Assembly: GCA_950097015.1 (NCBI GenBank)
Contig: CATNEN010000001.1
Span: 7,750,001-7,814,000 of the forward strand
Length of the DNA stretch: 64,000 bases
Source of the DNA: Macrostomum hystrix
Taxonomy: Eukaryota; Animalia; Platyhelminthes
Direction: 5' to 3'
Both the position numbers and the translations under genes were made by a program. Of this stretch, positions 1 to 64,000 are shown piece by piece. How positions within the stretch are numbered: position 1 is the first letter of the stretch; each line of letters starts with the position of its first letter. The notes under the pieces are model-generated. The model was not told the DNA's origin. It saw only the letters and a list, made by a program, of their open reading frames with translations, and did not search any database.

Positions 1-220
1 TAGAGAGACTGATGAGAATGAGATTAGAGAGACTGATAAGAATGAAATTAGAGAGACTGATTAGAATGAAATTAGAGAGACAGATGAGAATGAAATTAGA
101 GAGACTGATTAGAATGAGTTATGAGAGACTGATGAGAATGAGGTTAGAGAAATACTGGTAAGAATGAGATAAGAGAGACAGCTGACGATTTAGATGAGGA
201 TGAGATGATGGAGAATATGA
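1..220. repeat. Intronic minisatellite, ~24-bp unit (TAGAGAGACTGATGAGAATGAAAT)
   Basis: Tandem purine-rich copies directly downstream (on -) of the splice donor at 236. Confidence 0.85.
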
Positions 221-236
221 CTCACATGAGACTTAC

Positions 237-587
237 CACAGACGAATCGAAATTGCACCCAGGACACATGAGTTGCGCAGGCTGCTGATGCTGTTGATGT
301 AAATTTAAAGGACTTTGTGGCACTGGCCTCGCGAATCTTTGCAACAACTCCGGCGCAATCGCTTTTATAGAGGCCATATGTCGCCTACCGGCTAATGTGG
401 TCTCTTCATCAACAGGAATTTCAGCCTTTGTTAACGAAAATTCATAATTTTGACGAGCAATATTCAGAAGAGACTTGGCAGGAAAGCCGCTTTTATCATT
501 AAACATGTAGACAATGTGACACATCATGAAAGCGGCTGCAGCATACAATGAGCCGCGAATCATGCGTTGCAAACTTAGCCGCGGCAT
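237..587 (-). CDS. First coding exon of a probable type II membrane protein (glycosyltransferase-like topology); gene continues off the left edge
   Basis: ATG at 587, short basic N-tail then hydrophobic segment SLYAAAAFMMCHIVYMF, perfect GTAAGT donor at 236-231, pyrimidine-rich acceptor TTCAG 6 nt upstream of the ATG. Family not identifiable. Confidence 0.55.
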
Positions 588-859
588 GCTGAGCTGAAGT
601 GTAAATAAGCAGCAATTCTGGCAGAAGAGTGGGACATGGGTCAGTCTTCTTATCTATGAGGGTTGTTCCGAAAGTCCGCAATCAAACATGCATATTTTCT
701 TTTTAGTCACTGCTTTGAACTAATACTTAATACCATAGACAAGTATCACTAATTGGTTCAAAGCAAGAGTAGTCTTGTTTGAGCAAAGCATTTCCTTCTT
801 ACAGTGTTTGTAGACGTACGAGTACTATGCTAATCAATCAAAAACCATAGCCAACAAGT

Positions 860-1490
860 GGATACAGCATTTTGAAGATGGCTGAGAGACAGTTGATGAA
901 CCTCCAGAGGATCTGGCCTGTCAACAGCTCAAACATCAAGCTCTGGATGTTGACCGCCAAGCCAGAGTTGTCAACCACTATTGGCATCTCATCATTGGCT
1001 GTTCACTTAATCCTGACAGTTGAACTCGGAATGTCACGTGTTCTTGTTTATGATAATAGATCCCAAAACTTCTGATTGACCAGCAGCAGTGAGAGTGGGT
1101 CCAGGTATGCCAGCAGCTCCTCCAGACATATAGCAATGTATCCCAACTTTTTGGACAGGTTTTTGACTAGGGATGAATCTTGGTTATAGTGAGCTAGAGT
1201 CCAAGATGCAGAGCTTCTTCTGGGACCATCTTCTGGGATATCTGCTCATCAAATGTCTTCCTTGTGGTGCTACAATTACTAGTGAGTACTACATTCAAGT
1301 CCTGCAGAAGTTGCCTGATGCCATCAAGGCCCAGTGGTATGCCAAGCTGAGCCATGGCATGCTGCTTCAGCACCACAATGCCAGATAACAATGGCTGCTA
1401 GTTTGGACCTGGGCTGCCAAACCGGTCTTACACAATGAACATCATACCTAGAGACTACTGGCTATTTGGAAAGACGAAAAAACCTTTGAG
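860..1490 (+). mobile_element. Degenerate mariner (Tc1/mariner) transposase relic
   Basis: Fragments FLT*DESW, FFWD..TITSEYY..L..LL.HHNAR and DYWLFGKTKKPLR match mariner catalytic-domain motifs; stops and frameshifts. Confidence 0.8.
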
Positions 1491-1499
1491 GTTGCCAGT

Positions 1500-1945
1500 A
1501 CAGCTCTTCATAGACCATAGCATTGGCCATTTCGAGAGTAGGGAATTTCGAGAGTGCGTGAACTTCGTCGACGACTGGGATTTTAGACAGCGCTTTAGAA
1601 TGTTGCCACCTACGTTCGAGCAGATGCTCGAATTCGCCCAACCTTGGAGTATGGTAGCGTTCGAAGTGGTCAATTGAGTGCCAGGGAGCAAGCGTTGATC
1701 TCGAATTGCATTTCTACGCCTGTAATGGCTGCTACCACGTACTTCGAGACGCGCACGGGCCTTCCGAGTCGTCTGTCACAAGCGTTGTGCGCCGCCTAAG
1801 GACTGCCATTAACTCTGAGCTTTTTCACCATACCGTTGCTTGGCCGGACATCAACAACGTTGTGCAGAAGTTCTTTAACATCGCAGGAATGCCTTCTGTC
1901 TGTGGACTCATCGATGGGACCGGCGTGGACATGGTTGTGCACTTT
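1500..1945 (+). mobile_element. PIF/Harbinger (HARBI1-like) transposase fragment
   Basis: FRQRFRMLPPTFEQML, LHFYA..GPSESSVTSVV and FFNIAGMPSVCGLIDGT motifs; truncated just after the first catalytic Asp. Confidence 0.75.
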
Positions 1946-2472
1946 TAAAATCTTTTCAGTTTTGACTTCTAAGCTAGCGAGACTAGAGCCTTACATACTA
2001 CCCGCTCCTTCTCTTTCTCCTTCTCCAACTCAGCTTCTTCTTCTGCTGCAAAGTGAATGTCTATGGCACGAATTCAATGCTAGGGGGAATAGCAGTACTG
2101 ATATTTACCAGTAGATATTTACCATTTGCTTCATGAAACCAGTTTTTAGCAGACTGCTGAATATCCACAGTTATTTTAGCTGCTGCTAACTGCTAATCTA
2201 CCAGTTGCTTTTGAAATCGGTCCCGGGTGTCATAAGTAATGTCACTATGGTTGTTGTACAGAAAACCAAAGCCATTAGCATCCAAATACATTATATTCTG
2301 AAAGTACATTTATTGAGAAGTTGCCACCACACTGGAGTAGCAATTTTATTTCTTTTTATGCTATCACTGAATTTTATTCTGACCAAAACTGTCGCAAGAA
2401 TTTATTAATCAGATTTAGCAAGCGCAACGCTTAATTAAATTAAATCTTTTTTTGCAACGAGCAAAACTCAAC

Positions 2473-3100
2473 ATGAATCACGACAAGACGCACATCCAGT
2501 TCTACGCTTTTTTTGCCTTAAGATTGGAAAATCTGCGGCAGAAGTAGAGGAGGATCTCCGGACCACACTGCCAGACAACTGCCCAACTCGCAGGACAATT
2601 TACAGGTTGTTTCAGAACTTTACTGATCCTGGGTTCGAATTGGGAGATGCCACCAGATCTGGCCGACCATGTTCAACGCCAAACAAACGAGTCTCCATCT
2701 GTACAACTCCCCTAAATACCAAGGTCGATGGCCAGTACTTCATCGACTTTGTCTGACACACTGGGAACCTCTGGTGCACACTCTGGTCAAACCCGATTCA
2801 CCTGAACGAAGTGCTGTGGCAGATGGACATCTCATGGCCGCACACCTGTCAGGCTGTTTCGGATTTTCTGGCTGGACGGCGAGTGAATCTGCTCTGGCAG
2901 AGTCCCTACAGCCCAGACTTAAACTTGTGCAACAGGTTTCTCTTCAAATGGTTGAAGGCAGACTTTTCCCAGAAAAGTTTTGCAAACCATGATGAGGTCA
3001 AAGAAGCCCTGTTGCACTGGTTCTGACAGCTGGAGGAAAAACACCTGCAGGCTGAGGTGGAAAAGCTGTACGAGCATTGCCAGTGGGTGATTGATATTTG
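2473..3100 (+). mobile_element. Second, internally deleted mariner relic
   Basis: N-terminal HTH region ending RSGRP joined to C-terminal PHT..SPYSPDLN..FLFKWLK (YSPDL signature). Confidence 0.8.
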
Positions 3101-4949
3101 TAGTAGGCCTCTAAAACAAAAAGTTGTGCAAGTTAAAATAACGCGAGAAAAATAATTTGTTTAAAGTGAAACAAGTAAATAACAAAATTTTCTGATTTGT
3201 TTTAATTGTTGAACAGTAAAAAATATTTTCTCAAATGTTTGTTAAAATAGGCACGAAACAAAATATATATTTTGTAATAAATTTCTGTTAAACAATTGCA
3301 AATAAAACATTATATAAGCAGGAATTTTGGAGAGAGGAATTCATAGTGTGCCTTTGGGGCAAACTTACTGACAAACAAGCAAAGATACAAAATCTTTGAA
3401 AATTTAATTTTGAAACTATACCTGTAGCAGAATATTCAGAGAAAGGAAAAATTAGCATGAACAAGAGTGTTCAGAATACTTATAGGACATAGAAAGTAAT
3501 ACCTGCATTACGGAGTTTATCCATAGGTGGTTCAAAGGCCTATTGCTGTGACCCTCAAATCCATAGGTACGCCTGACAGATTAAGTGTATAAAAGGTGCT
3601 AAAAGACCTCTCAGGCCACATATACACATACAAGAGAGAGAGAGAGAAACACTACCATGGAGAATAAAAGTGCAAATAAGGAATATCTTTGAAACATTCC
3701 TTTGATAGCAGTTCTTTCTGCTTGGTGGCAGCACTACTAGTAATAAATAGTAACTTTTGGTAACTAAAGGGTAGTAGTGAGAGTGTAACATTACAGTGGA
3801 GAATATTGAAAAGAGAGCCCTAGAGCATATTGGAGGACACAATGTTGTTGATTGATACAGTTTTTTTATCTATGATTGTTAGTTGGTCTGTTTTACCCTC
3901 AGTGACAGTATTTATGGTACAACAAAAGTATTAGACAAGTTATATTTTGGACTTTCTCAACAACCCACATAGTAATATAGTGCTAAGCTAACCTAGTAAT
4001 CCAAAAAGTTAAATTTCTTAGAAAAGTAGGAAAAAATTGTTTTATATTTAGCTCACTGATTATATACCTTTCAAATTTGTCAAATTCATCAGCTGTGTAG
4101 AATTTTTCTACATTTTAATCAGAATGTAAGATTTTAATAAAGCATGGTGCAATGTAACAACTAAGCATGGCCTATTGTAGTGCTTTATAGTGGTGGGGTG
4201 GGCCAAGGCAATGCTATTTTGGGCTAGCCTAACTTACAATATTATACAGTTCCTGGCATGTCTATGAACTTAGTGCAACAATTTCAATAGGGGTCAAGAC
4301 ATTGCATTTATTTTACTCTTAATAGACTAATAAATAATTGAGATGTATATTTAACTTGTCTAAGGTACAAGGCAAGCTATAGACTTTACAAAATCAAAGC
4401 CTATATATTAAATAACAAATTAGCTTGGCCAAAATTAACATATTATAGGCCTACTGATAAAAAAAATAGTAAATTAAAAAGACTGAATTAAAATTTATAA
4501 TACTAGGCCCTCGCCTGGGCCTGGCCTAACTTAACTAATCATAATTAACTAGATACAGTGCATGTAGGTACAGGCCAGGCCACAGTCAGCTAAGCCTCAG
4601 CGATGCAAAAATTCCTTGAGAAATAAGACATTGATTTCTACTAGCTAACCACGCTAGTCAGTCAGGTAGCGTAGCCTAGCTAGTTATTTAATCAGAAGTA
4701 ATAAATTAGGCCAAAGTCTGTTTTTTAATTACAACATTTTTTATTCTAGCCTTTGACTAGTCTACATTCACACTTAAAAGTTTATGGTGTATAGTTATAT
4801 TAATCCATTTTGACACAACGATTCATGTTAATTTCATAAGTAAAGTGTACAGGCCACTACAGTGTCTACAGTGCTGTACTTTAATAATGTAGAATTAGAA
4901 ATAAAGCTTTCGTAAGACAAGTTTCATATTATTTCCTGGGCAGTGTAAC

Positions 4950-5090
4950 TTTTAGTTCTTACGTTTAAAGTTATGAATACAAAAGTTGATAGTACGCGCG
5001 CCACATTTTAATGCGTCTAGAAACGAAACAATCCGGGTGAGAACTTTGTGGTGTGCCGTGGGGAAAATAGGATTTTTTAAACGGCTTCAA
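4950..5090. promoter_or_regulatory. Candidate bidirectional promoter (local CpG cluster)
   Basis: About nine CpGs incl. ACGCGCG between two CpG-poor flanks, lying between the divergent gene at 587 (-) and SWEET (+). Confidence 0.4.
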
Positions 5091-5765
5091 TAAAGCTTAC
5101 AAAACTGTGTTTAAAAGTACTTAAAATTATAGACTAACTAACAACATATATATTTAGTTCATAAGTAAGACTTTAATAAAGCAGTGTTGTAACAGTAGTA
5201 ACATTGTAAAGTACAAGACAAAAATATTTGTTTGTCCTAGTAAACGTGTTTTTAATATGGCTATATTTTAAACAGTTAAATTTTCTAAGAAGTTTGAATA
5301 CAATTACCATAAAATTAATATATATTTAATTTCTTGATTATTTTTCTATTTTAACTATGGCCTATGGTCTTCTTTTTAGCTCTCGTTGCTAGCTGGTATG
5401 GGACTCAGTAGCATACCTATTTAACTGCTGTATTTGTAACAGAAGCATATTTATTGTAGTTTTTCGTTTTTATATTTACCCTTGGCAGAATGGCAGTGTC
5501 AAAGTGTCATATATGAAAAAACATGATTACAAGACTGTTTGATATAATATTAATCTTTAGTAGCTATTCTATTGCTGAATTAACTAGCTAGATATTTTTA
5601 AGACAAAGTCCAGTCCATATTGTTTTTCATTTTAGTCTGATTATTAAAAAGTAAACAGTTGTTACTGTTTTTGCACATTTTCTAACCTTAGAAACATTTA
5701 CTGCTGATTAATTCATAAGGCTAATTTATCAATTTTGCATTTCAGCTTTCCTAAATCCTACCCAT

Positions 5766-8413
5766 ATGACTTATGGAGCAATTCACTTGGTCGGAAATCT
5801 GGCATCTATGTTTTCTATCTTGTCCTATCTGCCGGGACTGTAAGTTGCTAATAAAAATTGTGTTGAGTTGTCAGGTTGTTTATAATAATATATTTTAAGC
5901 TACCTTACCTATGCACCTCAGTTTGAATTTTTTGCTCCTATATTTCAGTAAGATAATGGCATCAATTATTACTAAAAAGTCATCTGAATCCTATTCATTC
6001 TTCCCATATGTTGCAATGCTAGCTAGGTAAGTTTTTCTGCTGTTATGAAAAGCAAAATATATACCTAGTATAAAAGAAAAACTCATTTATGAATATATAT
6101 TATACATATTATAAGTTTAGATAAATTGCAAAACTAATTTGAAACTGCAGCTCATCTGTGTGGCTCAAATATGGCCTAGTTCGAGAAGACTTTCCATTAA
6201 CCTCAGTGAGCTGCTTTGGTCTTGTAGTTCAAGCAGTCGTTGTGTTGGTGTTTTATCTGTATGCTAGGCACAAGGTGAGTCTAAATGGCTGTTTATGTGA
6301 CAACAAACAGTGAGAAATTATTGAACATGAATGAAAATGTACTGGAGTATATCTGAGCAAAAAATCTTTCACTTTTCAGATCGCCATCCACTTTCAGTTA
6401 ATGCTCTGCATGCTGATGGTGTTTCCAATCTTGTCTTATGTTAGATTTTCGCCTAATCTAGATTTGGCCATTGAGCATTTGGGTATATATTGCACAGCGG
6501 TATCAATTATATCCTATGGGTCTCCGTTATCCGCTGTGGTAAGTTCAGTTTAAATCAGTCTAGCATTGCTTAATCATCGTAGTATGGAATGGCCAGTGAA
6601 TGAATCGTAGCAGGAATCGCAGCTAGAATCTAAAACAGGAATATTAGCTGGAAATAAAAAATATCTACAGCTAGAATTTAACCACTAAGTAGTAATCGCA
6701 GCTAGAATTGAAACAGGAATCGCAGCTAGAACTGAAACAGGAATCGCAGCTAGAACTGAAACAGGAATCGCAGCTATAGAATTGAAACAGGAATCGCAGC
6801 TATAGGATTGAAACAGGAGTCGCAGCTAGAATCGAAACAGGAATCACAGCTAAAGGATCGAAACAGGATTCGCAGCTAGAATCGAAACAGGAATCGCAGC
6901 TAGAACTGAAACAGGAATCGCAGCTAGAACTGAAACAGGAATCGCAGCTATAGGATTGAAACAGGAATCGCAGCTATAGGATTGAAACAGGATTCGCAGC
7001 TAGAATCGAAACAGGAATCGCAGCTATAGGATCGCAGCAGGAATCGCAGCTATAGGATCGAAACAGGAATCGCAGCTATAGGATATAATCAGGAATCGAA
7101 GCTATAGGATCGCAGCAGGAATCGCAGCTATAGGATCGAAACAGGAATCGCAGCTATAGGATATAATCAGGAATCGAAGCTATAGGATCGCAGCAGGAAT
7201 CGCAGCTATAGGATCGAAACAGGAATCGCAGCTATAGGATATAATCAGGAATCGAAGTTATAGGATCGCAGCAGGAATCGCAGCTATAGGATCGAAACAG
7301 GAATCGCAGCAGGAATCGCAGCTCGAATCAAAACAGGAATCGCAGCTATAGGATCGAAACAGGAATCACAGCTAGAATTGAAACAGGAATCGCAGCTAGA
7401 ATCGAAACAGGAATCGCAGCTATAGGATAGAATCAGGAATCGAAGAGTATAGGATCGCAGCAGGAATCGCAGCTATAGGATCGAAACAGGAATCGCAGCA
7501 GGAATCGCAGCTCGAATCAAAACAGGAATCGCAGCTATAGGATAGAATCAGGAATCGAAGCTATAGGATCGCAGCAGGAATCGCAGCTATAGGATCGAAA
7601 CAGGAATCGCAGCTATAGGATCGAAACAGGAATCGCAGCTATAGGGTCGAAACAGGAATCGCAGCTATAGGGTCGAAACAGGAATCGCAGCTAGAATTGA
7701 AACAGGAATCGCAGCTAGAATCGAAACAGGAATCGCAGCTATAGGATAGAATCAGGAATCGAAGCTATAGGATCGCAGCAGCAATCGCAGCTATAGGGTC
7801 GAAACAGGAATCGCAGCAGGAATCGCAGCTATAGGGTCGAAACAGGAATCGCAGCTATAGGGTCGAAACAGGAATCGCAGCTAGAATTGAAACAGGAATC
7901 GCAGCTATATGATAGAATCAGGAATCGAAGCTATAGGATCGCAGCAGGAATCGCAGCTATAGGATCGAAACAGGAATGCAGCTAGAATTGAAACAGGAAT
8001 CGCAGCTAGAATTGAAACAGGAATCGCAGCTAGAATTGAAACAGGAATCGCAGCTATAGGATCGAAACAGGAATCGCAGCAAGAATCGCTGCAATGTCTA
8101 CTTATCTTATTTTCAGTCGGAGGTAATCCGTACCAAATCATCGGACAGCATGTCACTGGGTCTTATACTGTTGAACTTTATCACTGCCTGTCTCTGGCTG
8201 GCTTACGGCAGTTTAGTTCACGACAGCAATCTGACGGTGCCAAATTTTGTTGGCGCCTGTTTGAGCTGCTTCCAGCTGGGATTAATCTGCATTTTCCCTG
8301 CTACTGGCGCCGCTTCATTGTCGGCAGGTTCTGGTGCATCGTTGAAGACAGACTCGCCTAGTCAATCAGAGGCAAAGAAGAAACGTTTATTAGGATCTTT
8401 AGCACACGTCTAA
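5766..8413 (+). CDS. SLC50A1: SWEET1 sugar transporter (MtN3/saliva family), 5 coding exons
   Basis: Exons 5766-5839, 5949-6026, 6151-6274, 6380-6538, 8117-8413 join in frame with GT-AG; motifs KKSSESYSFFPY, WLKYG, YGSPLSAVSEVIRTKSSDSM, LWLAYG..D..VPNFVG. Confidence 0.92.
6603..8090. repeat. Minisatellite, 24-26 bp unit (GGAATCGCAGCTAGAATCGAAACA), fills SWEET intron 4
   Basis: Dozens of tandem copies ending ~25 nt before the acceptor. Confidence 0.95.
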
Positions 8414-8689
8414 AATAGCACTGATTGCATCACCGAACTTTCAATCTTGAATTATGCCCATAATATTTTTGTATTTTTTTTGTTTTTAAATCATTTTTTC
8501 CTGTTCGCATCTTTGTTCCAAGGCTTGTCAATAGTTATTTAATTCCTAAGTATTTCTCATACTTTTTTCAACCAGCTTCCTAAGTCTAAAGAATTGGTGT
8601 AGTAAATTTAGTGTCATGATAAACTTATTATGAGAAGTTAATATGTAAAAAAATAATAATTGAAGGAGGGTAAATGGCCCATCATTGAG

Positions 8690-8952
8690 TGACACTGGAC
8701 CCGCAGCCAGCAAGTCGGCAGTTCTGCCCATTTCGCTGACTCCTGAGCATACACGCGCACAGATACTGCACGCTCACACTGGTGTGTACACTCTGACTGT
8801 ACTTTGGAAGGTTGGCCCTCAAAGGCGTAAATTGCACGACAAGCCCCCAAGCCTTCTCTCCGCGACTGCGCCCCAAATGAATGTGGCCTCGCCGCGGAAT
8901 CGAGCTTCGGAACCTTCGGCGCGAGAGGCAAACGCATTAGCCACTCTGCCAC
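8690..8952 (-). mobile_element. tRNA-derived SINE, family A
   Basis: A box TGGCAGAGTGG and B-box-like GCTCGATTCC on -; clearly similar to the copy at 46700-46930. Confidence 0.7.
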
Positions 8953-9064
8953 TGATGATGAGCTTAGTTATCTGTACTTATCGTCAGGATTAATATCAGG
9001 ATTAATAAGAAGATCATTTGAATTAGAGGGGCGAGTAGAAATAACCGGCGCATAAAGCAAAAGA

Positions 9065-9235
9065 CTATACACGGCTGTTTAGTCCGTGGACTGGGAGGAC
9101 GCAATTCGCGCCCTCAATTTACTAATTTAACAGCTGGGTGAACTGAAGCAATGCATACTCGTAGTTAGAGGTGTCTTTGCTATTGGACAGAATTAGTTCC
9201 TGTGGGGTCGGGATTCGAACCCATGACCACTATTT
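9065..9235 (-). mobile_element. tRNA-derived SINE, family B (CORE-like central domain)
   Basis: B box GGTTCGAATCCC, TTGCTTCAGTTCACCCAGCTGTTAAATTAGTA core-like block, shared CCAGTCCAYGGACT motif. Confidence 0.65.
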
Positions 9236-9972
9236 AGTAAAAAACTATTTGTGAAAAAAACTATTGAACAGTTTGTCATTTTAAGATCAACGACAGTAAG
9301 TAAAAGAACTAAATTTATTTTGATTCTACGATTTTTTGTTTCATTTGATGTAATAAATTTTTGTTTAAATCTGTACATTCTTCCGCCGTAGTGTTCTTTG
9401 TTGTTGTAAGTAGCTGTTTACAACGCTATCAGCGGTCTTTCAAATCAAATTATCTCTCCCTCTGTGTGTGAATAACAAGTGTATGTCGTTTGTGGTGACA
9501 TTTGTATTTAAATTATTCTTAACCAGAAAAATCATTTCTAAATCTGTATTCCTCATATGTAACACATAGTAAATAATCGAATGTTAACACTCATTGATTT
9601 ATTGACAGATTATTAATGGGGTCGAAATTTTCGTTTTAACACTATCTTTTTAAGTTGGTTGTTGAGTCTGTCTATTTTTTATCGGTTTTTATTTTTGTTG
9701 GTTGCGGTTATTGTGGCTGAGTTCGTCGTCAGTGTCAATGCCTTTATACCTAATTTATAAATAAATTGCATAAAAAGAATGTGATGGCAATCTGTATTTA
9801 GTAGATGTTTTCTTCTGTTTTTACTTTTTCTTATTATAAAACGTTCTAATTTCTAAAAACGTTTTTTCTACTTTAAGTAGACAGGTTCGCATATTAACCC
9901 TTCTATTTTCCTTCCAGAGTCCTCGCCTAGATTTTCGTTTAGAAGAAGCAAATCTTTTGGAAATTTTCAGCA

Positions 9973-12900
9973 ATGCCAACGGCCAATCCATCATGTCGTC
10001 TTGCGGATCACAGACGTTGTCTTGTTCTACTGCAGTTATCTTCTATTGAGAGTAGTATCGCTGAAAATGAGCACCGATTCAAAAATATTTGCAAAATCAT
10101 CGAAAGAAGACGACGCGATCCGGCTACCGGTGCTTGTCTATGGCCGAAAGTGCTCACTGAATTCAGTCACGAGAATGAAGAGTGGTCCCGTTTCCAGGGT
10201 CACCGAAAGCTTAGAGCGGTTTTGTTGACTTTGTCAACTAGTGTACCGAATGGAGACTTATTAACTATCAAACTACCTGATGATTTTCAATCTGATAACT
10301 TTGAGGCTCTGTTAGACGATTTAATGAACAAGCTGGTATCTAATTTGGCTGCTCGTTTGAATTCGGAATTATCGTCACTTGAAGCGGCTAATTCTGTGTC
10401 AAATTCGCCATCAACCTCGGCAGCGTCAACTCCGTCAACTCCGCCTACAGACAATGCATCGTTGAATTCCTCCATGCCGTCGTCAATTTCATTATCTCTA
10501 ACTGGCGTCAGTGGCGGTGTTAATCTGCCATGGGCTCCCATTGAAGCAACGGAAATTGCCGGCTGGTCCGATGGGAAACGAACTAAAAGAGCTATTGCCA
10601 GGCGAGAGAAGCAGAAGGCAGATCTGCGCCTGTTGTTAGGCGATCTGAAAGCAGCAAAGTGAGTAGCCAGTGCATGGTAAATAAAGGACGTCGGAGCTAG
10701 TTCCTTGTTATTTTTTAACTTCGCTGATTTAAAAATTAACCACGTGATTGTTCTCGTACTGTTGTTCAAAACGGTGTGATTGTTCTGTGGTTTAAGCCTT
10801 CTCATTGTACTGTTCTTCAAGCCTTATCATTGTTCTGTGCTTCAAACCGTATCACTGTTCTGTGCTTCAAACTGTATCACTGTTCTGTGCTTCAAACCGT
10901 ATCACTGTTCTGTGCTTCAAACTGTATCACTGTTCTGTGCTTCAAACCGTATCATTGTTCTGTGCTTCAAACTGTATCACTGTTCTGTGCTTCAAACCGT
11001 ATCACTGTTCTGTGCTTCAAACTGTATCACTGTTCTGTGCTTCAAACCGTATCATTGTTCTGCGCTTCAAACTGTATCATTGTTCTTTCGCTCAACCATA
11101 TCATTTTACTGTTGTTTAAAATTCAATTTCGAGTACAGAATCGATGTAAAATGTTCGACCCTACCAACCGCTAGATCGGGCTTCAAGGCTGCGTCAGAAT
11201 CTCTACGCGCCCTCAACGACTTTCTGTGGTACGCCGCTGCCCTGGAAGGCCTGAGCGCCGTAGCGGTGGCAGACAGCAGTCACCTAGAGGCAGACGATGT
11301 CGCATCGAATTTTAGTGACAGCTCGACAGTGCTTGAAGCTCCAGAAGCAATAGCCAGTCGTTGTAGAGAAGCGTCCAATGAGTACCTGAAATACTCTGGC
11401 GCCACATGGTTGGCAGCCGAGGCTAGCATTAAATCGGTCAGGGCAATGAGAGGCAGTCGACTGCATCGGCAAAGATCAAGATGGTCCGCTGTTGAAGCGA
11501 TTCAATTTCTAGAATTGCCAGCCACTGAAAAATTATTAACTAGCTGCATTCGCGACACCTGGTGCCTGGGCGACCTAATGGCTGAATTAGGATTAACTCG
11601 GCGTGCCGCGTTGCATCGTTGGCTTGCGGCTCGACGTCTTATCGGCGACGATCAGATCACTGATGACGGCGAAGTCGATGATGAAGCTGGAGGTTTCGGC
11701 GATGTGGACTCGGCGGTAGTTCTATTGTCGCGCTGCCTAGACGATTTCAACGCTGGTCTAACCTCGCCCAGGCTTCGAGTTTTAGTGTCCATTCGTCTGG
11801 TTAGTCTGCTTCGAAGGAAGCGATGGAGAAGAAACAATTCGGCTAGGCCCAGTGACGAAGCTTGGCGACGTGCCCTGGCGACCTTGGGCAATCTCGGGCC
11901 ATGGCTAACAGTGGACGAGTGCCGCAGTCTTTTCGATTGCTTAGCCGACGTTGCCAATTCGCTGAAGGAACCAATTGAGGCGCCGTCGAAGCTACCCGAA
12001 TGGTTGTCTGCGAAACCGGAGCCGATGACCGATTCGCCCATACGAATGACAGCTAGACTGACTGATCAGAATTCTACCTCCGCTGGAGAATCCGGTATTG
12101 TCGGTACAAACAACAAACCATTGTTCATCTACACGCCTCTGACACTCGATACCAACGTTGGCAGTTCCGGCAAGACCGCCTCGGTCTATTGGTCCATTGA
12201 GGAAGCTAATAGGCTTCAATTGACTGTTCGACACAATCTTCCTGTTGGACTGCAGCTGTGGAAGCCAAGCCTGCTAGTACGTCATGTGCAGCAAACGGCA
12301 ACAACCTCTTTGTGGCCAGCTAAATTTGATACGAAAGACAATGCCGAGAGTCTAGCACTGCCGCCAAATGTGTCTAGCATGGATGTGAATTTGTTGGTCA
12401 GTCCGGAAATGATTGGTCGATTTGAACTGGTTGGCATCGATTATCGACTTGACTCTGGCTTGCCTTTGCGATGCCGTTTTCCAACTGATTGTGCGGCTAA
12501 ATTTGTTCCTTATATCAGAGTAGCCCCCGCCATGCCGAAGCTCCGCCTCGAATGGCTGGATAATCCCAATGGCGTCAAAGGTGACACTGTCCGGCTGATT
12601 ATCGATCCGTCCATACTGTCTGGCCGACCAGTTGATCAGAGTCAAAGCGCAACAATCGGTAATTCTTCTGCTTCAATGCAGCTCAGACTGACTAACGCCA
12701 GCAATTTGTCAATTAGTCGGACTAGTCTCGATTTAATGCCACTGGGCTTGGCTAGCTGGTCGGAGACTAATTTGGCTAGGCAGCTACCCATCGCTCCTGG
12801 CGGTGTGGCCGCGGTCACACTTTACGTCGGCATCGGCTCTGGTCGAGAGATGCCAGATTTTGGTCGGCATAGATTAAGAGTTCGAGTGCGCTACTGCGCA

Positions 12901-14061
12901 GTCAATGAATCAGCTGAAGATGATGACAATGAGAACAAATCCGCTACATCGCTAGGCAGGGAGGCTGTTCTCTACGGTCACGTTATTGTTGCGAGAGCCA
13001 ACGTCGCACCGACTGCCGGCAATCACATTGACGAAGATTCAATCGCGTCTGCCGAAGACGATTCTGGTACTCATGGACCAGGCGTTGACGATGAAGAGGC
13101 CGCGGATGCTGTGGCAACCGGTGATTGGTTGGCGAGCCAGTTGAACTGGGCTTGCAGCTGCGATGGAGTCGGCACCAATGGTAGCAGCGGTAGCGATCAT
13201 CGAGGCCTATCTCTGGTCACTGGACAGGTGAGAAAATATTTGGTGGATCTGTCTGAGAGTTTGAACCCAACTAATCCTACATGATCCAGCTAATCCTACT
13301 TGACCCAGCTAATCCTATTCCTACATGACCTATCTTATCGTACTTGACCCAGCCTGACCTATCTTATCGTACTTGACCCAGCCTGACCTATCTTATCCAA
13401 CTTGACCCAGTCTGACCTATCTTATCCTACTTGACCCAGCCTGACCTATCTTGTGAAACTTGACCCAGCCTGACCTATCTTATCCTACTTGACCTAGCCT
13501 GACCTATCTTGTCAAACTTGACCCAGTCTGACCTATCTTATCCTACTTGACCCAGCCTGACCTATCTTGTCAAACTTGACCCAGCCTGACCTATCTTATC
13601 CTACTTGACCCAGCCTGACCTATCTTATCCTATTTGACCGAGCCTGACCTATCTTATCGAACTTGACCCAGCCTGACATCTTATCGAACTTGACCCAGCC
13701 TGACCTATCTTATCCTACTTGACCCAGCCTGACCTATCTTATCGTACTTGACCCAGCCTGACCTATCTTATCGTACTCAATCCACTCCTAGGTTCGGGCC
13801 GTCAGCGTTGAAGTCCGTTATCGAGGGGACCGCATCCTCCGCGGTCCGGTGCTGCTGGTGTGGCCAGAACAAGCCGGACTTCTCGTCACCGGCCAGACGG
13901 CCACTCAGCTACCCGAATTGTCGCGTCAGCATCGCGTAGCTCGACTATCGTCTGGCGTATTGTTGCTAGGCAACGCCAGCGGACGCCAGCTAGTTGCTAC
14001 GCTATTTTTTCCTAGCACGAATGTAAAAGTTACCAAGGCTTGGCCTATTCTAGCTGATTAA
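9973..14061 (+). CDS. TRAPPC9: TRAPP II subunit Trs120/NIBP, 3 coding exons
   Basis: Exons 9973-10658, 11175-13227, 13792-14061 in frame; motifs EWSRFQGHRK, RREKQKADLRLLLG, LRALNDFLWYAAALEG, PLFIYTPL; AATAAA at ~14105. Confidence 0.85.
10790..11090. repeat. Minisatellite, 25-bp unit (TGTTCTGTGCTTCAAACCGTATCAC), TRAPPC9 intron 1
   Basis: About a dozen tandem copies. Confidence 0.95.
13260..13778. repeat. Minisatellite, 29-bp unit (TTGACCCAGCCTGACCTATCTTATCCTAC), TRAPPC9 intron 2
   Basis: Tandem copies running to ~13 nt before the acceptor. Confidence 0.95.
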
Positions 14062-15019
14062 GAGAAATGTTTTTGAAAGATTACTAATTCTAAGAAAAGT
14101 TGTAAATAAACCCAAATTAAGTGTCAGTCAGTATAATTATTTTTGTATTTATTTAAATACTACTCATTCCACTTTTAGATAGTAAAAAAAAAGATTTTAA
14201 AAAGTAAGTTATAAATTTAATAAAATCACTTTTTTAACGAAACGCCTCGTTTGATTTTCCAACTTTTCCGTGAGTTACTGCTGAAATAATGATGAATAAG
14301 TAGGATTCTTATTAACGCTATTCAATTATAGCTAGTCCTTTTGAATTTATCGGATTCCATGTTTATTTTTACTAATCTCATTGTTAAACTCTTTGTGATC
14401 CTATAGAATTACTTTTATCCTGTATTATTGGCTGTTGCTAATACTCAATTAGCTTATTTTGAATATTTACGAACTGTGATTTGCTGTTTCCTTGAGGTGC
14501 TCACAATTTTTTTCTGCACTGATTGCTTAATCAGAAATCAAAAATATAAAGTCATGTTTTGTGGTCAGTATTCTGTGCATTCTTCAATTTAATGCGCTAT
14601 TAATAGAATACTAAATTATATTTTTTAGTTTTTAGTGTCTCTTATTATTACTGTTCCATTCAGGGTTTCAGCAAGAGTGATCTTGAAATACATAAAAATA
14701 ATGAATGTACAATCTACGTTTTCGCACAAAAGGCTCGACAGAAATTCATCAATGAAGATATAATAATGAGGAGATTTGTATCTAACTATCAGAAAAGTGA
14801 AAATTTCCTACTTTCGTAGTGAAAGAAACTTTTTCTAAGAAACGCATTTCCCGTCATAGTCTACTCATAGTGCTACGTTAGAACAGCTTTGTCAAGTGTT
14901 CAAATTTAATCAACTCAGTCTTGGCTGTCTGCGGTGTCTTTGAGGTCAGTTCCACTCTTCGGTTCCTTAAATTCGATGTCTTTATTATCTTTCTTGTTTC
15001 GATTCCGACTTCAGTTTTT

Positions 15020-15065
15020 GGTACCTCCAGTCCATGGACTGAGCAGCCATACGCAGCCTATCAGA
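15020..15065 (+). repeat. Fragment of SINE family B
   Basis: CCAGTCCATGGACTGAGCAGC shared with four other sites. Confidence 0.5.
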
Positions 15066-16389
15066 TGCGCCGCGCAATAGCAGCGACTGTCCTGTCGGCC
15101 GTATATTTGGCCCAATCAATTATATGTATTCTTATTATTCACCTGCAGAAACCGACAGTAAATAATGACAAGCTGTAGTTTAATTAGGAGGCAATTCCTT
15201 CAGAAAATGTTATTTTTACTAAACCTGCCCACAGAAACAATGCTAACAATTTTATTTGTTTACATTTTTTGTAAATAAAAAAAGTATTCGCAAAAATATG
15301 AATTAATTCCATCGGTACTACTTATGGATAATAGATTAGTAGTATAGAGTCTGAAGAACACTGACGAACAATCAGTTTATGTGGCTTATTCTTACTTATT
15401 ACTAATATTAATTTACATTAATTTTTATAATAATAATTTATACGACCTAAATGCTACAGAATCGCGCAAGAGTCACAATGTCACACACAACAGGAAGAAA
15501 GTAAATAAATTATAAAATTATTGAAATAATCACATCGTAAAACAAAAACTAATTATTGTAGTTCTATTTATACAGAAAATAGGCTATCGATAAACATAAT
15601 TTATACACCAATTTATCATTGTTTAGGGATATTGGATTCTGCACTTAACATCCGATCGATAATGAAAACAAGTAAAAGTGCAAAGAGAAGACAATATGAA
15701 GGTGAGAGTGGAGATAAGAAGGGTGAGATTAGAGACGTAGATGGGTGAGATATAGTAGTTTGGACATAAGTAGAGAGAATTGTCAATTAATGAAAAAATT
15801 GTTCAGAGAAAACACACCAGAACGCATAGAAATGCTTCAACAAGGCAGACATTACGAGAAGCAATTATTTAAGCTAAAAGCATAAATAGCATAAAAGCAT
15901 AAAAGCATATATGCTTAATACAGAATCCCTACATATAGTACAATTTGAAAAAATACTAATAAATTTGCACTTAATAAAGCCTATATGTACAACATACAGT
16001 AAGAAAAGGATAAGAATATAAATAAACAAGGCGAATATACACAGAACAGCCCTTGAGCCGAAGAGAGACAACAGTTAATCGTGTCGTTAGAAAAGATTAA
16101 TTCCACATGCTAACAGACAATTTAAAACAAAAAGCAAAGAAACACTTAAATACAAGAACAACAATAATGGTAGCATTGCAGTCACAACATTGTCGATTAA
16201 TTGATAGCATGACAAAAAACAATACAAATGCTAATTTATATATTGTGCAATTGTGCAGTTACAAGATTGACTTAAAAATGCTACAATGAGCGAATATACT
16301 ACTATCGATTAGCTAGTAGCACAGAAAATAATTTTTCAGTAGTAATGGTCAACATGAACCTTTTGAGAGATTACTGAACTATCCAATTA

Positions 16390-17545
16390 TAGAAATTCTA
16401 GCTTCGATTCTTAGGGAAATTCTAGCTTCGATTCTTAGGGAAATACTAGCTTCGATTCTTAGGGAAATTCTAGCTTCGATTCTTAGGGAAATACTAGCTT
16501 CGATTCTTAGGGAAATTCTAGCTTCGATTCTTAGGGAAATTCTAGCTTCGATTCTTAGGGAAATTCTAGCTTTGATTCTTAGGGAGATTCTTGATTCGAT
16601 TCTTAGGGAAATACTAGCTTCGATTCTTAGGGAAATTCTAGCTTCGATTCTTAGGGAAATACTAGCTTCGATTCTTAGGGAAATTCTAGCTTCGATTCTT
16701 AGGGAAATTCTAGCTTCAATTCTTAGGGAAATTCTAGCTTTGATTCTTAGGGAGATTCTAGCTTCGATTCTTAGGGGAATTCTAGCTTTGATTCTTAGGG
16801 AGATTCTAGCTTCGATTCTTAGGAAAATTCTGGCTTTGATTCTAAGGGAGATTCTAGCTTCGATTCTCAGGGGAATTCTAGCTTCGATTCTTAGGGAGAT
16901 TCTAGCTTCGATACTTAGGAAAATTCTGGCTTTGATTCTAAGGGAGATTCTAGCTTCGATTCTTATGGAAATTCTAGCTTCGATTCTTAGGGATATTCTT
17001 GCTTCGATTCTTAGGAAGATTCTAGCTTCGATACTTAGGAAAATTCTGGATTTGATTCTAAGGGAGATTCTAGCTTCGATTCTTAGGGGAATTCTACATG
17101 TAGCTTCGATTCTTAGGGAGATTCTTGCTTCGATTCTTAGGAAGATTCTTGCTTCGATTCTTAGGGAAACTCTAGCTGCGATTCTTGGGGGAGATTCTAG
17201 CTTCGATTCTTGGGGAGATTCTAGCTTCGATTTTAAGGGAGATTCTAGCTTCGATTTTAAGGGAGATTCTAGCTTCGATTTTAAGTGAGATTATAGCTTT
17301 GATTCTTGGGGAGATCCTAGCTTCGATTCTTGGGGAGATTCTAGCTTCGATTCTTAGGGAGATTGTAGCTCGGATTCTTAGGGAAACTTTAGCTGCGATT
17401 CTTAGGGAAACTCTAGCTGCGATTCTTGAGGGAGATTCTTGCTTCGATTTTAAGCGAGATTCTAGCTTCGATTCTTGGGGAGATTCTAGCTTCGATTCTT
17501 AGGGAAATTCTAGCTGCGATTATTGATCAGATTCCAGCTTCGATT
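16390..17545. repeat. Minisatellite, 24-bp unit (GATTCTTAGGGAAATTCTAGCTTC) just downstream of SETD8
   Basis: Tandem copies; most units hold one TTAGGG. Confidence 0.95.
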
Positions 17546-17634
17546 CTCATGGATTTTAGCAAGGATTCTCGCTGATTTGAACTTGGTGAAACAAGTCACT
17601 TATTGGACTGTCTGCTAATAAAAAAATCAACCAA

Positions 17635-19369
17635 TCAGCACTTAAGCCACGGATGAGCAGCCAAGGTAGCCGGATCTCTATCTCCGTAGTCGTACAGCAA
17701 TTCCTCTCCGGGAGAAATGTCCCTCTTAGCAAACAGGCACAGGTGAGTCTGATCGCCAATGTTAACCACCTTGGTGTAGCAGTTTGGCGCCAATCGGCTG
17801 TGATTCAACAGTCGGCCATAGTAGGGACTCTCAGCTGTGGCGTCAACGCATAGTTTGGAACCCCTAGCAATAAAATAGTACATGTAGCAGCCGACGCTCG
17901 GGTCGGCATTGTAGGCCTGTTCACGCAGTTTAGCCGCTTTGAAATCAATCAAATCGCCTTTGTATTCGACAACAAATTCGTCGCGTTTAAAAGCGCGGGT
18001 GGATACAACGCCGCGACCTTTCTGCGGAAACTGCACTACCTTGAGGCCGTCCTGACAGACCCGATTGATTCTATCAACGGTGTCAGCCTCCGTGGTCAAG
18101 GCGGCGGCTTTGAACAGGCGTCGCTCGCTGCGCCTAGTCGCCAGCGAGAAGAAGTTTTCAAGGCTGACTGATTTCGACATTTTGACGGCTTTAGACGAAG
18201 ATGCTGAAGAAGACGATGAAGCCGATGAACTGGCGGTAGCGATGGCTGCAGAAAGTGGAGTTGCTTCAGAGGCAACGCTGTTACCAGCAGCAGCAGCAGC
18301 AGCAGCAGTCAAGCGATGCTGAATGTCACACGATTTGCTGCGTCGATTCAATGGCTTCTTGGCGACTAGTTGCTGCTGCTGCTGCTGCTTTTGCTGTTGC
18401 AAATTTATGGTTTTAAGATTATGTATAAAGACAGTGACCGATATAATGACTATAATGGCAATGACCAATCCTAAATAATGACTAGTGCTATAAAAGACAA
18501 TGACCAATCCAGAAATACCAGTGTAATTTGGACAATAACCAATCCAGAATGATTGGTGTCATTTAGGATAATGACCAATCAAGAATGATCACTGTCATTT
18601 AGGATAATGACCGATCAAGAATGATCAGTGTCATTTAGGTCTATGACCAATCCAGAATGATCAGTGTCATTTAAGACAATGACCAATCCAGAATGATCAG
18701 TGTCATTTAAGACAATGACCAATCCAGAATGATCAGTGTCATTTAAGACAATGACCAATCCAGAATGATCAGTGTCATTTAAGACAATGACCAATCCAGA
18801 ATGATCAGTGTCATTTAAGACAATGACCAATCCAGAATGATCAGTGTCATTTAAGACAATGACCAATCCAGAATGATCAGTGTCATTTAAGACAATGACC
18901 AATCCAGAATGATCAGTGTCATTTAGGACTATGACCAATCCAGAATGATAAGAACTTTTGACCTATCGGTCAGTTTTACGAAACACTGAGCTGCAACTAC
19001 AAGCTCCCTTGATGACAGAAACAACAGCAAATAGCAATAACCTACCCTACGTTTCCCATTTGTGATCGCTCCATTGCTACTAGAAGCAGCAGCAATGCCG
19101 CAGTCGAATTTTTCGTCTTTAACGTCGGCCTCAAAATCTAATCTAGGCGATTTAACCGGCGAACACTGCTGGGTGAAGCCAATTAACATGGCTGTCTTGG
19201 AATCAGACGAAGCTGACTGCTCAGCCACCGGTGATAGCATCAGGTGCGTCTGTACGAGACGCCTAGCCCCACCACCTGGCTTAGTCTTGGCTTTAGCCGC
19301 AGGCTTCGACGATAATGATGATGATGATGCAATCTGGGCCTCAGCATCCTCTGCTGCCTTTGCGGACAT
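17635..19369 (-). CDS. KMT5A: Histone H4K20 monomethyltransferase SET8/PR-Set7, 2 coding exons
   Basis: Exons 19369-19046 and 18393-17635; SET motifs KGRGVV, FVVEYKGDLI, GCYMYYF, CVDAT, GRLLNHSR, GEELLYDYGDR, HPWLK; PIP-degron-like SLENFF..RRSER. Confidence 0.93.
18440..18950. repeat. Minisatellite, 36-bp unit (ATGACCAATCCAGAATGATCAGTGTCATTTAAGACA), SETD8 intron
   Basis: Near-identical central copies, degenerate edges. Confidence 0.95.
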
Positions 19370-19499
19370 TTGCAGCCTCGATTGCAATCTAATTTGCCTG
19401 TAGTTGCTGGAGAGCTAAGACTTGAGAATCGGTGATAACAACTGAAATTCAAGGTAGATAGCATCTGGGTTGCATTTGGCTTGGCCATTATCACCTCAA

Positions 19500-20935
19500 T
19501 CTAGGTGTGTTATCATGCACTATCCAGGTGTGTTATCATGTTATCATCCACTATCCAGGTGCGTTATCATCCTCTATCTAGGTGTGTTATCATCCACTAT
19601 CCAGGTGTGTTATCATCCACTATCCAGGTGTGTTATCATCCACTATCCAGGTGTGTTATCATCCACTATCCAGGTGTGTTATCATCCACTATCCAGGTGT
19701 GTTATCATCCACCATCCAGGTGTGTTATCATCCACTATCCAGGTGTGTTATCATCCACTATCCAGGTGTGTTATCATCCACTATCCAGGTGTGTTATCAT
19801 CCACTATCCAGGTGTGTTATCATCCACTATCCAGGTGTGTTATCATCCACCATCCAGGTGTGTTATCATCCACTATCCAGGTGTGTTATCATCCACTATC
19901 CAGGTGTGTTATCATCCACTACCCAGGTGTGTTATCATCCACTACCCAGGTGTGTTATCATCCACTATCCAGGTGTGTCATCATCCACTATCCAGGTGCG
20001 TTATCATCCACTATCCAGGTGTGTTATCATCCACCATCCAGGTGTGTTATCATCCACCATCCAGGTGTGTTATCATCCACTATCCAGGTGTGTTATCATC
20101 CACTATCCAGGTGTGTTATCATCCACTACCCAGGTGTGTTATCATCCACTATCCAGGTGTGTCATCATCCACTATCCAGGTGTGTTATCATCCACTATCC
20201 AGGTGTGTTATCATGTTATCATGCACTATCCAGGTGTGTTATCATCCACTATCCAGGTGTGTTATCATCCACTATCCAGGTGTTTTATCATCCACTATCC
20301 AGGTGTGTTATCATCCACTATCCAGGTGTATTATCATCCACTATCCAGGTGTGTTATCATCCACTATCCAGGTGTGTTATCATCCACTATCCAGGTGTGT
20401 TATCATCCACTATCCAGGTGTGTTATCATCCACTACCCAGGTGTGTTATCATCCACTACCCAGGTGTGTTATCATCCACTATCCAGGTGTGTCATCATCC
20501 ACTATCCAGGTGCGTTATCATCCACTATCCAGGTGTGTTATCATCCACCATCCAGGTGTGTTATCATCCACTATCCAGGTGTGTTATCATCCACCATCCA
20601 GGTGTGTTATCATCCACCATCCAGGTGTGTTATCATCCACTATCCAGGTGTGTTATCATCCACTATCCAGGTGTGTTATCATCCACTACCCAGGTGTGTT
20701 ATCATCCACTATCCAGGTGTGTCATCATCCACTATCCAGGTGTGTCATCATCCACTATCCAGGTGTGTTATCATGTTATCATGCACTATCCAGGTGTGTT
20801 ATCATCCACTATCCAGGTGTGTCATCATCCACTATCCAGGTGCGTTATCATCCACTATCCAGGTGCGTTATCATCCACTATCTAGGTCTCTTACCTCACT
20901 CTATCTAGGTATCTTATCACCATCTATCCAGGTAT
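19500..20935. repeat. Minisatellite, 23-bp unit (TATCCAGGTGTGTTATCATCCAC) between MIPEP and SETD8
   Basis: About 60 tandem copies; bracketed on - by a GAG|GTAAGA donor (20894) and a CTACAG acceptor (19398). Confidence 0.95.
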
Positions 20936-21168
20936 CTAAGCAATAGATAGGTATCTCATATATCTCATATATATTTCAGGTTTCTTATCACTGTCGATTT
21001 ATGTTTAAGTTTCTAATATAAGAAAATAACGCAGATAACACACAATATCACTAGACAAATCATAACTATTTTATTGAATTAAGCAATTTTTGCAAAAACT
21101 CTACAGGTTAAGCAAGCCATTAATAATAGAAAGACTTTTCAGAATTATTATATAAGTTATATTTTTCA

Positions 21169-24100
21169 TCAACCCGATCCATCGTTAGCCAACGCGTCTA
21201 CTAAACAGCCAATAGTAGTCTCTCGTCCCGTTAGCTCCGTTACCATAGCAACCGTAGATTCTTCGCCGCCCCTAGACAATAATCTACGCTCGTAGTCTTT
21301 GCCAGCTGACGAGCACAATGGATCTTTGGCGAATCTGGTAGACCAAACAAGCGAAGCTATGGCCTTAGATACTAGATAGGCGTGATATTTAGCACCGTAA
21401 CCAATCAGATGAGTGAATCGGTGCCAAGCTGTGCCAGGCGGCTGCATAGGCAGGTGACGCAAGGAGGATCTACTAGCTAGGCGATTAAACACGGCCGTTG
21501 TAGTTGGACACTCAACTGACGGTGGCGGACTTGACGAATGCAAAGCGGTGTCAAGCATCGAGTAGAGAGTCTGCTGTTGCCGACTAACGCCTGGTAGGAC
21601 TCGACGCGAAGTTCGAAGGGGAGAGTAGAGACGCTGTGGTAGAGGCTCGCCTGTGCGCCAGTGCCTGGGTTTAAGGATTAAATATTGAAGATATTCACAC
21701 TTCAGAGGTTGGATCTAGATATTAAGAATTAAGATCTAGCTGTTCAGAAATGGGATCTAGATTTTCAGAAATGGGATCTAGATTTTCAAAAACTAAAATT
21801 TAATTTTCGGATATAGGATCTAGATTTTTTATACAGGATCTAGATTTTCGGAAATGGGATGTAGATTTTAAAAAACTAAAATTTAATTTTCGGATATAGG
21901 ATCTAGATTTTCGGAAATGGGATCTAGATTTTAAAAAACTAAAATTTAATTTTCGGATATAGGATCTAGATTTTTGGATATAGGATCTAGATTTTCGGAA
22001 ATGGGATCTAGATTTTCAAAAACTAAAATTTAATTTTTGGATATAGGATCTAGATTTTCGGAAATGGGATCTAGATTTTCAAAAACTAAAATTTAATTTT
22101 TGGATATAGGATCTAGGATATAGATCTAGATATAGGATATAGAATCTAGATTTTCAAAAACTAAAATTTAATTTTCGGATATAGGATCTAGATTTTTGGA
22201 TATAGGATCTAGATTTTCGGATATAGGATCTAGATTTTTAGAAATTCGATCTAGATTAATATATAGGATCTAGATTTTTATATAGGATGTACATTGTTAT
22301 ATATGATTTAGATTTTTATATAGGATCAGGACAACTAGATTTTCGGAAATACACTTTAGATTTTTAGAAATGGAATCGTGATTATTTTAATTTTTATTAT
22401 TTGATCGCGATGGAAAACTATGAACTATTTAATTTTAAATAGTTTTAAATCTGGGTTTAAAGTTTCGAGTGTTTTAAATAGTGAAATCTAATTTTTTCCT
22501 CACCTGGCATAGTGTTTGAGCACAGCAGGCTGAAAAGCGAACATCTCCATCAGGGTGCTAGGCACCTCAGCCAGATCCGTGCTACACCTGGTACCGGTGA
22601 CATGCTGATACCTGGTACAGCCCAGCACAGAGTGCAGGGCGTGGCCGAATTCGTGAAACAGATTTTCAACTTGCCCCGGAGCTAACAGACTGGGGCCTGC
22701 GTTAGGAGCAGGATCCGGGCACTGAAGCTGCAGGCACACGATGGGCAGCTGATGAGGCGGATTGGGGCCGCTACGACCGCCGCGAATAGTGAAATGACAA
22801 TCCTGAGCTGGCTTGCCAGGCCTAGGAAAGAAATCGCAATAGATGCTGCCAATTAGATCCGCGTTATTGACGCTGCCATTGTTGTCATGGCAACGATAGA
22901 CGCCAAGTTTAAATACGCGACTGTCCCAAACTTCGTCGTCAAGAGAATTGGACTCAATTAGTCGCAGTTGAACATTAAACAGGCGTTCGACAATGTAAGC
23001 TAAACCAGATAGGCAATTGCCTACTGAGAAGAATTCATCGATTTGACTAGCAGCTGGATCGCCTGTGATTGGTTGTGATATTGGAGGGGTAGGGTAATCC
23101 TAACGATAATCCTAGAAAGCATTGCTAATCCTAGTAGTCATCGATAATCCTAGTAGTCATCGATAATCCTAGTAGTCATCGATAATCCTAGTAGTCATCA
23201 ATAGTCCTAATAATCATTGCTAATCCTAGTAGTCATAGATAATCCCAGTGTCAACGATAATCCTAGTAGTCATTGCTAATCCTAGTAGTCATCGATAATC
23301 CTAGTAGTCATCAATAATCCTAGTAGTCATCGATAATCCTAGTAGTCATCGATAATCCTAGTAGTCATCGATAATCCTAGTAGTCATCGATAATCCTAGT
23401 AGTCATCGATAATCCTAGTAGTCATCAATAGTCCTAATAATCATTTCTAATCCTAGTAGTCATCGATAATCCTAGTAGTCATCAATAGTCCTAATAATCA
23501 TTGCTAATCCTAGTAGTCATAAATAATCCTAGTGTCAACGATAATCCTAGTAGTCATTGCTAATCCTAGTAGTCATTGCTAATCCTAGTAGTCATCGATA
23601 ATCCTAGTAGTCATCGATAATCCTAGTAGTCATCGATAATCCTAGTAGTCATCGATAATCCTAGTAGTCATCAATAGTCCTAATAATCATTTCTAATCCT
23701 AGTAGTCATCGATAATCCTAGTAGTCATCAATAGTCCTAATAATCATTGCTAATCCTAGTAGTCATCGATAATCCTAGTAGTCATCAATAGTCCTAATAA
23801 TCATTGCTAATCCTAGTTGTCATAGATAATCCTAGTGTCAACGATAATCCTAGTAGTCATAGATAATCCTAGTGTCAACGATAATCCTAGTAGTCATTGC
23901 TAATCCTAGTAGTCATCGATAATCCTAGTAGTCATCAATAGTCCTAATAATAATTGCTAATCCTAGTAGTCATTGCTAATCCTAGTAGTCATCGATAATC
24001 CAAGTAGTCATCAATAATCCTAATAATCATTGCTAATCCTAGTAGTCATCGATAATCCTAGTAGTCATCAATAGTCCTAATAATAATTGCTAATCCTAGT

Positions 24101-27100
24101 AGTCATCGATAATCCTAGTAGTCATCAATAGTCCTAATAATCATTGCTAATCCTAGTAGTCATAGATAATCCTAGTAGTCATCGATAATCCTAGTAGTCC
24201 TCGATAATCCAAGTAGTCATCAATAATCCTAGTAGTCATCGATAATCCTAGTAGTCATCGATAATCCTAGTAGTCATCGATAATCCTAGTAGTCATCGAT
24301 AATCCTAGTAGTCATCGATAATCCTAGTAGTCATGGATAATCCTAGTAGTCATCGATAATCCTAGTAGTCATCGATAATCCTAGTAGTCATCGATAATCC
24401 TAGTAGTCATCGATAATCCTAGTAGTCATCGATAATCCTAGTAGTCATCGATAATCCTAGTAGTCATCGATAATCCTAGTAGTCATCGATAATCCTAGTA
24501 GTCATCGATAATCCTAGTAGTCATCGATAATCCTAGTAGTCATCGATAATCCTAGTAGTCATCAATAATCCTAGTAGTCATCGATAATCCTAGTAGTCAT
24601 CGATAATCCTAGTAGTCATCAATAGTCCTAATAATCATTGCTAATCCTAGTAGTCATAGATAATCCCAGTGTCAACGATAATCCTAGTAGTCATTGCTAA
24701 TCCTAGTAGTCATCGATAATCCAAGTAGTCATCAATAATCCTAGTAGTCATCGATAATCCTAGTAGTCATCAATAGTCCTAATAATCATTTCTAATCCTA
24801 GTAGTCATCGATAATCCTAGTAGTCATCAATAGTCCTAATAATCATTGCTAATCCTAGTAGTCATAGATAATCCCAGTGTCAACGATAATCCTAGTAGTC
24901 ATAGATAATCCCAGTGTCAACGATAATCCTAGTAATCATTGCTAATCCTAGTAGCAATCGATAATTCTAGGGTCATCGATAATCCTAGGGTCAACGATAA
25001 TCCTAGTAGTCAACGATAATCCTAGTAGTCAACGATAATTCTAGTATTCATCGATAATCCAAGTAGTCAAGGATAACCCTAGTAATCATTGACAATCCCA
25101 GTAATCATCGATAATCCTCCTAATCTTCACAACTATCGATCGTCTCCCTAATTATCGATAATTCGTATTATGTTTGTGCTAATCTTTCCAATCCAAAATA
25201 TCGATAAATCAACAATCTCACCTTGAAAGCAAGCGGCCGTGGCAACATTAAGCACGTGTGCAAAATCCCAAGCTCCAGTCGGTGTTGGATTATCCTGGCT
25301 GCCGAGGCAACTTCGCATAAGCTGACCATCGATAGCGGCTGAGGATTCTAAGCGATCAGCGAGCCCAGCTAGGAAAGCTTCAACATTTTGAGACGAATTT
25401 AACAGACAGCCCGCTGTGGCCCGGTCTGAGTAGGAATCGAATCCGGCAATTTGAGCAATCTCTAGTCGGGTGGCCAGCAGTTCGCATAGCAGGGTCTCCT
25501 GTGCGAGGCCGATGTAAAGCATTCACTAGTAGAGTGATTATATTAGATGGTCCTATCTAGTAAATTTGAGATTTCGCAAACAAGAGAAACTTTAGAGATG
25601 CAAAATCTTACTATTTAAATTTAATCACACTGAAAAAGACGTAATTCCACAAACTAAATCTACAATTCCACAAACTAAATCTAAAATCCCACACAAATAA
25701 TCTAAAATTCCACAAACTAAATCTACAATTGCACAAACTAAATCTAAAATTCCACAAACTAAATCTAAAATTCCACAAACTAAATCTACCATTCCACAAA
25801 ATAAATCTACAATTCCACAAAATAAATCTACAATTCCATAAACTAAGTATAAAATTCCACAAACTAAATCTAAAATTCCACAAACTAAATCTACCATTCC
25901 ACAAAATAAATCTACAATTCCACAAAATAAATCTACAATTCCATAAACTAAGTATAAAATTCCACAAACTAAATCTAAAATTCCACAAACTAAATCTACA
26001 ATTCCACAAACTAAATCTACAATTCCACAAATTAAATCTACAATTCCACAAACTAAATCTACAATTCCACAAACTAAATCTACAATTCCACAAATTAAAT
26101 CTACAATTCCACAAATTAATTTTATAATTCCACAAAAATAATCTAAAACTCCACAAACTAAATTTAAAATTCCACAAACTAAATCTAAAATTCCACAAAC
26201 TAAATTTATAATTCCACAAACTAAATCTACAATTCCACAAACTAAATCTACAATTCCACAAACTAAGTTTATAATTCCACAAAAATAATCTAAAATTCCA
26301 CAAACTAAATTTAAAATCCCACAAACTAAATTTATAATTCCAGAAACTAAATCGATAATTCCACAAACTAAATCTAAAATTCCACAAACTAAATCTACCA
26401 TTCCACAAAATAAATCTACAATTCCACAAAATAAATCTACAATTCCATAAACTAAGTATAAAATTCCACAAACTAAATCTAAAATTCCACAAACTAAATC
26501 TACAATTCCACAAACTAAATCTACAATTCCACAAATTAAATCTACAATTCCACAAACTAAATCTACAATTCCACAAACTAAATCTACAATTCCACAAATT
26601 AAATCTACAATTCCACAAATTAATTTTATAATTCCACAAAAATAATCTAAAACTCCACAAACTAAATTTAAAATTCCACAAACTAAATCTAAAATTCCAC
26701 AAACTAAATCTAAAATTCCACAAACTAAATTTATAATTCCACAAACTAAATCTACAATTCCACAAACTAAATCTACAATTCCACAAACTAAGTTTATAAT
26801 TCCACAAAAATAATCTAAAATTCCACAAACTAAATTTAAAATCCCACAAACTAAATTTATAATTCCAGAAACTAAATCGATAATTCCACAAACTAAATCT
26901 ACAATTCCAAAAACTAAATCTACAATTCCACAAACTAAATCTATATATATAAAAGTGAAAACTCTGTCTGTGTGTGTGTGTGTGCAACCTTTTGTCTTTA
27001 TAGACGCCGAAACCGCTCAACCAAATCGCACCAAACTTTGCACATACCTAAAACCACCTACGCTGAGTGCAATAGGCTACTCAAATTCCCGAAAAATCAT

Positions 27101-30100
27101 TTCCTTCCTGCTCAAAAGTGCAAAAAACTGCTCAAAAATCGTCAAAAAATCACTCAATTCGACATATCGTCGCCCCACTTTGTCAGATTTTCTCCAAATT
27201 TGATCCACTTACACTTTACATGTTTTCCAACAATGCTGTCAATTTTGAACATCTCTACTCAATCCAGAGCAAAGCTGCATCATCTCAAAGTGAGTCACTT
27301 TTTGTTTTCCGAGGACAGCCACCCCAACTCCCTTCCGCCACTCTGCGGGCCAAATTTTATTACAGCCACCCCCTCCCTTCGCCGGGCGCCGAAGCCCCAG
27401 ACTGTACATTGTATTTCAAGCCGTGAATGTACACAGCCCAAACCCCTAGACTGTCTACTGGCCCCCCAACCCAAGCAGCACTGAGACTGAGTGCGGTGAG
27501 TGCGGTGGCGTCCCAGTGCGCAGGGCTCTCCGGTCGATATTTCTCTCCAGCCAGCCTGGGATAGAAGAAAGAGAAAGGCTGGCGTTGACTCACTGTCAGA
27601 GAGGGCAATTCTGTGTCCTAGAAAGGATGCCGCCAACGAAATTAACTACCAACTACTTCAGGAGTTGCCAGGTGCAGTTTTCACCTACAAGTCAATTGAT
27701 ACAACGTTGAATGATGACACCGCTGTGGAGTATCCTGTTGAGTTTCTGAACTCTCTAGATCCTCCTGGAACTCCATCGCACAACTTGCAGCTGAAAGTTG
27801 GGGCACCAATTATGCTCCTCCGCAACCTGAATGCGCCAAGGCTGTGTAACGGCACCAGACTGATAGTCAGGCGGCTCTTCCCACACGTGATTGAGGCCAC
27901 GATAATTACTGGATCTGGCAGAGGAGAGTCTGTGTTCGTTCCCCGGATTCCAATTATCCCCACGGACCTGCCATTTCAGTTCAAGCGACTGCAGTTCCCT
28001 GTGAGAGTGTGCTTTGCGATGACTATTAACAAGGCTCAGGGACAGTCGCTGAAGGTGGCTGGCATCAACCTGGAGACTCCTTGCTTCTCGCATGGGCAGC
28101 TTTATGTCGCCTGCTCCCGTGTTAGAACTCCAGCTGGCCTATTCATTTTCGCACCAAGGGGAAGAACGAAGAATGTGGTGTATCCCCAGGCCTTGAGGTG
28201 ACTCGCAAGCAATTAATAGAAAAGTAGTCACGAATTGACCTTGACCTGTCTAACTCTGAACTCTGAAACAGTTTAATTTTGTTTCTTTGACATTGTTATT
28301 GTTATGCCATGGCTATTTTCCTTATGTATACGCGTGTACATGCATACTGTATACAGAGGCAGATTTAGGGGGGGGGGCGGGGGGCAGTCGCCCCCCCCAA
28401 AATTTTAATCATGGGAATAAGATGCCCCCACCAGGGGCGCCAGTCGCAGCACTGGCGCCCCTTTTCGGCCGCTGGCGCCCCTTTTTCAGCCGCTGGCTCC
28501 CGTTTTTCAGCCGCTGGCGCCCTTTCTTGGCTCCTGGCGCCCTTTTTCGGCCGCTGGCACCCCCTCTGTGATTCTCATGGCGCTCCCCTGACAGACCGCC
28601 CCAAAACAAAATTCCTGGATCTGCCACTGACTGTATAGAGAAGTGGCTAAGAGACATGTTTCTAAAGAAGTAATCAAGAGGGGGCTGTTTGGACAAACTT
28701 TTCACATATTTTTTACTTAAAACGCCCTTAAACAAACTCTTCACTTTTCATTAATGCAGTAAATAAATAAATGGTGACCTTCACTATAAAGTTAATACAG
28801 AGACGTGAATTGCTTACTGCTTTGCTTTAAATTTCTGCCCCAAAAACAACGGGCAAAAAAAGCTAGTAATTCCATAAACTAAATCCGAAACTCCACAAAC
28901 TAAATTTAAAATCCCCAGACTAAACCAAAAATACCAAACTAAATCGCACAAAAACCAATTTTTTTAAATCGCCAAACCTGATCAGGCATCTCGCCGTAGA
29001 AGGCTGCGTAGGCGTCTCGCCTAACTCCAGCATCCGGGTGTTCTCCAGCCGCGTCAGTCAGAGTCGACGGTAGTCCGCGTATTCGGCCGCGAGCTGGTCG
29101 CATTGCGTTGCGAGAAAATTCGGCGCCGAGTAGGAAAGCCCGCCTACTAGCCGACACGAATCGGTCGGCCTCGCCGCTGCTAGCGTCCAGATGAACTCCG
29201 CTCTGTAGGAAATCCCAAATGAACAACTCGCCGACACGCTTATCGACATTGTCGGTTCTAAATCTGGCCGCGTCGCCAAGTGGGCCGGAATCGCGAACAG
29301 CCACTACCAAAGCGTCGTACAATGGCCTATTCGTGTTTAACGATTCAACCAGTGTTGCTATGGCAACGCAAGCCTCTTCGGCTGCGGTGCGATACTCAGC
29401 CGATGGATGCAGTTGACGAACACAATCTGCCATGTCGGCAACGCGGCAGACTGTGTTAGACATGTCGTCCAATATGCTAACCATTGATCGCCGCCTAGAC
29501 TCAACTGGTTGTAAAGCCTCATTTAATAAACTAGCCACCTTATCAGAGGCCTCGTTCTGTAGCCTGGCAAAGCCAACCGGACCAGAGCACAGTTCGTCGA
29601 TGCCAAATAAACCGGTTGCGCCAGTTGGTAACGATGGCGAGTTGACAAAAACTCTACTAGCTCGAGCGACGGCGTCGCTAAATATTCTTCTCCGAACGCC
29701 AGATGATTGGCGTCGTTGGCAACGACTCAAAGCATTCACTGAGTCAGCTAAGGAGGCTGCGACTGTCGATGGAGCTTCGGATGGGGAAGACGAGGCCGTG
29801 GTTGTCAAACTAGCCGAGTTGGTGGCTAAGACGAATGTACGGCGACACTAAAGTGTTTTAAAAAAACATTTGAAGTTTTCTACACATATCGAATTTGGCT
29901 TAACAACTGTTTCTTAGAAAAAAACTAATTTAGAAGTAATCTTGTGAATCGCACGTATTTTTCATATTATTCTACTTATCAGACACGCCAGTCAGTAGTA
30001 TACAAGGAAAGTTCTACTTTAAAATAGAACAAAATATTACCTTTACACGAGCAAACTGTAGACTTGTAAAATTCAACATTGTTATTCTTGTTTATGCCTG

Positions 30101-30351
30101 AAATGTGAGGGAGAAACATTATGTTACTGTAAGATTTAAAAAGTTTTCAAAAAAAGCGGAACACCATTCTATGATATTTAACAATATATAAATCAGACAT
30201 AATATATAGACATCAAACTTTATAACAAGTCAGGTCAAGTGTCAATAAATCATCATAAATGACAAACTGTTAAGATTGATTTTTTAACAAAAAATATATA
30301 AAAACTTACCCTTTCTAAAAGAAATTTTTCGATCTTAAAATTAGTTATCAT
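21169..30351 (-). CDS. MIPEP: Mitochondrial intermediate peptidase (M3A metallopeptidase)
   Basis: Exons 29847-28978, 25498-25222, 23062-22504, 21664-21169 join in frame, plus a possible tiny exon 30351-30310; TGLFGI, DDMSNTVCRVADMADCVR, LFHEFGHALHS (HExxH), TRCSTDLAEVPSTLME, RFTHLIGYGAKY. Confidence 0.93.
21705..22370. repeat. Compound AT-rich minisatellite (GGATCTAGATTTTCGGAAAT variants), last MIPEP intron
   Basis: Repeated GGATCTAGATTTT blocks with a higher-order pattern. Confidence 0.9.
23095..25120. repeat. Minisatellite, 19-bp unit (CATCGATAATCCTAGTAGT), MIPEP intron
   Basis: About 2 kb of tandem copies filling the intron. Confidence 0.95.
25642..26939. repeat. Minisatellite, 21-bp unit (ATTCCACAAACTAAATCTACA), MIPEP intron; resumes at 28867-28945
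   Basis: Tandem copies interrupted by the Helitron. Confidence 0.95.
27590..28201 (+). pseudogene. C-terminal PIF1-like helicase part of Helitron RepHel
   Basis: LKVGAPIMLLRNL..LCNGTRL, RLQFPVRVCFAMTINKAQGQSL, FSHGQLYVACSRV, KNVVY; Rep domain and Walker A absent. Confidence 0.9.
28354..28629. mobile_element. hAT-type MITE nested in the Helitron
   Basis: TIRs CAGAGGCAGATTTAGG / CCTGGATCTGCCACTG; perfect 8-bp TSD ACTGTATA (28346-28353, 28630-28637); internal GC-rich ~21-bp repeats. Confidence 0.9.
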
Positions 30352-30884
30352 TGTGGTTTCTGAACGGCGCCAGACCAGACCTTTAAATTGAGTTTAAATA
30401 GTATTCGTTATTAGTTAAAATTTGTCATAATAAATTAAAATGCGATTTAATAGCTTTTATTTTCAGAAGAAATAAAAGATTCAACAGCATTTTTAGATGT
30501 TCAGGTCAAGTGTCTTAAAATTGCATCATTTAAAAAACCTATTTAAAGTACAAACTTGATTTCTACCATAAAATAAAAGACATACCATTGTTCTAGTTTA
30601 ATAAGTTCAGTAAATAATTGTAGACTGTCTGCGAAGTACTGAAATGAGTACGTCAATTATTAATTTACTTTACTGTTTCAACAAGACAATTGCTAAAAAA
30701 ATCCTTATTTTTTATGCAAAACAAACCCAACTTATCTACTGGGACTAGTTAGGAGTTAGGAAAAAACTGTGACTTCCAAAGACTTCTAACGCCTACGCAT
30801 TTTGTCTTGAGTACGTGCAAGGGGCAATAAAAGTGCATACGACTCTTCAGACTATGTTCTAACAATTGTAAGCTAGATTCACAA

Positions 30885-32620
30885 CGACTGGGACTTTGAT
30901 TTTCAATGACTGGGCTTTGGATTCTTACAGACTGGGATTCGAATTTTTACAGACTGGGATTCTGATTGCTACAGACTGGGATTCTGATTGTTACAGATTA
31001 GGATTCTGATTGCTACAGATTGGGATTCGGATTGTAACAGATTTGGATTGGGATTCTTACAGTCTAGGATTCGGATTCTTACAGACTGGGATTCGGATTA
31101 TTACAGACTGGGATTCTGATTGCTACAGATTAGGATTCGGATTGTAACAGATTAGGATTGGTATTGTTACAGACTAGGATTCGGATTGTTACAGATTGGG
31201 ATTCGGATTGTTACAGATTGGGATTCGGATTGTTACAGATTAGGATTCGGATTGTTACAGATTGGGATTGGGATTGTTACAGACTGGGATTGGGATTGTT
31301 ACAGACTGGGATTGGGATTGTTACAGATTAGGATTGGATTGTTACAGATTGGGGTTGGGATTGTTACAGATTTGGATTGGGATTGTTACAGACTGGGATT
31401 CGGATTGTTACAGATTGGGATTGGGATTGTTTCGAATTGTTACAGATTAGGATTGGGATTGTTACAGATTGGGATTCGGATTGTTACAGATTAGGATTCG
31501 GATTGTTACAGATTGGGATTGGGATTGTTACAGACTGGGATTGGGATTGTTACAGATTAGGATTGGATTGTTACAGATTGGGGTTGGGATTGTTACAGAT
31601 TTAGATTGGGATTGTTACAGACTAGGATTCGGATTGTTACAGATTGGGATTCGGATTGCTACAGATTGGGATTCGGATTGTTACAGATTGGGATTCGGAT
31701 TGTTACAGATTGGGATTGGGATTGTTTCGGATTGTTACAGATTAGGACTGGGATTGTTACAGATTGGGATTCGGATTGATACAGATTGGGATTCGGATTG
31801 ATACAGATTAGGATTAGGATTGTTACTGAGTGGGTTTGTTACTGAGTGGGATTGTTACTGAGTGGGATTGGGATTGTTACAGATTAGGATTCGGATTGTT
31901 ACAGATTGGGATTCGGATTGTTACAGATTAGGATTCGGATTGTTACAGATTGGGATTCGGATTGTTACAGATTGGGATTCGGATTGTTACAGATTAGGAT
32001 TCGGATTGTTACAGATTGGGATTGGGATTGTTACAGACTGGGATTGGGATTGTTACAGATTAGGATTGGATTGTTACAGATTGGGGTTGGGATTGTTACA
32101 GATTTGGATTGGGATTGTTACAGACTAGGATTCGGATTGTTACAGATTGGGATTCGGATTGTTACAGACTAGGATTCGGATTGTTACAGATTGGGATTGG
32201 GATTGTTTCGGATTGTTACAGATTAGGATTGGGATTGTTACAGACTGGGATTGGGATTGTTACAGATTAGGATTGGATTGTTACAGATTGGGGTTGGGAT
32301 TGTTACAGATTTGGATTGGGATTGTTACAGACTAGGATTCGGATTGTTACAGATTGGGATTCGGATTGTTACAGACTAGGATTCGGATTGTTACAGATTG
32401 GGATTGGGATTGTTACTGAGTGGTATTGGGATTGTTACAGATTAGGATTGGGATTGTTACTGAGTGGGATTGTTACTGAGTGGGATTGGGATTGTTACAG
32501 ATTAGGATTGGGATTGTTACTGAGTGGGATTGTTACTGAGTGGGATTGGGATTGTTACAGATTAGGATTGGGATTGTTACTGAGTGGGATTGTTACTGAG
32601 TGGGATTGGGATTGTTACAT
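30885..32620. repeat. Minisatellite, 22-bp unit (GATTGTTACAGATTGGGATTCG) between PPP1R15-like and MIPEP
   Basis: 1.7 kb of tandem copies with variants. Confidence 0.95.
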
Positions 32621-34040
32621 ATTTTATTAGGGATTCGGATTCTAAAGAGGATTTAGGTTATAACCGATGGGGGATTAGGATTTCTACAAATGGATTCTAA
32701 CTGGTGACGATTTTGATTTTGACAGATTCGTTACACATGACGCTTAGGAATTGGGATTTTAGAAGGCTAAACACAGACAAGACACTATACAACGCTTTGG
32801 TAAGTGCTTTGAGAATAAAATCTAAGCTTTTTACATTACACATATTCTGGCATACAAGCTTTGCACAGAATTGAAGCAAAGAACTTTTATTATTATTAAT
32901 CAACGCCTACGCATTGCAGCCAAAGCTACGGTTAGTCAGTGGAGTACATTATAACCATGTGAAATGGAGAAGTGTTCTTTCTTATCTATATATATCTCTT
33001 TCTAAATGACTATTTTTTAGCATTTACTGAAAAAAATCAACGCATAGCAACAAACTCGTTTGTTTTATATTTAAAAAACTCATAGATAGTATTTTCAGTC
33101 AATTGTACTTTTTGCAATTGAACACCTTGGAAAGAAGTACACAAGAAAGAAAATATTAGACAGCTTCATACTTCGTTGCTAGAAAATAAAAAATTTTTTA
33201 AGTCGCAGTTCTCTTTTAATTTTCACAATGCGTCACCGAAGAGATCACAGAAAAGGGTTTGAAAGTTATAACAAACTTGGTGATTATAATAGAAAATCTG
33301 AATGATAGACCCGTTTAGCAAGTGAAAATACATAGCAACAAAGTTAATAAGCAAGGCCAAGTAACCTATTAATAATTATTCATAACATTATGATGCATCA
33401 AACATAAATATATTATTTTTAAACTGAGTAAATAATAATAAATAAAGCCTTTTATTTAAATAAAAAACACTGCTTTTCACTATAGTGACCAGGACAAATA
33501 TACTATTCTAATAGGCAAACAGATACACACAAACAGAGTGTAGCTTTTTGACACACTGGAAATCGAGGAAGATATTTTTCAAAATTAAACAAGTACTCAG
33601 ATATTTAAATATATATGAAAATAACAGCATATATAAACATTTGACACAATAAACTATAAGCGATGCATAAGCAGATGTAGCATAGGAGAAACCAGGTTAT
33701 ATTGTAAAGGCAAGGTTGTATGCCAGATGAATACTACATATTTTGAATGAGGCAACATATATTGCTAGAATGCTAACACTAATGGGATTCTAAAGCATAG
33801 GGATTTTTACTTTTTAGAATATTTATTATAATTTTTTGAGAATGGGGATTGGGTTTTTAAGATTAGGGATCCATTTTTCCGATAGAGGGTTTGGACTTCA
33901 TCATGGAGATGAAGAATTTTAGATGATAAGCGAAATTTGATAAAAAGGGAAGCTTAAAGACTGGAAAAAAAACGAAGCAATCTCCTAAAAACTAAAACAA
34001 TGCAAACCGGCTCACAAAGTATAACAAAATCTGTGCTAAT

Positions 34041-35414
34041 TTAATTTGGCGCCAAAGTCAACCATTGCTCTTGTATGTAGCGCCGCATTTTGTCTCGATG
34101 CGCAACAGTTAAAATTCGGGACAGGCAACGCTCGGCTCGCTGTACATCGGCTTGAAAGCTGAATTTGGCGCTTAGGTGACTGTCGCGACGCGCCGCTCGA
34201 TAGTCGTCGGCAGTAAATGGGCCGGAGTCGATTTCGTGAACCTGGCTGGGTCGCTGATCGAAACTCACCTGCAAATTTTAGGATTAGATTAATTTCAAAT
34301 TAATTTTTTTTCTTGACTTCGAAAGCTTACTCCGTTTTTTAGGTAACAAATAAATTAAATGTGAATATGGTTCATGGTTAGAAAAAGCAGCCAAGTAACA
34401 GCCAACTATAAGGACGGGAGTGGGGGTTAAAGATAGCAGCTAATTAGAAGGACGGGAGTGGGGGTTAATGATAGCAGCTAATTAGAAGGACGGGAGTGGG
34501 GGTTAAAGATAACAGCCAATTAGAAGGACGGGAGTGGGGGTTAAAGATAACAACTAATTAGAAGGACGGGCGTGGGGTTTAAAAAAAACAGCCAATTATA
34601 CCGAGGGAGAAAGGGGTAAAAGACAACAGCCAATTAGAACGACGGATGAAAAGGTAAAAGACAACAGCCAATTAGAACGACGGGTTAGGCTAGAGCTTAA
34701 GATAACAGCCAATGAGGAGTAGGAAGGAGGTTAGAAGCAGCAGACACTTAGATGTGGGCAATTGACAAAGGAAAGGAGTACAAAAAATTACTTAAATGAA
34801 AAGTCGAGAGAGATCAGTAAAAACAAATCAGGATTGGCTATAGCTAAAATTTGGTCACACATGAATTTAATTCCATAAGTTGTCAAATTTGCTTATGTAA
34901 ATTTCCAATAATAACCTCTTACCTGTCGTTTCGGTGCCAATTGTCCATTTCGGGGTGACCTAACGCCGCCGCAGCAGATGCAGACCCAGTCAACGTTTGC
35001 TTTCAATTGCGCATACTCGTCTCGCTCTTCCGGCGTCAATTCGGGATAATCGAACGATACCCAATCATTGTCACTGTCATCAGAGGTTTCGTCTAGACAG
35101 TCAATGTCGCTCTCTGATTCGTTATCAGAATCAATTGAATTCGACAAGGTGGGAAGCACCAAAGAGCTAGGAGAATAGGGCGAAGGCGGTGATGCTGGAT
35201 GCGGCAGCGGCGGCGGAGTCGGAGTGACGATTGCCAAACAATTTGACAGCTTAGACAATGGCTTGACATCATAGTTTGGCATTGCCATCATTGACTTAGT
35301 AGACACAGTTTGGGTTATGGCCACAGTTGTTGTCATTTTATTAGCTGTAGCTGCTCTGTTTGACAATGTTGAAGCTTGAAGGCAGACATCGATTGAGTAG
35401 TCGCAGAACGACAT
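34041..35414 (-). CDS. PPP1R15: PPP1R15/GADD34/CReP-like eIF2-alpha phosphatase regulatory subunit
   Basis: Exon 35457-34923 (Pro/Ser-rich, acidic DDSDNDWVSF) splices in phase 0 to 34268-34041 giving KRQ|VSF (RVxF), YRAARR, FQADVQRAERCLSRILTVAHR; upstream exon donor at 36302; true start uncertain. Confidence 0.78.
34385..34715. repeat. Degenerate minisatellite, ~38-bp unit (AATTAGAAGGACGGGAGTGGGGGTTAAAGATAGCAGCT), PPP1R15-like last intron
   Basis: About eight copies. Confidence 0.85.
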
Positions 35415-38400
35415 AGCTTGTAGTAGGAGGGCTAGTAGTAGGGGCCGCACACGACTCCTAAAAGTATATAATTTAATAGTATTTCACTTTTACGTGTAAT
35501 TAAAAACAGTTATGCATTTGTTATATATAGCTTGGCTGCCTTAATCTGGTAAGTAGTATATCTTACTAAATATTTAGTACACACAACAATTTTTAGTGCA
35601 CATGGTACACCCTTGGCATGCACAAAAACTTTTTATTCAAAAAAGAAAAAATGAAAGTAAAAAATAATTTTGCAACTTTAAATACAAAACCATTTTTAAG
35701 CACACTTTTTAAATAAATTATACAGATCTATTTAGATTTTGTTTTACCTAATTATCATGATATTAAAAATACTAGGCCTAGCACATTTTATTTAAAAGCA
35801 AGAATTGTTCATTTTATTGAACAGTCTTAAAGTCACTTGCAACTTTGCACTTGTATATGCCAAATGGTTAGCTATATTATTGGTCTATACATGATAGGTT
35901 GAAACTTGAAACTAGTTTGTACACAAACTTAATATTCATGTTCAAAATGTATGCCAAGTGTATGCCAACAGCCACTGAAGCACTTAGAACTAGTTTGGCA
36001 TACAGGCCACCTTATGGACTATGGGATTCAAAATTGGTCTAAAATCTACAATGCTGATGTAATCTGTTTAATGCAAAAACTAAGTAAATAATGCTTTACT
36101 TAAGGCCTAATCTCTAGACTCTAATAGCTATACACATTAAAAAATATATAATTTACTATTTTAGTCATAAAAATAAAGAAACAAGGCTCAGCTAATAAAT
36201 ATCTTGCTTCAGCTTAGGCCTAATAAATAAATAAATAAATAAATAAATAGACCATATCTTGCAATTGCAAAGCTGCAAAACATTAAGAAAAAAGTTACTT
36301 ACCTTGAACTCAACAACTGAATAGGTAAAGAGCTTCTCTTGGTCTTAGATTCACAAGAAAGGCAACATTTCTTAGTACAAGAATTATGACTGACTGTCAC
36401 TTCATAGCAAAGCAAAATATGATCAGAACTATTACAAGAAAATAAGTCAAAATGATTCCACGGAGTCCTATTGAGTGGAAACAGGAACTGCTGGTGCTTG
36501 GAGAGTGCTAGCTTTTGATACAAGAAAAAGTAGTCAAAAAGTGCTGATTCATTCAGACAAAGTGCTTTAATGCAGCACATAGTATCTAGCAAATTTTTAA
36601 GTAACTCGAAAGAAACTTGTTAAGCTACTGCAGAATTTTGGTTTAAGATTTTTAAATGCATGCATGCAGCATGCCTAAAGCAGTAGGCCTACTCTATAAA
36701 TGTCTTGCTGTTGCAATCGATGTACTCGCGGTCACTTAGGCTTAGCTAGGCCCTAGCTAGAACTAGAAGAGTACACTTAACTTTAAAATTAAGACAAGAA
36801 CGTTTTTTATGAAAAAGTTGCTACTTATTTGCTAATTAGTAATTTAACTCATAGATTACAAGTCAATTTTATACATAAAATTTCGAAATTTGCTTTCTGT
36901 TATGCTTGTTCAATGATGTTTATTAAAGTCACGCTGACACTCAGATTAACCAAAAATAGAAAATTAACGAAACTTCGACCATTTCGTCATGTTGCTCAAA
37001 CTAAAATCACAAAAGTTGCTAAAAAGCTGCCTTTAAAAATATAAAAAAGATTTTAGCTTTAACAAAAGGTGTAAAAAGCATTGTGTATTCGCATTACTTA
37101 AACAGTAATAAAAACGTTTTGTTTAACTATTTAATTACCACATATTTTATAAACCGTAGCCTGGTAATAAAATAATCCTAAGTAACTATATATAGCTTTT
37201 ATCCAAGGAGAGGACTCTTTTTCGAGTGGTCCTTGCTTTTTTATTGCTAAGACATAAAAAGGGCTTCCTAAAATTATAGTCTATTTTAATAAACTCATGT
37301 TAGATCTTTGACAGCACTGAAATTTCTGACTTATAATGAACTCGACTGAGCGACACAAAACTACTAGTGGACACTCAAACCTACTATATTATTTTGCTTT
37401 TTATAACACCTTTACGTGTGTATAGTCCTCAATTCCATTAAAAAATTTAATCGTAAATATGTCTACAGTGCAGTATACGTCTGACAGAAATTAAGGCTTG
37501 TCGCCAGGCCATTCTGCTCGCCCTCCAGCCTTTGATCGCAAAGCCGCACGTTTCATGCTGATCCATGCCGGCAATCTTTAGCCGGCCCTGCTCAGCCTGA
37601 TGCGCGGCCACCGTTGGTCGCGGCATTGATGTATCAGTTAATTTATTCTCTTTGTTTTTGGTTGCAGTTACAACGGACCAATAGTAATTATTAAACCTAG
37701 GTTCGGTGCTGTGTCTTCCTGACTTCGATTTGTCGTTGACGTCGATTAACCAGTACTCACTTGTGGAGTGTGTTCCTTCTTACCAGCTTTGGTAGGTTCT
37801 AGCACAAGTCTGGCGCTTAGCCCTTGTAGTTCGTATAGTATAATCAACGTAATCACGTACACGTCTGTGACTACGACTTAATCATTGGTTAAACGATTAC
37901 TTGGAGTAGAGAGGTTTACTTAGCTCAATAAAAGACTTCTAATTAATAAATAATTAATTAGGATAACTCAAGGAACTCTTACCACAAGTCTTGGACCTGG
38001 AGTCTGATTTACTTCTCTCCGGTTCCTCTTCTCGGCGAGACTCTGAATCTGGGCTCGCTCCGGAGTTCTTGTATTTATAGAGAATCGAACCCTCTCGGGT
38101 TCGATGAGTGCGTTCAGTGTATACAGGTGTTGTACCTGTGGTAGCGTGGCACACACAATTGGTAAAATAACCAAGACAGGAACTAGATTTCGAGAGAGAG
38201 AGTTTATACCGGCCTCAACACTGAATGCTTCGTAGCAGTGGACAACCCGGTAGTCAGGCTAGATTTACCTAGTTTTCTCGGTCTTGCCTTGAATCAAACA
38301 ATGATTCTTGCAACCTAGTTCTGCTCTGAAATCTGACGATGTACTCTGCTTCGAAACGCAGTACACGGTCTAACTTCACTATAAGTTAGCAGTAGTTTAG

Positions 38401-39841
38401 CTCGCAAACGTAGACACCAACAATGCAAGAGTTGCAAGGGATGCAAGACGTAAGTGTCGCAAAACGCATGAAGACTGGAGACAAGAAACGTGCATATTCA
38501 TACAGAAGTTGTGTTTACCACGGCACTAACACCATCTCAAGAATTCGTCGGACTGTGCTCTACTCATAGTAGGAGCATTTGAGCGTTGTTATGCCAGTCT
38601 TCTTCCGAACTTAAGCGATTGCACCATGGTGTGCAATGTGACTTAGTGCGCAGACAGAGCTGGAAGGAGAGAGAGACAGCGGAGGGGGGTGGCGAGCGGA
38701 GGTGACAGTGCAGGGGGAACACTAACTACCAACCCCTAGCCCTCCCACAGACCTAGAACAGCCTGACTCACAGATTGCCTGGAGGCTGCTCAGCAGTCTA
38801 CAGCACATCACAGGTGTCAAACTGGTGTCAAAAAGTCTGGGTCAACGCTTGACAACTTGATAGGATAGATTTTTTTACAACTAAAGCAGTAGTATAGAAA
38901 CGCAAAAAGATGGATTATCGCTTTCTTGACCTTGATTGATTTTGGGTAACATTATTGGTTTGATTGTTGGTCGCTTTATGACATAAAAAAGGATTTGATA
39001 CTATTAACAGTAGTCACATTACTTTTGATTGATTCGTTTGTCCTTTCTTGGCGAAATGAATCACATGCTGTACTTGTATGTTTTTTGGTTCGCGCAGAAG
39101 AACAAGAAGGCCTGGCGCATCATGCGGCGGGGATGAGACATGCCTCGAGTAATACGGATCTTCCATATAATTGGGTTCGTGCGTCCTATATAGGTTGCAG
39201 CCAATTATAATAAATAATGATTATCTTAGAAATAAAAGACAGGGGGGCAATTGTCACGAACTCGGCATACGAATTTCAACTCCCTCAAAGAAATTACCTC
39301 TCACTTAAGGTGGATGCTCATTTAATCGTAATAATGATTGTTGCGCTCTTCAAAGTAATTAAAAACTGCAGCCCATCGTGCAAGCTATAGCGTACTGACT
39401 ACTGACTCACCGTCACAGCGCTCTTATAGGCTCAGCTGGAAGGCGCAAGTCTAACATTCACCTATAATGTCCGTCAATGTTACGAATGGATTATCGTGCA
39501 CCTGCAGAATTAGATTTACGAGTAATTGCAGGCTCCATGCATGTTTACAGAATCAATCTTCCGGCCTGACGTTTTTCTCGTCGACCTTTCCGCAATTGGG
39601 AACTTTAAGCACGCGCGTCGTTGCTATACGATCAAAGCCTTAAAAAGCGTTTGTTAGTATAGGCAGATATCTCAACGGTGTTTTTAGCCGATAATGGTGC
39701 CCGATTTCTTGGGAAACACGATGCAGATGTACAAGTGCAGGCAATTGTATGTGATTAGAAAAACTTGGGTTTTCTAAAATCCTATATTGCCTGCATATGT
39801 ATGTACCAATTCGGTATAAAAAAAATTTTCGCATGCCATGT

Positions 39842-40951
39842 TGTAGTGTCAGCTTGTTTGCCTTCTATCTCCCCGTGTTATTATTCAGTACTTATTTTTA
39901 GACACGTGTTTTTGCTAAAAGTCACCCACGCCAAGCCGGGCCGGACCAGCCGGGGGAACGGACGCCCACCACCCCGCGAGCGCTACCCCTGGGCTACAGT
40001 CCCGGCCAATCAGCGAGCGACCCGGCCTCACTACCTGTCTACCCTCTGCAAGAAGCTACCCCGGGGCAAGAACGGCGGTCGCAAGTCTACTGTGATTTGT
40101 TGCCTTGGCTCAAGCTACAGCCAGGCATCCACCTCGCCGATCGACCTAATTTGTGGTTAAAATGACTCTATAAAAGGAAGCGTGTTTTTGCAGTGACTTT
40201 TATCGTTCTCCGCAATTCGCCTCACACTGTGAGAAGCACGTGCAAACCAGTCCACTTTGTTTTGTCTCTCCCCGCCCGACCACGCTCCGCTTGTTCAGTT
40301 AGGTAGCTTTTGGCGCTACGCGTCTTGAGAGTGTGCCGCTGACAAGTGTGGTCTAGATAGGCGCTTGTTGTCGAAGTCAGTACGTGCTCTCTTCGGAGAC
40401 TCCGCCGTCAGGCAGAAGGAGTGCCAACCGATAGGAGCTGTCGGGGCAGCGCTGAAAGCAGAGACAACCGGAGCCTCTCGGGAAGAGTAGGGCGCGGATT
40501 AGGCCAGTTTAGGTAAAATTGTTATATCCAAATTGTTTGACCGAACTTGCTTTTCACTGTGAGCGCGCTATAATTTATTTCCGTGTGAACATCCCTATTC
40601 TGTCAGTGTAACTTTTAAATCAAGTAAACGAGATTCAAATCAATTCCTACTCTTATCTGGAATCTTAGCGAGTCACAGATTAACACTCACTCCCAATCAA
40701 TTTATTCGAGTCTTCGTGTTCACACTGTGTTATTCTTTTTCATTGGGAGTTTCGCCGGGCCGGAGGGACACGCGGGTCTCATCGCTTATCTATTCCACTT
40801 CGCTCGCTACCACAGTCTCTAACGCTATTTAATTCCAGATTTCCCTGCTGCTATTGAAACGATTGGTAGGACACCGACCTCGGTGAATAGTGAATAGTCG
40901 CTAGCTTTAAATTCCTCACGCTCCTGCAGCTAGGACATTCATTTTATTACA
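39842..40951 (+). mobile_element. Solo LTR (Gypsy-like)
   Basis: TGTAGT...ATTACA termini, 4-bp TSD ATGT on both sides, internal TATA box CTATAAAAGG at ~40168 after a GC-rich U3-like block. Confidence 0.8.
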
Positions 40952-41199
40952 ATGTAACCTTCTTAATTAACCAAGTTTAAACTAACTCGTATATATAAAC
41001 TATACATCATGAAGAAGTGTTTTAGTGTTTTAGTCACTTCAAAAAATGTTTCTGAACTTTGATGATAAGTTAAAACAGAAAATAAATTCATCGATACGTA
41101 CGAATGTACAAGATTTACCAGATTTCGTTACCTGGTTTTGATCTATAGCAAAGTTCAGTTATCTATATATAAAGTTAGCATTTCAACAAGAGGAAAACA

Positions 41200-41380
41200 T
41201 ATTTAGTGTCCTAAATTCACTATAGTGCATTAGTTATTCCAGCTGCTAAATTAGTACCAGAAATAGTTGCAAGGGTAAAATTTCGGGTATAATTTGTCCC
41301 CGACCCAGTCCATGGACTGAGCAGCTGTACACGGCCAGGGAACAGCTGCTGATGTGGCACAGGCTGTATGTTTGGTCCAA
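41200..41380 (+). mobile_element. SINE family B copy, antisense just 3' of the fucolectin gene
   Basis: CCAGCTGCTAAATTAGTACC core-like block and CAGTCCATGGACTG. Confidence 0.6.
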
Positions 41381-41404
41381 TGTTTTCAATTGAAATTCAG
41401 ATTT

Positions 41405-44400
41405 TCAGCCAAAAGCTTGAAACTCGCAAATGCACACTGGGTAGTTATTTTGGTTAACAACCCGAACCCTGCTACCAAATCGATTACAGCTGAAGTTGGC
41501 AATCGAGAACGGCGCAAACAAATTTACGAAGTTACACTCGACACCGTCCACTAGCAGTAAGAAGCTATTGAGTCGCTCAGGGCAGCAGTCCTGCCTGTTG
41601 TAGATTGTAACGTAGGAGACAAGAGCTGGCCTGACTAGTTTCGCCTCGAACCATTCAAAACTTTTGTAATCAGTATGGCTGCACGAGTTTAAGTAATAGT
41701 TCTGACTAGTATTGCCATCAATCGCTCGAGTACAGTTCATGCCCCATGCTGTGGAACTTTGGTTGCAACCGCTGATGCTTAGCTGTGAATCCCGTTGTTC
41801 AGAAGAATCTACAATAGAAAAACACTAAATGATAATTGTGAAGTGTACATCGAAATATGTTCAATATGATTGTAACTTCGAAATCAGATATTTGATTAAA
41901 CTTTCAATCTAGAACGTTGACCAACGCTGAGAAGTTTAACGTTTTATGTTCATTCAGCCAAGGACTTCTATACAATAGCATCTGGACTGGAAGCAAAGAA
42001 ATACCCATTTACCTCATGAGGCCAGTTTTTCCCCTGCTTTCTATGGAATCTGTCAAACTGGGAAATGCAAGATCAGAAATTCAAATATCGGAAATGCAGA
42101 GATGTAATGTTAACTGGCTAGTTCCTTTCTTCAGATTATTAATTTATGTTTACCTTGAAGCAACAACGCAAATTCAAAAGAATGAACGCATGTGCAGGTG
42201 TGCTTCAAACAATCGGTAACAAACAAAACACGTAGGCAATGGTAACGTAGAACTTGCAGAATAGTGCTCACAGAGGTCATATTGGCATCAAATGAAAGTT
42301 ATTTGTCTGTTCTTGCACTGGAAAGTTTGGCCGACTTTCGCTTACTTCGAGCCCCAGCTCCACCAACCCAAACGTCCTTGACTGCATTTTTCATCATGCA
42401 GTTGAAAAATGCATGGTGAATACCTTTTTTCTCATCATGGCCATCCGTGCACATCGTCTGACCCATGAAATGTTCCAGATAGTTGCTGTCATCCATCATC
42501 TCATCGACAATGTGACAGAACAGCTGCATCTGGTTGGGCGCATGCAGCAGCCGTCTGCGCAGTTCATTGCTCTGCCGGATCTCCTCGAACACCTGCCAGC
42601 AGTGTCTGGCCAGCCCGAAAGCGATATCAGACGGCTTGGATAGGCCACCCCGGTTGATCTCCTCCAAGAAGACGATGGCCGTGGCCTGAATCCCGCCATC
42701 AGTCTCAAGAGGCGGCAGATCGTCAGAGCCTAGCAGAAGTTCGCGGCAAAGATGCGCACCCGCACTTCCTTTGCACGAATTTCTTAGCGACTGCTCCACT
42801 TATATAGTAGATTACGGTACGGTCAGAGCTCAATGGCTGGATATTCATCTCTGACATCTTGCTTGCTAACTCTCGCGCCAGTTCCTTCACGCGCTGATCC
42901 TTGGGTGTAGTATTTGAGTGCATCTCGAGTTGAATCACAAAATACTGCCACTGCCAGCTTCACTCACGACTTCTCGATGTTCTTAGGGTTCAGCACAGCA
43001 GGGCTGAGCTTGTGAGCAAGTGTCACCGGTTTGTTGGCTTCAGCATTGAACAGCTCACCGATGTGACAAAAGTGAGCGTCGCAGGCTTCTGTAAAAACTG
43101 GTGGGAATGCTGGGCAGCGAAATGATTTCCGTGTCTGGAAGTCGTTGTATATGTTCTTGAGGTTGTGCACGGGATCGATCACAATGAAGATAGGCTGCCC
43201 TGTGACCCTATCAGTAGTTGACTCATTATTAACGGATATTGCAATGATGGAGAACTGCAGGCTGCGCAGCAAATCCATGACATCCTGGAACCAGTGACTG
43301 AGCTTCTGTGCTGTCAGCTTTGCCACAGGAAACATGGACACCTTGTCCTTGTACTTGCCTGCAATTGGCATTATCAATTATATAGATCTCATCAATCATC
43401 AGCACCACAACTCGCTCTATCTGTGTCAGCTTGGACGCTCGCAGCCGAAGGTAACTCTGAGAATCAATCCATCCTTTCCAATTCTCCGCGTGACTGATCG
43501 CAGAGTTCGCTCTGATGGCAGGCAGAGAATCTCTTGCTCACGTAGAAGCCCGTAAGCTGCAGCACTTACTGAATAAATCATGTAGCACAAGACCATCAGC
43601 TGTTGAGAGTATCTCCTCGAGGTCTTTGGCTCACAGCTCAACTGCAGCTGCTCTCGAATAAAAGTCACCGACCTGTCTTCCTTTTGCTCTGAAGCACTTG
43701 TCAGATTGTTGTGGGCCATGTCCATGAAGTGAGCGAAATGATTCTCAACAACAACGTTCAAGTCCTTCTTTCAAATTTTTGACTCGAGCCATCAAATTCA
43801 CACCTTCACTGATGGAAGAAACTTTTCCATACGAGCCAACCAATTTTATCACCTGGTCTTGTAACAGTGCTGTGCCATTCAGACCAACGGAGACTTTGTG
43901 ATTCGGTCCAATGCAGATGGAGCACGCAACCTGGCAGACATGCTTTTCCTCCAGGATGAAGATGCATAGGAACTCGTTGCAAATTGCAGTTTGAAAGCCA
44001 TCTGGTCTCGTTTCCTCTGATTCGAGCAATTCTTGAATTTCTCGTGGCTAGTATGTGCTCCGAGCTGCTTGCCGGACAGAAGAAAGGTATGCAGGTGCAT
44101 TAGGAAAGATAGTTGGCACCGCATCTTGCCTCAGATAACGCTTGGTCAGCAGTTCTTTCTTCTCTCTGCGAGTGATATTGCTATCTCGAGTTGTTTCGAC
44201 GAAGTCCTCAGTGGTGAAATGAAGCGAGCAGATACGAGAATACTTGGTGGGCTGAAACGCCTTCCTCGGATTTGCCTTATTCCATTTTTTCAATAGACTC
44301 GGATTGTTGAGTGGATAGCAATGAAATGTCACAGTACCTGGCGTTGAACTATTAGCGAAGCCGCTCTTGCAACCGAATGCGGAACACTTGTTCACCACAG

Positions 44401-45273
44401 TGAAGGGTATGCTTTCATGGCGCAGAAATCCTTGGCAAAGAAATCTGAGGAAACTGCGTTGAGTATAAAATGAAACAAAAAACTAGCTTTTTACCATAGA
44501 CATTCGAATCGGTCTTTATTACAGTTATAGCTGTCATTAATGAATAATTTTTTCTCAAGCATGTCTCGACCATAGACAACAGCCTTTCACTTCATCTCCC
44601 ATGTGAGGCGTTTTTGTCTATGGTCAAGACATGGTTGAGAGGAACGACTATAAAGTGAAAGGCCTTTGATTCCCCGCTATAACTGTGTAATAATACCAAT
44701 AGTGCATTGTTTCCTCGTGCGCTAATTTCTATGACCTAAAAGACCAAGCATTATTTAGTCATTAATGGTGTCAAACGAAAACGCTGTCCGCTGTTCGCTG
44801 TCCACAAAATTTTTTGCGGTCATTTGCGTAGGTTGACCTTGAAAAAATTGTACCATTAACCAATGAAAATAAAAACCGGATAATTCTGGTATCAATCAAA
44901 TGTGTGTGACCTTGGGCGCCAAGTGAAATAATTGAATGTTCATACCAAGTTTTCTAACGTAGACGGCGCAGCTTTTAGCGACTGTAGGCCAAAAATTTGA
45001 GCCAAACGCGGTCCTATTGAACAGCCAGCAGAAACTTTGAAGCCGATAGAAGCCAAAGCACACCTGCTTGACAGAGCATAGAGAGGAGCAAACAATCCTA
45101 CTGCCCTTGTCTGGCAAGACTTCGGAAGCCATTGGGACTGAGAAGCTGCTCAAATTTACTGCCTGAAAGGTGCTTTCGGACGTGCTTTTGCTCGAAACCA
45201 GGAGCAGATGTTGAACGGCGACTAAAGCCACGATCAAGCTCTGGAGCGCAATGCGAGCCTGTACGTCTAGCAT
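41405..45273 (-). CDS. Secreted PAN/apple-like + F-type lectin (fucolectin) protein, 2 exons
   Basis: Exon 45273-44946 (signal peptide, CSSLC..CFGF..CWL) splices in phase 1 to 41808-41405 (QSST, AIDGN, CSHT, IYNRQDCCPERL, ICEFQAFG). Confidence 0.85.
42299..44398 (-). mobile_element. Fragmented P-element-like transposase with THAP domain, inside the lectin intron
   Basis: THAP: CSAFGC..FHCYP..W..ICSLHF..AVPTIF; transposase motifs LPSERTLR, DPVHNLKN, NRGGLSKPSD; several frameshifts and deletions. Confidence 0.85.
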
Positions 45274-46019
45274 GATACAGGTGCCAATCTGGATTCGCTT
45301 TCCAACCTGTAATATTGCGGGTTAACTGCACAGCTCAGACAAATCAGAGATTAAACTGTTTAAGCCACAACTGCTTTCGATATCCTCACAAATTCCTTGT
45401 TGCGCCTAAAATTCTGCTGTTTTCGACACATTTAGTTGCTTTATAATGTTCTAATGATTTTAAGATGTCAATCTAATTTAAATTGTGTCTTGAGGATAGA
45501 AAAACGAACGCCTGTTTGCTAGATCGAATACGTAGAAGACTTGAAAAGAAGAGGATATGATGATTCTTATCTCATCTTAAGAGCTTATCTCATCTCCAGA
45601 CAAAATTTAAGTAAATATACGCGACAAAATTCGATGCTTATTTGCTCAGAAAAGAACACTTTCAATGGCCAGCTGTAATGGGTTAAATATTTTGAATTAA
45701 AGAAGCACCCTTTCTTTTTCAAATAATATACCAACTTTGAGGCAGTCCCGAAGATAAATAAAGTAATTTGCAAAGCAATTTTCAGCGTGAATTGTTCCAA
45801 AATCTTATATTGCTACACCCAGTCATTGGTATTTACTCGCAGTCCTAAACCAGTTCATATGGCTAGGTGTGGCAGCCTGACCAGTCTATGGACTGAACAG
45901 GAGGTGTACACAGAATGTAGAATAAAATGACTTTCTGCGTCGCCAAGCTACAACACGCGGTTCCTTCAATAAATTATCGAAACTGAGAAAGTATAAGCGC
46001 CAGCGATATCTTGACTTAC

Positions 46020-46650
46020 ATGACTTAGGTTGAGGGGGCATCCTCCGGATGCAGGAGGCGTCCAGTCGCGACTATTGCGCTAGCCCCTAGTGACCACGGG
46101 CAACTAAAGCTGGGGTGTCGCGCAGGGGGATCCGGTGATGCCGGCGTCCACGGCGCGGTAACGAACGAGCTGGCGGATGTTCACAGGCCTACAAACGTCG
46201 GAGAGGTCCGGGTTTGGGCCGAGATAGGTGAGCCTGTCCTGAGTGAAGGCGGGGCAGTCGCAAATAAAATGCTCTGCATCCTCAACGTTGGAGAGGCAGA
46301 AAAGGCACTCCTCACTGCGGATTTTGCCTTGCAGGAAGCGGTGTATAGCGAAACAGCCATTGCCAGAGAGAGCCATGGTGACTGCCCTGATGTCCCTGCG
46401 GTTAAGTCCAAGCAGGGCTTTGCGGAGGGCAGTGGAGGGACAAGGAACAGCAGCGCGAGCCTGCCGACAACCAGCGGTGTTGATCCACCCGTCCTTCGAG
46501 GTCACACACTGGTTAATCCAAATGTTGACGACGGCGAAAGGGGTGGAGAGCGAACCAGGCACGGGGCCAAAAAGCGAGCCCGTCGAACTGGCCTTGGCAA
46601 GGCTGTCGGCCGATTCGTTACCGCGGGGTGGCCAGATGCCCTGGAATCCA
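46020..46650 (-). mobile_element. 3' fragment of an RNase H-bearing non-LTR retrotransposon (I/Loa/R1-like)
   Basis: [10 protein letters not shown] (RNase H end) and [15 protein letters not shown] zinc knuckle. Confidence 0.8.
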
Positions 46651-46699
46651 CCTTAGGGAGACCTTGTTATGTGTCCCTTAGGTGCTTAAGTCCACGACT

Positions 46700-46930
46700 T
46701 TACAGGAAGAGAGATGTAGAAAAAGTACACACGCACATAGATACTGTACGCAGGCACACACTTTCTCATCGTCAGGCAATGTGCACTTTCAATGTATACC
46801 ATATAGAGGTTGGCCCAAAAAGGTGTAAATTACATGACAAGCTCCAAATGAATGTAGTCTCGCCGCGGAATCGAACTCGGGGACCTTGGTGAGAGAGAGA
46901 CAAACGCGTTAGACAGCTCTGTCACTCGCC
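46700..46930 (-). mobile_element. tRNA-derived SINE, family A, second copy
   Basis: GAGTTCGATTCCGCGGCGAG..CATTCATTTGG shared with 8690-8952. Confidence 0.7.
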
Positions 46931-47369
46931 CACCCGATATTTGTATCCCTATACTTTGCATCCACAATTGTTACCACTTTACTGTTTAATAAACCAGCGG
47001 TTATATCATCCGATGGTAAAATAATTAAAGGCAGTTCGAAAGAAAGATAGACTTACTCACGAAAGAATTCTGGTTAAAAATTAAAAAGAAAATGGACTAT
47101 GTGCGAATATTAAAGTGCAAGTGTGAACACTTATCGTTTTGCATAAAAATTGTATGCAGACATCTGGCCAGAATAACTTTTTTAAGTTAAAGCAGTTAAA
47201 TTTTTCAGCAGAGAGTCGCTCTATGATATGATATTGCGGTTGCAAGATCAGTATAGTGACAATTTGCAGTCACGGCTAATGCCACCAAGAGAATTGATGG
47301 CTGCGTTCTGCTGCATTCACACGCACCGCATTGTCAGCTTGTCGATTGAGTTTCAGTTGCAAGCAGAAA

Positions 47370-47740
47370 ATCACAGTTTTCAGGCTGACCACTCTCAGTT
47401 TGCTGCCGAACCCGGCCCAGCTGAAGTTGGCCACGGAGAAGGGCATTGTGAGGTTGACTCGGTTGCACTCAACTCCATCCAGACGCAGTGTGAACTGCTT
47501 GAGTCGATCAGAGCAACAGTCCAGCCTGTTGTAGACGGTGACGCACGATACGAAAGCAGGTTTCGCCAGTTGCGCCTGCCACCACTCAAAGCTTGTTCTA
47601 TCTGTGTGGGTGCAAGACCCCATAAAGTAGTCTTGGGTAAAATTGCCATCAAGTGCTAGAGAGCATTGCTTAGACTGGAAAGTCGAGCTCTGATTGCAGC
47701 CAATTGTACACAGCTTCTACAATTGAGCGTTAGAGACGTC
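47370..47740 (-). pseudogene. Damaged fucolectin paralogue exon
   Basis: CNQSST..ALDGN..SCTHT..VYNRLDCCSDRL; in-frame TAG near the acceptor, loss of the terminal CEF strand, no PAN exon found. Confidence 0.65.
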
Positions 47741-48109
47741 TGGTAAAATTTAAGTATAGAATGACTCCAAAAACGTGATATAAAATCTACAAGTGTCAAT
47801 AAGAACAATCGGATTCTCTCCACTGTTTTTAGTTTTAGATAAACCAATAAAGATACGAATTAATTGTCTGCGATGCAAGTGTTGCAGGGCTATTCTATAA
47901 TATTTAATATCCCACTGATGCCACCAAAGTTGTACCAGGTCTGATCTCACTGCTGCTGTTTCAAATAGATATTTTAGACTGGCGGTCCTTAAATGGGCCG
48001 TTTCAACTTCTCAATATGGTAGCGCATGTGTTGCACGAGCGGTAATTAGGCACTATATGTACTTTTCAGCCGATTAGGCGTTCCCGAGATTAGAGTTTAG
48101 CAGTTCCCT

Positions 48110-48270
48110 CTTAGTAATATTCTTAGTATAAATCTGAGTATATGTCTTAGTATGGTTCTTAATATGGTTCTCAGTATAGTTCTTAGTATGGTTCTTAGTA
48201 TGGTTCTTAGTATAGTTCTTAGTATGGTTCTTAGTATAGTTCTTAGTATGGTTCTTAGTATAGTATACTC
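48110..48270. repeat. Short 12-bp tandem repeat (TTCTTAGTATGG)
   Basis: About a dozen copies. Confidence 0.85.
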
Positions 48271-48980
48271 AGTATATCTCTCAATATCTTCTCACAAATG
48301 GCTAACACAATGAATTCTTTCCTCAAATCACTCTTTTATATCTCGAACACACTTAAAGCTTCAACAATGACTTGACTTTCGGCCAACAATTTTACTCACA
48401 CACTCTCTCTCACTCTCTTACACGCACGGCGAGTTTATTTTTCTGTCTGAAAAACTGCGGCTATATATACAATAGTTTTTTAGCATTTGTTTAAATGGTG
48501 AATTTTCACAAAATATTTACTCGGTAATCATTAAAACAAAAATGTTCATACAGTATTACTTTCAATATAGTAAAGAGTAAAACAAAATTTTGTTATTTTT
48601 GGCTTGTATTTAATTTTTAGATTTTTTAGTCTTTTTATAAAACGTACATTTACAACAAAAAAATGAAACATATACAACAAAACTAAAACTGATAATGTAT
48701 TTACACCGTTACACAAGGACTACTAAAGGACTGCTAGTGCTAACTATACTTGTGGTCCTTGCAGCGATGCTGGTTGTACAACTGCCCTTAAACACTAGCT
48801 CCCTGATCGTACAAAATAACCGGCTGAAGAAGCCGCACAGCTCGACTGCGGGCTGGCCTGGTCGGTTGAAGAATGCCGAAGCGTTGAACAGTCGGCACAG
48901 ACCGTCGAGCCAGCGGAAGCTGAAGCAGACGGCTCCTCTGGCAACACACTGCTGGGACAGACAGTGCAGCCTCCCGAACA

Positions 48981-49516
48981 ACAACAACAACAAAGGACGA
49001 CAACCCAAGGCCGAAGCCAAAGGGGGCTGCCGTCAAAAGGCACGTGCAAGAGCAGAGTGGCGCAGAATTGTCAGTCCGCGGGGGTCGGAGATTCCAGCGT
49101 CAGTCAGTAGCAGTTCAGGGTAGCGTAGCGCCCTCGCCTGACCACGCCGCCAGGGCCCCCGCAGTGAAAGCAGCAGCACGTCCTGCAGTGGCTCGGGGCA
49201 GCGCTGCTCCGCACGGATGGCGTGGCCAGCCAGCAGCTGCAGGCGCCGGATGCGCAGCAACTGACTTGGCCGGCAGAGCTGGGCCCGGCGATAGAGCTGA
49301 TCATAGTTGCTGGTGTTGGTGACGGCAGTCGGCGAATAGTGGACGCTGAAAGCGGCTCGCAGGAGTCCAGCGTGGGCGGCATCGAGTTGCTTCTCCTGCG
49401 TGCCGTTCAGAGTCCACGGCAGCCTCCCGACTCCGGACAGATCGGCGAAGTAGGACGGCTCGGGCAGGCAGCCGCGGCTGACCATGAGCGTCTGAACCGC
49501 GGCGATGGCAGATAGG
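48981..49516 (-). mobile_element. 5'-truncated RTE-like non-LTR retrotransposon
   Basis: WTL..LD..LLR..LY..IRRLQLLAGHAIR RT C-terminus, (TTG)n tail, possible 5-bp TSD GAACA. Confidence 0.75.
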
Positions 49517-52500
49517 GAACACTGACTATAAGTCCCCACAGCAGAAGCAGCAGCTGTGGACTTAAAAGCTGCAACTGCATTTAGAAGAAATTTTAACGCA
49601 TTAAAAACGTAGAACTCGCAAACATGGATTGCTTAATTTCAACATTTACTGCATATCACAATCATTTATCGCTTCATATACGAAATTTTATAAAAATCGG
49701 CGTGGAAAAAAAGTTTACTTTCAAAGAATCCATTAATTTCCGGAATGTTTGCATCTACCTATTTGAACAAGGTTCCTCTCTTGTGCTAGAACCGGACGTT
49801 TCGGAGGCAAATAGTTACAAAGTGAAATTTAGTGCTTCTCGTTTTTTACTGTATTCGGGTGATCGTCTTAACTATGTTGTTTGCTTTACTAAAGTAAATT
49901 TTACTAGGCGTGTCACTCATTGTCAACTATAACAATTAAACGGTTATTCGTTATGCGAATTTTTTTATTAGTAAACGATTTGCTACATGCAGTATCTGAT
50001 CCATACTCCTGGTTCTAAAGGTATCACTTGTAGCTCCTAGTTGTAGTCTGTACGAGTGTATTTCGTGCATACTGTATGTATATAGTTCATATAGCGAGGT
50101 ATTCTTAGGTGATTACTAGCATGACGCTATATATAATATATATCGAGGTGATCGTGTTTTTGATCGCTACGAAAGTATGATCGCTAAAAATAGTATGAGA
50201 AATCGTATTTGGGGCTCCAGTGAGTAATCTAAGAGTCGTTTGCGATTATATAAGGGTAATTAGATAAAATATAAAGAAGATGATTAAACAGGAGATGTTG
50301 GTATAATATGGTGATAGACAGATTAAAATAACACCCCAAAGCCCATAACAGCAAAATAGCAGTCGGATGTGAAAAAAAGAATTTAACAAACAAACAAGTT
50401 ATAACACCTAAATTTACACATTAGTATACTATTTAACCTTTTTCTAGAAAAAATGAAAAAGTCAGATCTAATTAAAACTTTTTTCATTTGTTGTTTTTGT
50501 GTTTACATTTAAAATGCGTCTCTTTATATTTTTCTATCCAATTGTACCGACCGACCGACATGTCATATATTATGTAATTTACATTATAGGCCTATTTAAT
50601 CATTCCCCAGTTCTTAATTATTTTATTCGTTTGTTTTGCTGTTCATTGCTAATGCCTATTGTGCAAATGTGTTATGTTTGTTTTCACTGTAAAGTACTTG
50701 TTTAGCTAGGCCCTAAAATTTAATTAAAGCACGCTTTATAGGCTATTAGGCCTAATATTAGTAATGAGCCCAGTGTCTTTCCGAGATCAAGATTTAGACA
50801 TTTTGACAATTAAATTTGTATTCATGATTTATTATTTAGCAAGTGGCCTTTTTTTGTGCATGGTGAGGCATTGTACATTGCATATAGAACAAAAAGTATA
50901 TACAAATCATTCAAATTAGTCAATTTGCTGGTATTCTATCTGCTCACTGACATAATAGCAATTTCTTATTCTAGTTCATGCCATGTTGGCCAACTTGTCT
51001 CTGGGCAGACAAGATTGTAGTAGACAAAGAGACTAAAACATACCTATCTCTAGGCCTAGGCCCTAGACACCTTGCTAGAATAATAAAATCTCTGGTCCTA
51101 GATAAGATATTGTGTGTATCAGAATTTAAAAAATAAATTTAAAACTATACTATAGATGTGGGGCTACTTTGATACATTTCAATGGGGCCTTCAAGCTCCA
51201 CATAATTTTAATAAAGATTTTTCTAGTGCTTGTCAAGTATCAGAAATAATTTTTTGACCTTTTAGTTCTAAACTTTTTGCAATCAGTTCTTTTTTATGTG
51301 CAGGCTTTCAGAATTAAAGTATATAAAAAATTACATTGTTATTATTTTTTCCTAATTCCTCTTAAACAGTGAACATAAAATGTGGTTTGAATCCTCAATT
51401 AGCTACTATGATACTATTACTATATTGATTTGTCTTGTAGACTTCTTACTAGGCTGGACCTATTAAAAAAATATTTTGTTCTAACATTTAATTTTAATAA
51501 TTCAACATAATAAGGTACAGTGTTACCATAACAATTTACAAAAATGCATATACAGACAGCTATGTGTAGCTAAGACCATTGACCATAGCTTCACATGTAT
51601 CTAAGATGTGAATAAATGACTAAAAATGTGCTAGAAGCCTAGAGATACATGTATTTGTTAGATCTAGGTATATAGCAACATTGTAGTGCTACAAATTAGT
51701 GCAAGCTAGTCACCAGTATTGTATTTAGTACACAATAGAAATTAAAATTTCAATTGAATATTGGTCCAATGTAAATTTCATATTTTAATTTATCATTACA
51801 TTAAGATGCCTTTTTATAAGCAAAAATTGCAACAACTCAGCATTATGGCTAGGCTATAGAAGATAGCCACTAGGTAATTTCATGAATTTCATTAATGGGA
51901 TGGAAATTTCATAATTGCCACTTTATAGGCATTATTTATTATCATGTCCATTATATGATGTGGCTTGAATATGGACATAGAGACTGTCTATTATTCCTAA
52001 GTTATTTTGCAATAATATTGTTAATATTAGGGTAAGGGACTTGGTAGCCATGTGTATAATGTTGTAGCTAATAGGCACATAAGCTGTAATTACTCCTTTA
52101 ATTATAACTTGAGTTAATATTAACTTAATTTCTAAATTTCTAAAGATTCACTTCAAAGAGTGTAGTTGGTAGTGAGCCACCCATTAATTGGGCCTAGATG
52201 CCAATATCAATCTCACTAATTTAATTTTTGTATTGGCCTATTTGTTTATCTTTCAAATGCATGTTAAGTTAATCATTTGTATAATAGATTTATGGTAGGT
52301 ATTAGCCTTAGTGAATCCATTATTATTAAAAAATGTGTCATTATTATATGCATAATATCAAAGAAAAAAAATATTTTTTCAAGTTTTTAATTTTAGAGCA
52401 TTAAAGTATGCATTCAACCAACCAAGGCTATATGCATTTCCAGAGCCATTTGTAGTGTTCTAACTGTACAATAACCAAAAAATCAGCACAATAAAAGCTG

Positions 52501-52537
52501 AGACCAGAAGCTATTAAAGGACATTCCAACACCCAAA

Positions 52538-55500
52538 ATGGAATGCCCAGTTTGTGGCACCCTTCTGCCATTAGACGAGCGCTCAAATCTGCATGTTGAA
52601 GCACATTTTTCTAGTGCATCCCATTCCACCACATCAGCTGCATCCACCTATTCCATTGATGATTTATCGACTAGTCAAGGCGCATGCGCTAGCAATCTCA
52701 GCAATGACTCAGGACGTTTAGGATTTGCAAAGAGTAGAGCATTGTTTGGAGGTGAGTTATAAGTATATTTACTGTGAGAAATATTCCTGATCTATTATTC
52801 ACTGATCAAAATCGAAACTAGACTGATCTAAAACCAATCTAGACTGATCTAAAACCAATCTAGACTGATCTAAAGCCAATCTAGACTGATCTAAAACCAA
52901 TCTAGACTGATCTAAATCCAATCTAGACTGATATAAAACCAATCTAGACTGATCTAAAACCAATCTAGACTGATCTAAAACCAATCTAGACTGATCTAAA
53001 ACCAATCTAGACTGATCTAAAGCCAAACTAGACTGATCTAAATCCAAACTAGACTGATCTAAATCCAATCTAGACTGATCTAAATCCAATCTAGACTGAT
53101 CTAAATCCAAACTAGACTGATCTAAATCCAATCTAGACTGATCTAAAACCAATCTAGACTGATCTAAAACCAATCTAGACTGATCTAAAACCAATCTAGA
53201 CTGATCTAAAGCCAATCTAGACTGATATAAAACCAATCTAGACTGATCTAAATCCAATCTAGACTGATCTAAAACCAATTTAGACTGATCTAAAACCAAT
53301 CTAGACTGATCTAAAACCAATCTAGACTGATCTAAAACCAATCTAGACTGATCTAAATCCAAACTAGACTGATATAAAACCAATCTAGACTGATCTAAAA
53401 CCAATCTAGACTGATCTAAAACCAATCTAGACTGATCTAAAACCAATCTAGACTGATCTAAAGCCAATCTAGACTGATATAAAACCAATCTGGACTGATC
53501 TAAATCCAATCTAGACTGATCTAAAACCAATTTAGACTGATCTAAAACCAATCTAGACTGATCTAAAACCAATCTAGACTGATCTAAAACCAATCTAGAC
53601 TGATCTAAATCCAATCTAGACTGATCTAAAACCAATCTAGACTGATCTAAAACCAATCTAGACTGATCTAAAACCAATTTAGACTGATCTAAAACCAATC
53701 TAGACTGATCTAAAACCAATCTAGACTGATCTAAAACCAATCTAGACTGATCTAAAATCAATCTAGACTGATCTAAAGCCAAACTAGACTGATCTAAATC
53801 CAAACTAGACTGATCTAAATCCAATCTAGACTGATCTAAATCCAATCTAGACTGATCTAAATCCAATCTAGACTGATCTAAATCCAATCTAGACTGATCT
53901 AAATCCAAACTAGACTGATCTAAATCCAATCTAGACTGATCTAAATCCAATCTAGACTGATCTAAAACCAATTTAGACTGATCTAAAGCCAAACTAGACT
54001 GATATAAAACCAATCTAGACTGATCTAAAACCAATATGTACTGATCTAAAACCAATTTAGACTGATCTAAAACCAATCTAGACTGATCTAAAACCAATCT
54101 AGACTGATCTAAAACCAATCTAGACTGATCTAAATCCAATCTAGACTGATCTAAAACAATCTAGACTGATCTAAAACCAATCTAGACTGATCTAAAACCA
54201 ATCTAGACTGATCTAAAACCAATCTAGACTGATCTAAAGCCAAACTAGACTGATCTAAATCCAAACTAGACTGATCTAAATCCAATCTAGACTGATCTAA
54301 ATCCAATCTAGACTGATCTAAATCCAATCTAGACTGATCTAAATCCAATCTAGACTGATCTAAATCCAATCTAGACTGATCTAAATCCAATCTAGACCCC
54401 AAATAAAACCTATTGTCTACAAATAGTTAAACAAACTTAAATTAATTAGCCACTGGGAGCAGTTCCACTAGTCGCATGATGAGCGGAGGATGGGATCTGG
54501 ATCACGCCGCCGCAGCAGCAGCCATGGAAGCCTCTGATGCGGCTATGGCAAGACAATTGCAACGCGAAGAGGACGCCAGATTAGCTGCCAGAGAAGCGGA
54601 ACAGCTGAGAGAGATGTACGGCCTTACTGGCGTGTCTAGCGACCAGCAGTTGCAACGGGCCCTAGACAATGCCGTCGAGCGAGGCAGCATGGGGGTGGCT
54701 GATGTCTACGAGATTCAAAGATTGAAACGTTCGGCTAACCGTGTTGGCTACGACGATGGACTATCTAGGACTCCGGGACTAGCTCCAGCTCTGCAGGTTT
54801 GTACAGCTTGCTCTCTTGGTTTTTAATGTGCTTCTGTGTCATTTATGTGCGATTATGTGTTTTTTATGTGTACTAGGTCTGTTTTATGTGTACTAAGTCA
54901 GTTTTATGTGTACTAAGTCTGATTTATGTGTACTAAGTCTGATTTATGTGTACTAAGTCAGCTTTATGTGTGCTGAAGTCTGTTTTATGTGTACTTAAGT
55001 CAGCTTTATGTGTACTAAGTCTGTTTTATGTGTACTAAGTTTGTTTTATGTGTACTAAGTCTGTTTCATGTGTACTTAGTCTGTTTTATGTGTACTAAGT
55101 CTGTTTTATGTGTACTAAGTCTGTTTTATGTGTACTAAGTCTGTTTCATGTGTACTAAGTCTGTTTTATGTGTACTAAGTTTGTTTTATGTGTACTAAGT
55201 CTGTTTCATGTGTACTTAGTCTGTTTTATGTGTACTAAGTCTGTTTTATGTGTACTTAGTCTGTTTTATGTGTACTTAGTCTGTTTCATGTGTGCTTGTT
55301 TTGTCTTATGTGGTTTAATGTAATTTTATGTACTTTTGTCTGATTTGCGTGTGCTAAAGTCAGTTTTTAGGCGTCCCAATGTCAGTTTTATGTGGGCTTG
55401 TGTGCTAACTTAGTTCTTTTTTGCGCTCACATTCCAGGCTTGGTATTCCAAGCAGCGTTTCACAGTGTCGGAAGACAGCATCACGAATGTGCTCTGGTGC

Positions 55501-56570
55501 CGGCCGACCGCCGATCAGTTCAGCTCCCATCTAGAAGATCGCGGCTGGGGCTGCGGTTATCGCAATCTGCAAATGCTTCTTAGTTCAATGTGTCGCGAGC
55601 CGGCCTTCCTAGCCCTGGTATTTAACGGCGTGCCGCAGGTGCCTAGCGTTAGAAAATTGCAACAGCTGATTGAGGACGCGTGGTCGGCCGGCTTCGATCC
55701 GGTTGGACGAGATCAACTGGGCGGCCGGCTTGTTAATACGAGGAAATGGATTGGCACCACTGAGGCATTCGCAGTTCTCAGCTATCTAAGGGTTCGCTGC
55801 CGAGTCTACGACTTTAGAAGGCCGACTGGGCCTGGCGGAACGCATGTGGCCCTGTTTGAAGCTGTTAAGGTAGCCTATGGTATTTTATTGCCGTACTTAA
55901 TCGTGTTTTTAGTATTGGGGATTATCGTGTCTTTATTAGTGGTGATTATCGTGTCTTTATTAGTGGGGATTATCGTATCGTCATTGGTGCGGATTATCGT
56001 GTCTTTATTAGTGGGGATTATCGTATCGTCATTGGTGCGGATTATCGTGTCTTATTTGTTTGGATTTTTGTATCTTTATTAGTGTGGATTATCGTGTCTT
56101 CATCATTGTGGATTATTGTCTTTATTAGTGTAAATTAGTGTGTAATTTACAATCGTGGTTAAAATAGATCTACTATTCCAGTCAACAAGTCGTTAGCTAT
56201 TTAGTCCCTAAACGAATTTCTCTCCCACTCCATCTCCTAGGCCTATTACCGCGGTCGCGAGACGGAATGCTCGTTTCCGTTATATCTGCAACACGAAGGT
56301 CACAGTCGAACCATTGTGGGCATGGAGATGCGTCGCAATGGCGATAATCGACTGCTAATATTCGATCCGGCTTGGCGGCCAAACACAGTTGCCAGCTGGT
56401 GTCGCAAGCCTAGCAGCGCTCTGGCATCGGTGCGTTGTCGATTAACTGACCTGCGACAGGCCGAATATCAACTGCTGTGCGTCACCGGTACATTGGGCAG
56501 CGACAATGATTGGATTCGGGCGAAATCAATGCGCGGCGCACTGGTTCGCGTGCCGTCCAATGAAAAATGA
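52538..56570 (+). CDS. ZUP1: Zinc finger ubiquitin peptidase ZUFSP (C78-like deubiquitinase), 4 coding exons
   Basis: Exons 52538-52751, 54450-54796, 55438-55869, 56241-56570; UBZ-like CPVC..HVEAH, MIU-like DAAMARQLQREE, DRGWGCGYRNLQM, WIGTTE, PLYLQHEGHSRTIVG, LLIFDP. Confidence 0.92.
52800..54397. repeat. Minisatellite, 21-bp unit (CTAGACTGATCTAAAACCAAT), ZUP1 intron 1
   Basis: About 75 copies filling the intron. Confidence 0.95.
54825..55300. repeat. Minisatellite, 20-bp unit (TTTTATGTGTACTAAGTCTG), ZUP1 intron 2
   Basis: Tandem copies. Confidence 0.95.
55900..56130. repeat. Minisatellite, 24-bp unit (GGATTATCGTGTCTTTATTAGTGG), ZUP1 intron 3
   Basis: Degenerate tandem copies. Confidence 0.85.
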
Positions 56571-56759
56571 GTGCTTCTTGAAAAGATAAACTTTGAAATT
56601 CAATTAGAATCGACCATATGAATTCTAATTCCATTAAAGTGAGAGTTTTTTTGCTGAACAGTGTCGTCTTGTGATTTTCTTGTTCTTAATCTCTTTGATT
56701 TTAAACCGATTTAGTGGGGCTGTTTTAAATTTTTCTTTTCGTAGCAATTTACTTACCAT

Positions 56760-57160
56760 AATCTCTACCTGGTTGTGGTTACAATGGTTTCTACCTGGTT
56801 ACTATGGTTTCAACCTGGTTGCCATGGTTTCTACCTTGTTACCATGGTCTCTATCTGGTTGCTGTGGTTTCTACCTGGTTGCCATGGTTTCTACCTTGTT
56901 ACCATGGTCTCTATCTGGTTGCCATGGTTTCTACCTGGTTGCCATGGTTTCTACCTTGTTACCATGGTCTCTATCTGGTTGCCATGGTTTCTACTTGGTT
57001 GCTGTGGTTTCTACCTGGTTGCCATTGTTTCTACCTTGTTACCATGGATACCTGGTTGCCATTGTTTCTACCTGGTTGCCATGGTTTCTACCTGGTTACT
57101 ATGGTTTTTACCTGGTTGCCATGGTTTCTACTTGGCTACCATTGTTTGTACCTGACTACC
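56760..57160. repeat. Minisatellite, 20-bp unit (CTACCTGGTTGCCATGGTTT), ZUP1-PNISR spacer
   Basis: Tandem copies with a 60-bp higher-order period. Confidence 0.93.
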
Positions 57161-58037
57161 ATAGTTTCTGTATTTCACATATTTCTGTATTTCACTATGA
57201 GTTTCACATGGTTACCATAGTTACCAAGTGTCTGTCGTTACTAAGATATATTGTGTTTTTTCTTATTTAAAGATACGTTGGTCGTCCTGCTAACTTCAAA
57301 GCATTGACTTGTCTTTTGCGTAGCTTAGTGCTTTCCATTTGAATTTGTATTTTTAAGAATTTGTACTGCAAATCATTCTTTAAGAAATATATTTTTCGAT
57401 GTGTAGACAATTTTGTTGTTAAATGTTTTTAAAGCTTTTATTGTCAAGCAATTCAATGGCTGAAAGAATTTAAGTATTTTCTAATTATTTTTCTAATTTA
57501 TATTTCTTAATTTTACTTTTAAACATCTTGCATATCATTATACTGGTATAGATAACAGAATAATCTCTTGTAAAACTATTTTTCACATTGCCATAATTTT
57601 AGATAGTAGACACTGTTGTAAATATGCGTCATTGCCTACTTATAGTAGAGCTAAAAATAAATGGAAACGTCTGTATTTAAAAAATTCTTTTTTTCGAGCA
57701 CTGTTTTTTATTGTATTTTTTGCAAGAAAAAATATGCATTTTAAGTCCAATGTAAAGTCACTAATAATTATTGAAAACATAACAGGCTCTACACATAATT
57801 AACAAAAAGTCATGTGAAATCATTTGAAAGTATTTTTTATGTATGCCTGCTTTTTTTACATGCTTTAAAATTATTTCCTCAAAGCCTACTTGCAGTCCAA
57901 GAGAAACAATGCGATAAGATGCGTGTTAAAGCTTTTTTTTGTTGTAACACTATGGCGTGTTTGACTAAGTCTATTTTCGCTTTTCACTTGTTTCTGAAGT
58001 ATTTTTATTTAAGTAAAAACTATGTTAAATACATACA

Positions 58038-58636
58038 CAGGCTTAGATATGGCAGTGCCCATGCTGTTAGATATGACAGTGCCCAGGCTGTTAGATATGG
58101 CAGTGCCCAGGCTGTTAGATATGGCAGTGCCCAGGCTGTTAGATATGGCAATGCCCAGGCTGTTAGATATGACAGTGTTCAGGCTGTTAGATATGGCAGT
58201 TCAGGCTGTTAGATATGGCAGTTCATGCTGTTAGATATGGCAGTTCAGGCTGTTAGATATGGCAGTGTTCAGGCTGTTAGATATGGCAGTGTTCAGGCTG
58301 TTAGATATGGCAGTTCAGGCTGTTAGATATGGCAGTTCAGGCTGTTAGATATGGCAGTTCAGGCTGTTAGATATGGCAGTTCAGGCTGTTAGATATGGCA
58401 GTGTTCAGGCTGTTAGATATGGCAGTTCAGGCTGTTAGATATGGCAGTTCAGGCTGTTAGGTATGGCAGTTTAGGCTGTTAGGTATTGCAATTCAGGCTG
58501 TTAGATATGGCAATGTTCAGGCTGTTAGATATGGCAGTGTTCAGGCTGTTAGATATGGCAGTTCAGGCTGTTAGGTATGGCAATTCAGGCTGTTAGATAT
58601 GGCAATGTCCAGGCTGTTACGAGTAGATATGGCAGT
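58038..58636. repeat. Minisatellite, 22-24 bp unit (CAGGCTGTTAGATATGGCAGTT), upstream of PNISR
   Basis: Tandem copies ending ~65 nt before an acceptor at 58704. Confidence 0.95.
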
Positions 58637-58853
58637 TTGTTAAAGTTAATCGTAGGGTTTTAAATCCTAAAGTTTAACTAATTAAACTTTGCTTCATCTT
58701 CTAGATCGCATTGCGATTTTCTGCTGGCCACAAGCAAGCTTAAAAAAATTAGCAACAATCAAATAAGAGAGTCGATAAGATCAACAACTCAAGCAAATTG
58801 ACACTTATTGGCACTAGCAGCAGCAGCCAGCAGCTTATAGCTCACTGCCAGCA

Positions 58854-61800
58854 ATGTGGGCAGCCCAAGCAAACAATCCCAATGGCGCCGGCGGTGCAGT
58901 AGATTGGGCAGAACTGGCTAGACAGTGGGTAAACAGTCAGCAACAGCCGCCGCTTTCTAGTCTGGATTCGGCTATGGATTCTGGCGCTTCCGCTGACCCT
59001 CCACCTCCCGGCATCGAACAGCAGCAGCAGCAGCCGTCCTGGAGTCGTTCCGCTCCCCCGCCACCGCTGCCTCAGCGTCCCAGCCTGCCGCCGCCTTCGT
59101 CTTGGGATCCGACGCAACCTCCGCCTGGTCATCAGCAATGGTTTCAGCCTCACCAGCCTCACCAGCCTCACCAGCCTCACCATCATCATCAGTCTACTTG
59201 GGACCGCGTGGCGCCTCCATCCGTACCGTCTCTGCCGCCACCACCGCCTCCGCCTCAAGCTCAGCAGCATCACCATCACTCGCATCCGTCTGTTCGAAGT
59301 TCCTTAATTCCTCCTCCGACACTTCATCAGCATCAGAATCATCATCATCATAAGCAGCTGCCACCGCCGCCGCCTCCTCCTCCGCCACCGCCGCCGCCGC
59401 TATCGTCGGCGCAGCCGCCACCGAATCGCGATCTGCCCGCTTGGCTGCGCGATGGATTGAAAAAAACTGGCCATTTAAAAGTTATGGAACAGCTGCAGAA
59501 TCAACAATTCGCTACTGTTAGTAGTCATGCTACTGAACAATATGCGGGCAATGCAAGTCCAAATGCTGGCTTTGATGTTCAGCAATCTGCTACGCATAGA
59601 GTTCAACCACCTGTTGACCACGAATCGACTACTCATCGCCGTCATTTGCCGCATCCGGACGACTTTGTGAGTGTCGTCTTTTCTTAGAAATCACTTTCCC
59701 GTTTCTCTATTTAAGGCGGCAACTCTACCAGATTATCAGTTTAAGTCTACCGTTTAACCAGATCCTCAGCTTCAGTCTTCCGTTCTCCCAGATCCTCAGT
59801 TTGAGTCTACCATTCTCCCAGATCCTCAGTTTGAGTCTACCATTCTCCCAGATCCTCAGTTTGAGTCTACCATTCTCCCAGATCCTCAGTTTGAGTCTAC
59901 CATTCTGCCAGATCCTCAGTTTGAGTCTACCATTCTCCCACATCCTCAGTTTGAGTCTAGCATTCTCCCAGATCCTCAGTTTGAGTCTACCATTCTCCCA
60001 GATCCTCAGTTTGAGTCTACCATTCTCCCAGATCCTCAGTTTGAGTCTACCATTCTCCCAGATCCTCAGTTTGAGTCTACCATTCTGCCAGATCCTCAGT
60101 TTGAGTCTACCATTCTCCCACATCCTCAGTTTGAGTCTAGCGTTCTCCCAGATCCTCAGTTTGAGTCTAGCATTCTCCCACATCCTCAGTTTGAGTCTAG
60201 CATTCTCCCAGATCCTCAGTTTGAGTCTACCATTCTCCCAGATCCTCAGTTTGAGTCTACCATTCTCCCACATCCTCAGTTTGAGTCTAGCATTCTCCCA
60301 GATCCTCAGTTTGAGTCTAGCATTCTCCCAGATCCTCAGTTTGAGTCTACCATTCTCCCAGATCCTCAGTTTGAGCTACCATTCATCCCAGATCCTCAGT
60401 TTGAGCTACCATTCATCCCAGATCCTCAGTTTGAGCTACCATTCATCCCAGATCCTCAGTTTGAGCTACCATTCTCCCACATCCTCAGTTTGAGTCTACC
60501 ATTCTCCCAGATCCTCAGTTTGAGTCTACCATTCTCCCAGATCCTCAGTTTGAGTCTACCATTCTCCCAGATCCTCAGTTTGAGTCTACCATTCTCCCAC
60601 ATCCTCAGTTTGAGTCTACCATTCTCCCACATCCTCAGTTTGAGTCTAGCATTCTCCCAGATCCTCAGTTTGAGTCTAGCATTCTCCCACATCCTCAGTT
60701 TGAGTCTAGCATTCTCCCAGATCCTCAGTTTGAGTCTACCATTCTCCCAGATCCTCAGTTTGAGTCTAGCATTCATCCCAGATCCTCAGTTTGAGCTACC
60801 ATTCTCCCAGATCCTCAGTTTGAGTCTAGCATTCTCCCACATCCTCAGTTTGAGTCTAGCATTCTCCCACATCCTCAGTTTGAGTCTACCATTCTCCCAC
60901 ATCCTCAGTTTGAGTCTACCATTCTCCCAGATCCTCAGTTTGAGTCTACCATTCTCCCAGATCCTCAGTTTGAGTCTACCATTCTCCCACATCCTCAGTT
61001 TGAGTCTAGCATTCTCCCAGATCCTCAGTTTGAGTCTAGCATTCTCCCACATCCTCAGTTTGAGTCTACCATTCTCCCAGATCCTCAGTTTGAGTCTAGC
61101 ATTCTCCCAGATCCTCAGTTTGAGTCTAGCATTCTCCCAGATCCTCAGTTTGAGTCTAGCATTCTCCCACATCCTCAGTTTGAGTCTAGCATTCTCCCAC
61201 ATCCTCAGTTTGAGTCTACCATTCTCCTCTATGATTTCATAACCTCTAGGATCTCATAATCCCATCTGATTTCATAATCCCTCTGATTTCATAATCCCTC
61301 TGATTTCATAATCCCTGTGATTTCATAATCCCATCTGATTTCATAATCCCTCTGATTTCATAATCCCTCTGATTTCATAATCCCTCTGATCTCATAATCC
61401 CTCTGATTTCATAATCCCTCTGTATTCCCCCACTCTATAATCCTCCCCTATTTAAGAAAATCCTGTCAATTTTCTTACCTTAAATTTTTATCTTTTCAAT
61501 TCCATTACCCAGTATAAAATCAATTTTTATCAATATCACTCCTTTGTCGTTTTATCTGCTTAAGGTTGAAGAAGATGGCGACGACTCACCTCAAACTGAG
61601 GACAGATCGAATCACCATCCCCCACCTGTGTCGCCAGTAGAACAGCAAAAAAATTATCTCAACGATAGAAGCGACAGGCAGGTGCATAGCCAATTCAGCG
61701 ACAATGAAGACAGTGACAACAGCGACGCAAAGTTTGACTCGAAAGAATCAAAGCGTTCTGCTCAAATTCTTGAAGCCGAGACAAAAACTGTGCTCACCAA

Positions 61801-63682
61801 CACTGGAGAACTGCAGCTCAAGGTCACCCCGCTGATTAGGGCGCATCCGGCTATCGCTAGACTGCCATCGCCCAAGCTATCCAAGCAGCAAATCGACGAG
61901 ATCTTGGTGCGTATATATCAGAGATCCTACTAGTGTAGTTATTCCCACCGCAGGTTCTTAGGCATCACGCCTTCACATCCGTTTGGCTCTCCAAGACCTC
62001 TAGTACTAGGGTCGGAGATGCATGAGACAGGGTGAGATAAGATACGATGGAGATAAGACTGTAGGGAGATAAGACAGTGGAGAGATGAGACAAGTGGAGA
62101 GATGAGAAAGTGGAGAGAGGAGACAGTGGAGAGATGAGACAGTGGAGAGATGAGACAGTGGAGAGATGAGACAGTGGAGAGATGAGACAAGGGAGAGATG
62201 AGACAGTGGAGAGATGAGAAAGTGGAGAGATCAGACAGAGGAGAGATGAGACTAGGGAGAGATGAGACAGTGGAGAGAGGAGACAGAGGAGAGATGAGAC
62301 AGTGGAGAGATGAGACAAGGGAGAGATCAGACAGAGGAGAGATGAGACAGTGGAGAGATGAGACAAGGGAGAGATCAGACAGAGGAGAGATGAGACAGTG
62401 GAGAGATGAGACAAGTGGAGAGATCAGACAGAGGAGAGATGAGACAGTGGAGAGAGGAGACAGAGGAGAGATGAGACAGTGGAGAGATGAGACCAGGGAG
62501 AGACAAAACAGGCTGAAGACTAGACATGAGGGGAATAAGACAGGGTGATGAGTGAAGGGAGATCAGACACAGCAGATATTATATAGGGGATTTGATAAAA
62601 CCAAAGCGAGAAGTGACAGGGTCTTGATAATAAGGACCAGTAAGTATTATTATAGAGTGCGGTATACGCTAATTAATAGTTTGTTGTTGAGACTTCATAG
62701 TGAAATTGGACATTAATTACAATTGATCAACATTCTCTTGTCTGCTTTTATAAAACCCGAATTTAACCCATCGAGTGTCTGTAAAAAAGTCGCATTAGGA
62801 TTTTCAAGCGATTCCCGCCAGCTTTAAACGCAGCTAACAAAGCCTAATAAATTATAGTTGGCTAAGCTCAAAGAGCTAATGACTGAGACACTGCTGGAGG
62901 TAACAACAAGCTTGATGACGGAGGTAGCCAACGAGGTTCTCAATAAATCTACGAAACGGCGCCAGCAAGGTCAGAAATGTTCCTTTCTTATTTGTTTTGC
63001 TGATGATTTGAAATTAATTTTTCAAAGAAACAATTTCTAACAACGATATCGTCGCCATATAGTTATACATTATGCCCCCTACTAAGTGTTTCTGGTCTTC
63101 CATTTAATAATATTCAAATATTTTTGTGTGCATTTTTTCCAGGCCTTGCGACTTGCTGCACTTTTATTTTGTATATTATCCTCACATATATTAGATTGTC
63201 TCTAGCCTAGTGATAAGAGCTTAGAGCTTTTGACCAAGAGGTCCGAAGTTCGAATCTCATTCCTAGATAAACTATTATATATTTGAGTAGGACACTTGAG
63301 TTTATCTAGTAAACAGTTAAGAAATGGTTAAGATGTATCATTAGCTATGTTAGAAATTGTAGCTGTGTGTCTGCCTCGCCAGTCCATGGACTGAACAGCT
63401 ACGCCACAGGCTGTGCATCTGACCCAGACGGGCTGGGTCTAATTCTCTATTATTATAATCGATTTGTCCTTTGTCTAGCAATCATAAAAATTTTGTTTCA
63501 CTAAAAAGTAAGTATGTCTTCTTTTCCACTCTGGTCTTCTGTCTGTTGCTTCTGAAAGCAAAAAAACAAAGTCAATGTTACTTTAATTTTTTCAAAAGCG
63601 CATCCTAATTTTGCAACAGCAGCAACAGCAGCAGCATTGGTGCCAGGCTATTATAGCAAAGCTGCCAATCGACCCAAACTTG
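58854..63682 (+). CDS. PNISR: PNN-interacting serine/arginine-rich protein (SFRS18), 5' part; continues off the right edge
   Basis: Exons 58854-59666, 61565-61906, 62858-62969, 63620-63682; VDWAELARQW, Pro-rich tract, LPAWLRDGL, LMTETLLEVT. Confidence 0.82.
59725..61228. repeat. Minisatellite, 30-bp unit (GATCCTCAGTTTGAGTCTACCATTCTCCCA), PNISR intron 1
   Basis: About 50 highly homogeneous copies. Confidence 0.95.
61230..61422. repeat. Minisatellite, 17-bp unit (TCTGATTTCATAATCCC), abutting the 30-bp array
   Basis: About ten copies. Confidence 0.9.
62020..62500. repeat. Purine-rich minisatellite, 16-bp unit (GAGACAGTGGAGAGAT), PNISR intron 2
   Basis: Tandem copies. Confidence 0.93.
63195..63460 (+). 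mobile_element. Most complete SINE family B copy, PNISR intron 3
   Basis: tRNA-like head (TAGCCTAGTG, GTTCGAATC), CAGTCCATGGACTG, 3' hairpins, (TAT)n tail. Confidence 0.65.
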
Positions 63683-63909
63683 GTAAGTGTTCGTTGAATT
63701 CATTCAAGCTCTTTGTGTTTTATCAGTCTTTGTTGGATCTTCGCATTGGGTTTTTAAGCTTTGCATTTAAAAGCTTTGAAAAATATATTTCTTGATTTCG
63801 TGTTTTTTCAAACTAACAGATATTTGGCATTGCAAATTTATTATGTCCACTTTATTTCGCTTAATTGTATAAAATATAACTATTTCTTGTCCTTTAAAAT
63901 GTCTAATCC

Positions 63910-64000
63910 CAGGGATTAGAATGCCTTATTCGATCCGAAGGATTAGTATCCTTAATCCTAAGGATTAGTATCCTTAATCCGAAGGATTAGTATCCTTAAT
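63910..64000. repeat. Start of a 22-bp minisatellite (GGATTAGTATCCTTAATCCGAA), PNISR intron 4
   Basis: Three to four copies to the window end. Confidence 0.85.

What the first reader, a model, noticed from the sequence alone, without database searches (positions are those of the whole stretch)
50500..52575. CpG deserts mark only the 5' end of each gene cluster (candidate promoter-proximal methylation domain)
Seen: by eye there is no CG dinucleotide from ~50785 to 52575 (1.8 kb upstream of the ZUP1 ATG), from ~35495 to 36460 (PPP1R15-like first intron) or from ~3572 to 4511, and few in 5470-6180, although GC, CC and GG are common there. Each desert starts just beyond a small CpG cluster (50515-50560, ~36720-37000, 4950-5090). 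Downstream exons such as TRAPPC9 exon 2 and MIPEP are CpG-rich, and TRAPPC9, MIPEP, SETD8 and PNISR have no comparable desert. Known: germline 5mC erodes CpG to TpG/CpA. Inference: methylation is confined to the first 1-2 kb of primary transcripts, so the deserts map true promoters and separate cluster-leading from downstream genes.
Basis: partly seen in the sequence, partly recalled or inferred. Interest (0 to 1): 0.8.

Follow-up and report, generated by a model that had tools for sequence, protein, structure and literature searches.

The report
CpG-erased leaders of flatworm genes
In this Macrostomum flatworm, the 1-2 kb of DNA just after the likely start of several genes (mostly leader or first-intron DNA that is cut out of the mature RNA) has lost almost every CG pair while later exons keep theirs, which likely marks germ-line DNA methylation confined to gene fronts and could help locate promoters that trans-splicing hides.

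Summary
Real and far beyond chance: 0 CpG in 50784-52575 (40.7 expected), 0 of 19.9 and 0 of 24.0 in the other two deserts; other AT-rich DNA is at o/e 0.65-1.2. The organism is a Macrostomum flatworm (its spliced leader matches 22/22). The ZUP1 desert is not upstream promoter DNA but the outron: an RNA-like contig runs through it from 50560, while mRNA-like contigs begin at the acceptor 52443. The other deserts lie in a first intron and another outron. In all three, CpG loss begins about 230-550 nt beyond a CpG cluster where RNA-like contigs end (weak start evidence). Transposon copies inside one outron show C-to-T/G-to-A decay at CpG; transposons outside keep CpG. New here: TAGGCC is about 10-fold enriched in the same zones. 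Best reading: 5'-confined germ-line gene-body methylation, inferred, with no 5mC measured. A fixed 1-2 kb length and operon status of TRAPPC9, MIPEP, SETD8 and PNISR are not established. 5'-biased gene methylation is known in insects (exon-targeted), and the scan noted this pattern before in two other flatworm genomes.

The parts
50515..50560 (+). CpG cluster at the inferred ZUP1 transcription start
   Evidence: CpG at 50517, 50548, 50552, 50556; RNA-like contigs of X2 and X3 end at 50560 and 50544 (one study, weak hint of a start)
50544..52443 (+). ZUP1 outron (5' leader replaced by trans-splicing, inferred)
   Evidence: X2 contig covers 50560-52751 with 0 differences and leaves the genome at the exon-1 donor; X4 and X6 contigs begin at 52443 (G of the acceptor AG) with 22 unaligned letters each
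50784..52575 (.). CpG desert 1 (about +230 to +2025 from the inferred start)
   Evidence: 0 CpG vs 40.7 expected
50587..52240 (.). TAGGCC/GGCCTA sites in the ZUP1 leader (50587, 50707, 50747, 51051, 51057, 52191, 52235)
52444..52751 (+). ZUP1-like exon 1, ATG at 52538; CpG partly depleted (6 vs 11.1 in the coding part)
   Evidence: downstream exon hits Pfam Peptidase_C78
36302..36942 (-).
   Evidence: contig ends 36942 (X2, X3), 36933 (X6), 36883 (X4); spliced joint 35456-36302
35495..36460 (.). CpG desert 2: end of exon 1 plus the 845-nt first intron, about +480 to +1450
   Evidence: 0 vs 19.9; GT-AG intron on the minus strand
595..5057 (-). 4.46-kb outron of an unidentified membrane-protein gene at the left edge
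   Evidence: X2 contigs cover 236-1921, 3029-3902 and 3878-5057; X4 loose end behind 594 is 22/22 identical to nt 13-34 of the published M. lignano SL
3572..4511 (.). CpG desert 3, about +545 to +1490; 3572-3932 is transposon-derived, 3933-4511 looks single-copy
   Evidence: 0 vs 24.0; X1 depth
1038..1423 (.).
   Evidence: 0 vs 21; Pfam Transposase_1
2227..3932 (.). Younger mariner-type copy in the outron, split by a 733-nt insert (3094-3826); decaying at CpG
   Evidence: joint 3093-3827 in family contigs and T/A-for-C/G differences; HTH_48 and DDE_3
5470..6180 (+). CpG-poor front of the SWEET gene, spanning its first acceptor (5745) and first three exons; start not mapped
   Evidence: 2 vs 16.1; exons from joints; MtN3_slv; exons 1-3 hold 4 CpG vs about 11.5
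48790..49500 (-). Control: 3' fragment of a non-LTR retrotransposon just upstream of the ZUP1 start; keeps its CpG (o/e 0.89)
   Evidence: best hit a M. lignano reverse-transcriptase protein, 56% identity

Best explanation
The CpG deserts lie in the front part of transcription units of a Macrostomum flatworm (two outrons, one first intron, the first exons of SWEET) and are likely the mutational scar of germ-line CpG methylation that is confined to that front part. Shown: CpG is absent there, present at the start-site cluster and in later exons; the deserts are transcribed; one is bounded by an SL acceptor seen directly. Inferred: the first 200-500 nt stay unmethylated (start-site chromatin), DNMT3/DNMT1 methylate the next 1-2 kb or more on both strands, and 5mC deamination turns CpG into TpG/CpA until none is left in unconstrained DNA, while coding exons in the zone lose about half. 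Transposons that land in the zone are eroded in proportion to their time there. The chromatin mark that sets the zone (an H3K36 methyl mark read by the DNMT3 PWWP domain is the textbook candidate) and any role of the co-located TAGGCC motif are untested.
For: Depletion 0/40.7, 0/19.9, 0/24.0 with GpC normal or high. From +250 to +1450 of the three contig-defined starts: 7 CpG vs 89.1 expected; upstream of two of them 66 vs 56.2; 574 of 6520 sampled strand-aware positions are equally depleted. TpG and CpA both raised (1.20, 1.24 vs 1.03, 1.10; full conversion would give 1.29, 1.37), with CATG and TGCA among the top 4-mers. Repeat copies in the left outron carry T/A where other copies have C/G: 45:12 (X1), 23:7 (X2), 34:10 (X4), 29:6 (X7), whereas in 34700-52795 the same tally is 101:102 (X2), 59:77 (X4), 92:98 (X3), 58:67 (X6). 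9 of 15 listed such transitions are at a family CpG (28% expected, p 0.007) vs 2 of 13 in the other stretch. Transposons outside the zones keep CpG: 0.89, 0.86, 0.72, 0.95. M. lignano keeps DNMT1 and DNMT3 and has low 5mC (PMC11292947, PMC9246332, PMC10658182; passages).
Against: No 5mC was measured and no genome was available to check DNMT genes or to extend beyond four units. Starts rest on contig ends, which the tool rates a weak hint; run types are not on record and I inferred RNA from spliced joints. I chose where to lay reads because deserts were there. TpG/CpA gain is only about 60% of full conversion and weak in desert 3. PPP1R15-like exon 2 is undepleted (30/28.9) at +1490, where ZUP1 is still CpG-free, so the 3' edge is not a fixed distance. 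The context test uses only the 40 best-supported rows of 135 and of 458, different transposon families, and slightly different neighbour rules. A Helitron-like piece inside a MIPEP intron is at 0.58 and the Harbinger-like piece inside the outron at 0.94, both against a clean inside/outside split.
Confidence: 0.7

Rival explanations
1. The methylated domain is set by RNA processing, not distance: it runs from the start to the first coding or trans-splice acceptor, so whole outrons and first introns are methylated whatever their length.
For: Desert 2 ends 37 nt before the exon-2 acceptor and desert 1 ends 132 nt after its acceptor; the left outron is CpG-poor up to its acceptor at +4.4 kb (0.32 at 595-1037); earlier scan notes speak of 1-7 kb zones (unchecked).
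Against: SWEET stays depleted through its first acceptor, three exons and introns and recovers by distance (4/11.5, then 5/6.8, then 11/15.5). The far left-outron deserts can also be explained by later transposon insertions pushing old zone DNA outward (about 2.3 kb inserted), or by a second start near 2013 (weak hint). CpG return at coding exons is partly expected from coding constraint.
Confidence: 0.3
2. The deserts are scars of transposon-targeted methylation (as in chaetognaths); outrons and first introns simply collect old methylated insertions.
For: Desert 4 and part of desert 3 are transposon remnants with CpG-type decay; chaetognaths, another trans-splicing lineage, methylate transposons and not genes (PMC12460157, passages).
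Against: Four transposon pieces outside the zones keep CpG (0.72-0.95) and show no mutational polarity. Over deserts 1 and 2 only single 0-difference contigs were listed, with no repeat-family pile-up (RNA-like runs only); 3933-4511 is at single-copy depth in the DNA run. SWEET exons are depleted too.
Confidence: 0.1
3. No methylation: CpG is removed by selection or by another process (keeping a CpG-reading promoter factor off the DNA behind the start, or a compositional promoter-proximal code of which TAGGCC and CTAG are part).
For: The zones have a distinct word content that CpG conversion does not produce: GGCC o/e 7.8, CTAG 2.5; TpG/CpA compensation is incomplete.
Against: Neutral transposon copies lose CpG by transitions on both strands (6 T-for-C, 3 A-for-G among the 9 sites), which is what deamination gives and weak selection would hardly achieve; complete absence over 1.8 kb.
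Confidence: 0.1
4. The scar is a fossil: methylation made it in an ancestor and is now weak or gone.
For: Macrostomum 5mC is reported only as low; a young transposon in the outron is still at o/e 0.94.
Against: Zero CpG in 1.8 kb means new CpGs are still being removed; copies 93-97% like their family already show the decay.
Confidence: 0.1

Closest known systems
5'-biased gene-body methylation of insects (fire ant, honey bee: PMC3622302, passages; P. citri and N. vespilloides, first three exons: PMC7343188, passages)
   Same: Methylation inside active genes, concentrated at the 5' end, promoter spared, correlated with start-proximal active histone marks.
   Different: There it is exon-targeted and measured; here it is inferred, strongest in outrons and first introns, and erases CpG completely.
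Mosaic invertebrate gene-body methylation (annelids, molluscs, Ciona; PMC11292947 and PMC9246332, passages)
   Same: CpG loss with TpG/CpA gain inside transcribed genes next to CpG-normal intergenic DNA; CpG-rich start.
   Different: Later exons here are not depleted (o/e 0.85-1.38), so the domain does not cover the gene body.
Chaetognath transposon-only methylation (PMC12460157, passages)
   Same: Trans-splicing, operon-bearing spiralian; transposon copies show CpG decay.
   Different: Here transposons outside 5' zones keep CpG and single-copy gene fronts lose it. That paper links trans-splicing to loss of gene-body methylation; this pattern would be a counter-case.
ZFX/ZNF711 motif AGGCCT(AG) at +240 of human CpG-island promoters (PMC5848610, passages)
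   Same: A near-identical word (TAGGCC/AGGCCT) placed downstream of the start.
   Different: Here spread over about +35 to +1200 and beyond in AT-rich, CpG-free DNA; no binding protein was sought; the resemblance is a lead only.
Macrostomum SL trans-splicing and operons (PMC8629364, PMC10468722; passages)
   Same: Same leader sequence, AG acceptors, conserved genes.
   Different: The passages seen do not map outron starts or mention CpG or methylation ('methylat' 0 hits, 'methyl' 0 hits).

Membership tests
Invertebrate gene-body methylation | 5mC measured at CpG inside genes | not testable with these tools
   No bisulfite, EM-seq or nanopore run among the 8 listed
Invertebrate gene-body methylation | CpG depletion with TpG/CpA gain inside transcribed DNA | tested here: met
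Invertebrate gene-body methylation | CpG-retaining start site | tested here: met
   CpG clusters at the three contig ends; starts are weakly mapped
Invertebrate gene-body methylation | Covers most of the gene body including later exons | tested here: not met
   ZUP1 exons 2-4 and PPP1R15-like exons 2-3 at o/e 0.85-1.4
Invertebrate gene-body methylation | Targets conserved, broadly expressed genes | tested here: inconclusive
   ZUP1-like and SWEET confirmed by Pfam; breadth of expression not measurable from contigs; conserved MIPEP, SETD8 and PNISR lack deserts
Invertebrate gene-body methylation | DNMT1 and DNMT3 present in the genome | not testable with these tools
   No genome held; reported for M. 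lignano
Insect-type 5'-biased gene methylation | Confined to the 5' part of genes | tested here: met
   profiles, four units, by CpG proxy
Insect-type 5'-biased gene methylation | Exons more methylated than introns | tested here: inconclusive
   Non-coding DNA is more depleted than exons, but coding constraint confounds the proxy
Transposon-targeted methylation | Transposons depleted wherever they sit | tested here: not met
   4 of 5 pieces outside the zones at 0.72-0.95, one at 0.58; no polarity in 34700-52795
SL trans-spliced outron | Leader sequence joined at an AG acceptor with no upstream donor | tested here: met
   Seen directly at 594; at 52443 (22 letters) and 5745 (20 letters) inferred from unaligned lengths, letters not displayed
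Operon-downstream gene (TRAPPC9, MIPEP, SETD8, PNISR) | Read-through from the upstream gene and SL at the 5' end | not tested
   Both read-laying runs were used elsewhere; long tandem arrays lie next to these 5' ends
ZFX-type downstream promoter element | Motif bound by a ZFX-family zinc-finger protein | not tested
   Only motif enrichment was tested

The most novel reading that the evidence does not exclude
Macrostomum has retargeted gene-body methylation to the disposable front of housekeeping transcription units (outrons and first introns), in a domain marked by a ZFX-like TAGGCC word and ending near the first coding acceptor, so that CpG cluster, then TAGGCC, then CpG desert reads out true promoters and operon leaders from sequence alone.
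Probability: 0.25. Interest if true: 0.75.

Novelty: new variant of a known kind. Interest (0 to 1): 0.5.

Why it matters
[quoted passage not shown] A sharply 5'-confined, intron/outron-centred domain would be an unusual form of gene-body methylation, would contradict the suggested link between trans-splicing and loss of gene-body methylation, and gives a precise prediction for one EM-seq or nanopore run. Practically, trans-splicing erases true starts from mRNA; a sequence signature for them would map promoters and tell operon leaders from downstream genes in a transgenic regeneration model. The TAGGCC enrichment points to a candidate promoter-proximal factor.

Tried and rejected
No whole genome is held, so no genome-wide plot or DNMT search. 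The look-up of sequencing runs: no RNA holder listed on record, and no methylation library among 8 rows; RNA character of X2, X4, X6, X7 was inferred from spliced joints and an SL end, of X3 only from contig ends shared with X2. Parts without cover (49800-50403 in all four runs; 5176-6477 in X2) are not used as evidence; the SWEET start stays unmapped. I first took the ORF at 49036-49485 for an expressed host gene with its own promoter and no desert (a counter-example); one search showed it is a retrotransposon fragment, so this was dropped; the Atlas search on it gave only unnamed clusters. A metagenome scan with the ZUP1 exon found only distant eukaryote relatives (79 loci, best segments 23-70% identity); the 24 loci of 8 kb or more show no TAGGCC excess (o/e 0-1.7) and were not informative. 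A self-BLAST found no repeat with one copy inside and one outside a zone. Tandem-array CpG gaps were set aside. CpG conversion as the source of GGCC/CTAG excess was simulated and rejected. The primary M. lignano genome paper reporting low methylation (PMC4603488) is not held; I know it only through three reviews' passages, and it or its supplements may already show where 5mC lies. Literature searches: Macrostomum + DNA methylation (20 of 36 listed), + CpG/methylome, + bisulfite, flatworm/5mC/DNMT1 from 2022, outron + DNA methylation + CpG, TAGGCCTA/AGGCCTAG + motif: none listed a Macrostomum methylome map or this motif in invertebrates; subscription journals are largely not searched.
Full report
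Observation. The CpG-free stretches are real: 50784-52575 has 0 CpG against 40.7 expected from its own C and G content, 35495-36460 0 against 19.9, 3572-4511 0 against 24.0, and 5470-6180 2 against 16.1, with GpC at 1.4-2.0 times expectation. Ten of 11 other AT-rich stretches have o/e 0.65-1.23; the eleventh (0.49) lies inside the left outron. After masking tandem repeats no other dinucleotide shows a comparable gap (largest expected count 14.6 for TA, against 40.9 for CG). The other long CpG gaps are tandem arrays and were set aside.

Organism. A loose end in run X4 at position 594 is the reverse complement of nt 13-34 of the 35-nt M. lignano spliced leader printed in PMC8629364 (passage; 22 of 22 letters, compared by eye), and the leader's final G coincides with the G of a genomic acceptor AG. 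The leader is highly conserved among Macrostomum species (PMC10468722, passage), and a retrotransposon fragment has its best hit in M. lignano. The window is therefore from a Macrostomum flatworm; the species was not determined. No genome is held.

What the deserts are. Run types are not on record; I read them from behaviour. X4, X6 and X7 show GT-AG joints and act as mRNA; X2 shows both spliced joints and intron cover and acts as total RNA; X3 shares X2's ends; X1 covers 185-6685 throughout and acts as DNA. ZUP1-like gene (Peptidase_C78): an X2 contig covers 50560-52751 with no differences and leaves the genome at the exon-1 donor; an X3 contig covers 50544-51936; X4 and X6 contigs begin at 52443, the G of an acceptor AG, each with 22 unaligned letters, the same geometry as at 594 (letters not displayed). 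Desert 1 is thus the outron plus 132 nt of exon 1, not upstream promoter DNA. PPP1R15-like gene (label not confirmed by Pfam): contigs of two studies end at 36942, 36942, 36933 and 36883, and an 845-nt intron joins 36302 to 35456; desert 2 is the end of exon 1 plus this intron. Left-edge gene: X2 contigs cover most of 595-5057 and end at 5057 where the DNA run goes on; mRNA-like contigs cover 236-594 with the SL; desert 3 and the 1038-1423 gap lie in this 4.46-kb outron. SWEET (MtN3_slv): mRNA-like contigs begin at 5745 with 20 unaligned letters (computed from record coordinates and bin depth); its start is unmapped.

Profile. From +250 to +1450 of the three contig-defined starts there are 7 CpG against 89.1 expected; in the 950 nt upstream of two of them 66 against 56.2; 574 of 6520 sampled positions and strands in the window are as depleted. 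I laid reads where deserts were, so this tests the placing of the edge, not how often promoters have deserts. Coding exons inside the zone are partly depleted (SWEET exons 1-3: 4 vs about 11.5; ZUP1 exon 1: 6 vs 11.1) and later ones are not (ZUP1 exons 2-4: 24/28.2, 35/33.3, 34/24.7; PPP1R15-like exon 2 at +1490: 30/28.9). The 3' edge varies: +1450, +2025, and in the left outron low CpG reaches +4.4 kb (0.32 at 595-1037). That can be whole-outron methylation, old zone DNA pushed outward by about 2.3 kb of later insertions, or a second start near 2013 (two X2 contigs of much higher depth end there; weak hint).

Mutational signature. TpG+CpA in the four zones is 569 against 498 expected from control DNA (z 2.7); o/e 1.20 and 1.24 against 1.03 and 1.10, where converting every control CpG would give 1.29 and 1.37. 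Transposon copies give a more direct test. In 185-6685, where the repeats lie mostly in the outron, the window has T or A where other copies have C or G far more often than the reverse: 45:12 (X1), 23:7 (X2), 34:10 (X4), 29:6 (X7). In 34700-52795, whose listed differences fall in repeats outside the zones, the tally is even: 101:102 (X2), 92:98 (X3), 59:77 (X4), 58:67 (X6); Fisher p 0.006 and 0.0001 for the two shared runs. Among the rows printed (40 of 135 and 40 of 458, the best supported), 9 of 15 such transitions are at a family CpG in the outron (28% expected, p 0.007) against 2 of 13 elsewhere. Families and ages differ between the two stretches, so this is supportive, not conclusive. CpG o/e of transposon pieces: inside the outron 0.05, 0.27, 0.53 and 0.94 (the last, young and far from the start, goes against the trend); outside 0.89, 0.86, 0.72, 0.95, and 0.58 for a Helitron-like piece in a MIPEP intron. 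The 0.89 piece is the ORF at 49036-49485, which I first took for a promoter-bearing gene without a desert; it is the end of a reverse transcriptase.

A second signature. GGCC was the most enriched of all 4-mers in the deserts (o/e 7.8 vs 1.2). TAGGCC/GGCCTA has 17 distinct sites in the 6.0 kb after the four starts (SWEET start assumed near 5090) against 1.6 in dinucleotide shuffles (maximum 6 in 500), and 0 sites in 11.4 kb of AT-rich control DNA, including the DNA upstream of two starts and in front of TRAPPC9, MIPEP and PNISR. CpG conversion does not create it. The motif was noticed in these same sequences, but the excess is far beyond a correction for all 6-mers. It resembles the ZFX motif found at +240 of human promoters (PMC5848610, passages); that is a lead only.

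Mechanism. Shown: CpG kept at the start cluster, erased in the next 1-2 kb or more of transcribed DNA, normal in later exons and intergenic DNA, with transitions on both strands. Inferred: germ-line 5mC confined to this zone, lost by deamination. From established knowledge: DNMT3 is guided to gene bodies by H3K36me3 through its PWWP domain (PMC12460157, passage), and exclusion from H3K4-methylated start nucleosomes through its ADD domain (recalled). M. lignano keeps DNMT1 and DNMT3 and has low 5mC (PMC11292947, PMC9246332, PMC10658182; passages), which fits a small methylated fraction. Rivals: a processing-defined domain (start to first acceptor), transposon-targeted methylation, selection without methylation, and a fossil scar; see the rival list.

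Comparison and novelty. 5'-biased gene methylation is known in ants and bees (PMC3622302, passages) and in P. citri and N. vespilloides (PMC7343188, passages), but there it targets exons. Classical mosaic methylation covers gene bodies, a feature tested here and not met. Chaetognaths methylate transposons only, also not met. Ascidian promoters are CpG-rich near the start, with outron starts unmapped (PMC3333190, passages). Searches listed no Macrostomum methylome map; the primary paper on M. lignano methylation was not available and may bear on this. The scan itself noted the same pattern in two other flatworm genomes (e1-9552900, e1-9520758, unchecked AI notes, found after my read-laying results); TAGGCC was met in no earlier finding. 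Verdict: a real feature, a new variant of gene-body methylation by inference, already seen twice by this scan, here strengthened by outron mapping, transposon polarity and a co-located motif, and limited by four units, weak starts and no direct 5mC. Interest 0.5.

Noticed in passing
window 50587-52240, 35773-36752, 3104-4712, 5359, 6173: TAGGCC/GGCCTA about 10-fold and CTAG about 2-fold enriched just downstream of starts, absent upstream and in control DNA; resembles the ZFX motif.
   Followed up: partly
window 1892-2013: X2 contigs from here toward 236 are much deeper than those at 3029-5057: weak hint of a second, proximal start inside a transposon remnant in the left outron.
   Followed up: no
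window 2227-3932: Nested insertions in one outron: high-copy mariner-type element split by a 733-nt insert, beside a Harbinger-like piece (label recalled) and an older mariner remnant; could date the methylated zone.
   Followed up: partly
window 48790-49500: GC-rich 3' fragment of a non-LTR retrotransposon 1 kb upstream of the ZUP1 start.
   Followed up: yes
window 30310-30375: Likely short cis exon 1 of MIPEP with an in-frame ATG and a GTAAGT donor (sequence only).
   Followed up: no
window 34040-34270: Exon that looks like the PP1-binding tail of the PPP1R15-like gene (recalled resemblance, no Pfam hit); mRNA-like contigs continue about 260 letters beyond the donor at 34921.
   Followed up: partly
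window 34685-34920 and 33312-33880: Milder CpG shortage in PPP1R15-like intron 2 and behind its last exon (gaps of 219-252 nt), possibly a tail of the zone.
   Followed up: no
window 37700-41000: Multi-copy repeat region, probably an LTR-type element; other copies lack 38115-38809.
   Followed up: no
window 41405-41824 and 47276-47716: Two related F5/8 type C (galactose-binding) domain exons, 68% identical, with a THAP-domain transposon (42300-44480) between them.
   Followed up: partly
window 27500-28200: Pif1-type helicase fragment (Helitron-like) inside a MIPEP intron, CpG o/e 0.58.
   Followed up: partly
whole window: 27% of the window is minisatellite arrays (units of about 16-38 nt), filling most later introns; some units contain CpG and some do not, with no clear positional rule.
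   Followed up: no
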